NCBI GenBank assembly: GCA_965178125.1 | Contig: OZ237774.1 | Location: 1-64,000, forward strand | From: Bilabrum cf. latius | Lineage: Eukaryota | Direction: 5' to 3' | DNA: 64,000 nucleotides | Shown: in pieces, positions 1-64,000 of the stretch | Layout of the letters: each line of letters starts with the position of its first letter | Numbering within the stretch: position 1 is the stretch's first letter | Position numbers and translations under genes: made by a program | Notes under the pieces: generated by a model | Seen by the model: the letters and a program-made list of their open reading frames with translations, nothing else | What the model was told of the DNA's origin: nothing | Databases searched by the model: none

Positions 1-348
1 CAGACCTCGGCTAAATATGATCGTGAGGTGTCGGAATTTGAGGCGGTTGGCTTGACTCCTAGTTTTCTAGAATTTCCTGCTCCATTTGTCAAGGAATCCC
101 ATTTGAGCATTGGGATAAAGTTGGAGCAAGAAAATCCGATTCCTTTGAACGATACAATTTTGGTGATCGCTTCCATTGAAGAAGTACATATTAACTCTAA
201 GGCGGCAATCTTGAAAGACGGATTGATTGATCACAGTATTTTAGGGAATCTTTGTGTGAACGGATTAGACTCCTATTATAAACCAGAGCGTTTAAAGCGC
301 TTGGCATATGCTCAGCCAGATCAAACTCTAAAAGAAATAGACTGGTAA
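1..348 (+). CDS. Bacterial flavin reductase-like (DIM6/NTAB-type) protein, 5'-partial
   Basis: Frame runs in from the window edge; EFEAVGLT..APFVKES..LVIASIEEVH..GLDSYY resembles Bacteroidota flavin reductase family C-termini; TAA overlaps the phrB ATG. Confidence 0.6.
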   Translation, partial: QTSAKYDREVSEFEAVGLTPSFLEFPAPFVKESHLSIGIKLEQENPIPLNDTILVIASIEEVHINSKAAILKDGLIDHSILGNLCVNGLDSYYKPERLKRLAYAQPDQTLKEIDW

Positions 349-1644
349 TGGGATTAAGTGTTTTTTGGATGCGTCGGGATCTAAGACTCGCGGACAATCA
401 TGCACTTTCGCAGGCTTTGGAATCTGGTAATCCCGTCCTTGTACTTTTTATTTTTGATCGTTCAATTCTTGATCCACTTCCTGCCCGAGACGCAAGAGTG
501 CAGTTCATTTGGCAAGAACTAGAAGCTATAAAACAGAGGCTCAATGAATATGGGTCAGATTTATTGGTTTACTATGACCAACCCATAGAAGCATGGCAGA
601 AGTTAGTGAAGCAATATCCAGTTCAGGCGGTTTATGCCAATCGCGATTATGAGCCTAAAGCAAGGAATCGGGATCGTGAGGTTTATGACTTTCTAAAGCT
701 CAATGGAATTCCCTTTAAAGGTTATAAGGATCAGGTTCTTTTCGAAAAGAATGAAGTGCTGAAGGATAATGGTGATCCTTACGTAGTATATACTCCATAC
801 ATGAAGCGCTACCGTTCCCTACTTAAAGAGGAATCTTATGCTGTTCATAACTGTGATGGAGTTGGCCGATATGCCGAACTGCAAGGTCTCAAATGGTTTA
901 GTCTGAAGGAAATGGGGTTTCAATCTTTTGATTTTGAATACCCAAAAAGAAGCTTTGACCAGGAAATCATTAGCGCTTACGATAAGACTCGAGATATTCC
1001 TTCAATTCGGGGTACCAGTCGACTTAGTTTGCATTTAAGGTTTGGTACTATTTCAATTCGGGCATTAGCACGATTGGCAAGTCAAACCAATGATAAGTAC
1101 TTCAACGAGTTAATATGGAGAGACTTTTACCAGCAAGTACTCTATCATTTCCCGCATTCAGCTGAGAATAGTTTTCGTAAGGAATACGATCAAATTGTAT
1201 GGGAGCGTAATGAAAAGCATTTTCAGGCCTGGTGTGAAGGTAAAACTGGATATCCATTAGTTGATGCGGGTATGCGAGAGCTTAATGAAACGGGCTTTAT
1301 GCATAACCGAGTTCGCATGGTTGTAGCGAGCTTCCTCAGCAAGCATTTGCTTTTAGACTGGCGCTGGGGGGGAGGCTTATTTTGCCGAAAAACTATTAGA
1401 CTATGATGCGGCCAGTAATGTGGGAGGCTGGCAATGGGCGGCTGGAAGTGGAGTGGATGCTGCACCCTATTTTCGAGTTTTTAATCCAGAATTGCAATGG
1501 AAAAAATTCGATCCTCAAAGCAGTTATGTAAAGAAATGGGTCAAGGAATTTGGTACAGACCAATATCCTCAACCCATTGTAGATCATAAATTCGCTAGAG
1601 CTCGTGCTCTTGAGCGATATAAATCAGTTCTAAAACCGGATTAA
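348..1644 (+). CDS. phrB: Deoxyribodipyrimidine photolyase (class I CPD), split by an apparent +1 G in the G7 run at 1366-1372
   Basis: WMRRDLRLADN, TSRLSLHLRFG, GKTGYPLVDAGMREL, MHNRVRM; removing one G restores [30 protein letters not shown]. Confidence 0.92.
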
Positions 1645-2726
1645 ATTCCGGTATCGTCTCCGAAGCTCAATTTAACGTCGTTAACAAAGCTCTTGATCAT
1701 TTGCTCATTTTGCATTTTGCAGATGAGGAGTGCTTCAGGGTGTATCAACCACAATGAATTCTTCAAGTCCTTCTACTACGGCAATCTTATCCTTGGGCAT
1801 ACGAATAATGTTGCCTTTACTATTATAGCTAAGAATCTTCGGGCCAACTAAAGCATTTCCTTCTTTATCCAGCTCTTTATGCTCATAAAGACTTCCCCAG
1901 GTTCCTAAATCGCTCCATCCAAAATCGGCTGGTATAACGAATACTTTACTTGATTTTTCCATCAGACCATAATCAATAGATTCATTGTTACAGGCCGGAT
2001 AGATTTCATTCACAAACTTTGCTTCTTCCGGGGTTCCGAATTTATCAGCTCCTTGTTCGAAGTTGTGGAAAAGGTCGGGTTGATGCTCTTCTAATTCTTG
2101 CTTAAAGGTTTTCAATGACCAAACGAAAATCCTGCATTCCATAGAAAATCACCGCTTTCTAAAAACTGCTTTGCGATTTCCAGATTAGGCTTCTCAGTGA
2201 AGGTTTTAACCTTTTTCACTTCAAGGTTTACCTGCTTTTGGTCTTCAAATTGGATATATCCGTATCCTGTATCAGGACGATGTGGTTTAATACCTAAAGT
2301 AATTAGGAAATCGCTTTCCTCGGCTGTTTTTAAGGCAAGGTTAGCGATCCTCACAAATTCGTTTTCATTACTGATAAGATGATCGGATGGAGCAATTAAG
2401 ATATTGGCTTCAGGATCCTCACTTTGTATACGATAGGCAGCATAGGCAATACAAGGTGCTGTATTCCGGCGAGCAGGTTCTAGTATTATGTTTTGGTGGG
2501 GCATCGCCGGCAATTGCTCGGCTACCTGATCTTCATACTTCTTATGAGTAACAACTAGAATTTTCTCGGGCTCGGTTAGCAAAGAGAGGCGGCGAAAGGT
2601 TTGTTGCAGAAGTGATTCACCAGTGCCTAGTATATCGTGAAACTGTTTGGGGTTCTCGGCGGTGCTCATGGGCCAAAAACGACTGCCAATGCCACCGGCC
2701 ATAATCACACAGTAAGTAGAAGCCAT
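1641..2726 (-). CDS. manC: Mannose-1-phosphate guanylyltransferase, two apparent 1-bp indels (~2129 and ~1739)
   Basis: MAGGIGSRFWPMS..PKQF, EPARRNTAPCI, FTEKP, WNAG(I)FVW, SIDYGLME, WSDLGTW; C-terminus ALLICK..VNDVK continues in a shifted frame to TAA at 1641-1643. Confidence 0.9.
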
Positions 2727-2842
2727 AATTTTTTCTTTGCCGCAAATCTACGATTCTAAGAGGCTCATTTAGCTTCGTTCCAGGGTTATTAAATTGCTAC
2801 TTTTGTGGCTTTTCACAATCGAACCAAAACTTTGAATTCAAC

Positions 2843-3415
2843 ATGCTGAATATCGTACTCTTTGGCCCTCCAGGGGCCGGAAAAGGAACTCAATCTGAAA
2901 AGCTTATTGACCAGTATCAGCTAAAACACTTAAGTACGGGTGATATTTTTAGAGCTAACATTAAGGGTGAAACCGAACTAGGGAAATTAGCTAAGTCTTT
3001 CATTGATAAAGGGGAGTTAGTACCTGATGAGGTTACCATTAACATGCTGAAAGCAGAGTTGGAAAAGGCCCCTGAAGCCAAAGGATTCATTTTCGATGGT
3101 TTTCCAAGAACCACCCCTCAGGCAGAGGCGCTGGATAAACTCCTCGAGAGCATGGGAAGCAAAATCTCTATTATGTTGGCTTTGGAAGTACCGGAGGAAG
3201 AACTAAAAGTAAGGCTATTGGAGCGGGCTAAGACTTCTGGACGTACAGATGATGCTGATCCCAATGTTATTCAAAATAGAATTGACACCTACAATAATCA
3301 AACTGCTCCCGTTAAGCATTTCTATGGCGGCCAGGATAAGCTAAAGGAAATTAATGGCCTGGGGGGAATCGATGAGATTACCCAACGCTTATATGACGCT
3401 ATCCATAGCTTATAA
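2843..3415 (+). CDS. adk: Adenylate kinase
   Basis: [11 protein letters not shown]-loop, HLSTGD, DGFPRT; short LID form (GRTDD). Confidence 0.97.
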
Positions 3416-3417
3416 AC

Positions 3418-4425
3418 ATGCAGGAGAACTTCGTAGATTACGTTAAGATTCATTGTAAATCTGGCAAAGGAGGCTCCGGTTCTCCTCATTTGCATCGTTC
3501 CAGGTTAACCTCTAAAGGCGGACCAGATGGAGGCGATGGAGGACTTGGTGGATCAGTAATCCTACGAGGAAATACTCAGATGTGGACCTTACTGCATTTG
3601 AAGTATCGGAAGCATATAAAAGCAAAAGCAGGGGGGAACGGTGGTCAAAACCAACGCACCGGTGCAAAGGGAGAGGATGAAGTCCTTGACGTACCCCTTG
3701 GCACAGTAGCCAAAGATGCTGAAACCGGTGAAATACTTTTTGAGATCACTGAAGACGGTGAAGAGAAAGTACTGCGGCAAGGAGGCCGGGGAGGTTTGGG
3801 AAATGTGCACTTTAAATCTGCGACTTTTCAAACTCCTCGATTTGCGCAACCCGGCGAGCCAGGGGAAGAAGGTTGGAACATCCTTGAGCTAAAAGTCTTA
3901 GCCGATGTGGGATTGGTTGGATTCCCAAATGCGGGCAAATCCACACTACTCTCGGTAGTATCGGCCGCTAAGCCAGAGATTGCCGATTATCCCTTTACTA
4001 CACTTACACCTAAATTAGGTATAGTGCAATACCGGGATTACCGTTCTTTTGTTATGGCGGATATCCCTGGCATCATTGAAGGAGCAAGTGAAGGTAAAGG
4101 ACTGGGTCATCGTTTTCTTCGTCACATCGAGCGTAATTCAATGCTGCTCTTTATGATACCGGCCGATACTGATGACGTAAGGAAGGAGTATGATATCCTT
4201 CGGTCTGAATTAGAACGCTTCAATCCGGAGTTATTAGACAAGCAACAACTTCTGGCCATCAGCAAAAGCGATATGCTTGATGATGAACTGCAAAATGAAA
4301 TGGAGGGCCAGTTAAGGGAAGACCTTCCACAAGGCTTGGAATTCATTTTTATATCTGCTATTAGTGGTAAAAACATCCAGGGTCTTAAGGATCGGCTTTG
4401 GCAAATGATGAATAAAGATGCTTGA
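3418..4425 (+). CDS. obgE: GTPase ObgE/CgtA
   Basis: Gly-rich Obg domain (GGPDGGDGG), [26 protein letters not shown]; directly downstream of adk. Confidence 0.97.
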
Positions 4426-4975
4426 GCGATTAATGAAATGGGATGAGGAGCTTTTTCTTTATCTCAACAATTTAGGAACCGAGTTTTGGGATCCTTTCTG
4501 GCTCAGAATGTCAGAGGTACTAATTTGGATTCCCCTTTATTTGGGATTAATCGTATTAGTTTTTTGGATATTTAAGTGGAAGAGTTCCTTCTTCATCTTA
4601 TTCTTCATACTTCTAAATGTTTTAGCTACAGATCAGGGTTCAGTAAGGCTTTTCAAGCAGCAGTTTGAAAGATCCAGACCTTGTCATGAAGAACACCTAC
4701 AGCCCCAGATTCGCTTAGTCAAGGGATCATGTGGTGGGGCTTATGGATTTATAAGCTCTCATGCCAGCAATACTTTTGGACTGGCTTTCTTTTTAGGATT
4801 ATTGTTCAGGCGTCGTTTTCCCTGGTTGTACTATTCATTATTGATCTGGGCATTAGCGGTATCCTATAGCAGAATTTACCTAGGTGTGCATTATCCTGGT
4901 GACATCCTAGGCGGAGCGCTTTATGGTGCACTTTGTGGTACCGGGGCTATTCCTGATTCTGGACTCCTGGCTTAA
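4418..4975 (+). CDS. PAP2-family phosphatase (membrane)
   Basis: K....RSRP, SSHA and [15 protein letters not shown]2 motifs; the true C-terminus may be altered by an indel. Confidence 0.88.
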
Positions 4976-4996
4976 TCTTGAAGAAAGGAAGGAAAC

Positions 4997-5365
4997 ATGA
5001 CTTGGATTTGGGTTTTCCTGGGAGGTGGTTTAGGCTCAATTGCAAGGTTTACAGTAAGTAAACTAGTGCTTGGCCTTTTCAACCAATCCCCTCAATTTCC
5101 TTTAGCTACTTTCATTTCCAATTTATTGGCTTCAGCTTTTTTGGCATTTTTGGTGATCAATGCTCCAGAAAAGCTAAATGAAAATCAGCGTTATTTCTGG
5201 GTCATTGGATTTTGTGGAGGATTTTCAACCTTTTCCACTTTTAGCCTGGAAAATTGGGTTTTAATAGAACAGAAGGCCTGGCTCTATTTAGTTCTAAATA
5301 TTCTATTAAGTGTAGCCCTGGGAATTACAGTAATGTTCCTGATGAGCAGAAACCTAACGGATTAA
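4997..5365 (+). CDS. crcB: Fluoride efflux channel CrcB/FluC
   Basis: GGGLGSIARF, FPLATF..N, GFCGGFSTFSTF signature; four hydrophobic segments. Confidence 0.93.
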   Translation: MTWIWVFLGGGLGSIARFTVSKLVLGLFNQSPQFPLATFISNLLASAFLAFLVINAPEKLNENQRYFWVIGFCGGFSTFSTFSLENWVLIEQKAWLYLVLNILLSVALGITVMFLMSRNLTD

Positions 5366-7542
5366 ACTGACCGTACCGCGTTTAGCTACTCCATTACCGG
5401 TCTCTTTATCAATCACATCAATTATATAGGTATAAACGCCACCGGGTAAAACTTCCCCTTCGTTTTGCATGCTGCCGTTCCAGAAGAAGCCAGGATCTTT
5501 ACTTTGAAAAACTAGCTGCCCCCAGCGATTGACAATTCTTATTTCAAAATTTCGAGTACCAAGGATCGAATAGGAGAATACATCATTTAAGCCATCTCCG
5601 TCTGGAGTAAAAGCATTTGGTATATAGAGCCTAAAAGGCTGTTGGACATAAGTCTCCACGATGGTGGTATCGCTGCAATTAAACTCATTATACACAATGT
5701 GGATGAACCGCTGGACACCGGTGTCTTTTGCCGAAAAGGTTACATCATTTGATGGATTAATCATTTTTCGACCGTTAGGTAGAATCAGCTCTGAGTTTAT
5801 ATAGTTCTCCGAAGTGATTAGAATATCAAACTCCGGATCAAATATGGTTACTTCCGGTGGTTCAATTTCCAATCCTGATATAGGACTCGGATGAATAACT
5901 ACAGGCACTGTGGATAGCTCTTCTAAGGTATCGCGACAACCACTAGTGGTAATTAGGCGGTGATATACGAAATAGTTACCTGCCTGTAAATAAACATGTT
6001 TTGGATTGGCGTCGGTAGATGTATTACCATCGCCAAAATCCCAGAAGTGAATGGCATTTCCTGAAAACTCTGAACTATCACTGAATTCCGTTGAGTAGGG
6101 AGCACAGCCTCCATTATCAATTATATCGTGAATTAGAATCGGACGCGGATAGAGTCGCACACTGTCCCTAAAAAAGTCTCTGCAGAAACCGTCTTGGACG
6201 TTTAGGGTTACCAAATAGTTCCCCGCTTGCTGATAGACGATATTAGTAGGATTGGCCAAATTAGAAGTATTCTGACCTCCCACTACAGTTCCACCAAAAT
6301 CCCAGAAGAATTCGGCATCCGGGCCATAATTTCCACTTGGGATGAAATCAAAGCTATGAGAGTCAAAGCAAGCCTGACCGCCAACTGTAAAACCAATATT
6401 CAGTCCATCAAATATTTTGAATTCGCGGATCATAGTATCAGCACAACCGGTTCCGGGATTGGCTACTAATGTGATTTGATAAATCCCGGTATCAGGAAAG
6501 GTGTAAGTAGGATTTGGTTTGTAACTGGTGTCATTATTAGTTCCGGCTACTCCAAAATCCCAAAACCAGTTATCAGTATTGGTGCAAAAGCTCTTTAAAG
6601 GTTACCGTGCGGCCGGAGCAAAGATCATAAGGGTCTAAATCTTGAGGTTCGAAATCGGCATCGGTTCGAACACAAGCGCTGGTGACATTGAATTGGAAAT
6701 CCCGTCTTAAGGTGCTTAATAACTGACCATTGCGCCATTCCTGAACACAAACAGCAAAAACATATTGCCCTACTTGGTTTGGCATTCCACTAAGTAAGCC
6801 GGTCTGCTGGTTTAAGTTAAATACAGGACCACTGGAAATGGGAAAACTTGTAGAATAGCCAGCAGCAAAGGGAACCTGAGTGTAAGGAGGAGCTGTAGCG
6901 GTATCAGGTCGTGGTGAGTTAGGACCGGTGGTGTTTACCTGGCTTCCTCCACCATGTAGAGGGGAGCAGAGAAAATAGCTTAAGCTATCACCATCACTTT
7001 CATTAGCCCCCATATCTACTTGTACAAATTGATTTAAGCAGAGGGCAACTGGAGGAGCCTTACTGAAGCTTGGACTGCTATTACAAGCAACATTCGTAGG
7101 AACCTCGATAGTGTAGGTACTTCCCCATAAGCGAGGATTTGGAATATTATCGATGCTATTGTTTCGGCAACAACGTTGATGGCTAAGCGTATAAGGCCCT
7201 CCCGCCGCGGGAAGAGTAATGGTGTCTAAATAGATGCCTTCTTGCGTGCAAACGAAGCTCGGCAAGGTCGTGCAACTATTCGGGGCATCGATTGGTAAAT
7301 TGGAGCTGCTGCGCAGGGGAACCCTTAGGTTGCGATACACTGCATTGGAAGAATTAAAAACCGTAATGATTGCAGGATCGTCAAAAGGTGCTCCATTGGA
7401 AGCGCAATCACGGTATATAACCAAACGGATTTCGTAGCGATTATTTCCTAAGCAAGAATAGGAAAGCTCCCCCCCCAACAAGGTGGGCGGCATCTAGCCC
7501 CAAAGTGCTTAAAAATAAAAGTAGAGTAACTATCCGCCGCAT
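5354..7542 (-). CDS. Secreted PKD-repeat protein with gliding-motility-associated (T9SS type B) C-terminal domain; two apparent +1 indels (~7470, ~6597)
   Basis: Signal peptide MRRIVTLLLFLSTLGLDA then HLVGGELSY; WDFG(D)G PKD motifs; C-terminal IPNAFTPDGDGLND..NRWGQLVF..GTVSLIR ending in a genuine TAG stop. Confidence 0.85.
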
Positions 7543-7604
7543 CTTCCGCCTTTCTACAAGCAAGGTAACAAAAATGGTCTTCCTGTGAGCTATCGAACTA
7601 AAAG

Positions 7605-8461
7605 TCAACTAGCTCGGAGAATCGATAAAAAATCATTGAAACCTAGTTTTTTAAAGTTCTCCGGATTTTCAAGGCGGCTTATCCAAACGAAATCTCCTCC
7701 CCATGCTCCCAATGACTTGACTGCTCCTTCGAAAGGGGGCAGGTTATTGCGATTTATTCTAGATCTGGAAATCAATTGGGCCGTTTTGGCTTCATGCTCG
7801 TTCATCCATTCTTCCAGAGATTGTATATCCGAAATGGAGGGCAGTAACCTGCTTAATTCCGAAATCTCAGCGATTAAATTTTCAGGCCTTTTAGTGGAAA
7901 GATATCGATTAACCTCTCTGGCACTGTTTTGCTTATTACCTAAATACAATAACCAGGTATCACCCAGAAAACCTGGTAATTGAACAGGATTCCAATGTGG
8001 TGTATGAGCGCTTTTAAGCTGATAACTGATGCATTTACCGGTTTGCGCTACCGCCACATCATAGCCACTTCCCTTTAAATTCTCAAAAAACAGGGGCCAG
8101 ACATCAGTCTCTGCCCAATCTGCAATTAAGCTTATGAAGGTACTGCTGCTCCCAAAGCCCCAAGCTCTGGGAAAGTCTAATTTGGTTTGAATGCTCCAGC
8201 CCTTTCTTTTTTCTTCCGCAAGGGCCGAGTGCATGATTTTTTGAACCAGAATTTCCGCATCAGATTGAGCCTTGGATAAAAGGAAATCTAGCCATGATTC
8301 TCCATTTTCATCAAAAGCCTGATAATGCAAATCATCAAGATTAAGGGCCTCTGCTTTTAAATGCTGCCCTTTAAAGGTGGGCACGGCCACAGCCTGTGCG
8401 CCTTCTAGAACACTGTACTCGCCACTTAGCAGTAATTTACCTGGGGCGAAAATTCCTTCAT
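7605..8461 (-). CDS. GHMP kinase (Bacteroidota GYDIA-type, mevalonate-pathway associated); apparent -1 T near the start
   Basis: APGKLLLSGEY, WGFGSSS, GSGYDVAVA, KSLGAWGGDF. Confidence 0.8.
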
Positions 8462-8548
8462 TTAGTGATCTTTCTTGATCTCCTCTGGACTTTTAATTCC
8501 GCGAAGTTCACAGAATTTGTTAACGGCAGCTGAGTGGGAGACAACCTT
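8462..8548 (-). CDS. 3' fragment of a bacterial gene (probably HMG-CoA reductase), cut off at the telomere junction
   Basis: KVVSHSAAVNKFCELRGIKSPEEIKKDH* abuts the GHMP kinase ATG; identity inferred from recalled Flavobacteriales gene order and a VVSHS-like C-terminus. Confidence 0.45.
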   Translation of the reverse strand, partial: KVVSHSAAVNKFCELRGIKSPEEIKKDH

Positions 8549-8550
8549 AA

Positions 8551-9057
8551 CCCTAACCCTAACCCTAACCCTAACCCTAACCCTAACCCTAACCCTAACC
8601 CTAACCCTAACCCTAACCCTAACCCTAACCCTAACCCTAACCCTAACCCTAACCCTAACCCTAACCCTAACCCTAACCCTAACCCTAACCCTAACCCTAA
8701 CCCTAACCCTAACCCTAACCCTAACCCTAACCCTAACCCTAACCCTAACCCTAACCCTAACCCTAACCCTAACCCTAACCCTAACCCTAACCCTAACCCT
8801 AACCCTAACCCTAACCCTAACCCTAACCCTAACCCTAACCCTAACCCTAACCCTAACCCTAACCCTAACCCTAACCCTAACCCTAACCCTAACCCTAACC
8901 CTAACCCTAACCCTAACCCTAACCCTAACCCTAACCCTAACCCTAACCCTAACCCTAACCCTAACCCTAACCCTAACCCTAACCCTAACCCTAACCCTAA
9001 CCCTAACCCTAACCCTAACCCTAACCCTAACCCTAACCCCCTAACCTAACCCCTAAC
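8551..9057. repeat. Outermost telomeric tract (CCCTAA)n = TTAGGG telomere, left chromosome end
   Basis: About 80 perfect CCCTAA units, degenerate over the innermost ~20 bp. Confidence 0.97.
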
Positions 9058-10346
9058 CTTCAATTGACCATACCGGCGCCGCGCGAGTAAAACGGAATCT
9101 GAGGTACAAATGGATCATGCTATGCCCCTGCCCCTTCCAAATGCAGTTTGAATCATCTTCATATCTGCCGTGGTTGCCGAGATCTCAATTCCGAATTTTG
9201 GCCCTTGAAAATCTTCAATTGACCATATCGGCGCCGCGCGAGTAAAACGGAATCTGAGGTACAAATGGATCATGCTATGCCCCTGCCCCTTCCAAATGCA
9301 GTTTGAATCATCTTCATATCTGCCGTGGTTGCCGAGATCTCAATTCCGAATTTTGGCCTTTGAAAATCTTCAATTGACCATATCGGCGCCGCGCGAGTAA
9401 AACGGAATCTGAGGTACAAATGGATCATGCTATGCCCCTGCCCCTTCCAAATGCAGTTTGAATCATCTTCATATCTGCCGTGGTTGCCGAGATCTCAATT
9501 CCGAATTTTGGCCTTTGAAAATCTTCAATTGACCATATCGGCGCCGCGCGAGTAAAACGGAATCTGAGGTACAAATGGATCATGCTATGCCCCTGCCCCT
9601 TCCAAATGCAGTTTGAATCATCTTCATATCTGCCGTGGTTGCCGAGATCTCAATTCCGAATTTTGGCCCTTGAAAATCTTCAATTGACCATATCGGCGCC
9701 GCGCGAGTAAAACGGAATCTGAGGTACAAATGGATCATGCTATGCCCCTGCCCCTTCCAAATGCAGTTTGAATCATCTTCATATCTGCCGTGGTTGCCGA
9801 GATCTCAATTCCGAATTTTGGCCCTTGAAAATCTTCAATTGACCATATCGGCGCCGCGCGAGTAAAACGGAATCTGAGGTACAAATGGATCATGCTATGC
9901 CCCTGCCCCTTCCAAATGCAGTTTGAATCATCTTCATATCTGCCGTGGTTGCCGAGATCTCAATTCCGAATTTTGGCCTTTGAAAATCTTCAATTGACCA
10001 TATCGGCGCCGCGCGAGTAAAACGGAATCTGAGGTACAAATGGATCCTGCTATGCCCCTGCCCCTTCCAAATGCAGTTTGAATCATCTTCATATCTGCCG
10101 TGGTTGCCGAGATCTCAATTCCGAATTTTGGCCCTTGAAAATCTTCAATTGACCATATCGGCGCCGCGCGAGTAAAACGGAATCTGAGGTACAAATGGAT
10201 CATGCTATGCCCCTGCCCCTTCCAAATGCAGTTTGAATCATCTTCATATCTGCCGTGGTTGCCGAGATCTCAATTCCAAATTTTAATGCAAAAAATGAAG
10301 ATGAAAATTTTTTTCCCCGACCCTGTCCCTGACTTTATATTAGATA
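9058..10346 (+). mobile_element. Telomere-embedded unit A: ~8 copies of a 155-bp repeat plus conserved terminus
   Basis: CAATTGACC recurs at 9061, 9216... (period 155); ends TGAAGATGAAAA..TTTTCCCCGACCCTGTCCCTGACTTTATATTAGATA|CCCTAA. Mobility is inferred. Confidence 0.6.
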
Positions 10347-10506
10347 CCCTAACCCTAACCCTAACCCTAACCCTAACCCTAACCCTAACCCTAACCCTAA
10401 CCCTAACCCTAACCCTAACCCTAACCCTAACCCTAACCCTAACCCTAACCCTAACCCTAACCCTAACCCTAACCCTAACCCTAACCCTAACCCTAACCCT
10501 AACCCT
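10347..10506. repeat. Internal telomeric tract (CCCTAA)n
   Basis: Perfect hexamer repeats. Confidence 0.97.
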
Positions 10507-10900
10507 AGAGATCGTATCCCGCAGGATTTCAGCATGAAAATCTTCAAGGCCCAATATTGGCGCCGCGCGTCAAAAGCGGAACCTGAGGAACATTTGGCCA
10601 ATGTTGTGGCCCTAGGCCGTCCCAACGCAATTTGAACGGTCTTCATATCTCCTGTGGTTGCCGAGATCGTATCCCGCAGGATTTCAGCATGAAAATCTTC
10701 AAGGCCCAATATTGGCGCCGCGCGTCAAGAGCGGAACCTGAGGAACATTTGGCCAATGATGTGGCCCTAGGCCGTCCCAACGCAATTTGAACGGTCTTCA
10801 TATCTCCTGTGGTTGCCGAGATCGTATCCCGCAGGATTTTGTCAAAAAGTGAAGATGAAAATATTTTTCCCCGACCCTGTCCCTGACTTTATAATAGATA
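10507..10900 (+). mobile_element. Telomere-embedded unit B: ~2 copies of a diverged 155-bp repeat plus the same terminus
   Basis: GAGATCGTATCC at 10508, 10663, 10818; ends CCCCGACCCTGTCCCTGACTTTATAATAGATA|CCCTAA. Confidence 0.6.
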
Positions 10901-11052
10901 CCCTAACCCTAACCCTAACCCTAACCCTAACCCTAACCCTAACCCTAACCCTAACCCTAACCCTAACCCTAACCCTAACCCTAACCCTAACCCTAACCCT
11001 AACCCTAACCCTAACCCTAACCCTAACCCTAACCCTAACCCTAACCCTAACC

Positions 11053-11083
<31 letters not shown>

Positions 11084-11128
11084 TAACCCTAACCTAAACC
11101 CCCTACCCCCCCCTAACCCCTACCCTAA
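10901..11128. repeat. Internal telomeric tract, degenerate inner end
   Basis: Perfect CCCTAA to ~11074, then variants CCTAA, CCCCCTA, CCCCTA. Confidence 0.95.
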
Positions 11129-11437
11129 CAGCAAGACGACTCTGAGAACGACGGTGGAGTGGAGGACAATGGCTTCACCGACTAGCAGCGGCACCTGGTG
11201 GACCGCATCCTCGCTGCCTGCGATGACACCGCGCTGGGCGTCAGCCGGACTCTCGACGACATGGTCGAGGACGTGCAGGAAACAATTCAAGAGAGGGACC
11301 AGGGATTGGGCATGCTCGCAGACCTGATGACGGCCCTCGAGAAGACGGCGGAAGGAGATCTCAATGCGGCAGACGTGGACGCTGTGGAGGCGCTCCTGGC
11401 AGCTGTCGGTGCGGAACCCTCCTCCGATGACGAGTGA
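11129..11437 (+). pseudogene. 5'-truncated 3' end of an acidic, helical-looking ORF (also at 12791-13099 and 14453-14761)
   Basis: Frame opens directly at the telomere junction: QQDDSENDGGVEDNGFTD(TAG 11183)QRHLVDRILAAC..SSDDE-TGA; GC3-rich codon usage like the host genes. Confidence 0.55.
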
Positions 11438-12526
11438 AAAGCAGCCAGGCGAAGTGAGAGCCAGCCAGAAGAATGGCACATGAGATCAGTGGCTGCTGGG
11501 CCAGCTTGTGAGAGGGGTTTGCCAATGTGTCGGCCAGTGACCCGTTAGGACGCAGTATGAGGGTTTCGGTTAGCCCAACCCTTCGTCTTGACTGTAAGCC
11601 AATCAGTACCTCATATCAAAACAATCCATAAATCAAATGCAATGCCATCTCCACCAATACTTTCAATACACAAACAACGCAATTCATGTAGACATCAACT
11701 TCACCATTGGCCCATATTGGCGCCGCGCGGCAGAAACGGAACCTGGGGAACATTTGGCCAATGTTGTGCACCTAGGCCGTCCCAATGCAGTTTCAACGGT
11801 CTTCATATCTCCTGTGGTTGCCGAGATCCTATGTTGCATATTTTCAGCATGCAAATCTTCATTGGCCCATATTGGCGCCGCGCGGCAGAAACGGAACCTG
11901 GGGAACATTTGGCCAATGTTGTGCACCTAGGCCGTCCTAATGCCGTTTCAACGGTCTTCATATCTCCTGTGGTTGCCGAGATCCTATGTTGCATATTTTC
12001 AGCATGCAAATCTTCATTGGCCCATATTGGCGCCGCGCGGCAGAAACGGAACCTGGGGAACATTTGGCCAATGTTGTGCACCTCGGCCGTCCCAATGCAG
12101 TTTCAACGGTCTTCATATCTCCTGTGGTTACCGAGATCCTATGTTGCATATTTTCAGCATGCAAATCTTCATTGGCCCATATTGGCGCCGCGCGGCAGAA
12201 ACGGAACCTGGGGAACATTTGGCCAATGTTGTGCACCTAGGCCGTCCCAATGCAGTTTCAACGGTCTTCATATCTCCTGTGGTTGCCGAGATCCTATGTT
12301 GCATATTTTCAGCATGCAAATCTTCATTGGCCCATATTGGCGCCGCGCGGCAGAAACGGAACCTGGGGAACATTTGGCCAATGTTGTGCACCTAGGCCGT
12401 CCCAATGCAGTTTCAACGGTCTTCATATCTCCTGTGGTTACCGAGATCCTATGTTGCATATTTTTGACAAAAAGTGAAGATGAAAATATTTTTTCCCCGA
12501 CCCTGTCCCTGACTTTATATTAGATA
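11129..12526 (+). mobile_element. Telomere-embedded unit C, copy 1: 5'-truncated CDS end, spacer, ~5 x 155-bp repeats, conserved terminus
   Basis: Near-identical copies at +1662 and +3324 bp; same GATA|CCCTAA end as units A and B. Confidence 0.65.
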
Positions 12527-12714
12527 CCCTAACCCTAACCCTAACCCTAACCCTAACCCTAACCCTAACCCTAACCCTAACCCTAACCCTAACCCTAACC
12601 CTAACCCTAACCCTAACCCTAACCCTAACCCTAACCCTAACCCTAACCCTAACCCTAACCCTAACCCTAACCCTAACCCTAACCCTAACCCTAACCCTAA
12701 CCCTAACCCTAACC

Positions 12715-12745
<31 letters not shown>

Positions 12746-12790
12746 TAACCCTAACCTAAACCCCCTACCCCCCCCTAACCCCTACCCTAA
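12527..12790. repeat. Internal telomeric tract
   Basis: CCCTAA repeats with the same degenerate inner end as 10901-11128. Confidence 0.95.
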
Positions 12791-14188
12791 CAGCAAGACG
12801 ACTCTGAGAACGACGGTGGAGTGGAGGACAATGGCTTCACCGACTAGCAGCGGCACCTGGTGGACCGCATCCTCGCTGCCTGCGATGACACCGCGCTGGG
12901 CGTCAGCCGGACTCTCGACGACATGGTCGAGGACGTGCAGGAAACAATTCAAGAGAGGGACCAGGGATTGGGCATGCTCGCAGACCTGATGACGGCCCTC
13001 GAGAAGACGGCGGAAGGAGATCTCAATGCGGCAGACGTGGACGCTGTGGAGGCGCTCCTGGCAGCTGTCGGTGCGGAACCCTCCTCCGATGACGAGTGAA
13101 AAGCAGCCAGGCGAAGTGAGAGCCAGCCAGAAGAATGGCACATGAGATCAGTGGCTGCTGGGCCAGCTTGTGAGAGGGGTTTGCCAATGTGTCGGCCAGT
13201 GACCCGTTAGGACGCAGTATGAGGGTTTCGGTTAGCCCAACCCTTCGTCTTGACTGTAAGCCAATCAGTACCTCATATCAAAACAATCCATAAATCAAAT
13301 GCAATGCCATCTCCACCAATACTTTCAATACACAAACAACGCAATTCATGTAGACATCAACTTCACCATTGGCCCATATTGGCGCCGCGCGGCAGAAACG
13401 GAACCTGGGGAACATTTGGCCAATGTTGTGCACCTAGGCCGTCCCAATGCAGTTTCAACGGTCTTCATATCTCCTGTGGTTGCCGAGATCCTATGTTGCA
13501 TATTTTCAGCATGCAAATCTTCATTGGCCCATATTGGCGCCGCGCGGCAGAAACGGAACCTGGGGAACATTTGGCCAATGTTGTGCACCTAGGCCGTCCT
13601 AATGCCGTTTCAACGGTCTTCATATCTCCTGTGGTTGCCGAGATCCTATGTTGCATATTTTCAGCATGCAAATCTTCATTGGCCCATATTGGCGCCGCGC
13701 GGCAGAAACGGAACCTGGGGAACATTTGGCCAATGTTGTGCACCTAGGCCGTCCCAATGCAGTTTCAACGGTCTTCATATCTCCTGTGGTTACCGAGATC
13801 CTATGTTGCATATTTTCAGCATGCAAATCTTCATTGGCCCATATTGGCGCCGCGCGGCAGAAACGGAACCTGGGGAACATTTGGCCAATGTTGTGCACCT
13901 AGGCCGTCCCAATGCAGTTTCAACGGTCTTCATATCTCCTGTGGTTGCCGAGATCCTATGTTGCATATTTTCAGCATGCAAATCTTCATTGGCCCATATT
14001 GGCGCCGCGCGGCAGAAACGGAACCTGGGGAACATTTGGCCAATGTTGTGCACCTAGGCCGTCCCAATGCAGTTTCAACGGTCTTCATATCTCCTGTGGT
14101 TACCGAGATCCTATGTTGCATATTTTTGACAAAAAGTGAAGATGAAAATATTTTTTCCCCGACCCTGTCCCTGACTTTATATTAGATA
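12791..14188 (+). mobile_element. Telomere-embedded unit C, copy 2
   Basis: Duplicate of 11129-12526 at an offset of 1662. Confidence 0.65.
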
Positions 14189-14376
14189 CCCTAACCCTAA
14201 CCCTAACCCTAACCCTAACCCTAACCCTAACCCTAACCCTAACCCTAACCCTAACCCTAACCCTAACCCTAACCCTAACCCTAACCCTAACCCTAACCCT
14301 AACCCTAACCCTAACCCTAACCCTAACCCTAACCCTAACCCTAACCCTAACCCTAACCCTAACCCTAACCCTAACC

Positions 14377-14407
<31 letters not shown>

Positions 14408-14452
14408 TAACCCTAACCTAAACCCCCTACCCCCCCCTAACCCCTACCCTAA
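14189..14452. repeat. Internal telomeric tract
   Basis: Same length and variants as 12527-12790. Confidence 0.95.
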
Positions 14453-15850
14453 CAGCAAGACGACTCTGAGAACGACGGTGGAGTGGAGGACAATGGCTTC
14501 ACCGACTAGCAGCGGCACCTGGTGGACCGCATCCTCGCTGCCTGCGATGACACCGCGCTGGGCGTCAGCCGGACTCTCGACGACATGGTCGAGGACGTGC
14601 AGGAAACAATTCAAGAGAGGGACCAGGGATTGGGCATGCTCGCAGACCTGATGACGGCCCTCGAGAAGACGGCGGAAGGAGATCTCAATGCGGCAGACGT
14701 GGACGCTGTGGAGGCGCTCCTGGCAGCTGTCGGTGCGGAACCCTCCTCCGATGACGAGTGAAAAGCAGCCAGGCGAAGTGAGAGCCAGCCAGAAGAATGG
14801 CACATGAGATCAGTGGCTGCTGGGCCAGCTTGTGAGAGGGGTTTGCCAATGTGTCGGCCAGTGACCCGTTAGGACGCAGTATGAGGGTTTCGGTTAGCCC
14901 AACCCTTCGTCTTGACTGTAAGCCAATCAGTACCTCATATCAAAACAATCCATAAATCAAATGCAATGCCATCTCCACCAATACTTTCAATACACAAACA
15001 ACGCAATTCATGTAGACATCAACTTCACCATTGGCCCATATTGGCGCCGCGCGGCAGAAACGGAACCTGGGGAACATTTGGCCAATGTTGTGCACCTAGG
15101 CCGTCCCAATGCAGTTTCAACGGTCTTCATATCTCCTGTGGTTGCCGAGATCCTATGTTGCATATTTTCAGCATGCAAATCTTCATTGGCCCATATTGGC
15201 GCCGCGCGGCAGAAACGGAACCTGGGGAACATTTGGCCAATGTTGTGCACCTAGGCCGTCCTAATGCCGTTTCAACGGTCTTCATATCTCCTGTGGTTGC
15301 CGAGATCCTATGTTGCATATTTTCAGCATGCAAATCTTCATTGGCCCATATTGGCGCCGCGCGGCAGAAACGGAACCTGGGGAACATTTGGCCAATGTTG
15401 TGCACCTAGGCCGTCCCAATGCAGTTTCAACGGTCTTCATATCTCCTGTGGTTACCGAGATCCTATGTTGCATATTTTCAGCATGCAAATCTTCATTGGC
15501 CCATATTGGCGCCGCGCGGCAGAAACGGAACCTGGGGAACATTTGGCCAATGTTGTGCACCTAGGCCGTCCCAATGCAGTTTCAACGGTCTTCATATCTC
15601 CTGTGGTTGCCGAGATCCTATGTTGCATATTTTCAGCATGCAAATCTTCATTGGCCCATATTGGCGCCGCGCGGCAGAAACGGAACCTGGGGAACATTTG
15701 GCCAATGTTGTGCACCTAGGCCGTCCCAATGCAGTTTCAACGGTCTTCATATCTCCTGTGGTTACCGAGATCCTATGTTGCATATTTTTGACAAAAAGTG
15801 AAGATGAAAATATTTTTTCCCCGACCCTGTCCCTGACTTTATATTAGATA
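14453..15850 (+). mobile_element. Telomere-embedded unit C, copy 3
   Basis: Duplicate of 11129-12526 at an offset of 3324. Confidence 0.65.
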
Positions 15851-16237
15851 CCCTAACCCTAACCCTAACCCTAACCCTAACCCTAACCCTAACCCTAACC
15901 CTAACCCTAACCCTAACCCTAACCCTAACCCTAACCCTAACCCTAACCCTAACCCTAACCCTAACCCTAACCCTAACCCTAACCCTAACCCTAACCCTAA
16001 CCCTAACCCTAACCCTAACCCTAACCCTAACCCTAACCCTAACCCTAACCCTAACCCTAACCCTAACCCTAACCCTAACCCTAACCCTAACCCTAACCCT
16101 AACCCTAACCCTAACCCTAACCCTAACCCTAACCCTAACCCTAACCCTAACCCTAACCCTAACCCTAACCCTAACCCTAACCCTAACCCTAACCCTAACC
16201 CTAACCCTAACCCTAACCCTTACCTAAAAAAACCCTA
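15851..16237. repeat. Internal telomeric tract
   Basis: About 60 CCCTAA units, then degenerate CCCCTTACCTAAAAAAACCCTA. Confidence 0.95.
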
Positions 16238-17575
16238 GCACATGCTTTGAATGGCCAACTCTTTGCCGGAACACATGCAATCGCTGCGTTTCAAGTGTCT
16301 AATCGTATGTACACATCGCGGGGCACACAATGGTGTCTATACATATCGACTCCGGATCCACCCCATGGCGGCACACGGCCCTGACGGATTTCACTGACCC
16401 TGCGGAACCGCGGCGCCGCGGTACCTGACACCACCTGATGTGTGTTCCCCGGGTGGCATGGACCCCGATACATCTGCTGCATCGAGAACCAAACATCAAA
16501 CGCTCATCTGTAGACCTGGACACGCCCGAACGCATAGGTCGGATCTCCGACTGATTTTGGAGATCCGACCTGCGCAAAATGGTCGGATGTCCTCCATATC
16601 TCGGCCGGAACACCTGCAATCGCTGCGTTTCAAGTGTCTAATCGTATGTACACATCGCGGGGCACACAATGGTGTCTATGCATATCGACTCCGGATCCAC
16701 CCCATGGCGGCACACGGCCCTGACGGATTTCACTGACCCTGCGGAACCGCGGCGCCGCGGTACCTGACACCACCTGATGTGTGTTCCCCGGGTGGCATGG
16801 ACCCCGATACATCTGCTGCATCGAAAACCAAACATCAAACGCTCATCTGTAGACCTGGACACGCCCGAACGCATAGGTCGGATCTCCGACTGATTTTGGA
16901 GATCCGACCTGCGCAAAATGGTCGGATGTCCTCCATATCTCGGCCGGAACACATGCAATCGCTGCGTTTCAAGTGTCTAATCGTATGTACACATCGCGGG
17001 GCACACAATGGTGTCTATACATATCGACTCCGGATCCACCCCATGGCGGCACACGGCCCTGACGGATTTCACTGACCCTGCGGAACCGCGGCGCCGCGGT
17101 ACCTGACACCACCTGGTGTGTGTTCCCCGGGTGGCATGGACCCCGATACATCTTCTGCATCGAGAACCAAACATCAAACGCTCATCTGTAGACCTGGACA
17201 CGCCCGAACGCATAGGTCGGATCTCCGACTGATTTTGGAGATCCGACCTGCGCAAAATGGTCGGATGTCCTCCATATCTCGGCCGGAACACATGCAATCG
17301 CTGCGTTTCAAGTGTCTAATCGTATGTACACATCGCGGGGCACACAATGGTGTCTATACATATCGACTCCGGATCCACCCCATGGCGGGACACGGCCCTG
17401 ACGGATTTCACTGACCCTGCGGAACCGCGGCGCCGCGGAGAGTTATGACCCGATTCGGAGTTGTAACCTAGGTTTCAAAGCATGCCCAATCAGAATATAT
17501 TGATCTTGTTCCCTGAGCCGCGCTTGCGTAAAAGCCGAAAATGGCCAACCCTAAGTATAAGTTGACCCCCTGATA
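16238..17575 (+). mobile_element. Telomere-embedded unit D: ~3.5 copies of a 339-bp repeat plus a unique terminus ending TGATA|CCCTAA
   Basis: GCCGGAACAC at 16265, 16604, 16943, 17282; contains the palindrome CCGCGGCGCCGCGG; same GATA junction as A-C. Confidence 0.55.
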
Positions 17576-17685
17576 CCCTAACCCTAACCCTAACCCTAAC
17601 CCTAACCCTAACCCTAACCCTAACCCTAACCCTAACCCTAACCCTAACCCTAACCCTAACCCTAACCCTAACCCTAACCCCCCTA
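17576..17685. repeat. Innermost telomeric tract
   Basis: About 17 CCCTAA units with a degenerate inner end. Confidence 0.95.
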
Positions 17686-17687
17686 TA

Positions 17688-17921
17688 GGCAAGCATTGGT
17701 ATGATGCTGTGCGGGTGGCTTGATGGGCGAGCGGCGGATGGTGGCAAGCAGTGGTACGATGCTGCGCGGGTGGCTTGATGGGCGAGCGGCGGATGGTGGC
17801 AAGCAGTGGTATGATGCTGCGCGGGTGGCTTGTTGGGCGAGCGGTGGATGGTGGCAAGCAGTGGTATGATGCTGCGCGGGTGGCTCGATGGGCGAGCGGC
17901 GGATGGTGGCAAGCCGTGGTA
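17688..17921. repeat. 55-bp tandem minisatellite (~4.2 copies)
   Basis: GGCAAGC at 17688, 17743, 17798, 17853, 17908. Confidence 0.9.
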
Positions 17922-18002
17922 ACCAAAATTTCGATCCCATCATCACCACGCATACGTCCAATGCACACATTGAGCGCCCTCCTGTCTCTTGTCTGCATGC
18001 AG

Positions 18003-18638
18003 GGGACCAAGGCGCAGGCAGCCGCCAGGGCTGCCCGCTCCCTCGGCCAGGGGGTCATCCAGGACCTGCTGCAGGCCGTGCGGCCCCCAAGCAAGGAGGG
18101 TGGGCCGGCTGTGCGCGCGTACATGCAGAGCCTGATCGTGGCCAACGAGGAGATGAGCAAGGAGGCCGATGAGCGCAACACGGCCATGGCTCGAGAGGCG
18201 GCCATGGGCATGGGCGCGGCTGGTTCAAGCATGGGCCAACAGGAAGCCCTAGCTTCTTTGAGGAATTTCCGGTCTTCGCAAAAAATGCCAGTGTGGTCTT
18301 CAGGCAAAGTACAAGGGGCGCAGCGCAAGACCTTTGGCGCCCTCAGGTCGTCGGGGCTGGCTGCCAGTGGCAGTGGGGGCTCTCGCCGCAAGTCTGTCGC
18401 AAAACTGGCAGAGGTGAAGACTATGGGCAAGAGCGCTAGTCGGAGCAAGCTCGAGCTCGCCCCGCTGAGTGTCAGTGCCTCTGCTGCTGCACCAGCCCCG
18501 GTGGAGGACAACTCGGGCTCTGATAGCAGGCGCGGCTCAGTCGCAGGGTGGAACCACCACTGGCAGTCTGGATTCGACGGTTCGGACCAACTGCAGTGTA
18601 CCCCTCTGCACGACCTGCGCGGCTCTTTAGTGCTATGA
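18003..18638 (+). pseudogene. Probable terminal exon of a 5'-truncated subtelomeric gene, unknown product
   Basis: Polypyrimidine tract and CAG acceptor at 18000-18002, followed by a GC3-rich open frame to TGA; no upstream exon before the telomere. Confidence 0.35.
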
Positions 18639-18789
18639 TTTGCTTAGCTACTGTTTAATTTTCCCCACTTGGATTAAGTGCGGCCTACGAGACCTGCCCC
18701 GCGGTCTTCAGTCAGCCTGCCTGGAGAGGTTTGTAATAATGAAGATGAAGCTCAAAAGTCCCGGCCACGCAGACACAAAACAAGAAACG

Positions 18790-21565
18790 ATGCTACGGTT
18801 CGCCCAGCGTACTCGTGCTCGGAACTCTGTCTTGCGTGCCACAAGAAGATATGTATCGTATGGAACAGCCCAACACGCTGTAGCTCGCGCTTTCGGTATT
18901 CTCGAATCTGGAGTGTCGACTGGAACGCATTCGGCTGTCAGGTTCCAAGCCACTCGACGTGGCCTGGCCTCGGCTGCAGGGACTTCCAAGCATGAAGACC
19001 CAGTGCAAGTGAAGATTGGCTCAGATAAGATCGCCACAGTTACAATCGATGACCCTACATCAAAGGTATGGCACTATATCGGGCAGTTGTATTGCATCGG
19101 ACGGCTCCGGAGAATCGAATGACCGGCGCGATCATGTCCAGCATAGGTTGCATTTGCAGCTATTTCACACAATCTTGCTTGGTGACCCCGTTATAAGTAT
19201 GTTTGTCCATTCTTTCCATGGGAAATTTTACCCGAATTGCCACCGCAGGTGAACACCCTGAGCACGCGGCTGAACGAATCCTTCGAGAGCGCCCTCAAGA
19301 CCTTGGAGCAGGGAGCCAGAGACGGTTCTATCCGTGCAGTCATTCTTGCATCTGGCAAAGGGACGCCCGAGTCGAAGTCGCCTTGCTTTGTGGCAGGCGC
19401 AGACATCGGAATGCTGGCGGCGTGCAAGACGGCCGAAGAGCTGGCGGGGCTCTCCCGCCAGGGACAGGTCATGATGGATCGACTCGAGGCTATTCATGCC
19501 TCGCACGGAGTTCCCGTCGTGGCTGCGATTTCCGGAGATTGCCTGGGGGGCGGCCTGGAGCTGGCACTGGCGTGTTCCTACCGCGTTGCCTCATCGCACC
19601 CTAAGACCAAGCTGGGATTGCCCGAGGTGCAGCTGGGGCTGCTGCCAGGGGCCGGGGGCACCCAGCGGCTGTGGCCCCTCGTGGGCATCCAGCAGGCCAT
19701 CAAGATGACCACCACCGGGTAGCGGCTGTCGGCGGACCGCGCCCGCAAGGCCGGCCTCGTGGACGCAGTGGCCGACCCTTTCGCGATGGAGCACGCGGCC
19801 CGTGTGGCTGCCGAGGGTCTGGCAAATGGGAGCCTCAAGCCGAAGCGCAAGCAGCAGAAGTTCCCCATGTCTCTGCTGGAGAACAACCCGGTGGGCAGGC
19901 AGGCCCTCTGGCACTTCGCCCAGCAGGGTGTGGACAAGCAGGCCCCCAAGCACGCCTACCCCGCGGTGCACTCGATCCTCAACACGATCAAGGAGGGCGT
20001 GGAGGCTGGCAAGGGCAAGGGCCTGCAGAAGGAGGCGGACGAGTTCGGGAAACTGGGCATGACCAGCCAGTCTAGGTCTCTCAGGGGCCTCTTCTTCGCC
20101 CAGCAGGGCACCAAGACCCACGACCAGTACCCCAAGCCCAAGGGGGATGACGCCAAGCCCAAGAGGGTGGCGGTCCTGGGGGCGGGGCTCATGGGAGCGG
20201 GGGTGGCAGAGGTGACGGCCCTTCGTGCCGGCACCCAGGTGGTGCTCAAGGACATGACGGCCGAGGGGCTGGCCCGGGGGCAGGGGCAGGTGGCGGCCTC
20301 TATGGGGGGGCAGGTCAAGCGCAGGAGGATGCGTCAGTTCGAGGCGGACAAGGTCTGCGCCCGCGTGCTTGGGGTGTCTATGGACGAGCCCGGAGGGGAG
20401 GAGACGTGGAAGAAGCTGGCCCGGGGCACCGACGCAGTGGTGGAGGCGGTGTTCGAGGACCTAGGGCTGAAGCAGAGGATCTTCGGAGAACTGGAGGAGC
20501 AGATGCCTAAGCACGCCATTCTCGCGACCAACACGAGTGCCCTCCCGATCGCAGACGTGGCCCAGGGGTGCAAGACACCCGAGGGCAGGGCCCGTGTGGT
20601 GGGCATGCACTATTTCTCCCCCGTCCCCAAGATGCCTCTGGTGAGTTAGACCATCTCGAGCTGTGCTGCCCGCCCACCTACGGCCACTGCCTGCACCTGA
20701 TACCACGTGTTGCCATGCATCCTTCCTTTCCCCTCGATCCCCTCGATCTCCTCGATCTCCCCTCGCTCGCTCGCAGCTGGAGATCATCCCGCACAAGGAC
20801 ACCGACCCGGCCATCGTGGGGCGGGCGCTGGCCCTGGGACAGGCACAGGGCAAGACGTGCATCGTTGTAGGCGACGTGCCCGGGTTCTTCGTGAACAGGT
20901 GCCTTGGCCCGTACATGGACGAGACCTCGGTGCTGATGGGCACCGAGGGAGTGGAGCTCAAGGCCTTGGACAGAGCCATGGGCCCCAGGGGATTCGGGTT
21001 CCCCGTGGGCCCCGTGACTCTGGCCGACGAGGTTGGTCTGGATGTTGCTCTCAAGGTGCAGCAGTTCCTGGGGGGCGCACTGGGAGACCGCATGGGTGCC
21101 GGTGACCCGGCTGCGCTCGCGGCTCTGGTGGAGAAGGGTGCTCTCGGTCGCAAGGCCAAGCGGGGCCTCTTCCAGTACGACGGCAAGGGCAAGAAGTCGG
21201 GGGTCAGCTCCGAGGCGCAGGAGGCCATCAAGGCGGCGAGGGCGGCCAAGTCCACTACTGTCGACAAGGACTGGATCTCGGAGGAGGCCATGGCAGAGCG
21301 CATTGCACTGCGGTTCACGAAGGAGGCGCTGCTCTGCCTGCAGGACGGGGTGGTGAGGTCTGCGGCCGACGGGGACATCGGGGCGGTGTTCGGGGTGGGC
21401 TTCGCGCCCTTCAAGGGGGGTCCCTTCCAGTGGGTGGATGAGCAGGGGGCGCAGAAGGTGGCAGATGATATGCAGAGGTGGGCGGACAGGCTGGGCCCCC
21501 AGTTCGCGCCCCCTCAGATCTTGCTGGATCACGCCAAGGACGGCAACAAGAAGTTCCGGCAGTGA
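18790..21565 (+). CDS. HADHA: Mitochondrial trifunctional enzyme alpha subunit (enoyl-CoA hydratase / 3-hydroxyacyl-CoA dehydrogenase); introns 19066-19248 and 20641-20776; in-frame TAG at 19720
   Basis: Arg-rich presequence; DDPTSK|VNTLS, CLGGGLELALAC, LGLPEVQLGLLPGAGGTQRL, TTG*RLSADRARKAGLVD, VLGAGLMGAG, HYFSPVPKMPL|LEII, PGFFVNR; GT-AG introns in phase; TGA stop. Confidence 0.93.
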
Positions 21566-21647
21566 GCCACGAGCAGCTGTGGCGGTTGATGTAGCTCCTT
21601 GAACATGATTGCAGAACAGAACAGGTTTGAATTGAGCAGTGCAGGTT

Positions 21648-24164
21648 TCATTCCCTTCCCCCCTGCTGCCCGTTTTCGTGCTCCGTCCCATCGCCAGCTT
21701 CCAGCAGACCTGCAGGCCCACGCACAGAGAAGCCCCTCCGGCGGCGCCCCCTCCTGTGCCTCGCCCCACTCCTCCTCACCTCGGCCGTCTACCCACTCCT
21801 GCCCCCTGTTGTCCCACCCTCCTCCGTATCCTCCCCCCACCCCTCCTGCGTTGGTACCGGAGACCGCACATCGTCCAGCATCCTCTTCCGGTCCCTCAGA
21901 GGCATGCGCGCCGCCGCCAGCTGCATGCCCCTGTAGTCCTCCCCAGACACGCCGAGCTCCCGCTCCGCCGCCTCCATGCCCGCCCCTGTGCTGGCCCGAT
22001 CCTCCGCCGCCTCGCTCCACTTGCCGCCCGGCTGCACCTCAAAGGCTGGGCCCACCGCGCCCAATGGATCCTCCTCCAGCAGCCGCCGCACGGCTCGCCC
22101 CCTGCGTCCCGCAGGCACGTCCATCCGCGCCACCATCCTGTGGAGGTCCTTCGCGTCACTGCCCTCCTCCAGCTCACCCACTACGGCCTGCTTCCGCTCC
22201 CACTCAGACACCTTTTTCCTTGTTTCCTGGGTGCCTTTGGCTTGACCACTCTGCCTAGAAGCGCCCCGACGGCTCCCCGCGGCCATTCCACCGATCTCCT
22301 CCTCTTCTTCTTCGCCATCTTCCTCGTGGAAGCCCGCCTCCTCCCCATCCCAACCGACACCCACGCCGCCTCCAGGAGCAGGCCCCTCCCCCTCCTCCCA
22401 CATGAACCCCGAATCAGAATCGGAGCCAGCCAAGCCCTTCCCCTCCCCCTTCCCCTTCACCTTCCCCCTTCCCTTCCCAAACCCGCTTTCCCTTGCCTGC
22501 ATCCTCGCTCTCTCCCTTTCCCTCCGCAGCGCCTCCCGGGCCCGCCTCTCCGCCTCCTCACCCGCCTCCACCAGCCCCCCCAGCCCATCCCCCCCACCCC
22601 CACTCCTACCCCCCTTCCTCTCCGCCCGGTCCCTCCCCTCCAGCAGCCGAGCCGCCCTGCTGGCCCGCAGCTCCCTCCCCTCCCCTCCAAGGTACGCCTC
22701 CACCGCGAACTCCCTCGCTGCCTCGTCCCGCTGCACCTTGCGCGCCTGGGCAGCGGCGCGCCCCGCATCCGGGGTCAGCAGCGCCAGCGCCGCCTCATTA
22801 CCCACGATGGCCCCAGCCCCCGCCGCCCTGCCCTCCCTCGAGGATCCCCCCGGCTCGCCATGCCCATGCCCCCGCCCCGGGAGCTGGCCCAGCCCAGGCA
22901 AGGGAGGCAGCGCGGCCGTCCTCCTTACCCTCCTGGCGGCCAGAGACACACCTCCAGGCACCCTCACGGCCCTCCCCTTCCTCAGCATGGCCCCGATGCC
23001 TCTCCGCAGCTGGGACCGAGACACGCCCAGCGCCCTCTTGAGCAGAGCAGGGGTCAGCGACGAGGGCTCAACCAGTGCCCTGTCTTCGCCTTCACCGGCA
23101 CCGACACCCCTCTCGCTTTCTGCCTACCCCTCCAGAGCCTCGTCCCCTATGGGGAGAACCCCGGGGATACCCCCCCGCACGGGGTCGCCCTGCATCCCCC
23201 GGCTGCCCCCCTGCCCCCGGGTCCTACCCCCTGGGGCTGGGGCCATATCCCCGGGCTGCTGCAGCCACTTCTCAATCGCCCGCCCCTGTGCGACTCCCCC
23301 ACTCTAGGCCCCACCCCCCATCCCCCCGGGTGCCGCCTCCCCCCACCGTGCCTCGGGTCGCAGCAGCTGCTCCCGGGTCCACCCCAGCCTAGCCAGCCGG
23401 TGCAGGAACGAGGACACCTCCCGGGCACTCTTGCGGCCGCCTGCTGACAGTGCCACTACACACACACGGTCGCTGTCAGCCATGCCGGTCAGCGCATCGG
23501 CCAGCGAGGACGCCCCGGGGGGAGAGGGGAGCGGGCCGTACACCGGAGCAAGTGCTCGGGCGTACTGCTCGTCCCAGGGGCCCCGGACCGCAGCAGATGC
23601 GCCTGTGGCATCACCAACATCATGCGGACTCAATGAACCGTACAGCTTTGCCTCCACCTCTCCCTCGTGCTTGCCCGTGTGGAAGGCCAGCACCCGCTCC
23701 CCTAGCTGCAGAGTGCGAGTGGTGTGCCGCAGGGGCAGCCAGGCGAGTCCGGTGGTTGTGCTAGTGGCTGTCCCTGCAGGGCCGCGCGACGATGGTGAAG
23801 TGGTCAGTGGCTTGGCACCAATTCTTTCCACTCTGAGCCAGTAGCCGGCTGCACCATCGGATGACAGCACAGTGCAAGACAGCGGCACATCACTTCCAAG
23901 TCGTACCAAGCTCCTGTCGGACGATGACTCTGCGTTATTACCCTACGGATTGCGGGTATTACTATAGGAAATGGTACCTGGCTGTCCTCGAGTGCGCTTC
24001 TTGCCTCGCACGCGCATAGTCTGCGTACTTGCAGCAGTTCTTCTCGCCAGTGAATGGATGTCGCCTCCGCACACATCACTCAGCGCGTTTAGGGCCGCGG
24101 CCGCCCGCCGCAGTCCAGCAAGTGGGGTCTGTCGTGTGATAGTCGACACAGTGGATGCTCTCAT
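21648..24164 (-). CDS. CvfB-like (S1 plus winged-helix) putative RNA-binding protein with probable mitochondrial presequence; TAG at 23943, 23304, 23124, 21789
   Basis: Three listed ORFs share one frame, joined only by TAG; TGA stop. GYWL..AWLP..LQLGERVLAF is S1-like, and GVLPIGD..TPALLKRALGVSRSQLRRGIGAMLRKGR..GGVSL resembles the CvfB winged helix. Confidence 0.55.
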
Positions 24165-24295
24165 GTTTTGGTACGGCGTGGAATATGCTCCGAAGGCTTG
24201 CAAGGTTACAACCGGGGTTCCCGAGCCGGAGCGAAAATTCGTGCCACCGCTTGAGAAGAGAATCACGAGCATTACGGTATAGTCGTCGAACGGAG

Positions 24296-26837
24296 ATGGC
24301 AGGAAATGCGCCTGTAGACATTGTTTTGCTACGCGAGGACCAGGGCGGCGACCCGAACTGGTGGAGAAAGCAGCAGGAGCTTCGCTTCAAGGATCCAAAG
24401 GTTGTAGACCTGATCCTCGAGCATGACCAGGTGAGCCCGCACAAGGTTACAGTTTAGACGCAGCAAATCAGCCGCCTTATGATATATTGTATGTTAAGCT
24501 ATGCTGATGCGCTCAGACTGACCGCAATACACGCCATGGTTTTGCCTTTCATACCACGGGCGGCATTTGGTTCTCTCTTCTCGATGGACTCTTTTACCGG
24601 GAATGCAGGTGTTCAGGACGTCCGATACCGCCATCCGCGACCTCAAGAAGAAGAGGAACGACGCAAACAAGGAGCTTGGGGCCATGCACAAGGCGGCCAG
24701 GGGAGACAAGTGAGGCGGGTGTGACATTTCCTGTGGCTGTAGCACGAGCACCCTGTGCGCCACCACCAGTGTTCTACTTTCGTAGTGTGCATCTCAACCC
24801 GATCAACGCAGGTCTAAGATTGACACGAAGCGCCAGGCCGAGCTGGAGCAGGTCAAGGAGAGCGTCGTGGGCGACATCGAGATGAACGAGCAGCGCCGCG
24901 CCACAGCCCTGGAAGAGAGGGACCGCCTGCTGGGCCACCTGGGCAACGGGGTGCACCCTTCCGTGCCTGTGTTCCAGAGCGAGGACCACAACGAGGTCGT
25001 CAGGGAGGTGGGCGGCAAGCCCTCCCCTGCCGACGTGTACTCGGGCGAGGACGTGCCTGCCTCCCCCTTGGACGGCCGACCGAGCCCCCGCCCCCTGCAC
25101 CACCACGAGCTGCTGCACATGATCGGCGGGTACGAGGCCGAGGCGGGGTCTAAGGCCGCTGGACACAGGGGGTACTACCTCACTGGCCCTGGGTTCAAGC
25201 TGAGCATGGCAGCCGTGCAGTACGGCCTGGATTTCCTCGCGGAGAGGGGGTACACCCCCGTGCAGCCCCCTTACTTCCTCAGCAAGTCCGTGATGGGCGC
25301 CGTGGCAGAGCTCGAGGACTACGACCAGCAGCTGTACCATGTGGCTGGGGCTGGTAGCGAGCCGGAGGACAAGAAGGACGCCAAGAAGGACGCCAAGAAG
25401 GGGGCAGCCAAGGGCGGGGCTGCCTCGGGGGCGGGCACCACCGCGGTGCTGCCGACCCACGCGGCCGTGTCTGGCGGTGGGGAGGACAAGTACCTGATCG
25501 CCACGAGCGAGCAGCCCTTGTGCGCGCTGCATATGGGCCAGTCCATCGACTGCGGGTCGCTGCCACTGCAATACGCTGGATTCTCGACGTGCTTCAGGAA
25601 GGAGGCAGGCAGCCACGGGCGGGACACGTGGGGCATCTACCGCGTGCACCAGTTCGACAAGGTGGAGCAGTTCGTGATCTGCGAGCCGCACCAGTCCTGG
25701 TCCATGCACGAGAGGATGATCAAGGCCGCCGAGGAGCTGTACCAGTCCCTGGGGTTCGCCTACCGCGTGGTGACCATCGTGAGCAAGGAGCTCAACAACG
25801 CCGCCGTGAAGAAGTACGACCTGGAGGCGTGGTTCCCCGCCTACCAGGAGTACAGAGAGCTGGTCTCCTGCTCCAACTGCACGGACTACTAGGCCCGCTC
25901 CATGGGCACGACAATCCTGGGAGGTGACGCCGACTCTGCCAAGAAGCAGGCGGAGGTTGAGGCCGCCTCCGAGGCCCAGGGGGTCAAGCTGCCCGTGCCC
26001 CCGGGGTCCAGGGGACCGGAGGCACAGAGCAAGAGGCACCCTCACTTCCTGAACTCGACCCTGGTGGCGTCCACCCGCGTGCTGTGCTGCTTGCTGGAGA
26101 ACTACCAGACCCCCCGTGGCATCAAGGTGCCCGACGTGCTGGTGCCCTACATGGGCGGGACCACCTTCATCCCCTTCGTGCGCCCATGCCCCGTGAATGC
26201 CAACGCGGCCAAGATGGCTAAGGCCAAGAGCAAGAAGTCTGGCGGCGGTGGCGGCGGCGGCAAGGGCAAGGCCAAGGGTGGATAGGCCAAGGGTGGAGCC
26301 AAGGGTGGATAGGCCAAGGGTGGAGCCAAGGGTGGAGCCAAGGGTGGAGCCAAGCCAGCCGCCGCACCAAAGGCAGCTGCACCCAAGCCAGCCCACGCCG
26401 CCCCCAAGGCAACCACCGCTGCTGCTGCCGCTGCTGCTGCCCCCAGGACAGGCGGTCCCGAGGAGGGTCGCCCCGCCCTGCGCATGGGCGGCGTGGGTCT
26501 GGCCCACCTGAACGCGCGCCTGGCCAGCCTCCCCTACGTGGCGGGCTTCGCGCCGACGGGAGAAGATGCCGCCGTGCTGCGGCTGCTGGAGGCAGCCCCC
26601 CTGGTGGCTGCAGGCGGAGAGGCGCAGGCCGCGACTGGCACCACGCTGGGCTCTGCCGCCACTGTGGCTCTGGCTGCAGTCATCCCGCCCGTGCACCACG
26701 TCAGGTACCCTCACCTGGTGCGGTGGCTCAAGCGGGCCCAGGCCATGCGGCCAGCGGACTGGCAGGCGGCGGGCGTCTCGGACGGGGCTGTGGCGGGGTT
26801 CGAGGCGGGGCCGGCCAGCGCTTTCTTCCGCGGCTGA
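24296..26837 (+). CDS. SARS1: Cytosolic seryl-tRNA synthetase with C-terminal eEF1B-beta/GST-C-like domain; introns 24431-24608 and 24709-24811; TAG at 25890, 26283, 26310
   Basis: DIVLLREDQGGDP..QELRFKD, YLIATSEQP, STCFRKEAGSHGRDTWGIYRVHQFDKVEQF, ELVSCSNCTDY*AR, HFLNSTL, LLENYQT; TGA stop. Confidence 0.93.
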
Positions 26838-27160
26838 TCGTGGAGTTGCAGTGCAATGCAGTGCGCCCAGCCCAACCCTTAAGAAGGGCGTGCAACCAAT
26901 GAGTTGTGTGTGGCAAGCATAGATGCTAGCAAATGTCACCTTCATGCATCCACTTAAAAGCGAGCACTTTAATATTTCAGGATTGAGTGCAATCCACCGG
27001 CTTGCACCCCACATCGGATCAGTACTGCACACGCTCAGGCCAAGGCCCTTTTTCCCCGGGGCGAGGCCTGCACACCAGACTAGGCTATCCATCAGGTAGC
27101 CCAGTTCTTCCGTGCTCAGCGGCTGTTAAAGGCGACTGGCACCCCATCAGCTCCACCGCC

Positions 27161-29324
27161 TCACATGCCCGGGAAATCGTCCATCTTCTCCAGCACCGCC
27201 GCCCTCCCCGCCTCAGTCTGCAGGCAGTCCACCACCTCGGCGAGCCCCTCCACCAGCGAGGTGCACCTGTACGGCACACCGTGCTCCCTGCAAGCTGCCC
27301 TCACCTTCTGCGCGATCAGGGGCAGGTTGTGCCTCGGGGCCGTGGGGAACATGTGGTGCTCCACCTGGTAGTCCAGCCCGCCCATGAGCCACGACACGAG
27401 GGACTCCCCCAGCGCCACACCGTCCTGCCCCTGGGTCTCCATGTCTCGGTCCTCGCCGTCCTTGCCCGCGGGCTTGGCTCCCATCCGCACCACCCCCTTG
27501 ATGTTGCGGGTGGTGAGGACCTGCTGCAGGTAGAATCCCCTGGGGCGGTGCTTGTGGTCGATCATGGTCATGCCGTTGTGCCCCACCACGAACATGGTGG
27601 CCAGCAGCAGCCCGCCCGTGCACTGCGCCAGCATGTAGTACGACAGCCAGGCCTCCACGGGCACGCCCACGGCCAGCAGCGCCAGCAGCCCCCCGTAGTG
27701 CAGGGCCAGCCCCGCGGGCTCCCAGTACCCCCAGGGCAGGGGGGCCTTCCGCGTCTCCTCCCCGTCCATGGCGTACCCCGAGCTGATGCCAAGCGCGTGG
27801 CACAGGCTCTGCTGGGACCACACGATGCGGGCGAAGGACAGCAGCGGCACAAACGTGTAGGCCTAGATCTTCATCTGCGCCCGCATCCACCACGCGTCCC
27901 CATCGGCGCCCTCCTTCATCCCCTGCTTCAGGTAGTAGTCCGACCAGGCCAAGAAAGGCATCGTGTCCACGTCCGGGTCACCGTCGTGCCTGCCCGCCCC
28001 CGACTCGTGGTGGTTGGGGATGGCGTGGTGCCTGTTGTGCTTGTTCTTCCACCAGTCCACGCTGAACCCCTGGCACACGTTGCCCACCCACCAGCCCAGC
28101 AAGTCGCCCAGCCGCCTGTCAGCTCCGCCCCAGGAAGCAACCCCCTCAGCGCCCTCGCTGCCCCACCCAGAGAACACCTGGTGGTGGATGTAGTCGTGCG
28201 ACAGCCACCCGCACTGCTGCCAGAACAGCGCCATCAGCAAGGCAGACACAGCCGTCCACAGGTCGGGCACCACCAGCCCCGCCTCCGCCCCCAGCAGCCC
28301 GACGACACCCGCGGCCCAGCCATCGCTCCTGGCCGAAGCGGCCGCCTCGTGCCTCTCCCGGGCCCCGTGCAGCAGCACAGCCGCGGAGGCAGCCCCCAGC
28401 GCCATCGTGCTGGCGAACTTTACCCAGTAGTACCATGCGCTCGCGTCCAGCAGCCCCTGCCGCTTGAGGTCCCCCCGCAGCCGTCGGATTGCGGCTCCGA
28501 ATGCGTCCTGCTTGGCTGCAGGCAGGCGCATGGTGGTCAGCGCAAGCCCGCTGTGTGCCTGGGTGGTGTCTTCCATTTGCACCTGCTTGTCCTTCTCCTC
28601 GCCCTCGGCTTTGCTCTCGCTTGCAGTGGTCTCTTCGCCCTGCACGGTGTCAAACCCATCCAGCGAAGTTTCGGGCCCCTCGGCGCGCCCGATGGACCGC
28701 TCGGCCACCAGCTTGCGGGCCTCGGCAGAGTGGAAGGCAGCAAACACGTCCGAGGCGTCGCGCCCCGCCCACGTGTGGATGAGAGACCCACCTGGGTGCC
28801 CATCGGGCCCGGTGGACCAGTTGCTCACGTCGCATACCTGCGGGTTCAGCGGGGCGGCGGAAAGGTGCAGATGTAACGGCGATGCCGAGATCGGTTCGGA
28901 TCCACTGGCAGCTTTACCTGGACCTAAAATACGGACATGCTGGTGTGGAGATAACAAGTGATCCTTAAGCTTTATAGCGAAGGAGTGCTGCTCATCAGCT
29001 CCTGCTGCTGCCGGCGAACTGGCTGGACTCTTCCTTGGGGGCACTGACGTGAGCACTTCCCATACCAGTTGGCGACTACAAATGCTCTGGTCATGCCCAA
29101 CAAGCAGTCAAGTGTGCAGTACGGATATATTGACTGTATTAGTGACCCCACCCATCACAGTGGGCATGAATTGCGCTGCAAAACCTTCGAACCGCACTGC
29201 TCACCACACCATCAACTACTAGCCAGGCATCCTTCGGGGTCGAATGCTCTCGAATTGCTGACCATGAGATCTTTTTGTTAGGTATCCCAGCCTGCTTTGA
29301 TGTCTGCCTTGCACCGCGCCCCAT
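27161..29324 (-). CDS. Front-end (delta-6-like) fatty acid desaturase with N-terminal cytochrome b5 domain; intron 28838-29204; TAG at 27863
   Basis: MGRGA start, AWLVVDGV|VCDVSNW..HPGG, histidine boxes HDYIHH, HNRHH, QVEHH; MKI*AYTFVPLLSFAR; TGA stop. Confidence 0.92.
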
Positions 29325-29486
29325 CGTGCCAGAGTGGAAGTGCATTCCCAGACCCGAGACTGGTCTTTGTTGAAACATTACCTTACTATAACATTAAACC
29401 AGACAATTTGATTCGGAGCAAGAAAAGTCTGCAGACGGTGACCGTAATACTGCACAGTAGGCGCGCCTAGATTAGTTTCGGTTAGG

Positions 29487-31234
29487 ATGCTTGGCAGAGT
29501 CGTGCGCAGCAGGGTTGCAAATGCAGCCAGGATGGGCCAGGTGAGTGTGAAAACGATTTGATCCCGTCCCTGGGAGCAGCTGCAACAGGTGCTTCTCCTG
29601 GGCCGATCGGCTCCCATCGACGCCATAGCATCCGGATATGCTCCTTACGTGTGCACTACCCCACTCTGTACTATATATGCCTCGCATGATCCATAATACT
29701 CGCAGAATGCGCTTCGCTAGACGCAGCGCCGCTGGTTGAATCTTCACGAGTACCAGAGCAAGCAGCTTGCAGAGAAGTTTGGAGTTGCCATGCAGAAGGG
29801 TGAGAGCTACGTGCCGCCGTGTTCCTGTTTGCATCAAAGTTTATCGCCAGCCAGCTGTACGCTTCAGATTAACGTATTTACAATTCGATTTCGCAGGTGA
29901 TGTGGCGCAGACCGCCGATCGCGCGGCTGAGGTGGCCCGGGGAATCTTGTCAACAAACCCCAACGCAGACCTTGTCGTGAAAGCACAGATCCATGCAGGT
30001 GGTAGGGGCAAGGGCTACTTCAAGGAGAATGACTTCAAGGGCGGCGTGAAGGTCGTGAAGACCGCCGAGGACGTGAGGCACCGATCTAGCATTTGTACGC
30101 GACATGCGAGCATCGAGGTGCATTACCAGCTTATTTCCAAGTCGTGGATACATCCAATTATCCAGGATGTATAGAGTGGTGCTAGCGCAGCCTTGGAGCC
30201 ACTCTGCCGTCACTAACTCTCCATCGTCATCCCTCCTCGCCATTTCTCCGACCGCGCAGGTGGAATCCATGTCTGCCAAGATGCTCGGCAACACCCTGGT
30301 CACCAAGCAGACGGGCGAGGAGGGGCAGCAGTGCTCCAGCGTGCTCATCAACGAGGGCGTGGACATCGAGCGGGAGCTCTACTTCGCCCTGCTCATGGAC
30401 CGGGCGGCTCACGGGCCCGTGGTTGTGGCCTCCACCCAGGGCGGCATGGACATCGAGGAGGTGGCCGAGACCAACCCCGATGCCATCATCAAGGTGCCAG
30501 TGGATATCAAGCAAGGCATGTCCAAGGAGCAGGCCGAGGACATCGCGGCCAAGCTCGGGTTCGAGGGAGACCTGAGGACCAACGCGGGGGATCAGTTCCG
30601 GGCCCTGTACGACATGTTCATCGGGACGGATGCCACGCAGGTGGAGATCAACCCCCTCGCGGTGGCCAGGACCAGCGGTGTGGAGGGGGCCAAGGACCAG
30701 GTCATCTGCGTGGACGCGAAGCTCAACTTTGACGACAACGCGTCCTACCGGCAGAAGGACATCTTCGCCATGCGTGACACGAGCATGGAGGACCCGAGGG
30801 ACGTGGCAGCGGAGGAGGCTGGACTCAACTACATCGGGCTGGACGGGAACATCGGGTGCATGGTCAACGGGGCAGGGCTGGCCATGGCCACGATGGACAT
30901 CATCAAGCTGCACGGGGCCTCGCCCGCCAACTTCCTTGACGTGGGCGGGGGCGCCACTGTGGAGCAGGTCACAACGGCCTTCAAGCTGCTGACGAGCGAC
31001 TCCAACGTGAAGGCCCTTTTGGTGAACGTGTTCGGAGGCGTGGTCCGCTGCGATGTGATCAGCGAGGGCATCGTGACTGCTGCCAAGGAGGTGGGCCTGT
31101 CCATCCCGCTCGTGGTGAGGCTAGAGGGGACCAACGTGGAGAAGGGGAAGGCCATCCTAGAGGCATCCGGGCTGGATATCACCACGGCGGATGACCTGGA
31201 CGATGCCGCCAAGAAGGCGGTCGCGGCCGTGTGA
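29487..31234 (+). CDS. sucC: Succinyl-CoA ligase beta subunit, mitochondrial; introns 29541-29705, 29800-29896, 30073-30259; TAG at 29718
   Basis: Presequence then [82 protein letters not shown]; ends TGA-TGA. ADP vs GDP specificity not resolved. Confidence 0.93.
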
Positions 31235-31500
31235 TGAGTGGCCGTGCGGAAAGAAGCAAGTGCAGGCAAACATGCGGTAGTGCAGCGTATCGGGAGGTCT
31301 ATCTGGGAGCTGGGCGGGTCTCGACCGGCGATCTGGGTGGTTTATGACACCAAGTCATTGGATGGCTGTAGCGTACCGTTGTATAGGAAAACAAGCAGTC
31401 GTCCACAGAAGGCGGAGCACCCACCTTTTCTTGCGTTCATCTTCGTTTCGAATCGTGGTCGTGACTGTCACAGTTTTCCCTCATCACTAGCTGGATCCTC

Positions 31501-34500
31501 ATGGCAGCCCCCTCAAGTGGGGCTAATTAGGTTCAAAATACAGTTAACCCAGTTGGAACCGGGGATAGCAACCATCATAGCCCAGAGAAGTGGCGCGTTG
31601 GAGCTTGTGATGGGAAGCATTCGCTGCCAGTACGTGTTGCTCAAACCGTGGTGGCATTCCCATGCGTGAGATACAGCAGCGCGTTTATGCATGTTCTGTT
31701 GTCTGTTTTACGTGATTTTGGGCGTGATTCGCTGATAATAACCGTGTTTGGCCTCACTACCTATCGCCGCAACTCTGCTGTACTCCCCGTAACCGGTCGC
31801 AGTGCGTCTTGATGAGCGTGGTGGCGTTCTTTTTCTTCGCCTGCATTATGCTAGTTGCATTCGACCAGGCAGATTTTACGGAAACGTCCGACTACGACTT
31901 CTTTCTTTTGGACAGAGGTGAGGAAAGGCATAGGTTCTCATGACGTGTCGTTCTGGCGGTGGGCCATTCGAAGCAGAAAGTGGCCCGCTAACCTTACACC
32001 ATGTCGCTCCCATGATGATCATTTATTCTACGTCGATATCACACCGCATTGCAGAAGAAGTGCAGAACGTGCAGGCGGTGGACCGGGCGATCGCCCAGCT
32101 AACGAACGGCGGCGACGGGGCCACGCTCACGCAGCCGCAGCAATCGGTGGACCCGCCATCTTTGGATGTGCTTGTACTCGCTCGTGGCGAAAGCAGCGAT
32201 TTGATGCAGAATGTCGACGGCCGAGGCGAAGTTCCGTCCCTGCTGGGCAAGCTGCTGCTAGACGCCGATTTCCCGCAGACGTGCCACGTTCTCAACCAGA
32301 CCTCGAGGGTGTGCGAGGCCCCTCTGACCCCAGTGGCCATCGATTATGACTCTGAGACGCTCCCTGCGGACAAGGTGCAGGTCGGTGTGGACCCCCACGC
32401 AGCAGGCGCCCCCGGGCCCAGCACCCCCCGCGTGCGTCTGGCCCCCAGCGCCGTCCCCGAGGCGGGGACCATCCGCCGGGACACCAACGCCAGCGAGACC
32501 AGGCGCATCCTGTTCCGGTACGCCAACCCCGAGGAGGCTGCCTCCAGGGGCATGATCCTCGAGGCAGAGGTGCCGCTCTACTCGTCCTTCCGCACTCTCT
32601 TCTTCGACCGTGATTTTGGCCGGGTGCTGGAGGAGGGCGATGGCGAGCTAGAGGAGCAGCGGGCCAGGGGGGAGGACTACGGCGTGTCGCTGAAGTCTCG
32701 GTTCCTGCGGCTGAGGATGGCGCAGGGACTGCCCCTGGAAGGGTACTCGAACGAGGAGGACCGGGTCAGGGAACAAGAGACCGAGTGGGGGGAGCTGCTG
32801 GGGGACCCCATCGACGAGGTGAACTTGGACCGGTTTGGACAGGACCCCCCTCCCGATGGAGTGGAGGTGCTGTTCTTCAGCGGGGCCATCCTGCAGCGGG
32901 AGTTCAACCGCCGCACCGTGCAGGACCTGTACTGGGCGGGGGCCTCGATGGCATTCGTGTTCGCTTACACGTGGTTCCACACGGGATCCATCGTGCTGGC
33001 GGCTGCCGGTCTCTTCATCATCTTCAGCGCGATGCCCATCGGCATGTTCCTGTACCGCATCGTGTTCCAGATCCCCTTCATGCAGACCCTCCACGGCCTG
33101 GCAATCTTCGTGCTGCTGGGCCTCTCCGCAGATGCAGTCTTCCTGGTGCAGGACTCGTACCAGCAGGCCCCATCGGTGGGGGCCAAGGAGGTGGAGAAGC
33201 TGCTGCACAGGCGGGACTCGGTCCGCTGGGTCAGGGCCAACTCCAAGGGCGGGCTCAGGCCGGCGATGACCCCCGCCGCGCTGGAGCAGTTCAACGCGCA
33301 GGACCAGCACAAGGAGGCCCGCCAGGCCCGCGCCGAGGAGGAGGCGATGCTGGCGCGGATCGCCTACACGTGGGGCCGCGCCTCTGTCAGCCTCACCGTC
33401 ACCACCATGACCACCATCGTGGCCTTCCTCGCCACGGCCGGCTCGAGGATCATGCCCATCTCAACCTTCGGGATCTTCGCCGCCACGATCGTGTTTGTCA
33501 ACTACTGCCTGGCGCTGACTCTGTACCCCTCTGCCATCGTGCTGTGGGAGCGCAACGTGAGGCCGTGCGAGGCATCGTGGGCGCGGGCGTGCTGCGGGTC
33601 ATGCTGCGGGGCCGAGGAGGAGGCGGCGGGCAGCGGCGGGGACGAAGCAGCAGCAGCAGCAGAGGGGGAGGAGGGTGGGCCCGAGGGGGCTCCCTCTCAG
33701 GGAACAAAGCGGGAATCGGAGTCGTCCAAGGCATCGGGTAATTCCCCGCGGGAGGTGGTGGCAGACGTGCACGACGAGAAGGCCGCGGCCTCTGCGGCCC
33801 ATGCGGAGGATGGTTCGGAGGTGACAGGTCACGAGGAGCACCCGGACGCCAACGGCCTGGTGGCGCTGGCGGGTCTGCAGACCAGCAAGGGACACGGGCA
33901 CGCCGATGCCGAGGCCAACCGCCCGATCGAGGTCTTTTTCAGGGACTACTGGAGCGAGTGGATCTACGTGGCTCGGTTCCCAGTGCTGATCGGGTTTGCC
34001 ATCCTGGTTGGTGTGTTCGCCTACTTGGCCTCTCGGCTGGGACCCCTCACCCAGCAGGAGCAGTGGTTCCCCGAGAACTTCTACGGAGGCGCGGGCCTTG
34101 CCTGGCTGGAGGACGAGTTCCAGCTGACGGAGAGAGACAGCACCGTGGAGGTGGACATCACCTGGGGAGTGGCTGGCATCAACCGAGACGGGACCAGCAG
34201 GTACAAGCCCGCCAACCCAGGGCGCGCCGAGTGGGACGAGTCATTCGACATGTCTTCCCCAGCGGCACAGCAGGCCATTTTGGACACGTGCTTCCTCGCC
34301 CCCGCTGCTCTGGGCCGCGTGCCCAAGAACGAGGAGCTGCCGCTGTACAAGGCAAACGTGTCGTGCTTCATGCAGGAGTACGCCGACTGGCTCAGGGACG
34401 AGCAGGGGGGCAGCTTCCCCTTCGTGGCGCAGGGGGGAGGCGCAGCGCCCACGGCAGAGGAGCAGAGGACCCAGTTCCTGGCCTCGCTGGACTCGTTCAC

Positions 34501-35401
34501 CACCGAGTCATCTGTGGGGCAGGGACTCAGGGCCTCCAACCGGATCGGCTTCGACGCGGGAGGCACCCTCCGCATGGTGCAGGTGGCCTTCAGCCTCAAC
34601 CTCGAGCAGTTCGAGCCATACAACGTGAACAAGCCAGTGCAGGACCGGCTGGACGATTTCGTGGCTGACCGCAACCGCGCCTCACCGGATGGTGCGGACG
34701 GTGCCTTTTAGACGGCGGGCATCTCATGGGGCTGGATGCAGACGGAAAGAGAGCTGCTGCGGACAGCCATCAACGGGATGGCCATCTCCCTCGCCGTTGC
34801 CACCTTGGTGCTGGTCTTCTCCACCACCAACGTGATCGTAGGGGGGCTGGCTGCCTTGTCCATGGCTGGGATCCTGGTGGTGGTGCTGGGCACCTTCGGG
34901 GCCCTCGGGTGGGAGATGGGCGTGACGGAGAGCGTGGCATCGGTGATCCTGCTGGGCTTCAGCGTAGACTACACGGTGCACAGCGCGGTGCACTTCGTCA
35001 CCTCGAACAAGCCCAAGGCACACCTTCGCGTCAAGGACTCGCTCAGGGACATGGGCGTGTCCATCATCGCAGGGGCCATCACCACGGGCGGGGCCGGGGT
35101 GTTCCTATGGGGTGGCATCATCATCTTCTTCACCAAGTTCGCCATCACGCTGACGGTTGCCATCGGAGCCAGCCTCATCTTCTCGCTGGCCTTCCTCCCT
35201 GCGGCTCTGTGCGTGGTTGGGCCCGACGGTGACACGGGCAGCATCCTGCCGGCCATGCGGGCCATCGGGCTGGGGTGCCTCTTTGAGAGCGAGGAAGAGG
35301 AGGATGGTGACAAGTTGGACAAGGAAGGAGGGGGTGTGCAGGTGCAGGGGGCAGAAGGCAAGGCGGCCTCGACTGCACCCACGCAGGCTGAGACGGCGTG
35401 A
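31501..35401 (+). CDS. Dispatched/Patched-like RND (sterol-sensing domain) membrane protein; introns 31666-31802 and 31918-32054; TAG at 31528 and 34709
   Basis: Two TM clusters with GLSADAVF and GFSVDYTVH motifs, TTMTTIVAF, GAITTGGAG; ORFs 31940 and 34736 share a frame across GAF*TAG; TGA stop. The first two exons are less certain. Confidence 0.85.
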
Positions 35402-35801
35402 GCGGGTATGCTTACGGAGCAGGGGTGCGATGCACCTTGCTTTGATTCTGAACTATACATATTTTGTATGGGACGCTTGTGCATGTGAAGTCTCTATGCA
35501 CCCCCTCCGACGGGGGGGATGCATGCATCTGCGCGTGCAAAACCAACACAACGACATCAACGCGTACAACCCGAGCAGAGCACTGTGAAACTTGACCACG
35601 GGGCTACTAGACGTACATGGAGCCGCTGGCGAAGCAGGGAGTGCCACAGTATCGCTCGGTGATTAACATTAAGGTTAACCTTAACCAAAGAAGTCATACT
35701 CCGAGAAGTGCAGTTTCAAAGTCTAAGAATCGTATGAGTCACCTACAAACAAAGGCATTGGTTTAGTGAATCAGCTTGTAGTCAATACGCAGTGACCGAG
35801 G

Positions 35802-37937
35802 TCACGCAAGCCGCACCAGCAGCAGCGCCCAGTCGTCAGAAGCTGTGGGCTTGTTCGGAAGTGCCAGGGCTCCTGCATCGCCCACCGTGCCTCTACCCCC
35901 GCTTCCCCACGCCTCCGCGCGCGCTCCCGTGCGTACATCTACCCACTCGCCCCCGTACTGCGTCCCCGCTGCAAGTCCATGCAGGCTGCCAAGCTGCACA
36001 CTGTCTCCATAAGCGTACAAGAGAATCGTCCCTCCGTCCGCCGTGGCACTGACTGGGGTTCTCTCGATGTCGGCCAGCCCGCCGCACATGGTCGAGCCGC
36101 CGAACTGTGGCACAAGCTGCGTCCAGCTGACGTGCCCACCCCCTTGCACTTGGGTGCCCGCAAGCTGCAGCTAGAGGCCCCCGTCATAGAGGGCCCGCAA
36201 GATGCCCATCTGTCCGGCCCCGGGGAGGTGCATGCCCGGCCACCACCACATCGGGTCCGGGTTGTACTTGGCCCCGCGAGGGTCCGTCTGATTCCACTTG
36301 AAGAGCCACACGGCGGCAGCACCGTACGTGTAGCCCAACGACCCGCACTGCATCGCCTTGTAAGCAGCTCGCCTGGTGTCGTTGGCGTGCGCGAACCTCG
36401 GCCCGCAGATGATGTCCTCGTACATTGCCTCTGCCTCCAGAAAGGGCTGCCGCGGGATGTACTCCTAGTAGCCCTTGTAGTGCGACTGTGGCCTGATCCC
36501 CAGGCCCGTGTGTCCACCCTGGGTGGCAAACCACGAGTGCCACGGCTGCTCCCCGTAGGTGTAAGGGTTCGTATGGTTGCTCTCGCTGACGAATGGCCAC
36601 ATGTGGGCGGACAGGGGACTGGCGTGCCCCGGAGCATCTGCCCGTGCCATGGCCGCTGCAACCTGCTCCCAAGCGCTTGCATTGGACTAGGGCGAATTCA
36701 CTTCCTGCGCGGTGATCCACACGATCGGATGCGCGCCGTATCGGGCCACTACATACTCGCCGAGACGAGCCAGCCGATCCGTGGGCACCTCAACGGACAT
36801 ATGGTGCAGCCCGATGCCCATGGCCAGCAGCAGACCCGCCTCGCTGATCGCATTCATCATCGGGTCGGCGACCTCTCTGAACCGAGAGGGTGCCAGCCAC
36901 GCCCAGCCCTTCTCGCTGCCCCCTCCCGCCCCTGCATCCAGCCACCAGTGCGCCTCATCGCCCTTGAAGTACGTCTGGTACACGGAGAAGCCGCCCTAGC
37001 GGCGAGACTGCAGCAGGTACTCGAACTGGCTGCTGCAGTTGGTCCCGCTCGGCGCGTTGCAGCCCACCAGATGCTCCCAGTCGGGCATCTGCCAGTGCGT
37101 GTCACCAAGCCAGAAGAACGGACTGCCGTCTCCTCGGTGGGAGAAGTGCCGCTTGGATGCATCCACGGCTACAGGACCTTTGGTGGACAGGGGTGCGCCC
37201 GGCACGACCACCCCTGGCAAGCTTCCTGCAGGCTTCTCCTGGGAGTGGCTCGGTGGCTGCACTTTCAGAGCCCCTGACACGCCGTGTAGCCCTGCATCCT
37301 CGACTGCTGAGCTCGCTGATGTCCACTTCCACTGGCCAGGCACGGGAGGAGCGAAGCGCACTTTCCAGCTGCCTCCCCCGTCCCAGTAGGCCGGGCGCAC
37401 GAGCTGGCGGCTGGTAGGAGCAGCGAGATCGTCTTGCAGCTTGAACGTCACATTGACGCGGACATCTTGCAGCGGATTCAAGTGAACCTATTCTGCTCGC
37501 AGTGGGATCGTCGTGATGCCCCATTGGACGCTGTCTATGGGAGGCTGCGGTGCTTTGGCAGGCCCGCACGAGAGGCTGACTGCAAGCTGCCTCGTTTGCC
37601 CTGCTTTGCATCCGGTCGAATCATCAGGGAATCCAATGACTCTTGGATCCACTGGGATGTCACACCCAACGGCACCCACGCACAGTTCTTGCACTGCAGT
37701 TGAAACGAAAGATGCATTGCACGTAGGATCCGAGTGCCACCCCGCACTGCAGGAGCCAGTCGGAGTTCCAAATGCGGCAAACTGTATGGAATCTACCTGT
37801 TCGCCCGGCTTGCAGGCTAAGTACAGGGATGTATTGTACGAAGGCGACTGCGAGTGGGATCCGCACACTTCAGCTGCCGATGCTGTGTTCGATGTCAGAA
37901 ACATGCCAATAATACCACAGAAACCAAGCTTTTGCAT
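35802..37937 (-). CDS. Secreted SUEL/galactose-lectin + DUF5060 + DUF4038 (apiosidase-like) putative glycoside hydrolase, single exon; TAG at 37488, 36996, 36687, 36465, 36171
   Basis: Six listed ORFs share one frame, separated only by TAG; signal peptide; IQFAAFGTPTGSC lectin motif; YWDGGGSWKVRFAP..GQW, PFFWLGDTHW, EAEAMYE, GYTYGA, DDWALLLV; TGA stop. Confidence 0.82.
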
Positions 37938-38090
37938 ATTTCTCAGCTGAACAAACAAAAGAACTACAACAAGGTGCCGATCAAGCAGTCGAAGCTATCA
38001 CGAGGGCAGCAAGATGCTGCTGGAGGTGAAACGGATCGTTCGGTTCCAACACGGGTTCCGGTTATCTGTCGCCAAGGCCGCGGGCCCGCT

Positions 38091-41000
38091 TCACCCCTGG
38101 CTGCTCCTCTCCAGCTCGGCCTCGCTCTCCACGCCAGGCGACTCGACCACCTCTACCTCCACCTCGGGGACCTCCTCGAGATCGAGGCCAGTGCCGGACC
38201 CACCCCCCATAGATCCCGTGCCGGCCCTGCTCCGCCCCCTGCCAGGGCCGACCCCCTGTGGCTGCAGCTGCACCAGCCCCCCATCGGCCGCCCCACCCAC
38301 CGCCGGGATGGTGGCACCGCGCATACGCCGCCCCCCGCGACCCGTCCCGACCCCCTCCCCCGGCGACACCGCCCCCGTCCCGCTATCCCCCCCTGCGACC
38401 ACGCCCCCGGCCCCCGGGGATACCACCTGGGCCACCCCCCCCGCAGTGGGGGCAGTCGCCTCCCTGACCATGGCCTGCACCCGCCTCCGCCACGGCTGCT
38501 GGTGAAGCACCCCGAACTGAGGGTCGAACACGGGAGCGCCACCGTGCGATGCACCCTCCCTCCGGCCCCGCCCCACCAGCCCGAGGTGACCCCGGCCCAC
38601 GTAAGACGCCAGATCCGCCTCTGTGGCAGTGCGCCTCCTGCGCAGCTCTGCACCACCATGCGGTGCACCGAAGCCTTCCCTCCCCTGCATACCCCTGGGG
38701 GGTGACCCCATGTTGGGGGACACCCCCAGCACGGTCTGCCTGCGACCTGCGGCCCTGTCCCCGTGGGCCCCGGCTGCCATCTGCCGCGCCTCATCCCCGT
38801 CGATCGGGGCACTCATCACACGGTGCAGCTGACCCAGCGCACCCTCGGACATCCCTTCCAGCCGACCCTGCCTCGCCCTGACTCCATCCTTTTCATTGTC
38901 CCTGTCCCTATCCCCGTGCGTGCCCGCCTCGGACCCGGAGCCACCGGAGGCGCCCCTGCCCCTGCCGCTGGTCGCACTGTCCGCCACACTGCCCTGCCCC
39001 TATCTCGCGCCAGTTTGACCACCCGATATCCCCTCCACCGATCGACCCACACTCCCCACATCCCCCATACCCCCCCCTAGATCCAGCCCCACTGCCTCCA
39101 CCCCCATCCCACCAGACCCCGCATTCCTCTCATGGCCCTGCCCGTCACCTGCTGACGCCACGCCCGACTCGAGAGCTGCTGGCCGACCGCCACTCTCCGC
39201 CCCCCCTGCACCACTGTCCAGCACGCCCTCCACATGCCCCTCCCCCCCCACCTCTTTCAGCATGAGGGGCCCGAGACCGGCCCGCTGCAGCCGCGCCGCC
39301 AGCCGAGCCATCCTCCGCCTCACCCTCGCCCTCGCCCGCTGCTGCTCCACGTACTGCCGGGCATAATGCGACACCATCCCGAACCGCCGCAGCACAGCCG
39401 CCTCATTGGCCGCCGCACCTCTGGCCAGCTCCACGTAGAAGAGCATCTGGGTCACCGCAAACATTGCGAACAGGCCTGCGTCCCGTGGCTTGGGCTCCCC
39501 TATCCTACCAGTGTTCCCTGGCGTGCCCGCGGCATCGAACAGCCCCGGCCTCCCGTGGTGCACGCAGTGATTGGCAGCCTCCACGCACAGGAAGCACACG
39601 GCTGCGTACATCCATGCCAACTTGTAGGCAGTGGCAGTCCACGGCCTCCAGTTGTACCACCTCAGCATGGCCCGATAGTTGGCCACATGTGCGAACAGCA
39701 GCATGGGATAGGCGCTGAAGGAGAGCACTCTGGACCAGAGCGGGGCCCCACGCCCGGGCCCGTAGTCCTCCAGCGATAAACCGTACGTGACTGCGCACAG
39801 CACTGCCAGGACCATGTGCACGTCGGCTCGGGAGAACGCCTGCCACCACCTGCCCCGCAACAGCACCACCGTGGTGATCAGCAGCATCACAGCGCGCGGG
39901 ATGATACCGATGGCTGCCAGCCCCTGGGCGATCCCGAGGTCTTTCTGAATGACCAAAAGCGCAGAAGCCGATGCCGATGCTACCAGCAGACCGCACGATG
40001 CCATGAACACCCACCGCTCGCAGCACATGGACAATCGGCTGGGGGGAGACAAAGGGGGCGGGCCGCAGCACCGGCACTGCAGCCACCCAAGGCACCCCAG
40101 CCGCACGCACACCCTGCAGCCGGGGTCTCTGCAGCACCCGTCGCAGGGAATGAAACAGGGGGGCGGGGGCAGCTGCAGCAGCGGGTCATTCAACAGGCTA
40201 AGTGGCACCTCGTCGTCCTCTTCATCGAGGTCTAGACCGGAACCGGAAGGGTACGAGGAAGAGGACGAAGAGGTGCCGGGTCTCCCACTCGTCACGATTT
40301 GCTTGTCCTCGTCACACCTCTCGCGCAGGGCACCGTTCCCAGCCGCAGAGGCCCCGCTGCACTGTCCATCAGAAGGGGGGGTTGAGGGGGAGGAGGCGGA
40401 TGAGGATGCGAGTGCGAGTGCGCTAATGGGTGCGCATGTCCCTGGTGCCAGTAGTGCGGGTGTGTGACGAAGAGAGGAGGCGTGCACCAGGGGTCCCCTG
40501 GGATGGGGTGGGGACAGGCCTCCACCCCCCCCGGGGGTCTAGATCATCCTGTCCCCGACCTCCGAGCTGGGGACGCCACTACCACCATTGTTCCCTGGGC
40601 CGGGCCCCTACAGGAGGGCAAGGAGCGCAGCTGCATCTGGACTTCCGTTCAGCGAACTGCGCCGATCCCCCTGCCCCTGCCCCTGCCCCTGCCCCTGCCC
40701 ACCGCCCGGTGTGGGCGCGGGGAGCCCGAGCACCTCGGCCACCGCTGCAGCAGCGTGCGCTGCACCCGGACCCCCGGGCCCGGGCGTGGCCGCCGGTGTT
40801 GCGACCATGCCCGCTCTCGATGAACCACCGTGCAATGCACCCGCCCCAGCCCCCGCCTGCTGAAGGTACATGCCGTGGTCAATGGCCAGAGAGTACGGGT
40901 CTGACTCCAAATGGCCCGCTACGCCCGGACCGCTGAATAGCTCTAGCAACTGGGGACACGGGCATATTCTAGGGCAACACCAGGGACAGCAAGCGCGCAG

Positions 41001-41315
41001 AAGGTCGGGGCAGGGGGCGGGCTCCCGCTCCTCGTCCATATCGGTTTCGTCGTCGCTGTCCTCGTCGGTTGCGTACTGCTCGGCGAGGGCCGCAAGAGCA
41101 TCGGATGAAATCGACACACCAATCCTCTCTTCACTAGCACCTGCTGATTCCTTTGAATGGAGCACGGGATCACCAAACTGCACACGAGCTCGAATAGGGG
41201 CCGGCGCGACTGCTTCTCCTGCTGAGTGCCTGCTGTCCGCCTTCAGCTCATTGGCTAGAGCCCTGGATGCCTCGAGGCTCCCTACGCCCCCTTTTGCTTG
41301 ATTTATATCACTCAT
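38091..41315 (-). CDS. Uncharacterised multi-pass membrane protein with long low-complexity termini; TAG at 40608, 40539, 39000
   Basis: Three ORFs in one frame joined by TAG; about 6-7 hydrophobic segments at ~39420-40010; TGA stop. Confidence 0.65.
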
Positions 41316-41672
41316 TCTACGGACTTGGATGCAGCAATTTTGCCCACTGACGGTGCGTCAGTTGCGCAACCCTTGTGGCCGAAAAAACACCCAATCGAGG
41401 TTTCAGGCTGCAACAGCCAGTAAAACGAATACACACGCGAGCGATATGACTCAATGTATATACAAAAGAGTATCGCTAGGCTAATCTAGACTTGTACGAC
41501 TAGAAATGCCGTTTTTTGGTGCGGCTACCCGCATCGCTGTGGCACGCGAAGTGCAATCGTCATATACATACCGCTGAACGAGAACCCGAAGCCGCCTCGA
41601 ATCAACACAACAGTCCAGTTATCACATAAAACAACACGAAATACCCGCTTAGAATCGCACAGATCCCAGTGC

Positions 41673-44600
41673 TTACCCCTCCATCCCCCGCGCCCCCCTT
41701 CTCGCCTCAAACTGGGCCTGCAGGGGCTCCGGCAGCCTCCACACCGACTGCCCCGTGGAGGGATCATGGAAATACACCGACCCCGACCCGGGGTCCTCGC
41801 ACACCTCCCAGCCCCCAATCCCTTCTCCAGTGGCCCGCCCCATCCCGCCACTGGCTCCATCACCTCCGGTGCCATCGCCTGCATCATCTCGCGATTCTTC
41901 ACCCAGAAAGAGAGGACCCGCGGCACCCCCGTGCAATGCATCTGCATGCACACCAATTGCCTCAATATCCTGCATCGACGCATTACCGCTCACCACGCAG
42001 CCCTCCGAAGAACCACGATCGTGCAGTGCACTGCGCCCTCCGTACAGACTGTCTCCCGGCACGCTGCCCTCGCTGTCGCCGGGCAGGCTCTCAACACTGC
42101 CATGCGCGATCTGGGTCATAACCAGGCTTTCTTCCTGGCCTGCATCCATAGCATCAATCTTCTCTTCGAACACAGTCCCAGCCTCCAATGCACCATCATC
42201 GCCGGCATGCCCCTCTGTGCTATATGTGATACTGACTGCAGTCTATCCGCAATTGACCTCGCCCTCATCCAGAGCAGCCGATTTCCCATTGACCTCGCCC
42301 TCATCCAGAGCAGCCGATTCCCCGTTGACATCGCCCTCATCCAGAGCAGCCGGTTCCCCGTTGACATCGTCCTCATCCAGAGCAGCCGATTTCCCATTGA
42401 CCTCGCCCTCATCCAGAGCAGCCGATTTCCCATTGACCTCGCCCTCATCCAGAGCAGCCGATTTCCCGTTGACATCGTCCTCATCCAGAGCAGCCGATTC
42501 CCCATTGACCTCGCCCTCATCCAGAGCAGCCGATTCCCCGTTGACATCGCCCTCATCCAGAGCAGCCGATTTCCCATTGACCTCGCCCTCATCCAGAGCA
42601 GCCGATTCCCCGTTGACATCGCCCTCATCCAGAGCAGCCGGTTCCCCGTTGACATCGTCCTCATCCAGAGCAGCCGATTCCCCGTTGACCTCGCCCTCAT
42701 CCAGAGCAGCCGATTTCCCATTGACCTCGCCCTCATCCAGAGCAGCCGATTTCCCGTTGACCTCGCCCTCATCCAGAGTAGCCGATTCCCCGTTGACATC
42801 GCCCTCATGCAGAGCAGCCGATTTCCCGTTGACATCGCCCTCATCCAGAGCAGCCGATTCCCCGTTGACCTCGCCCTCATCCAGAGCAGCCGATTTCCCA
42901 TTGACCTCGCCCTCATCCAGAGTAGCCGATTCCCCATTGACATCGCCCTCATCCAGAGCAGCCGATTTCCCGTTGACCTCGCCCTCATCCAGAGCAGCCG
43001 ATTCCCCGTTGACCTCGCCCTCATCTAGTGCTGCGAGAACACTGTTTGCGACCTGAATAGCCTAGCGAGACATGTGGAGAGTGTCGCTAGCAGCATCCGT
43101 TGCTCCACTGCTGCTACCGCCTGTGGAATCTCCTGCCATGTTGTCAGCAGTGTCAACAACAGCACAATCTTCAGGCCGACTTGGGCCATTCGTATCGTCG
43201 ATAGTTGCGCTCTCATGTGCCTGGTCCTTGCCCTCGCTGCTCTCCTCTATCTCAGCCGCAATGGCCAGCACGGCATCATCTACTATGCCCTACCTCACCG
43301 TGGGATCCGCTGAGTCCATGCCAGCACGAGTACCGTGGCTCGCTGTGGACCAAGGCATGCGCGCATTGGTATCACGTGCATCGTTCGCAATGGCATCACT
43401 GGTGCAGTTAATCCGATCTGGTCCCAGTGATCCAGCAGGCCCATCGGTGGACTCCACAGGTGCTGTAGCGGGTTTAGTCCCACCCGGATGCGCTGCCAGA
43501 TGTGCATCTTCGACGTGGCGGCCACCTTTGCCGTCGTCGTTGTACTACGGCTGTTGCTGCAGCTCTTGCTATGGCGTACCATGACCGGCATTGAAGGTGC
43601 CGATCTGCTCCATACTGTCCTCTTCATGACCTAACAGGCCACCATCCGGATTCCCTAGATCGGCTCCATGGTCCCGTTCCTGCACATATCTTGACTCATG
43701 CTTGCCGTGGTCAATCTTGCCAGTCTGCCCATTGCTGCTATGATTCACAGCTCCGTCGTGCACCTGATGCTCTTCGCCTGTGCCGCTGTCTGATTCAGCC
43801 TACACTTCTGGCTCTGCCGTTTCCATCTCATATTCGCCTCGCATGCGGGCCAGCACCTGCAGCGCCACCACCACGCTCCTGAGCTCGCTCTCCAGCGATG
43901 GGGCGGCTCTCATCAAACGGCCGCAGCACACCATCACTCCCCCAATCGCGACACCATCGCGATCATCTAAAACACCACTGCTACCTGATTCAACGGACGG
44001 ACCCCCAGGATCATCGGCCTCCTGGTGCACCCTCTCGACCTCTTCCTCGCTCCGCTGCAGCAGCTCATGCCACTCTGAGACCGAGAGGGAGTGATCCGAT
44101 CTCTGATCCGATCCCAGCCGATCGGCCCCACTGCAGCAGTGCTCCTCCGCCGTCACGACCAGCCAGCCAGGGGGGGCTGGCACCCTCAGCCCCAGCACGG
44201 CATCTGCTCCGGCACCCTACCCATCGCTGCCCCCATCTGCTCGTGACCCGCCCCCCTCCTGCTCGCCTCGCACCACCCCCAGCTTGCGCAGGCGCCCCAG
44301 CAGCACCCCCGCAGCCGCCCCCGGCGCCTCCCTCCTCATGCCTGCCTGCGCGGCCCCAAGAGCAGCGAGCAAGGTGGCGCACCTGTCGCTCGCTTCGGCC
44401 AGCCAGTCCACGGCCTGCTGCCTCCGGACAGAGGCCGAGGGGGGCGGCTGGCTTTGCCCGACCCCCCCTGCCTCTGCCTCTGGGGAAAGGGGCCCTGCAG
44501 CAGCAGCTGGTGCCCTCCCGCTGTCCTCAGCGTTGGCATGCAGGGGCGATCGGCGGGCCTGGGCCGCAGCAGGGGAGCCCAGTGGGGTCTGTCTCGAGGC

Positions 44601-47600
44601 GGAGGCGGGGGCGAGGGTGGGGGTGGTCCTCGGCGCCGCAGATGGGGGAAAACCAGAGTGCACGCTACCTCTCTCCAGAGAGCCCGACCTTCCCACAGGA
44701 CCAACCAGCGGGCTGCGGGAGCTTTCGCGTTCCCTCACAGGAAGTGACCCCTGCCGGTCCTCACTCGTCACACCATGTGCCACCCCGCGGCGCCCCAGCC
44801 CTATTCCACTACTGGCCGCCCCCCGCCGCCGCCCAATGCCCCCGTGACCAGCCCTCACCCCCACCCCCGCCCCCACCCCCGGGCCTAGTCCCAGCCTGGA
44901 CGCCCTCGCAGCAGCCTCTGCCACCGACAGGCCAGACCTCGCGCGAGTACCAGCGCGAGGACCCGGAGCCAGAATCAAGGGCCCCCCCTGGGGCGATCCT
45001 GTTCCCTGGGAAGGGGATGTCCCCGCGAGCACTAGGGGAAGTCCCCCTGGAGAGCCTGCCCCCTCCTGAGAGACGGGGGGCTCGGACCTTGGGGGCGGCG
45101 GGGGCGGGGGGCGACCGTCTTGCATGGTGCTGCCTGCACTACCATGTGGTGCACCTGGAAGCACGGCCAGGCCGGGACTCATGTCTGTCCCCCACCGGGC
45201 CCGCGCCCCCCTCTCCCTGCTCCTGCTCCTGCTCCTGCTCCGAATCCTCCTTGTTCCCTGGTCCACGTCGAATCCCACCCTCACCCCGGGGGGTGACCTC
45301 CCGTCCGGAGAGAAGCGGGGGATGGTGGATCCGGAATCGCTCGCTGCCTCCCACCCCGCTGAGAGCATGTGATCCCCCGCGGCAAACTGCCCCTTCCTCT
45401 CCCGCCCCCGCCCTCTCTCCCGCCCCCTTCGGCTCCCAGGGACGTAGCTCCGTGCAGTGCCACTGCCAATGGCCCTGGCATCCCCTTCTTTCCGGCCTCG
45501 TCCGCCGATCGGGCGATCCACCAGTCCGTTTGCCTCGGCTAGATGTTCCGCAAGCGGGATGGCGCTGCGCAGCTCCACGTCATGCGAGCCGGGCCCCACC
45601 CCCGGCCTGCCCTCCCGCCGCACCACCTGCACGCCCGCGACTGACACGAGCACGTTCTGCTTCCCCGGGTGCACGTGCGCTGGGACGCTCAGCCCAGAGC
45701 CGAACGCAGGCCCTTTCTGCCTGCGCGAGCCTCGCCCTCGCCCTCGCCCTGTTCCCCCCATCGATGTGTTCCCTGAACGGTTGCGACCGCTGCTTCCGTT
45801 GCCTCTCGGGCTCGGCAATCGACCCTATTCCTCCAAACGGTCCTCCTCCTTACCCCCCATGCCACCCATCCCTCTGCCTCTGCCGCTGCTCTTGCTCCTG
45901 CTCCTGGCCCGCCCGTAGCCGTCCACCGCTCTCCTCCTGCTCCTGCTCATGCCCCTCCGACTCACGAATCGGGGCACAGCCAGTCGGTCCACCAGAGCTC
46001 TTTGGTGACCCGCACTCGCGGCAGTCACGTCGCCCTGGCCTCGCCCTCCTGCGCCCTCCTGCGCTTCGACCTCGCCCTCCTTCCCCTCTCGTGCACCCGC
46101 ACTCGTCACACCGTTTCCACCACTCGTCACACCTCCCCCCTCTGGTACCCTGTACCTCAGCTCGAGCAGCGCGGCGGGCCCCTCCTCCCCCCTCGCCACA
46201 GCCTCCCTGATGGCCCTCTCCCGCATGGCGGCCTGCACGCGGGCATGTGCGCGGGCTGATCCCAGGGCGGCAACCCGGGGCAATGGGCTGCCCACGGTGT
46301 CCATCAGCCCCGAAATGCCGCTCCCCACCGGTAGCTGCGACCCGGAATCATTCGCACCTCTGCCCTTCCCGCCCAGCCCCTCTGTCTCCACCCCTTCCCC
46401 AGCCCCCTCCTCAGCCCCAGTAACCCCATGCCCCGCGCTTCTCCCTACCCCCTCCTCCTCCTCCAGCAGCCCCTCCCTTCCCGTCCTAGAGAACACACTC
46501 AGGTCCTACTGGTGCCGGGCGAAGACACGGGCCCTCGCGGCCTCTTTCCGCCTGGACCTGGCCGCCTCCTTGCTCCTCCTGGCCTCGGCCTCCTCCTTGC
46601 GCCTGCCCCCGGGCACGTGCGAGCCGTCCAGCCGAGTCACCTGCGGCACCACAGATACGATGGCCGCTCTGTACTTGCTCCTCCTCCTCTTATCCTCCTC
46701 CCGGGGGGTGGGTCCCCCCAGCCCAACAGCAGTCATAAGCCTTCTATCCCCCACGTTGAAAGTGCTGCTCGACCCCTTGCCCCCAGGGATCACCCCGGGG
46801 ATAGCCCCCAGCGGGGGGGGTATAGCATGTCCCCCGATGGGGTTTCCCTCCCACAGCCACAGACCCCGGAGGCTCTGGAGAACAGACAGGGGCCGCACAC
46901 CCGCCGCACTCGTCACACGGTTATCCCTCGCGTCCAGCTCCCGGAGGCCCATGGCCCCGCCCACCGCCAGCTCCCGCAGCCTGTTCCCCCGCACGGACAG
47001 CACCTCCAGCCGCCCGCAGCCCGCCAGCCCAGGCACCCTCCCCAGGGAACAGCCCTCCAGCCTCAGCTCGCGCAGGGCGGGGGCCAGCTCCAGCCAGCCG
47101 GGGGCGATGCTCCCCGTGGGCGGCAGGGCGGCGTCTCGGATGCACAGCCGCTCCAGCCGCGGCATGGGCGGCAGCGCCAGGGGGTGCGACCTCGTGTCCT
47201 CGTCTTCGTCGCTGGCAGGGGGACTGCTGTCTGGGCTGCGGGCCTTAGAGGCAGCCGGGGAAGCGAATATGCCGCTGCTGCTGCTAGCCCGCTGGCTGTG
47301 CGCGCGCGGGTTGCCCTAGGCAGGCGGCCGGCCGAGGCGTCGGGGGGAAGGCTTCAAGCGATACGGTTTCGCGTCTCGAAGGTCCACATTCCGTAAGTCT
47401 AAACGCTTCAGTGGCTCTGCCTTCGGTTCGGACAGCTTCTGCAGGAGTTTCGATCGCACATCGCGCCAGTAGGTCGGTGCTGAGGCCAGTCGCGCTGTAC
47501 GAGTGACTCGGTGGTCACCCGCTGCCGCTAGCGCCTTGCCACTTATTTCCTAGTGAACGGATTCGCCTGTTTCAGTTGCAGCTGGCTAGCTACCGGGGTT

Positions 47601-47681
47601 CACAGCCCCGTTTGGTCGAGGCGAGCGTGGCGGCGGAGGCGGGGGCCGTGCTGCATCCATCGCTGCAGGTGGCACATCCAT
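41673..47681 (-). CDS. ~2000-aa LRR protein with acidic 12-aa repeats and a C-terminal WW domain; 12 in-frame TAG; apparent TAA stop
   Basis: One continuous frame with TAG at 47586, 47550, 47316, 46506, 45825, 44217, 43800, 43569, 43545, 43290, 43062, 42243; LRRs (LRELDARDNRV, LWLWEGNPI, VTRLDG); WW GWEVCED..VYFHD..TGQSVWRLP. Confidence 0.75.
42252..43028 (-). repeat. 36-bp coding minisatellite (~21 copies) encoding DEG(E/D)VNG(K/E)SAAL
   Basis: TTGAC(C/A)TCG(C/T)CCTCATCCAGAGCAGCCGATT(T/C)CCC repeats, in frame with the LRR-WW gene. Confidence 0.92.
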
Positions 47682-47858
47682 GGAAACTGCAGACTTGATG
47701 ACGCAGTTTATAATACAGCAACAGTTAAGCTGCGCTGCCTGGTTTTGGCGATTATTGTCAGGCAGTGTGTGTCGAGGCGCCTGCAATTCATGCGGACTCG
47801 AAACGACGCGCAACTGCCCAGAACCTCTTTGGTCCGAACCGTCACGCTGCACGGTGAA

Positions 47859-49896
47859 ATGGATATGCAAGCAAACCCCGTGTCCGTATATGAGGCTTCT
47901 CTCGCTAAACTTGGGGAGTCCCGCGATGAGAGCGTCGTCGCCTAGCTCCGAGACGGTACCAGCACGATTCGAGCGCAGGCTGTGAGAGACTGGCTCGCGA
48001 TGCTGCTGCCGTCGAGTTCATTGCACAAGTTACTTTAAGGTATACAATCTCTTAGTAGCGATTTCATGCCGCAGTCGTCAGACTCCGCCGTTATTGCGCT
48101 CGCGACCGCCCTGCGCTTCGTGTCGACTCTGCAATCTTTGGATTTGGCGGGCAGCGCCTTTGGAGCGGATGGCGCCGAGTCTTTGGCAGATACGATCGAA
48201 GGTAAGCTTAACTTAATATGATAGGCGCTATGCGCACGATCCTACGGTTGCTTTGAACCGCATGGACGCATGCCTCCTCTTTGTCACTCCCTGGCCCGCA
48301 GCACTTCCTGGAGTACTGCGAGTCCGGCTGAGAGGTTGCCCCGTGGGAGACGAAGGAGCCGCTGCGGTGGTCCGCGCCGCCGCCCGCCAGGGCAGCGCCG
48401 TGACCTCCCTGGACCTCAGCCGCGCGGGGATTGGGCCCCGGGGCGCCTCGGCAGTGGCTGGTTATGTATCCGTGTGCCCTGCCCTGCGCATGCTCAATCT
48501 CGAGGAAAACCCACTCGGGGCACAGGCGGCGGGTGCACTGGCAGCGGCTGCGTTCGCCACCCGCAGACTGGAGGTGTTGGGCCTGGCTCGCACGGGGCTA
48601 GGGGACGCGGGGGCGAGGCAGCTGCTGGCCGTGTTTAGGCCACCCATGGAGGGGCTGCCCCACGAGGGGGTCCCCTCCGGTGGGGCTGGGGCTGGGGGCG
48701 ACGGCGAAGATGATTTCGGCTCCGAGTCGACTCGCCCGGTGGCCCTCAGGCTCCTCGACCTCAGCGCCAACGCCCTCGGCGAGGCGGCGGCTCGGGCTGC
48801 AGCCGAGGCGATTCCGAGTCCCCGGTGCGGCCTGCGTGAGCTGGTGCTGGCGGGGAATCCCCTGGGCAAGGCCGGCGTGGACGCGGTGCTCCGATCGGTT
48901 GGTGAGGCACGGGAGCGCAGGGTCGGGGCTGGTCGAACGCTCACCTTTTTGGACCTGTCCGGATGCTGCGAGGGTGTGACGAGTGCGGCGGAGCGGCTGG
49001 TGCCCCGGTCGAGTCGAGGACAGAGCGCAGACGGCGCCGTGCCGGCCCTGGAGCTGGACGCGGCCGAGCCTTAGGAAAGCAGTCCTGGTGCGAGTGCAGT
49101 CGTCCCGTCTGCACAGGGAGCGGGAGCGGGAGTGGGAGGCAAGACCAGTGCGGCAGGTGGCTCGGCTCATCACGGGCATGCGCCTGTACCTTCCCTGCCG
49201 GACCCATCCGCGTCTTTCTCTGCTTCCCCTTCCGGTGCCTGGGCAGCGGCCAGAGCGCCCCCACAGCCCCCGGCCCTGCCAACCGCCGCTCCCGCCTCCT
49301 CGTCATCCTCCTTGTCCTCGTCACACCTCGACCGGCTGTCCTCGTTGGAGCGAGCCGTTCAGGAGGTGGCACGGGCGGGCAGAGAGGCCCACGCCAGGGC
49401 AGAGGCGGCGGAGGCCAGGGCACAAGCGGCCGAAGGTGCGGCCCTTGAGGCCCAGCGGAGAGCCCAAGCAGCTGAGCGGGCTCTGGGGGCGCAGCGGGCG
49501 GGGGAACAAGGGGAGGCGGGGGCGGCGCAGGCGGCTCTTGAAGAGGTGCGCGGGCTGACGGGGCGGGTGGACGCGGCTCTGCGCGGGCTGCAGGAGCGGG
49601 TGGAGTCCAGGGAACAAGAGGGCGCGACGGGGGGGCAGGTGGAGGAGGTGGTGGACGCGCTGCGAGGCGAGCTGGAGGATCAGGTGCGCCGCATGGACGG
49701 TATGCTGCAGCAGCTGGCCAGGGCGGTGCAGGGCGTGGCGGGTCGGCTGGAGGGCCTGGAGGAAGCGGTGCAGGAGGAGCAGGACGCGAGTCTGAAGGCA
49801 CTCGAGGCGCTCCTGGGGCACGTGCAGGGGCAGGGATAGGGGTAGGGATAGGGGCAGAAAGGAGGGGGCAGCCCTGGTCGGAGGGTCGGGCACTGA
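47859..49896 (+). CDS. RNI-like leucine-rich-repeat protein with C-terminal coiled coil; introns 47982-48074 and 48202-48301; TAG at 47943, 49072, 49837, 49843, 49849
   Basis: LDLSRAGIGPRGA, LNLEENPLG, LDLSANALG, LVLAGNPLG repeats; ends HVQGQG*G*G*GQKGG..H-TGA. Confidence 0.75.
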
Positions 49897-51543
49897 TCCA
49901 TGTGCTACCGGTATGCGTAGCAGGGTGTAGGTTTAGCATCTCCGCAGATCTAGCACCACTAGGGTCCGTCTCTAGCGTGGTGCCAACAGTGTGAGTGAAC
50001 TGGGTGCGCTTGCAAAGGACTGTGTGTGAGGTGATGGAGGGAGGTGAGGCTCGTGTTGCCATCATCAGCTCTGCTCGTATTCTCGCCCTGCTGGTTGGGC
50101 GACCACTGGGCTCACGTCCGGCAGAGGGGGCTGGCTGGGACAGACTGGACTGCCATCGGGTCCTGTGATACGTGTCCCGAACGGGATGATCCTGCCGCGC
50201 ACAGAAAGTTTGCTCGTGTAATTTCAGTGCCCTTTATTTCGCGGACAGGACACATTGCATCGTCATGATGATGTAGCCTAACGGAAAGGTGACGTTACAA
50301 CTCGGAGCCTGCCACATGAGGAAGCTTCCTCAGCCCACATTCGCGTCCTGTCACAGTCAACCCCATCAGAGGCGAGTAGCGGACAGCATTCAAGCCAAGC
50401 AGGGCTTCTTAAGTATTGTAAACTAGTTTATCTGAGGATGTGCAATTCAAGTAAAGAATGCGAGTTTGGGTAGGGTGCAGGCGCTTCGGGTGCTGCTCCG
50501 AGAATATTGAAGCTGCTGCGTCCAACCAGCAGCATTGGCCGGACTGCAAGAGGTCCATGGCGGCATGCGCGGAATAATTCAGACCAAACAGTGAGATTAA
50601 CGCAAGATACAATGCATGCTTGCCTGCAACGTGCAGCAACATCGGGACTGGCACGTGAAGTCGAACTTCACCCCGTGTGGCGTGGCAAGCCGTGGGCTGT
50701 ATCGCGCTTGCAATCCGCCCTCTTTTGTGCGCTTGGTCCGATCGTACTCTTGCAGACTACTAGGCCACTAAAAAATGTTACTGTGGAGATCCAGGCATGG
50801 AAACCGAGTCCAGTTACACTAGCTTCGCCAATCGGAAAGGGCCGTTTGCCTTCGGCTTTAAGGTCGGACAATTCTCATCACAAGATCGGCGGTGACCGAA
50901 CCCACGATGAGAATTGCTCGGGCCCCCCTACCAGACCATCATATAGAGTATTTGGATCTAGAACCGTCTGCACTAGCAGATTAGACGGAACGCGCCAGCG
51001 AGCAAGGCAGCGCAAACGGCCAAGAGTCGTAAGGGACAGGATGCAGGTACTGCCGGGTTGGTCCGACATGTTTCGCAGCTGGGTGAAGAGGGCCGGCACT
51101 TCCGTCGGGATCTTGCCTACCATCACAGAAGAAACCGCAGATTGCTACAGGGATATTTCAAGAGATAAGGCAACGAAACGAAGTCCGCAAACGGGGGACC
51201 GATGCGTGGCACGAGGTCCGTCGGCGTCTCTACCTAGCACTGAGGCGAAGTATCTAGGTCCGCCGGGGGGTCGAAGTGCCGAAGTGCAACGGGTGAAATG
51301 CGGAATCCCTTTGATTCCAGCCTGCTTTCGCTACTCTGAGGCAGCCAATCTCGAGGCTTGTTGCTTCGCTTAAGTTTTAATCTTGATTTGAACATGATAT
51401 TCACTTCGTACCCGTACTGTCGGGGTCCTACCGCGATTCGAACCAACAAACGCCACCGGGGAGTCATAGCACCGGCGACTGCCCCCCCACTTTGGGACAG
51501 CGCAAAAAGGAAAAAAACTGCACCAATCTACAGGCATATACGT

Positions 51544-54222
51544 TCAAAAATTTTTCTCTGTGGAGAAGTTATTGAACGTGGTGTACCTGCTGACTCCCCG
51601 CAGCAGCTTGAGCACCTCCCGATCGCCCGCCACGTCATGCTGCAGCTCGGCGTCCTCCCTCGCCATCAGCGCATGGTCCTTCCGCAGGGCGCGCCGGAGC
51701 GCCGCCATGAAGGATTTCACCCTCCGGGGGGACCCGCCCTCGCCCAGCCTGCGGGTCTCCCCGACGCGACCTGCACCATGGTGACCGCGCTCGCCTGCAC
51801 GGCCGTGTTCCTCGTCTGCCGAATCTGCGTCACTACTGCTCGTCCACTCCTCCAGCTCCTCGTCTCCTGCGTGGGGCTGCACCTTTTTCATGCGCTCGCC
51901 TTGAGAGCCAGCTCCACTGCGGGCACTTCCTCGGTGATGATCCGATGGCCCCGCATCACCGGCCGCTCCTTCGACTGCACCAGCAGCAGCTCGCTATCGA
52001 TCTATATCCTCGGACCTTCTCATGTCCCTCCCCCTCCCCCTCCCACTATGCCTGTTTCCCACCTTGGATTCGTCCCACGCCCCGGCAGCTTGCAGGTCCT
52101 TCATTGACCTCACGGACGGCAGGTCGCCTCCCCTCTCCACCGGGGTGGGCTCGCCCTCCTCCTCTACCCCGCCCCTGAACCGAGCTGCAGCTGACCCCTC
52201 CTCCAACATCCCGTCACTCGTCACACTGGACACACTCGCCCCGCTGACAGACCTGCGGTGCCCCTCCCCCTTCCTATTGCTGCTGCTTCCTCTTCCCTGT
52301 CCTGCAGTCTGAGAGCTGCCGGGCACATGCGGCCGCCGGATCCTCAGACCTGGCAGTGGCGTCACCTCGTCTTCACTCCCATCTGCTTCATTTGCATCGT
52401 CTGCATTTAGATTGCTGTCCTCATTTGACGCGCCTGCCTGCCAGCGACCTGTTACGCTCGCTGCACCTGCGCCGCTATGGCCCCGTGACAACAACTGTCC
52501 CTCCTGCTATGCGTGTCCTTGCTCTTGCTCTTGCCCTCGTCCTTGCCCTTGCCCTTGCCCTTGTCCTTGCCCTTGCCCTTGTCCTTGTTCAGGCGCCACC
52601 AGCCCCACCCACGACCGATCCGGATCCAGCATGCGCGCCTGATCCTCCGCATACGCGTCTTTCCAATTCCGAATGGCTCCCAGGCCCGCGTCATCTGGGT
52701 CTGTTTCCTCCCGGGGGTTTTCCTACTGCCCTGGCTGCTCGTGCACCTGCCCCCCATCCTCCCGCAGCTGCTGAGATTGATGTTGATCCCCCCCACCAAT
52801 CGCCTTCACCTTTCTCACCTTTCTCTCCATCTCTCTCTCTTTCTCCATTGCCCTCCTCGCCTTCCTCTCTCTCCTGACCTGTCTCTTCACAGCTGCAGAC
52901 CACCCCAGCAACAGCAGAGATGCGCACCCTTTCAGCGCAAGCAGCACCAGGGCACACAGCACCGGCACCGCCACGCCCCACGCGCTGGTTCCGTCAATGC
53001 GCGGCGCCGATGCCCTGGACAGCTTGTGCTGCACGACCCGCGCCGCCACCGCCACCAGGGGCAGCACGGACAGTCCCATCCTGTGGGAGCAGTCCCTCAT
53101 CGGGTCCAGGGCAGCGGGGGCCAGCTGCCGCGCCCTCACTGCATCTCTCGCCAGCAGCCGAACGAAGCTGTGGTAGAGCTCTGGCCTGAGGCGGTTGAAC
53201 TTGGCCGCGAAGAGGTGCTTGACCCAATCGGTCGCTGCCTCCACACCGAGGATGGTGGCGTAGGCCGGCCACTCCTGCAGCAGTGGCCCGGGCCCACTCC
53301 AGTCCAGCACGATGATGAGGCACAGGAACACAGCCAGCTGGAAGCGCTCCACCCCGTCAGCCGCGACCACCTGGAAGAGCTGCTCGGGCTTGAACCGCTT
53401 GAACACCCCTGACTTGAGCTCCACAAAGTTGCTCGACACGAGCATGGGCAGCAGGGCGGTGGAGGACGAGTTCACCGCGATGCTGAGGCACACCACCTGC
53501 ACGAAATGCACCGCGCTGTGCACCACCACGTACACGGCCCCAAGGAGACAGTGGCCCCCCAGCTGCCCCAGGGCCCACCAGTCAGCCGCCCCCATCGAGA
53601 CCCCCCCCGCAGTGCCAGTGGCACCACCCCCCCCGTCCTCCAGCCCTGGGATCCTCAGTGCAGCCACGGTCCTGTAGGCAGAGCTCAGCACGTCCTACCC
53701 CATGGCAGCCAGCAGCCGATCCACGATCTCGGATATCTAGTACCAGGCGTACATGTGCAGCGCACTGCCGTTCCGTATGTGATGGTACACGGTGGACACG
53801 CGCGCGAATCCCATGGCCCACACTGCCAGCAGGAGCACCGCACCTCGCACCACGTCCAGCAGCTGGGACCTCCTGACGGATGCCACGTCTAGCCCCCTAG
53901 CGAGAGCGAGCACGCGCCCCCGAGCACTTGCTCCCAGGAGGGCACCGGCCGCCCAAGCAGCCGACCGGAAGCCCATGGTGAGCAGCATCCTGCCGAACCC
54001 GAGCGCAGCCCTCAGAGGCAGCAGCGCGCACGCCTGCAGGAACACGTCCCAGCACGCGAGCATGGAGAACATGACGAACCTCTCCAGGGCGAAGGGCACC
54101 AGCACCACGCCAAAGAGGTACTTTGGGACAGAGCCAGACGGCTCCGAGGGGCGGGCGTCGCCCCAGCGGAGCTCTGAAATCGCGAAGCGAGCTAGCCCGG
54201 AGCAGCAGTTCTGAGGCACCAT
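51544..54222 (-). CDS. TAPT1: TAPT1/Emp65 (DUF747) ER membrane protein; TAG at 53737, 53695, 52723, 52507, 51994
   Basis: VPFALERF, STVYHHIR..Y*ISEIVDRLLAAMG*DVL, AVNS..ALLPMLVSSNFVELKSGVFKRF..LFQVVAADGVERF, DWVKHLFAAKFN; TGA stop. Confidence 0.85.
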
Positions 54223-54703
54223 TGATTGGTCGCTACTAAAATCACGATTGAATAGCTATTTTGCCTGTTCGGACGGCGGTGGAATCGTGACAGCTGGATC
54301 GGCCGTGGTTGCCGGCTCCCGGGTCGACTCAGTTGAATCATCTCGACTATCGCATGCACCTTTCTCGGACATAGGCACTCTTGTCGACAAACCACAGTAG
54401 TCAAGGTTTACACACGGACTGGGAAATTAGCAGCTCCTAAATGATGTGCCAGGGTTCCTAGCTGGTGCTGGGCTACCAGCAAACTTGGTGTGCAGTTCAA
54501 GATCTTATAGCAATCTACGCACGAATGAAATCAACTTGATTCTAAAATCATCCGTACTTGTATCAGCGATAGCACCTGAGAGGCGGCAACGTGGCCAGCT
54601 CGGGACGGTGGTCACCGTACGCGAAGGTTCGCTTTGAGGAAAAGGAACACGCGAGTTCGGGAACTGCAACAGCGGACTAAGCAACTGATTCTGTGCAGCC
54701 AAC

Positions 54704-57700
54704 ATGTCAGAATCCGTGTTCTCTGCTGCAAGTAGAACGAAATCAAAGCGCAAGGGAAAGCGGGGCGTGCCTCTGGACCTTGCGGCCGTTCGTCGGGATG
54801 CAGAAGCCGGGGAGAAGCTAGCGAGGCCCGTTCCGACAGGGATGCGCGCTCATCAGCTCAAGGACGGCCGCGTAATCCTGCACATCTCCGAAGTGGATGA
54901 AGAAGGACTGCCCATTGACGGGTACGATTACGGGCAACATCTCAGCGAGGTGCGGGACGAGGACGGCGGCGTGTTCATCAGCCCGGACGGAAGAGTGGGC
55001 GCCGATCCCTTGGACGCAGCGGCTAACAAGCGCAAAGAAATCAACAAAAATGTATGGGGCTCCCGCCTGTCCGGTGGCGCCGCAGAATCGGACGGCGTGG
55101 AGGACGACGGCAGGGCGACTGCGCTGGTCGGCTCGAAATCGCTCGAGGGAGCCGAGGCAGCGCGCCTGCTGTCTACGCGTGACGCCGTGGATGGTGCCGG
55201 TGATGGAAGATCTATTGCAGGTGGTGCCAAGGCATCGTCTGGCGCTGGTGCGGGCTCTGGTGCCAGCGCCAGCGCCGCCCTTGCCAGTCGCGCGGAGCTG
55301 GCGAGCGTGACGCTGCGGCCGGAGCTGATGGACTCGGAGCTGCAGGCGGCGCTGCGGGCTGCGGACGAAGAGGACGAGGCGATGTTCGCAGCGGAGGAAG
55401 AGGACGAGAGGCTCAAAGGGGTGGATCCTGTGCTGGCGGCCCGGGCCAGGGCACGAGAGGAGGCAAAGGAGAGGGCGAGGGCTAGGGGGGTGAGGGAGGG
55501 TGCACTGCACGGTGGTGCGGGGGAGGGAGGGCAGGGGCAGGGGCGGGAGGAATCTGGTGCCGGTGGCAAGGGCGCAGGGAATGAAGATGAAGAGGAGCGG
55601 GAGCTGGTTGTGGGTGGTGCGGTGGGTGGGTTTGAGCTGCTGGATGACGACTTCGTGGCTCAGGCGATGGGTCTTGTTGCAGGGGGCGAGGGCGAGGGCG
55701 AGGAGGACGGCAAATAGGAGCAGGGGGAGGAAGCCGAGGAGGACGGGGGGGTGAGGGCGAGTGGCATGCTGGTGGGGTATGCCTCTGCCACGAGGGCACT
55801 AGCGGACTACCTGGCTGGCGAGCAGGAGGACGAGGACGAGGACGAGGAGGAGGACGAGGGGGACAAAGGGCATGGGCTTGCAAGCTAGGCAGGGAAAGGG
55901 TCGGGTGCTGGTGGTGCCGCTGTCGGTCATGGGGGGTACGGAGAGCAAGATGAAGATGAAGATAAATATGAAGATGGGATGGAGGGCTTGCGTGGCGGGT
56001 GGGCCTAGGGCGACGGCGAAGAAGGTGACGAGGATGCGAGGCGGGCGCTGGCCATGGGGCTGGGTGCACTGCGCGGTGGTGCAGACAGGGGTGATCATGG
56101 TGTGACGAGGGCGCCGGCCCCTCTGCCGTACAACCTGTCGCAGGCCAAGCCGGGCACGTATGACGCCGCCTTCGCCTCAGTGCTGAGGGGGTATGACGAC
56201 GACATGCTTGGGGATCCGGGGCAAGAGGCAGAGGAGAGGGAGGACCGGGGTGGGGGTGTGATGAGTGCAGGGGATCTGATGGGAGGGGACGGGGAGGATG
56301 AGGCGGGATTGGGCGGCATGGGCGACATTGACGGGGGGATGGAGGGCGCCGAGGGGGGGATGGGCCTACGGCAGGCGCAGCCGCAGGTGCCGGTGGCGGG
56401 CACAGACAAGCTGGTTGAAGTGGAGGGGGGTGGGCCTTATGGTGGGGGAGCCACCGGCCTGGACGGTGCGATGGATGCCTTCCTGTGGTCGAGGGGGGTG
56501 GACCCGGGGGCCTACAGCAGCGTGGGGGAGGGTGGGGGTGTGACGAGTGAGACCGGGATGGATGCACAGGGGGACAATAATGGAGAGCAGGAGGATGGGG
56601 AGGTTCTGGAGATAAAACAGGGCGTCGTGGATGGGTCCGGGCTGGGAGGGGTGGGGGAGGGCGGGGAGGCTCTGGGGATCGCTGGCATCCTCGGGGATGG
56701 GGAAGCCCTGGCCGCGGCACTGGCGCACTCGTCACACCACCACGGGCCCTCGTCGTCCTCGGGGGGTCGGCACAAGGGGGCGGGTCGTCGCAAGAAGGGC
56801 CGTCCGAAGCGCGCCCAGGTGTCGATCGAGGAGGCGGCGGGGGACCTGGCTGGCATGATGCAGGAGGCGAGGAAGAGGGGGGACGAGAAGCTGAGGAAGG
56901 CAGGGGTGGTGGTCAAAGAGGACGTGGTGGTCAAAGAGATCGAATATGGCAGGGGCGTGTAGGAGGAAGAGAAGCAATCGATGCCGGCAGATGCACCCCA
57001 GGAGCAGGATGATGCTGCCGGTGGTGGTGCCGCCCCCGAGGCAGACGACGACTCCCGGGTGGGTCTGGGCAGCGATTTCGAAGATGATGAGGAAGAAGAG
57101 GAAGAAGAGGAGGAGGGAGATGACGAGTACCGCGAGGACGAGGACCTGATGCTGGCGCACATGGGTGTGACGAGGGGGCCCCAGCGGGCGCGTTGGGACG
57201 CCGCCACGATCGTGAGCACCTTCTCTGTGGGGGAACACCTGCCCACCGTGGTGGGGGGTCCTGAGGACGAGGAGGAGGGAGAGGGCGGGTGCATGGTGGG
57301 GGCGGGGATCAGGGTGCAGGGGGTGGGTCGCAGGGGCCGGAGAAACAAGGATTCCTCGGAGGCCGGTGGGTCGGGGGCCGGCGCTGGTGGGCCCGGTGGG
57401 GGTGCTGGGGAACACGGAGGAGAAGGCTCGTTCGCGTTCAATGTGGAGGTCGGCCTGGGGCATTCTGGTGTGGACGACGGTGTGACGAGTGCGCCCGCTT
57501 CGGGTCGCGCGGGCGACGCCTCTGGGCTGACTGCTGGCATGGAGGCCGTGCCCGTGATCAGGCCGGAGGACCTGGGGGGTGTGACGAGCGGTGGGATGGG
57601 GGCCGCGGGCCGAGCTGGAGATGCATCCGATGCAGGCGACGTTACTGGCGATGGCAGCATCGGCACGGGCATGGGCACGGGCATGGGCATGGGCGGGGGG

Positions 57701-57967
57701 GCGGGGTTCGGCGTGGGTGTCCCTGAGCACCTGCTGGGCGCGGGTGGTGTGACGAGTGCGAGGCAACGCGGCGAGACCCGCGCGGAGAAGCTGGCGAGGA
57801 AGCGCCTGGCCAAGGTGGAGAAGGCCGCAGCGAGGGCTCGCCGGAGGGAGACCAGGGGGCGGTTCGCAGCCGAGCAGGACCAGGCCAGGCAGGCGGCCGT
57901 GGCGGCGCGGGCGGCGGGCGTGGTGGGGGGGCACGTGAAGGGACAGTCAACTGTACGGCTGGCGTGA
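54704..57967 (+). CDS. LTV1: LTV1-like 40S ribosome biogenesis factor with large low-complexity insertions; TAG at 55715, 55886, 56006, 56960
   Basis: GLPIDGYDYGQHL, ELLDDDFVAQA, RWDAATIVSTFS..HLPTVV, GETRAEKLARKRLAK..RETRGRFAAE correspond to recalled LTV1 blocks; single frame; TGA stop. Confidence 0.72.
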
Positions 57968-58032
57968 TTAGCTGGCAACAATAAGGATTGGAATTCAATG
58001 TGCATGGATTCAGTGCGACCGCGGTGCTCTAG

Positions 58033-59277
<1,245 letters not shown>

Positions 59278-59956
59278 GGCGGTATTTTTGGGGGTAGGAT
59301 GGAATCGGTGGGATGTACGGCGGCATGGTTGGGGGTCAGGGGGGCAGCTCGATTCTTGCACGGGGTTTGGGCTGCCATCACTGATGCTGCTGTGACCGCG
59401 GCTGCTGGCATTGGTGGCGTTGTTGCAACCTTGCTGATTGCAGTGGCGCGGCGCAGCCACTGCGCACAATACAGATATTTCCAAGTCACAGAGTGGCGCA
59501 GACATAATTTGCTTTCATTAAAGTGCACTAATGAACCAATAGTAGCGGAAGCATTATCCTGACGGATGCGTGAGAGATTTACTGGTCCGATGGATGAGCT
59601 CGGCACTGTCTCCGTTCGTCTAGTCTGCCCACCGCCGGCGGCAGTGGCAATGCTGGCAATGCCGGCGGCGTGGCCGGGCGTTCTCACCCAACGTGTACCG
59701 CCGCTTCATTTTAGCGGCAGCTTCTCCTTCCCTGGGATAAACCATCACTTTGTTGAACACTGGTAAGATTACGTAACCTTACGAAAATACCCGGCAACCT
59801 ATCCGGGATTGCCTTGCATTTTGCTCCAGGTATCCATGTCGCTCGCCCGTGACAAGAGCGGGGCATCACGTACAGGGCCTTCGGCCAAGCAGAACAAAGG
59901 AGTGGCAAATGAATTCATGGATTGATCCTCATAACAATTGTTTTTCACACAATTAT

Positions 59957-62900
59957 TCATTTCCCGGGTGACGCACCTGCCTTGTTCCTCCGCTTGCCGC
60001 CTCGCTTCCCCCTCTTCTTGGACTTGCCTCCTTTCCCCTTGTCCTTGTCCTTGTCATCCCCTCCTTCCCCCCCTCCTTTGCCCCCATCCCCGTCCTTCCT
60101 CCTCTTTTTCTTGCTCCCACCTGCCCCACCGCCATCAGATCCACGCGACCTCTTCCCCCCGAGCCCCGCCCCCTCTCCCGCCCTCGCCACCCGCACGCGG
60201 TCCACTGCCTGCCCCCCTGCCACAGCCCCCGCACTCGCAGGCACTGCATACCCCCGCAGTGCAGGCGGCAGCGCCTCGAGCTCCTCCCGGCTGACGGGTC
60301 CCCCCACCGCCGATGCACCCCCTCCTACCCTCCCCTGCTGCTGCGACCCCCCACTCGTCACACCCCCCATCGATCCGATCCCTCGCCCCTCCTCGATCGC
60401 TGCCTCGAACGCCCTGGTGGCTTTCTTCACGCTCTTGTTGAAAACCGCCAGCAGCTGGGAGGCGGGCGCCTTGAGCTCCTCCCCCAGCGCATCGATGCTC
60501 TTGAGCTGGAGACCGATCCCAGCCAGCAGCAACTGCTGCAGCCTGCTGAAACCGACCCCGTGCCCCGCCAGCCGCCCGTGCAGGGCCAGCCTCGCCAGCG
60601 CCGGCATCAGATCCACGACCATGTGGTAGTCCACCAGCTGCCGCGAGTAGGCCCCCAGCCGCTTCAGGTCCAGCTGGGTCACGTGGCACAGCAACTCACC
60701 GGCAGACAGGGGCGCCCCCGGCATGCCAGGGGCGTCGCTGGACCCCACCGGCCTCTCGGCAACCGACGGCACGGAGGCCCCCTTGCCGTCCTTCCCACTG
60801 CCATCCTCTTGTTCCCCCGCCACACCGACGGGCCCCACGGCACTGTCCACCACCTGCAGCGCCAGCTTTGCCTCAAGTCCCTTGAGCGCAGCGGGGAGCA
60901 GGGAAGTGAAACGCCGGGCGAAGTCCCCCCGGAATGACCCCACCATGGAGGCGCACGCCCCCTCCGCACCCCCCACTGTTCCCTCACCCCCCACCGCGGC
61001 CCGCAGTGGCCTCAGCATGATGCACGTGTGTTCCCCGGTCAGCTCGTTGGAGGTCTGCCGCACGTACACGGGGACGTACCCAGCCCTGGCCCAGAACGCG
61101 AACAGCCTGGACGTGAGGCCGAAAGACACCCCCAGGTACTGCACCTCCTCGGGGGGGCGGTCCGAAAGCGCGGTGAGCAGAGGGGGCAGCTTCTTCCGGG
61201 GCGCGATCTCCTCCGTCAGGAGAGCAGAGGCATCGCCATCAGCATCACCACCCGCGCCCGCGCCTGATGCTGCAGCAGACGAGGATGAGGACGCTACCGC
61301 CCCGCTGCTGCTCCTCTTCCCCTCACCCTCTTCCTCCTCACCCTCGGCCTCCAGGGCGCCCCCCGCCCGCCCCTCGTAGTATGCCCGCAGCTGCCCCAGC
61401 GCGCGCCGGCCATACCCCATCCCCTGTGCATCGGGGTGTGTCGCGATCCTGACCACCCTCACCCCGGACAGCTCAGGGAATGCCTCCGCCTGGAACTGCT
61501 GGCTCACCGTCCAAGGGATCAGGTCCCCCGGCGCCCTGTGGCCCTTGGCCAGCGCCGCCCTGGCCGTCTCCTTGTTGATGGCGCCCTCCAGACACACCTG
61601 CAGCACGCACAGGACGTCGGGCAGCTGGGGGCCACCCTTGGACGAGGACGAGGAGGAGGAGGAGCTAGAGGGGGGGGCAAGCAGCACGAACAGCCGCTGG
61701 GCCGGCGCATCTGCGAGCAGCTGGAGGTCGTTGGGCGAGTTCTTGTAGTGGGAGGCCACGAGCAGCTGCACCGCCCTCTGCAGCATGCCTTCGCTGAGCC
61801 TGTGGTGGGAGAACAAGGCGTCCCTGTTCACGTGGAAGAGCTCGCAGGCGGAGGGAGGAGGCAGCGCGCCCGAGAGCCGGTACGGCTTCTCGGTCGCGTT
61901 GAGACACAGGAGGTCGTTCATCCACGCCTCCACGGGGTCACTGGTACCGTACCGGATGGGCGTCCTGAGCTCGATCTCACGGAAGCTGCGGCCAGCGGAG
62001 GAAGAGGAGGAGGAGGATGACCCAGCCCCCGAGGAAGCACGGCTGATTCCGGCCGCTCTCTTCCTCAGCTCACCCAGCAGTTTCAGCGACAGCGCCCTGC
62101 CTGTCCCTTCGTATCCGTTGACTGTGGATGACATGAAGACGAGGTAGGGCCCCAGCAGTGACCTGACCACTGGCAGCGGGATGGCAGCGGCCTCGTCGAT
62201 TGCGAGCAGCTCGCATTGGGACAGCTTCACTGCGTCTGTCGGGTGGATGTACTGCACCGTCTGCCGATGGTGCCTCGAGATGTCCACCCGCACGATGCTG
62301 CTGCCCCCATCCCCTCCCCTGCCGCCCCCATGCCCCGACCCCATGCCCATGCTCGCCGCCGCCACCGCCGAGAAATCCGAGTGTTCCTCGTACCCAAGGG
62401 CCCGCAGACCTCGGAATAGGAATTCGAACACCGTGCCGAGATTCTCGGGGGACGGCGCTGTGACGAATATGTTCGCATACCCGAACCCCACAGCGGAAGC
62501 CAGGGCCAGACCAAGTGCCGCCGACTTGCCCCGCCCCCTGCCCGCCGTCAGCGCCACAGTGGCCCGCAGCGATTTCTCCGCCGTGGCCTCCCCGAAAGTC
62601 ATGAGTGCCCTGGCCTGGTCCGCCGTCCTGGCCAGCCCGACGAGGGGACCCACCACGGGTGCATCTGCCATGGATTTCTGCACCTTTGCCAGCTCCTTGC
62701 CCTCGGGCCCGCCGTCAGACTCTGCCGAGGCAGTCGGCAGCTTGCTCCCGCTCCCCTCTTGCTTCTCCTCCTCGTTGACCGCGCCCCCGGAAGCAGCGGC
62801 CCCCAGTGCCCTCGCGTGCTGAGACACGGGCAGCACGTTGAGCTCGTCGTCCAGCACCAGGGCAGACCTGCACTGCGCAAGGGACAGCAGGAACCGCTCG

Positions 62901-63626
62901 TTGAACCGGGGAACAACGTCAGTGTGCGCGGCGGTGCGGAACCTCTGGTGCGCGTCCATGGCCATGGTGAACAGCTGCCTCAGGGAACTCATCGTCCTGA
63001 GCAGCAGCACCACCAGGCCGCCACCTTCGACCGTCTCCACCGTGCGGCACAGCAGGTTGGGCGTCAGCGCCTCGAAGTCCTGCAGCACGCACACACCAAA
63101 GGTCTGTCCCAGGACCTTGTGTGTGTCCTTGTAGTAGGTCCACTTGACGTGCGTGGCAGATACGAAGAGCTCGAATGGCTCCTCCCTCTGGCTGTCCCAG
63201 GTGCCTTTGCGCTGCTGCTGCTTGATGGCCTTCATTCGCTTCTGTCGGTGGCTGCGAGGGTACGGTTGGATATATGCTTTGGAGTGATACACTTAGCACA
63301 GACGAGTTCGTTGCACTGCTAAGGAGCTGCCGTCCCACAACTCATCATGATGGTCATGTGCAACTGCAACAGCGAACACCGTGCTCTACTTGAATGAAGT
63401 TTGCGGTATCTGCAGACGCATCTCACGTGCTAAAGCCTAGTTCTTTTGAATAGCACCACAGTACGGAGGGGCGCGCTTTCACGCGAAGCTTGGATAGCAT
63501 GTGATGCAAGTTCACAACTTGATCCCTGCCGCGGTCTCCTACGATCACAAACAGGCTGCGGTGCCGGTGCTTGATCCCCTGCTCCATCAGCGTCCGCACT
63601 CGAGAGTCAACCTTTTTCTTTGGCAT
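59957..63626 (-). CDS. NAT10: RNA cytidine acetyltransferase NAT10/Kre33; intron 63252-63426
   Basis: MPKKKVDSR..VLWCYSKELGFST|HRQKRM, LQDFEALTPNLL, TAGRGRGKSAALG, IDEAAAIPLP, SHYKNSPNDLQLL, RVVRIATHP..GYG; no internal TAG; TGA stop. Confidence 0.96.
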
Positions 63627-63806
63627 AATGTCTTGGGAAAGGCTGTTGATGCTTGAACCAAGCAGTGTATTGCGGGGGACAGCGGCAGGTTCGCCACTCC
63701 AAATAGAACGTTCGGTACATCGTCTGAAATTTCGCAACCGGCAATCATTTGAAGTTCCGGCGCAATGGTGTGGCAGTACTACGATATTATGCACGAGTTA
63801 GTTTGA

Positions 63807-64000
63807 ATGGTGAGTATTCTAGGCTCGATAGCGCTAGCTGCTCGTTTCGTTGCACCCGTAGTTGCAGTGCTTGCCAAAAAAAAATGCCAGGACGTTTCTT
63901 GGGCTAAACTCTCCAGTTCTCACTAGTGTCTGGATTTATCAAATGGATGTTGGAGAAGCCAAAGATGGATCTGGTGATGATTGGACTGCCGGGATCTGGC
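63807..64000 (+). CDS. ARF-family small GTPase (ARFRP1-like), 3'-partial; ATG-only first exon, intron 63810-63916
   Basis: ATG|GTGAGT...CTCCAG|FSLVSGFIKWMLEKPKMDLVMIGLPGSG, running into a P-loop at the window edge. Confidence 0.6.

Follow-up and report, generated by a model that had tools for sequence, protein, structure and literature searches.

The window analyzed here (64,000 nucleotides of Bilabrum cf. latius DNA) contains a genuine chromosome end that has gone through several rounds of rebuilding. Six units alternate with seven perfect (CCCTAA)n tracts between positions 8551 and 17677, the + strand carrying the C-rich sequence throughout, in agreement with the single orientation noticed in the initial annotation. 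We tentatively attribute this array to the copying of subtelomere modules by a break-induced, Y'-like process that runs through interstitial telomere tracts, ranked just above an origin from non-autonomous telomere-primed retroelements. The features are as follows:

1..8550, no strand: bacterial DNA (Flavobacteriales, Croceimicrobium-like), outside the feature (ORFs, Obg match, collinearity, GC)
8543..9057, +: terminal telomere, 81 perfect CCCTAA copies (8551–9036) with a 22-nt variant-repeat zone proximally (tract search, TRF)
9058..10346, +: unit A, 155-bp repeat ×7.9 (9058–10284) and conserved terminus (~10286–10346), ending in GATA (TRF, comparison)
10347..10507, +: fossil (interstitial) telomere 1, 26 perfect copies (10347–10502), then CCCTA
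10508..10900, +: unit B, variant of the 155-bp repeat ×2.1 and terminus (~10840–10900), ending in GATA (TRF, comparison)
10901..11131, +: fossil telomere 2, 29 perfect copies (10901–11074) and a 57-nt variant zone
11132..12526, +: unit C1, end of a CDS, non-coding stretch, 155-bp array and terminus ending in GATA
12527..15850, +: C2 and C3, two more 1662-bp super-units, with perfect tracts of 35 copies each at 12527–12736 and 14189–14398
15851..16240, +: fossil telomere 5, 61 perfect copies (15851–16216) and a 24-nt variant zone
16241..17575, +: unit D, 24-nt leader, 339-bp repeat ×3.5 (16265–17438) and 137-nt tail (17439–17575), ending in GATA (TRF)
17576..17687, +: innermost fossil telomere, 17 perfect copies (17576–17677) and a 10-nt variant zone
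17688..17921, +: native subtelomere, G-rich 55-bp repeat, 4.3 copies (TRF)

By-eye reading of the translations showed the ORFs at 1–8550 to be bacterial in kind (photolyase, adenylate kinase, Obg, PAP2, CrcB and a C-terminal sorting-domain protein), with neighboring ORFs frame-shifted relative to each other. The Obg showed 90% amino acid identity to a Croceimicrobium MAG, and positions 82–8556 were collinear with two bacterial loci, L001 and L002, which extend ~860 bp beyond the junction point. The GC content was 41–44% in this segment versus 57–71% (per 2-kb window) past 18 kb; the host, a protist, has a GC-rich genome. The segment was most likely joined to the terminal telomere via a chimeric read or an assembly join. 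As the sequence to the left of 8551 is bacterial, the 81-repeat tract represents the true terminal telomere and the array lies at a real chromosome terminus. On the centromere-proximal side, recognizable host genes begin within 1.3 kb of the G-rich 55-bp repeat, with a gene for enoyl-CoA hydratase/3-hydroxyacyl-CoA dehydrogenase starting from 19186.

Each of the seven tracts comprises an unbroken perfect zone with variant repeats at the proximal edge only (5–57 nt), which is the polarity of a native telomere and indicates that each was formerly a working telomere; the innermost is probably the earliest chromosome end. GATA was found directly 5' of six of the seven perfect tracts, and the junction coordinates reported initially proved exact at all six, while the most distal tract is preceded by ...CAACCTTAA. 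The G strand runs leftwards, and at 6/6 internal junctions the complement of GATA directly adjoins its 3' end. The tract orientation and the GATA junctions thus show that it was the units that were added to telomere 3' ends, by polymerization or joining, and not the other way round. The structural core of the earlier proposal was thereby borne out, i.e., head-to-tail units of two sequence families, with the fixed end facing the centromere and joined to the G-strand 3' end of an older tract, and the distal ends capped by new telomere repeats. The same polarity was earlier read as a sign of a retroelement. It does match that of endonuclease (EN)-deficient Penelope-like elements (PLEs) but is not unique to an RNA route, since DNA copying gives the same result when an interstitial tract is invaded by the 3' end of a telomere, which is then extended along the sequence distal to that tract. 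Cases in point are yeast Y' arrays (PMC13177704), the BIR, D-loop or rolling-circle extension of MoTeR arrays (PMC7367193) and a tandem structure in Chlamydomonas telomerase mutants (PMC10620057). The polarity is therefore silent on the template, being compatible with both RNA and DNA.

TRF analysis confirmed the two repeat types, and also showed the repeats within an array to be 98–99% identical. Between units, the 155-bp monomers of A, B and C share 69.7–86.5% identity (B showing 86.5% to C and 69.7% to A), and D is unrelated. The distal breaks had been described as arbitrary, which holds for A and B, starting within a monomer, and for C, starting within coding sequence; D, in contrast, does not start inside a repeat but carries its own 24-nt leader. 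Two stretches of the D tail, one of 11 nt in inverted and one of 13 nt in direct orientation, make up this leader; their scores were reached by 11 and 18 of 2000 shuffles, respectively. Each 339-bp repeat of D contains a 13-bp hairpin and the 22-nt palindrome GGAACCGCGGCGCCGCGGTACC, and the tail contains one CCCTAA plus CCCCCTGATA. In C1, an orphan CDS, of which the final 101 codons are present (11132–11434, stop codon TGA at 11435–11437, in-frame TAG at 11183–11185), is followed by a 267-nt non-coding stretch (11438–11704), 4.9 copies of the 155-bp repeat (11705–12464; also 4.9 in C2 and C3) and the terminus (12465–12526). Translation of TAG as Gln, as proposed earlier, was supported for the code of the host. 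The CDS end of unit C is the only coding remnant of the array and was confirmed to lie on the + (C-rich) strand; its codon use is host-like (+0.61 bit per codon), and no true homologue was found among 1.84 billion representatives, the two matches both being internally repetitive proteins.

The super-unit of 1662 bp consists of 35 perfect repeats, a 57-nt variant zone and the C body, C2 lying at 12794–14188 and C3 at 14456–15850. The 57-nt variant zone of fossil telomere 2 recurs at 12737–12793 and 14399–14455, and the three bodies (1452 nt including this zone) showed 0, 1 and 1 mismatches pairwise; the identical pair is C2/C3, from which C1 departs at a single nucleotide, besides having six fewer repeats. 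Owing to this near-identity, which includes the telomere variant zone, C1–C3 are DNA-level duplicates of a 1662-bp block of tract plus unit; together with the equal 35-repeat tracts, it cannot be obtained by independent insertions. As C1–C3 are copies of one body, the independent units number only four, not six. Only copying that proceeds from a telomere into an interstitial tract thus has direct evidence at this locus, and it can by itself account for all five additions.

The near-identity of C1–C3 also resembles an over-expanded repeat, and it is conceivable that reads from several single-module chromosome ends were chained during assembly via their telomere repeats, particularly as a false bacterial join is present at the same contig end and the frame splits within the bacterial genes recall poorly polished long-read sequence. 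Such an artefact is very improbable. GATA joined to the distal side of a telomere tract is impossible from simple chromosome ends and needs real molecules, and this junction is present with two unrelated families. The shared telomere stretches are only 102–366 bp, which is short for long-read overlap, and the difference of one base and six repeats between C1 and C2/C3 shows that the duplication is not mechanical.

The terminus common to A, B and C, initially estimated at ~55 bp, is indeed shared but longer, at 59–65 nt by BLAST (C versus B, 65 nt at 95.4%; C versus A, 59 nt at 96.6%). Identical columns among the A/B/C pairs numbered 56/61, 58/61 and 55/60 (92–95%) in the terminus versus 90/130, 110/130 and 90/130 (69–85%) in the adjoining repeat (same pair order; Fisher p = 4e-4, 0.054 and 5e-4). 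The boundary between the two is sharp and falls at an equal monomer position in all three units, and the terminus holds three telomere-like hexamers (CCCCGA, CCCTGT and CCCTGA). Given that C1–C3 are copies and that homology links A, B and C, independent occurrences of GATA number only two, one in the ABC family and one in D. The D tail showed no excess likeness to the ABC terminus beyond GATA (704/2000 shuffles scored at least as high as observed), and the chance of D also ending in GATA is 1/256, or 1/64 with the last A assigned to the telomere. Further, the 9-mer GGCGCCGCG is present in every repeat unit of both families, 33 of its 35 matches in the window falling inside the array (1.46 expected).

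Three features (the conserved 61-nt terminus, the GATA common to two unrelated families and the sense-strand coding remnant) favor a possible, though slightly less probable, origin of the array from two families of non-autonomous telomere-specific retroelements, with C later triplicated by recombination. In the plus-strand RNAs, ...GATA would lead directly into a 3' tail of C-strand telomere repeats, this tail would pair with the G overhang or be positioned by a telomere-cutting endonuclease, and a reverse transcriptase (RT) encoded elsewhere would copy from the telomere 3'-OH, often incompletely, before telomerase re-caps the end. The polarity, the fixed in-register 3' junction, the variable distal ends and the re-capping all fit, and the anatomy is that described for Terminons/Athena and MoTeR/FoTeR in the cited sections (PMC8557442; PMC6431247; PMC7367193; PMC12857005), with 5' ends toward the chromosome terminus, canonical C-strand repeats after the 3' ends, more truncated than full copies, and internal tandem repeats. 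A 61-nt terminus kept better than its repeats is comparable to the shared 3' ends of SINE/LINE or MoTeR2/MoTeR1 pairs, and the telomere-like hexamers of the terminus and the D tail resemble the reverse-complement telomeric stretches of EN-deficient PLEs, as far as these are described in the same sources. Retroelements would also be in line with GATA and GGCGCCGCG being common to two unrelated families, with the layout of unit C, in which the tandem repeats and the terminus come after an ORF end and a non-coding stretch, with the sense orientation and host-like codon use of its ORF, and with the D leader, such a patchwork of its own tail being expected from template jumps.

The hallmarks of the retroelement families named earlier (RT, a hammerhead next to reverse-complement repeats, poly(A)) were, however, not found within the window; the proposal of telomere-primed retroelements is supported in part, for its anatomy. 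No RT, endonuclease or Gag domain was detected in 42 of the 59 array ORFs of at least 50 aa (translated with TAG as Gln; the other 17 are repeat copies) or in 123 of the 124 ORFs of at least 150 aa at 17.6–64 kb (the remaining one being the NAT10 ORF); the earlier remark that no RT is visible thus stands for the ORFs searched. No Rfam family, hammerhead ribozyme included, matched at E ≤ 1, the 3' termini folded no better than shuffles (z = 0.57, 0.22, 0.32 and −1.56), and the array units are devoid of a poly(A) tail. These negatives count in favor of DNA copying, and the ORF remnant without a true homologue likewise speaks against retroelements. Moreover, three of the six units are DNA duplicates, and break-induced replication (BIR) through interstitial telomere tracts also yields every structural feature. 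The four independent units would have to represent four strongly diverged lineages, yet the perfect flanking tracts imply recent events; strong divergence between units together with 98–99% homogeneity within arrays is a better fit to end-specific homogenized satellites than to one recently active element family.

In the DNA-templated copying that we prefer, a telomere, probably shortened, would prime with its G-strand 3' end and copy a module comprising a tandem-repeat array and a conserved proximal terminus adjoining an interstitial telomere tract. In this way the old telomere would become an interstitial tract beneath the new module, and telomerase would re-cap the new distal end, which had been broken or left incomplete. 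The template would most likely be DNA, used in BIR or D-loop extension, with the sister chromatid or other chromosome ends bearing such modules as donor, as for yeast Y' and Chlamydomonas Sultan + Spacer. D, C, B and A may each have been placed initially by this one route; like modules would then be present at other chromosome ends, and the terminus and GGCGCCGCG may be retained for host use as a protein-binding or boundary site. Several observations weigh against DNA copying. The ABC terminus, much better conserved than the adjoining repeat, looks like the cis-acting 3' end of a mobile element, and the model offers no reason why the unrelated D shares GATA. The coding remnant lies in the sense orientation that an RNA intermediate needs, which counts for a factor of two. 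Of the four independent units, three (A, B and C) have distal cuts at different points; incomplete reverse transcription would produce such cuts by its nature, but a separate break and healing is required each time under the DNA model, which also needs donor modules at other chromosome ends.

The anatomy of the precedents (Y', green-algal modules and Chlamydomonas telomerase mutants) is also counted for DNA copying. According to the cited sections, Y' elements of Saccharomyces cerevisiae occur as tandem copies in one orientation at chromosome ends, contain an internal 36-mer array and ORFs, have interstitial tracts of 20–500 bp proximally and between copies, and are amplified via BIR and circles (PMC13177704). 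Similarly, the tracts here measure 102–366 bp, and C, with an ORF remnant and a 155-bp array, is triplicated along with its tract. However, Y' elements are mostly full length and encode a helicase, whereas the array units are short (0.4–1.4 kb) and devoid of a helicase; the distal cut points differ among A, B and C, and GATA is common to two unrelated families.

In green algae, an array adjoins the telomere, with a proximal spacer that is conserved across chromosome ends (PMC8287924). Like our units, Chlamydomonas Sultan + Spacer has a telomere-adjoining array followed centromere-ward by a short conserved non-repetitive sequence, with telomere-like seeds in the repeats and distal units truncated and healed; segmental duplication and BIR are invoked to explain its spread (PMC8287924). 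Chlamydomonas telomerase mutants carry a comparable tandem structure, in which a fragment, nine telomeric repeats as an interstitial tract and a Sultan array are duplicated (PMC10620057). Unlike Sultan, where each end has one module and a (GGGA)n microsatellite comes after the spacer, each module here is followed by a former telomere, and different module kinds are stacked.

Among retroelements, the sections cited describe MoTeR1/MoTeR2 of Magnaporthe and FoTeR of Fusarium as arrays of similar anatomy in TTAGGG telomeres, with 5' ends toward the terminus, 3' ends followed by canonical C-strand repeats, telomere-like variant repeats at 5' junctions, internal tandem repeats, truncated copies outnumbering full ones and a short partner (MoTeR2) with a shared 3' end (PMC7367193; PMC12857005). 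Transposition, BIR and D-loop or rolling-circle copying all serve to lengthen these arrays; D-loop/rolling-circle extension is deduced there from a near-identity that C1–C3 also display (PMC7367193). As far as these sources go, their defining ORF with RT and REL endonuclease is absent from our window, their 5' variant repeats are a fixed element part whereas the variant zones here differ between units, and their interstitial tracts comprise 1–18 repeats versus 17–61 here. The EN-deficient PLEs (Athena, Coprina) and Terminons resemble the array in 5' truncation by telomeric repeats and head-to-tail telomere arrays, and their 3' ends carry reverse-complement telomeric repeats pairing with G overhangs; as described in the cited sections, they have a hammerhead ribozyme directly upstream of these repeats and a PLE-type RT, neither of which was found here (PMC8557442; PMC6431247). 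Drosophila HeT-A/TART/TAHRE likewise form terminal head-to-tail arrays of 5'-truncated units with 3' ends centromere-ward. Their units are poly(A)-joined, with Gag and RT ORFs, in a host without telomerase repeats (in part after PMC5537684), whereas poly(A) is lacking here and each unit is capped by telomerase repeats. Such stacks arise from inter-end copying or from telomere-seeking retroelements, both already known from yeasts, fungi, algae and rotifers.

Seven perfect CCCTAA tracts, all in one orientation and with 81, 26, 29, 35, 35, 61, and 17 copies, are present in 8551–17677 and alternate with six units. The initial annotation had reported GATA followed by perfect repeats at the centromere-proximal (right) end of each unit, and this junction was recovered at the same coordinates in all six. 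From the chromosome terminus inward, the units and the one coding remnant are:

Unit A: 7.9 copies of a 155-bp repeat
Unit B: 2.1 copies of a variant of the 155-bp repeat
Units C1, C2, and C3: 4.9 copies each of a third 155-bp variant, preceded by a coding remnant and 267 nt of non-coding sequence
Coding remnant of C: 11132–11434, plus strand, ending in the stop codon TGA
Unit D: 3.5 copies of a 339-bp repeat and a 137-nt tail

The three 155-bp variants are of equal length and differ by substitutions only (matches of 108/155 for A-B, 110/155 for A-C, and 134/155 for B-C), and the copies inside one array are 98–99% alike. No further copies of any unit part were found in 18–64 kb of the window, which contains a single chromosome end.

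The plus strand carries CCCTAA, and the G strand runs leftward with its 3′ end facing position 1. At all six internal junctions, the complement of GATA abuts the 3′ end of the G strand; therefore, the unit was added onto an existing telomere 3′ end and not the tract onto the unit. Each of the seven tracts has an uninterrupted perfect zone, with variant repeats confined to the proximal edge over 5 to 57 nt. Working telomeres normally have this layout, and thus each tract is a fossil telomere that once capped the unit on its right, at a distal end that was broken or incomplete, and was later buried by the unit on its left. The caps, read on the G strand, start with TAGGG or GTTAGGG and continue in stuttered runs, as would be expected of telomerase beginning on a non-telomeric end. 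A proximal remnant or variant zone was observed at all 5′ junctions, 5–57 nt in length and differing in sequence among A, B, C, and D; such differing zones are equally compatible with a feature of an element and with telomere starts that are aged or imprecise. The array shows that telomere 3′ ends were extended on a template and then re-capped.

The window is split into three parts by composition, with a GC content of 41–44% in bases 1–8550 and of 57–71% per 2-kb window in the eukaryotic chromosome body. The ORFs of 1–8550 look bacterial by eye (photolyase, adenylate kinase, Obg, PAP2, CrcB, and a C-terminal sorting-domain protein), and neighbouring ORFs in this part lie in shifted frames. Its Obg shares 90% protein identity with a Croceimicrobium (Flavobacteriales) genome. 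Positions 82–8556 are collinear with two Croceimicrobium-like genomes, which run ∼860 bp beyond the telomere-repeat junction; the synteny ends at this junction, which argues for a chimeric join. The stretch 1–8550 is therefore a contaminant from a Croceimicrobium-like member of the Flavobacteriales, joined via a chimeric read or an assembly step. The real terminal telomere of the eukaryotic chromosome is the 81-copy CCCTAA tract at 8551–9036, and the trimming point for the contig lies at about 8543–8550. It is very improbable that the stack itself is an assembly artefact, as simple chromosome ends cannot make the GATA/telomere junction. Ordinary host genes begin at ∼19 kb. Between them and the innermost fossil telomere lies a G-rich 55-bp repeat (17688–17921, 4.3 copies, 94% matches), which presumably represents the arm's original subtelomere.

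The bodies of C1, C2, and C3, each of 1452 nt including a 57-nt variant zone at the distal junction, show 0, 1, and 1 nt differences, and the two tracts between them have 35 repeats each. Units C1–C3 are a 1662-bp block duplicated as DNA, and the copies are not independent. In a passage of the MoTeR study, identical interstitial tracts and variant repeats are taken to exclude serial transposition and to imply D-loop or rolling-circle extension (PMC7367193). The array therefore comprises four independent unit kinds and five additions, and for two of the five a DNA template is demonstrable. Such duplication was observed for C1–C3 only, and not for the events that first placed A, B, C, and D.

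Sequence comparisons indicated that TAG is most likely used as a sense codon for Gln. When TAG was read as Gln, the host Pfam domains FA_desaturase, ECH_1, DUF747, and tRNA-synt_2b became continuous and scored higher. The TAG of the seryl-tRNA synthetase aligns with Gln in the CTDYQ motif of both PDB homologues with alignments shown, and TGA ends 11 of the 12 long ORFs. In-frame TAG sites in 18000–64000 include 19720–19722, 27863–27865, and four in 24714–26834. A literature search for a stramenopile with UAG as Gln gave nothing relevant. The in-frame TAG of the C remnant is no defect since the organism uses TAG as a sense codon. Codon use in the plus frame of the remnant is host-like (+0.61 bit per codon, with 0.24–0.69 for held-out host genes) and is lower in the other five frames (+0.17 to −1.28 bit per codon). 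The 101 codons contain no Pfam domain. The two matches of the remnant in 1.84 billion representatives, a phage head-fibre repeat protein and a TPR protein, are both internally repetitive and were judged to be spurious, leaving no apparent real homologue.

Open frames were also observed in the repeat arrays. The D repeat unit is exactly 113 codons long, and with TAG as Gln its minus strand has one open frame across the 3.5 copies, of 570 aa including telomere repeats (15765–17474). In the C-type 155-bp monomer, all plus-strand frames are free of TGA and TAA (11561–12529). Codon use in these frames (−0.22 to −0.56 bit per codon) is not host-like, on which ground they were rejected as genes; they are probably open by chance. 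Among the host genes, a 2114-codon ORF with WW and LRR domains (41676–48017, minus strand, 12 in-frame TAGs) contains a 36-bp tandem repeat (42253–43025, 21.5 copies) encoding 12-residue repeats of the form SAALDEGEVNGK. The NAT10 ORF (59957–63292, minus strand) is intron-less and encodes 1111 aa. No relative of it above 58% identity was found in 5.8 billion clusters, and the best named matches were Cafeteria (51%) and oomycetes (47–49%); animals reached ∼48%. The organism is not present in the protein collections searched and is an unsampled GC-rich protist, possibly near the stramenopiles.

The initial annotation had seen no reverse transcriptase (RT) in the window, and the domain scans are in agreement with this. 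Pfam detected no RT, endonuclease, Gag, or further retroelement domains in the array, where 42 of the 59 ORFs were scanned with TAG as Gln (the other 17 being copies of repeat units already included), or in the 123 ORFs of 17.6–64 kb. Rfam, hammerheads included, gave 0 matches at E ≤ 1 on both strands of 9000–18100. The four 3′ termini, each folded as its final 90 nt together with 18 nt of repeats, were no better than shuffles (z = 0.57, 0.22, 0.32, and −1.56). A structured RNA at the 3′ ends, hammerhead or other, was rejected on the basis of both Rfam and folding.

The proximal ends of the units are conserved. Over the last 61 alignment columns before GATA, A, B, and C are 92–95% identical, with 69–85% in the 130 columns upstream (Fisher p = 4e-4, 0.054, and 5e-4 for the pairs). 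The switch from repeat to this terminus falls at one same monomer position in A, B, and C, and the terminus carries three telomere-like hexamers, CCCCGA, CCCTGT, and CCCTGA. Homology between it and the D tail (17439–17575) was rejected, the local alignment score of 14 against a shuffle mean of 12.9 being matched or exceeded by 704 of 2000 shuffles and by 482 of 1996 80-mers from the window. A gapped reading, CCCTGA...TA in both, was likewise without statistical support, and the two have only GATA in common. The 9-mer GGCGCCGCG occurs once per 155-bp monomer in all three variants and also inside a 22-nt palindrome of every 339-bp D unit. It has 35 matches in the window vs. 1.46 expected, 33 of them in the array (9075–17437) and only two, at 44786 and 53000, in the other, GC-rich 46 kb; it could be a protein-binding site common to both repeat families. 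The 24-nt leader of D is a patchwork of its own tail, with an 11-nt inverted and a 13-nt direct piece whose scores were reached by 11 and 18 of 2000 shuffles, and bears the mark of template switching. The conserved terminus with its hexamers, the shared GATA and 9-mer, and the D leader point to a specific cis-acting end. Each D unit has a perfect 13-bp inverted repeat with a 10-nt loop (16536–16571, copies at +339 and +678), and the end of the D array (17438) falls exactly within the 22-nt palindrome. Palindromes may mark the break or switch points.

The template most favoured for the extensions, tentatively and slightly above a retroelement RNA, is DNA. DNA copying is preferred because it is the only route documented by the locus itself, in the C triplication, because one process covers all five additions, and because retroelement hallmarks are absent in the window. 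It is also preferred because the satellites of the four independent units are each homogenised internally and deeply diverged from one another, as is the case for end-specific subtelomere repeats, and because close precedents exist in Y′ elements, green-algal modules, and Chlamydomonas telomerase mutants. Y′ elements are described as being amplified by BIR and circles (PMC13177704); the green-algal modules consist of an array and a conserved proximal spacer (PMC8287924), and in the telomerase mutants a structure of tandem fragment, ITS, and Sultan arose (PMC10620057). If the units were copied as DNA, Y′-style copying of telomeres into interstitial tracts would occur far outside yeasts, with telomerase present.

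That the units are telomere-specific retroelements is a serious possibility, slightly less likely than DNA copying. The conserved 3′ terminus, the GATA and GGCGCCGCG common to unrelated families, the sense orientation of the ORF remnant, and the distal side cut short in three of the four independent units (A, B, and C) are consistent with it, and the anatomy is exactly that of MoTeR/FoTeR and Terminons as set out in portions of the published accounts (PMC7367193, PMC12857005, PMC6431247). Such retroelements would be of a new ribozyme-less and poly(A)-less kind, with a four-base end beside C-strand repeats as the sole shared signal. It is unlikely, but would explain both the one four-base junction in two unrelated satellite families and the lack of RT, ribozyme, and poly(A), that the cell's own telomerase or a TERT-derived enzyme takes the units as natural alternative templates. 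The templates would be enzyme-less RNAs, copied directly onto G overhangs, whose only common tag, GAUA beside CCCUAA repeats, would mimic the template and boundary of telomerase RNA. Subtelomeres would then be built in a telomerase-positive protist by telomerase-coupled retro-copying of satellite RNA.

Head-to-tail arrays in telomeres join two old questions, namely, how subtelomeres are built and spread, and the kinship of telomerase, Penelope-like elements, and telomeric retrotransposons. The locus is an unusually clean record of five successive additions, each set apart by a former telomere of native polarity. The host, a protist with telomerase and a reassigned stop codon, comes from a lineage without an entry in sequence collections.

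Comparison with known systems showed likeness to several of them. With the endonuclease-deficient Penelope-like elements Athena, Coprina, and Terminon, the units share C-strand telomeric repeats at the 3′ end, 5′-truncated copies, telomeric-repeat caps, and head-to-tail order; however, those elements have a PLE-type RT ORF, of which none was found in this window, and a hammerhead directly upstream of the reverse-complement telomeric repeats, which was not found at these units. As in MoTeR/FoTeR (CRE-clade telomeric non-LTR elements), the 5′ end faces the chromosome terminus, the 3′ end is followed by canonical C-strand repeats, and the ORF remnant lies in sense on the plus strand. In contrast, MoTeR/FoTeR have an ORF for RT and a restriction-enzyme-like endonuclease, with none in this window. 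Variant telomere-like repeats at the 5′ end are element-specific in MoTeR/FoTeR; the zones here, of 5 to 57 nt and differing among A, B, C, and D, would fit either such a feature or imprecise or aged telomere starts. HeT-A/TART/TAHRE have poly(A) at unit junctions and Gag and/or RT, whereas GATA/CCCTAA junctions were observed here and no Gag or RT was found. Like Y′ elements, the copies lie in tandem and all face one way, with an interstitial telomere tract proximal to each, and DNA-templated duplication (BIR, unequal exchange, or circles) is shared by C1–C3 only; the Y′ helicase ORF (Y′-Help1) has no counterpart in the 101-codon remnant, which lacks a Pfam domain or true homologue. The 155-bp arrays followed on the centromere side by the 61-nt terminus conserved among A, B, and C are comparable to the Sultan and Spacer module. 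The locus behaves like Y′, MoTeR, or Terminon arrays; it cannot be placed in any RT-defined family since RT, ribozyme, and poly(A) were not found in the window. New here is the stacking of short satellite modules, from two unrelated families that share a four-base end, between long fossil telomeres of perfect polarity in a protist with telomerase.

What the first reader, a model, noticed from the sequence alone, without database searches (positions are those of the whole stretch)
41625..41700. TAA appears to remain a stop: UAG and UAA decoupled
Seen: 46 internal TAG versus 0 internal TAA, although CAA is freely used for Gln (e.g. the CAA-GGG run in TAPT1 near 52520-52590). Thirteen genes end in TGA. 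The 2000-codon LRR-WW gene ends at TAA (41673-41675) shortly after its WW domain, before AT-richer UTR-like sequence. Knowledge: most nuclear reassignments move UAA and UAG together (translation table 6); UAG-only changes are rare (e.g. Iotanema spirale, a rhizarian, some phyllopharyngean ciliates). Inference: a table-15-like code with an eRF1 that has lost only UAG. Caveats: this is a single TAA end, it also resembles a splice donor (G|GTAAGC), and GC3 bias reduces expected internal TAA.
Basis: partly seen in the sequence, partly recalled or inferred. Interest (0 to 1): 0.88.

Follow-up and report, generated by a model that had tools for sequence, protein, structure and literature searches.

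The report
UAG codes glutamine, UAA still stops
A GC-rich protist chromosome end reads the stop codon TAG as glutamine but never uses TAA inside genes, and one gene ends on TAA, so the two codons, which almost always change meaning together, have come apart here.

Summary
In 15 ORF pieces of 14 eukaryotic genes (12,706 codons) I count 49 in-frame TAG, 0 TAA and 0 TGA. Thirteen genes end in TGA. One, the LRR-WW gene on the minus strand, ends at TAA 41673-41675.

TAG is glutamine. It sits at Q columns in seryl-tRNA synthetase (Q in the 3 solved structures shown) and in a front-end desaturase (50 of 50 homologues). It replaces CAG in a related metagenome contig and lies inside (GQ)n repeats.

TAA is missing beyond what GC bias explains. 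About 7-8 are expected here and about 9 in the less GC-rich relative (20 TAG, 0 TAA), a joint chance near 1e-6.

The relative's orthologous WW gene ends within a few codons of the same place, on TGA. This supports 41673 as a real coding end.

Still open: both ends look like phase-2 splice donors (GTAAGC, GTGAGA). There is only one TAA end. No tRNA, eRF1 or whole genome could be examined.

By one protein tree the organism groups with the stramenopile Cafeteria. Verdict: a table-15-like code, a new member of a known rare kind, possibly the first in stramenopiles.

The parts
41673..41675 (-). TAA that ends the LRR-WW reading frame. It is the proposed true stop codon.
   Evidence: The orthologue in L001 ends on TGA within a few codons of the same point after the WW domain.
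41676..48017 (-). LRR-WW open frame of 2114 codons with 12 in-frame TAG and no TAA or TGA. The first Met is at residue 113 (47679-47681), and all 12 TAG lie after it.
41730..41813 (-). WW domain (residues 2069-2096), the only stretch well conserved with the relative.
   Evidence: Pfam PF00397, E 1.3e-07. L001 gives WW at E 6.9e-08. Alignment.
41316..41672 (-). 357 bases between the TAA and the next gene's ATG, GC 0.49, read as 3' UTR plus intergenic plus 5' UTR. Not conserved with L001. Holds in-frame TAA at +8 and +18 and TGA at +17 (41622-41624).
38091..41315 (-). Next gene downstream: an unnamed Cys-rich membrane protein with 3 TAG that ends in TGA. Its ATG-AGT start is shared with L001.
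25890..25892 (+). TAG at residue 393 of the seryl-tRNA synthetase ORF (24714-26837), on the Q of SCSNCTDYQ(S/A)R.
27863..27865 (-). TAG at residue 415 of the cytochrome-b5/front-end desaturase ORF (27161-29107). The column is Q in 50 of 50 homologues.
49837..49851 (+). Three TAG codons in the Q places of a (QG)n repeat (CAG GGG CAG GGA TAG GGG TAG GGA TAG GGG CAG) near the end of the LRR6 gene.
49072..49074 (+). TAG of the LRR6 gene, carried unchanged in a spliced contig of run X5 that lacks two GT..AG introns.
   Evidence: record 13: 47853-47981, 48075-48199 and 48300-49423, with 0 other letters.
52520..52590 (-). (GQ)n repeat of TAPT1 written with CAA. This shows A-ending Gln codons are tolerated while TAA is absent.

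Best explanation
The eukaryote that owns bases 8.5-64 kb reads UAG as glutamine in every gene. UAA is not read as an amino acid. Together with UGA, the commoner stop in this GC-rich genome, UAA ends translation. The TAA at 41673-41675 is the true stop of the LRR-WW gene.

Shown: UAG is sense and stands for Gln. UAA is absent from coding frames well beyond GC bias, in two related organisms. The LRR-WW coding region ends at this point in both.

Inferred from what is established for other UAG-only codes: a tRNA-Gln with anticodon CUA, which pairs with UAG only; no tRNA with UUA; and an eRF1 that has lost hold of UAG but keeps UAA and UGA.
For: TAG is Gln:
- Seryl-tRNA synthetase residue 393 lies in SCSNCTDYQ(S/A)R and is matched to Q in all 3 alignments shown.
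- The desaturase TAG column is Q in 50 of 50 homologues and is one of only 6 invariant columns.
- Two TAG of L001 align to the window's CAG in 20/21- and 21/21-identical contexts.
- TAG lies in the Q places of (QG)n.
- TAG is kept in a spliced contig.
- The alignment to human HADHA runs unbroken across TAG 179.

TAA is not sense:
- In-frame TAA 0 against TAG 49 in 12,706 codons. Out of frame, TAA is 18 and 28.
- From CAA 63 and CAG 405, about 7.6 TAA are expected.
- L001 has 1,354 codons, GC3 0.47-0.55, TAG 20, TAA 0, CAA 13 and CAG 28, so about 9 are expected.
- The joint chance is near 1e-6 (my arithmetic).
- Freeing TAA adds only short, low-GC3 pieces at gene ends.

TAA ends a gene:
- The window reads ...WRLPEPLQAQFEARRGARGMEG-TAA. 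L001 reads ...WQLPVELQRAYYSDPKRELQ-TGA.
- Sequence after the stop is not conserved.
- The next gene's ATG-AGT is conserved.
- 3 of the 12 TGA ends listed also read GTGAG by chance, so donor likeness is weak evidence.
- None of the 15 joints shown of 16 starts at 41673.
Against: - Only 1 of 14 genes ends in TAA.
- The site reads G|GTAAGC, like the confirmed donor AG|GTAAGC at 48202. L001 reads A|GTGAGA in the same phase 2.
- A phase-2 GTRAG intron always reads NNG-TAA or NNG-TGA when unspliced. NAT10 intron 1 shows this (ACG TGA).
- In both organisms an AG acceptor exists that would join the WW frame in phase to the downstream ORF.
- The 357 bases after the TAA have the same GC (0.49) as confirmed introns (0.48-0.62).
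- Cover by RNA-derived contigs across 41378-41877 could not be seen.
- One TAG, apiosidase residue 511, sits where 40 of 40 homologues have W, Y or F.
- No tRNA, eRF1 or genome-wide tally was available.
Confidence: 0.75

Rival explanations
1. The TAA at 41673 is not a stop. It is the first in-frame triplet of a phase-2 intron (GG|GTAAGC). The coding sequence goes on, either into a short last exon or in frame into the downstream ORF 38091-41357. Every gene in the window then ends in TGA. UAA would still be unused as a sense codon, but its role as a terminator would have no example here.
For: - Confirmed or homology-defined donors are GTGAGA, GTAAGC, GTGAGA, GTGAGT and GTGAGA.
- L001 has GTGAGA at the aligned place in the same phase.
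- In-phase AG acceptors lead into the downstream ORF in both organisms, giving introns of about 330 and 387 bases.
- The GC of the 357 bases equals that of introns.
Against: - Such an intron would be about twice the longest of the five known (93-172 bases).
- 3 of the 12 TGA ends listed read GTGAG by chance: desaturase, Patched-like and GDP-fucose synthase. The ORFs carrying these ends hold the Pfam domains.
- The downstream gene keeps a shared ATG-AGT start after unconserved sequence.
- Candidate last-exon peptides of the two organisms score at most 41 by BLOSUM62, so there is no sign of a shared exon.
- A contig of run X6 runs unbroken from 40873 to 41377, 31 bases past the candidate acceptor. 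This is weak, because the kind of run is a guess.
- No joint at 41673 appears among the 15 of 16 shown.
Confidence: 0.15
2. The code is table-6-like, with both UAA and UAG read as Gln and UGA the only stop. TAA is merely very rare because of GC bias. The LRR-WW protein then runs 16 codons further to TGA 41622-41624.
For: - 13 of 14 genes end in TGA.
- UAA and UAG nearly always change together (PMC5304391 and PMC11687900, passages read).
Against: - There are 0 TAA where about 7.6 and about 9 are expected in two organisms, a joint chance near 1e-6.
- CAA is used freely, 16 times in TAPT1.
- The 16-codon tail would hold a further TAA and has GC3 0.38.
- The orthologue stops at the homologous place.
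Confidence: 0.04
3. UAG has two meanings depending on context, sense inside genes and stop near the 3' end. The code would then be ambiguous rather than a clean reassignment.
For: L001's WW gene ends ...TTG TAG TGA, so its last sense codon could itself be the stop.
Against: - No gene in the window needs TAG as its stop.
- TAG is as common in frame (49) as out of frame (51-60), so it is not avoided.
- Three TAG lie 14 to 18 codons before the TGA of LRR6.
Confidence: 0.03

Closest known systems
Iotanema spirale (Fornicata): UAG to Gln, with UAA not reassigned with it (PMC5304391, PMC11687900; passages read)
   Same: The same codon change: UAG alone becomes Gln and UAA keeps its stop meaning.
   Different: An unrelated lineage (a metamonad). 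That case rests on a transcriptome with an eRF1 GTS-motif change (T32G). Here no eRF1 or tRNA could be seen, and the genome is GC-rich with UGA the main stop.
Phyllopharyngean ciliates and Protocruzia tuzeti: UAG (not UAA) to Gln (PMC11687900, discussion passages read)
   Same: UAG-only reassignment to Gln, arisen independently several times. Found partly in metagenome-assembled genomes.
   Different: Those are ciliates, the group already known for code changes. This organism groups with the stramenopile Cafeteria in a NAT10 tree.
Table-6 type, UAA and UAG both to Gln: many ciliates, Ulvophyceae, Hexamita, Streblomastix, Amoeboaphelidium
   Same: UAG is read as Gln and UGA is the dominant stop.
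   Different: The defining in-frame UAA is absent here: 0 of 12,706 and 0 of 1,354 codons.
Other UAG-only codes with another amino acid: Rhizaria sp. exLh (Leu) and Scotinosphaera (Ser)
   Same: UAG and UAA are decoupled, with UAA kept as a stop.
   Different: The amino acid here is Gln, not Leu or Ser.
Cafeteria roenbergensis (bicosoecid), the nearest named relative by NAT10
   Same: About 70% GC, according to the abstract of preprint 10.1101/751586. NAT10 exon 1 is 85% identical over 67 residues and the sequences form a clade at SH-aLRT 99.
   Different: The passages read mention a non-standard code only for its mitochondrion (UGA as Trp). Nothing there suggests nuclear UAG is sense.

Membership tests
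UAG-only to Gln nuclear code (NCBI table 15 pattern) | In-frame UAG inside conserved genes, at columns where homologues have Gln | tested here: met
   SerRS motif Q. Desaturase column Q in 50 of 50. CAG/TAG exchange in identical contexts. One contrary site: apiosidase 511, W/Y/F in 40 of 40. The other apiosidase, HADHA and TAPT1 sites fall in variable columns.
UAG-only to Gln nuclear code (NCBI table 15 pattern) | UAA absent from coding frames beyond what base composition explains | tested here: met
   0 of 12,706 codons with 49 TAG. 0 of 1,354 with 20 TAG in L001. Expected about 7.6 and about 9.
UAG-only to Gln nuclear code (NCBI table 15 pattern) | UAA used as a terminator of genes | tested here: inconclusive
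   1 of 14 genes. The end is shared in position with the orthologue's TGA, but the site is donor-like in both.
UAG-only to Gln nuclear code (NCBI table 15 pattern) | UAG kept in mature mRNA (not edited, not in an intron) | tested here: met
   Spliced contig of run X5 carries TAG 49072-49074 with 0 other letters. This covers one site only.
UAG-only to Gln nuclear code (NCBI table 15 pattern) | tRNA-Gln(CUA) present and tRNA(UUA) absent | not testable with these tools
   0 tRNA genes in the window and in L001. No Rfam match. No genome held.
UAG-only to Gln nuclear code (NCBI table 15 pattern) | eRF1 N-domain altered at sites that read the third stop-codon base | not testable with these tools
   eRF1 is not in the window and no genome is held.
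UAR to Gln code (NCBI table 6) | In-frame UAA as well as UAG at Gln columns | tested here: not met
   No in-frame TAA in either organism.
Codes with no dedicated stop (Condylostoma or Blastocrithidia type) | All three stop codons also occur in frame | tested here: not met
   In-frame TGA 0 and TAA 0.

The most novel reading that the evidence does not exclude
This is the first nuclear stop-codon reassignment in stramenopiles. A Cafeteria-related (bicosoecid-like) clade with at least two divergent members (the window organism and the L001 organism, about 70% protein identity in a shared gene) reads UAG as Gln while UAA stays a stop. The change would therefore be ancestral to a clade and not a single odd genome. 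It would add an independent origin of the rare decoupling of UAG from UAA, this time in a GC-rich genome where UGA is the main stop.
Probability: 0.45. Interest if true: 0.75.

Novelty: new member of a known kind. Interest (0 to 1): 0.62.

Why it matters
UAA and UAG almost always share one meaning. Each independent case where they part tests ideas on how eRF1 and suppressor tRNAs constrain code change.

A case in a GC-rich, Cafeteria-like flagellate, with a second divergent member already in a metagenome, would widen the known range beyond ciliates, a fornicate, a rhizarian and a green alga. It would also give a lineage near a culturable relative in which to compare eRF1 and tRNA-Gln.

There is a practical point as well. 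Gene callers using the standard code will cut these proteins at every TAG. One hit of the desaturase search is a 93-residue fragment 99% identical to its C-terminus, which may be such a cut product.

Tried and rejected
- Whole genome: none is held.
- tRNA and RNA families: 0 tRNA genes in the window and in L001. No Rfam family at gathering score.
- Sequencing runs: no listed holder is on record as RNA. Four runs were laid as contigs. X5 and X6 carry spliced forms, but whether their contigs cover or bridge 41378-41877 could not be seen because table 8 was cut. That gap is not used as evidence.
- TAPT1 homologue search gave only 3 hits, and both TAG sites fell in variable columns.
- Apiosidase alignment: 4 alignable TAG sites fell in variable or non-Gln columns and a fifth lies in an insertion absent from all 40 homologues.
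- Protein atlas on NAT10 gave only the family, with no useful taxonomy.
- More DNA of the lineage: one metagenome scan gave a single 4.4-kb contig. Two scans of prokaryote genome contigs and one of viral contigs gave nothing.
- The shared 9-mer ATGTATATG downstream of both stops is rejected as a signal. By my estimate a shared 9-mer between two regions of this size is about as likely as not.
- The search for a conserved last exon after a putative intron gave a best peptide pair score of 41, so no support.
- Earlier findings of the scan: three look-ups returned nothing.
- Literature: searches found no report of a nuclear code change in stramenopiles. The library misses most subscription journals, and supplements were not opened.
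Full report
**What the window is**

The first 8.5 kb is bacterial in content and composition. It holds a photolyase, a nucleotidyl transferase, adenylate kinase, Obg and a PKD/CHU_C type IX secretion protein, at GC 0.41-0.44.

At 8543 this abuts, with no gap, 86 copies of AACCCT, a telomere-type repeat (recalled: the complement of TTAGGG). After it come 155-bp and 339-bp satellites and further arrays of the same hexamer up to about 17.9 kb.

From about 19 kb the sequence is GC-rich (0.57-0.71) and carries closely spaced eukaryotic genes with few, short GT..AG introns. No whole genome is held for the window.

**The observation**

The LRR-WW gene lies on the minus strand. With TAG read as a residue, its frame is open for 2114 codons from 48017 to a TAA at 41675-41673. 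It holds an LRR at residues 313-350 and a WW domain at 2069-2096. All 12 of its TAG lie after the first Met at residue 113.

Using Pfam, solved-structure matches and the GC1/2/3 pattern, I defined 15 ORF pieces of 14 genes:
- HADHA-like trifunctional enzyme (two exons)
- an unnamed gene at 21648-24386
- seryl-tRNA synthetase
- cytochrome-b5/front-end desaturase
- succinyl-CoA ligase beta
- a Patched/SSD-like protein
- an apiosidase-like protein with DUF5060 and a SUEL lectin domain
- an unnamed Cys-rich membrane protein at 38091-41357
- LRR-WW
- an LRR_6 protein ("LRR6")
- TAPT1/DUF747
- an unnamed gene at 54689-57967
- a GDP-fucose-synthase-like epimerase
- NAT10

.

Over their 12,706 codons the in-frame counts are TAA 0, TAG 49 and TGA 0. 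The other two frames of the same strand hold TAA 18 and 28, TAG 60 and 51, TGA 212 and 195. So TAG is not avoided in frame, while TAA is avoided as fully as TGA.

Thirteen genes end in TGA and one in TAA.

Five of the 49 TAG lie in ORF parts that are probably leader or intron: HADHA 488, SerRS 24, Patched 4, apiosidase 1 and epimerase 16. That leaves 44.

**Is the zero an artefact or a matter of composition?**

The ORFs were delimited by TAA, so I freed TAA and looked again. No gene is split. Only four genes extend upstream, by 62-141 codons of GC3 0.50-0.59. LRR-WW extends downstream by 16 codons of GC3 0.38. For NAT10 the upstream TAA lies in a homology-defined intron. For LRR6 the ORF start lies in an intron shown by a spliced contig.

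On composition, A-ending codons of two-fold A/G pairs have shares of 0.135 (CAA), 0.18 (GAA), 0.17 (AAA) and 0.15 (TTA). If TAA were used like CAA, 49 TAG predict about 7.6 TAA. The chance of none is 6e-4, or about 2e-3 for 44 TAG (and my arithmetic).

TAPT1 alone uses CAA 16 times, mostly in a (GQ)n run at 52520-52590.

**TAG is glutamine**

- In seryl-tRNA synthetase, TAG is residue 393 of the ORF, inside ...ELVSCSNCTDYQARS.... It is matched to Q in the three alignments shown against solved cytoplasmic enzymes (6ote and two 3q-series entries) out of 29 hits.
- In the desaturase, TAG (query residue 356) falls in one of six invariant columns and is Q in 50 of 50 homologues. By comparison, the query's 17 ordinary Q columns average 0.42 Q.
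- In LRR6 three TAG occupy the Q places of CAG GGG CAG GGA TAG GGG TAG GGA TAG GGG CAG.
- The alignment to human HADHA runs unbroken over TAG 179, a variable column that is R in human.
- Against: apiosidase TAG 511 lies where 40 of 40 homologues have W, Y or F. The other apiosidase and TAPT1 sites are in variable columns.

**A relative**

One metagenome scan with the downstream protein found a single locus, L001, a 4407-base contig. It is syntenic. A 5'-open frame of 711 codons ends with a WW domain. After about 390 bases comes the orthologue of the membrane protein, 70% identical over the aligned part.

L001 is less GC-rich: 0.56 overall, with GC3 0.47 and 0.55.

Two of its TAG align to the window's CAG in contexts identical at 20 of 21 and 21 of 21 columns...CPRICPCPQLLELFSGPGV... 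and ...LLRGRWWQAFSRADVHMV....

In its 1,354 codons there are 20 TAG and no TAA, with CAA 13 and CAG 28. About 9 TAA would be expected, and the chance of none is about 5e-4 (my arithmetic).

Taken together the two organisms give a chance near 1e-6 that TAA is a Gln codon used like CAA.

**The TAA end itself**

Outside the WW domain the two LRR-WW proteins are barely alike, 182 identical of 647 aligned. But both stop shortly after the WW domain.
- Window: ...GGWEVCEDPGSGSVYFHDPSTGQSVWRLPEPLQAQFEARRGARGMEG then TAA.
- L001...GEWEVCEDPGSGTEYFYHPNTGESAWQLPVELQRAYYSDPKRELQ then TGA.

The DNA after the stops is not conserved. The ATG-AGT of the next gene is shared, after unconserved sequence. This is what a true coding end followed by a separate gene looks like.

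**The main rival**

The site reads GG|GTAAGC. The five donors known here are GTGAGA, GTAAGC, GTGAGA (spliced contigs), GTGAGT (HADHA) and GTGAGA (NAT10).

L001 has TA|GTGAGA at the aligned place and in the same phase. A phase-2 GTRAG intron necessarily reads as a stop when unspliced. NAT10 intron 1 does exactly this (ACG TGA). In both organisms an AG acceptor exists that would join the WW frame in phase to the downstream ORF.

Against this:
- Such introns would be 330 and 387 bases, while the five known are 93-172.
- 3 of the 12 TGA ends listed read GTGAG by chance, so the motif says little.
- No candidate last-exon peptides are alike between the organisms (best score 41).
- A contig of run X6 runs unbroken from 40873 to 41377, beyond the candidate acceptor. 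The kind of that run is only a guess.
- No joint at 41673 is among the 15 of 16 joints shown.

I put this rival at about 0.15. Even if it were true, TAA would remain unused as a sense codon.

**Who it is**

NAT10 hits with names are mostly stramenopiles. In a quick maximum-likelihood tree of 33 rows the window's NAT10 sits with Cafeteria roenbergensis and two unnamed sequences (SH-aLRT 99), inside a stramenopile group (99).

Two caveats apply. The careful search did not finish, and the window, Cafeteria and others have a deviant amino-acid make-up, which can draw GC-rich taxa together.

NAT10 exon 1 is 85% identical to Cafeteria's over 67 residues. The Cafeteria genome is about 70% GC (abstract of 10.1101/751586).

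**What is known**

From passages of PMC11687900 and PMC5304391:
- UAG alone is Gln in Iotanema spirale, Protocruzia tuzeti and two phyllopharyngean lineages.
- UAG alone is Leu in a rhizarian and some phyllopharyngeans.
- UAG alone is Ser in Scotinosphaera.
- UAR to Gln is far commoner.

Seven full-text searches found no report of a nuclear code change in a stramenopile. The library lacks most subscription journals, and supplements were not opened.

**Mechanism**

Shown: the codon meanings above. Inferred, from the mechanism discussed in PMC5304391: a tRNA-Gln with anticodon CUA that reads only UAG, no UUA tRNA, and an eRF1 weakened for UAG alone. None of these parts could be looked for here.

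**Verdict**

It is a new member of a known rare kind, of more than routine interest because of the lineage and because a second, divergent member exists.

Noticed in passing
window 1-8542 against 8543 onward: Bacterial genes (photolyase 282-1406, nucleotidyl transferase 2112-2768, adenylate kinase 2729-3415, Obg 3397-4425, PKD/CHU_C type IX secretion protein 5306-6601; GC 0.41-0.44) abut a eukaryotic telomere-type array with no gap or N. The window is either a chimeric join or two records laid end to end.
   Followed up: partly
window 8543-17921: A chromosome-end structure. It holds 86 copies of AACCCT, then a 155-bp satellite, six further arrays of the same hexamer, a 1662-bp higher-order unit repeated at 11561, 13223 and 14885, a 339-bp repeat and a 55-bp repeat. 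The gene-rich part starts about 1 kb after the last array.
   Followed up: partly
window 36465-36467 (apiosidase-like ORF residue 511, minus strand): This TAG sits where 40 of 40 homologues have W (24), Y (12) or F (4). It is the one site that does not fit Gln. It could be a real substitution, or a hint that not every TAG is read alike.
   Followed up: no
window 24714-26837: The seryl-tRNA synthetase carries a long C-terminal extension after the core. A K/A/G-rich run with two TAG (GGAKGGQAKGG...) is followed by about 170 further residues with no Pfam match.
   Followed up: no
window 49830-49856, 52520-52590 and the 38091-41357 ORF; L001 2-20: (GQ)n dipeptide repeats recur in four unrelated proteins of the two organisms. 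They are written with CAG/TAG in one and CAA in another.
   Followed up: no
window 50350-52506: A contig of run X5 joins 50350-50590 to 50756-52506 across a GT..AG intron on the + strand. It then runs antisense over the 3' part of TAPT1 (51544-52506). This suggests overlapping convergent transcripts or an unannotated + strand gene (ORF 50282-51373, no Pfam match).
   Followed up: no
window 63254-63425: NAT10 intron 1 (172 bases, phase 2, donor GTGAGA) reads ACG TGA when unspliced. Exon 1 (63426-63626) is 85% identical to Cafeteria roenbergensis.
   Followed up: yes
window 21565-21648: The HADHA-like gene and the unnamed minus-strand gene converge with only 82 bases between their TGA codons. 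The 3' UTRs must therefore be very short or overlapping.
   Followed up: no
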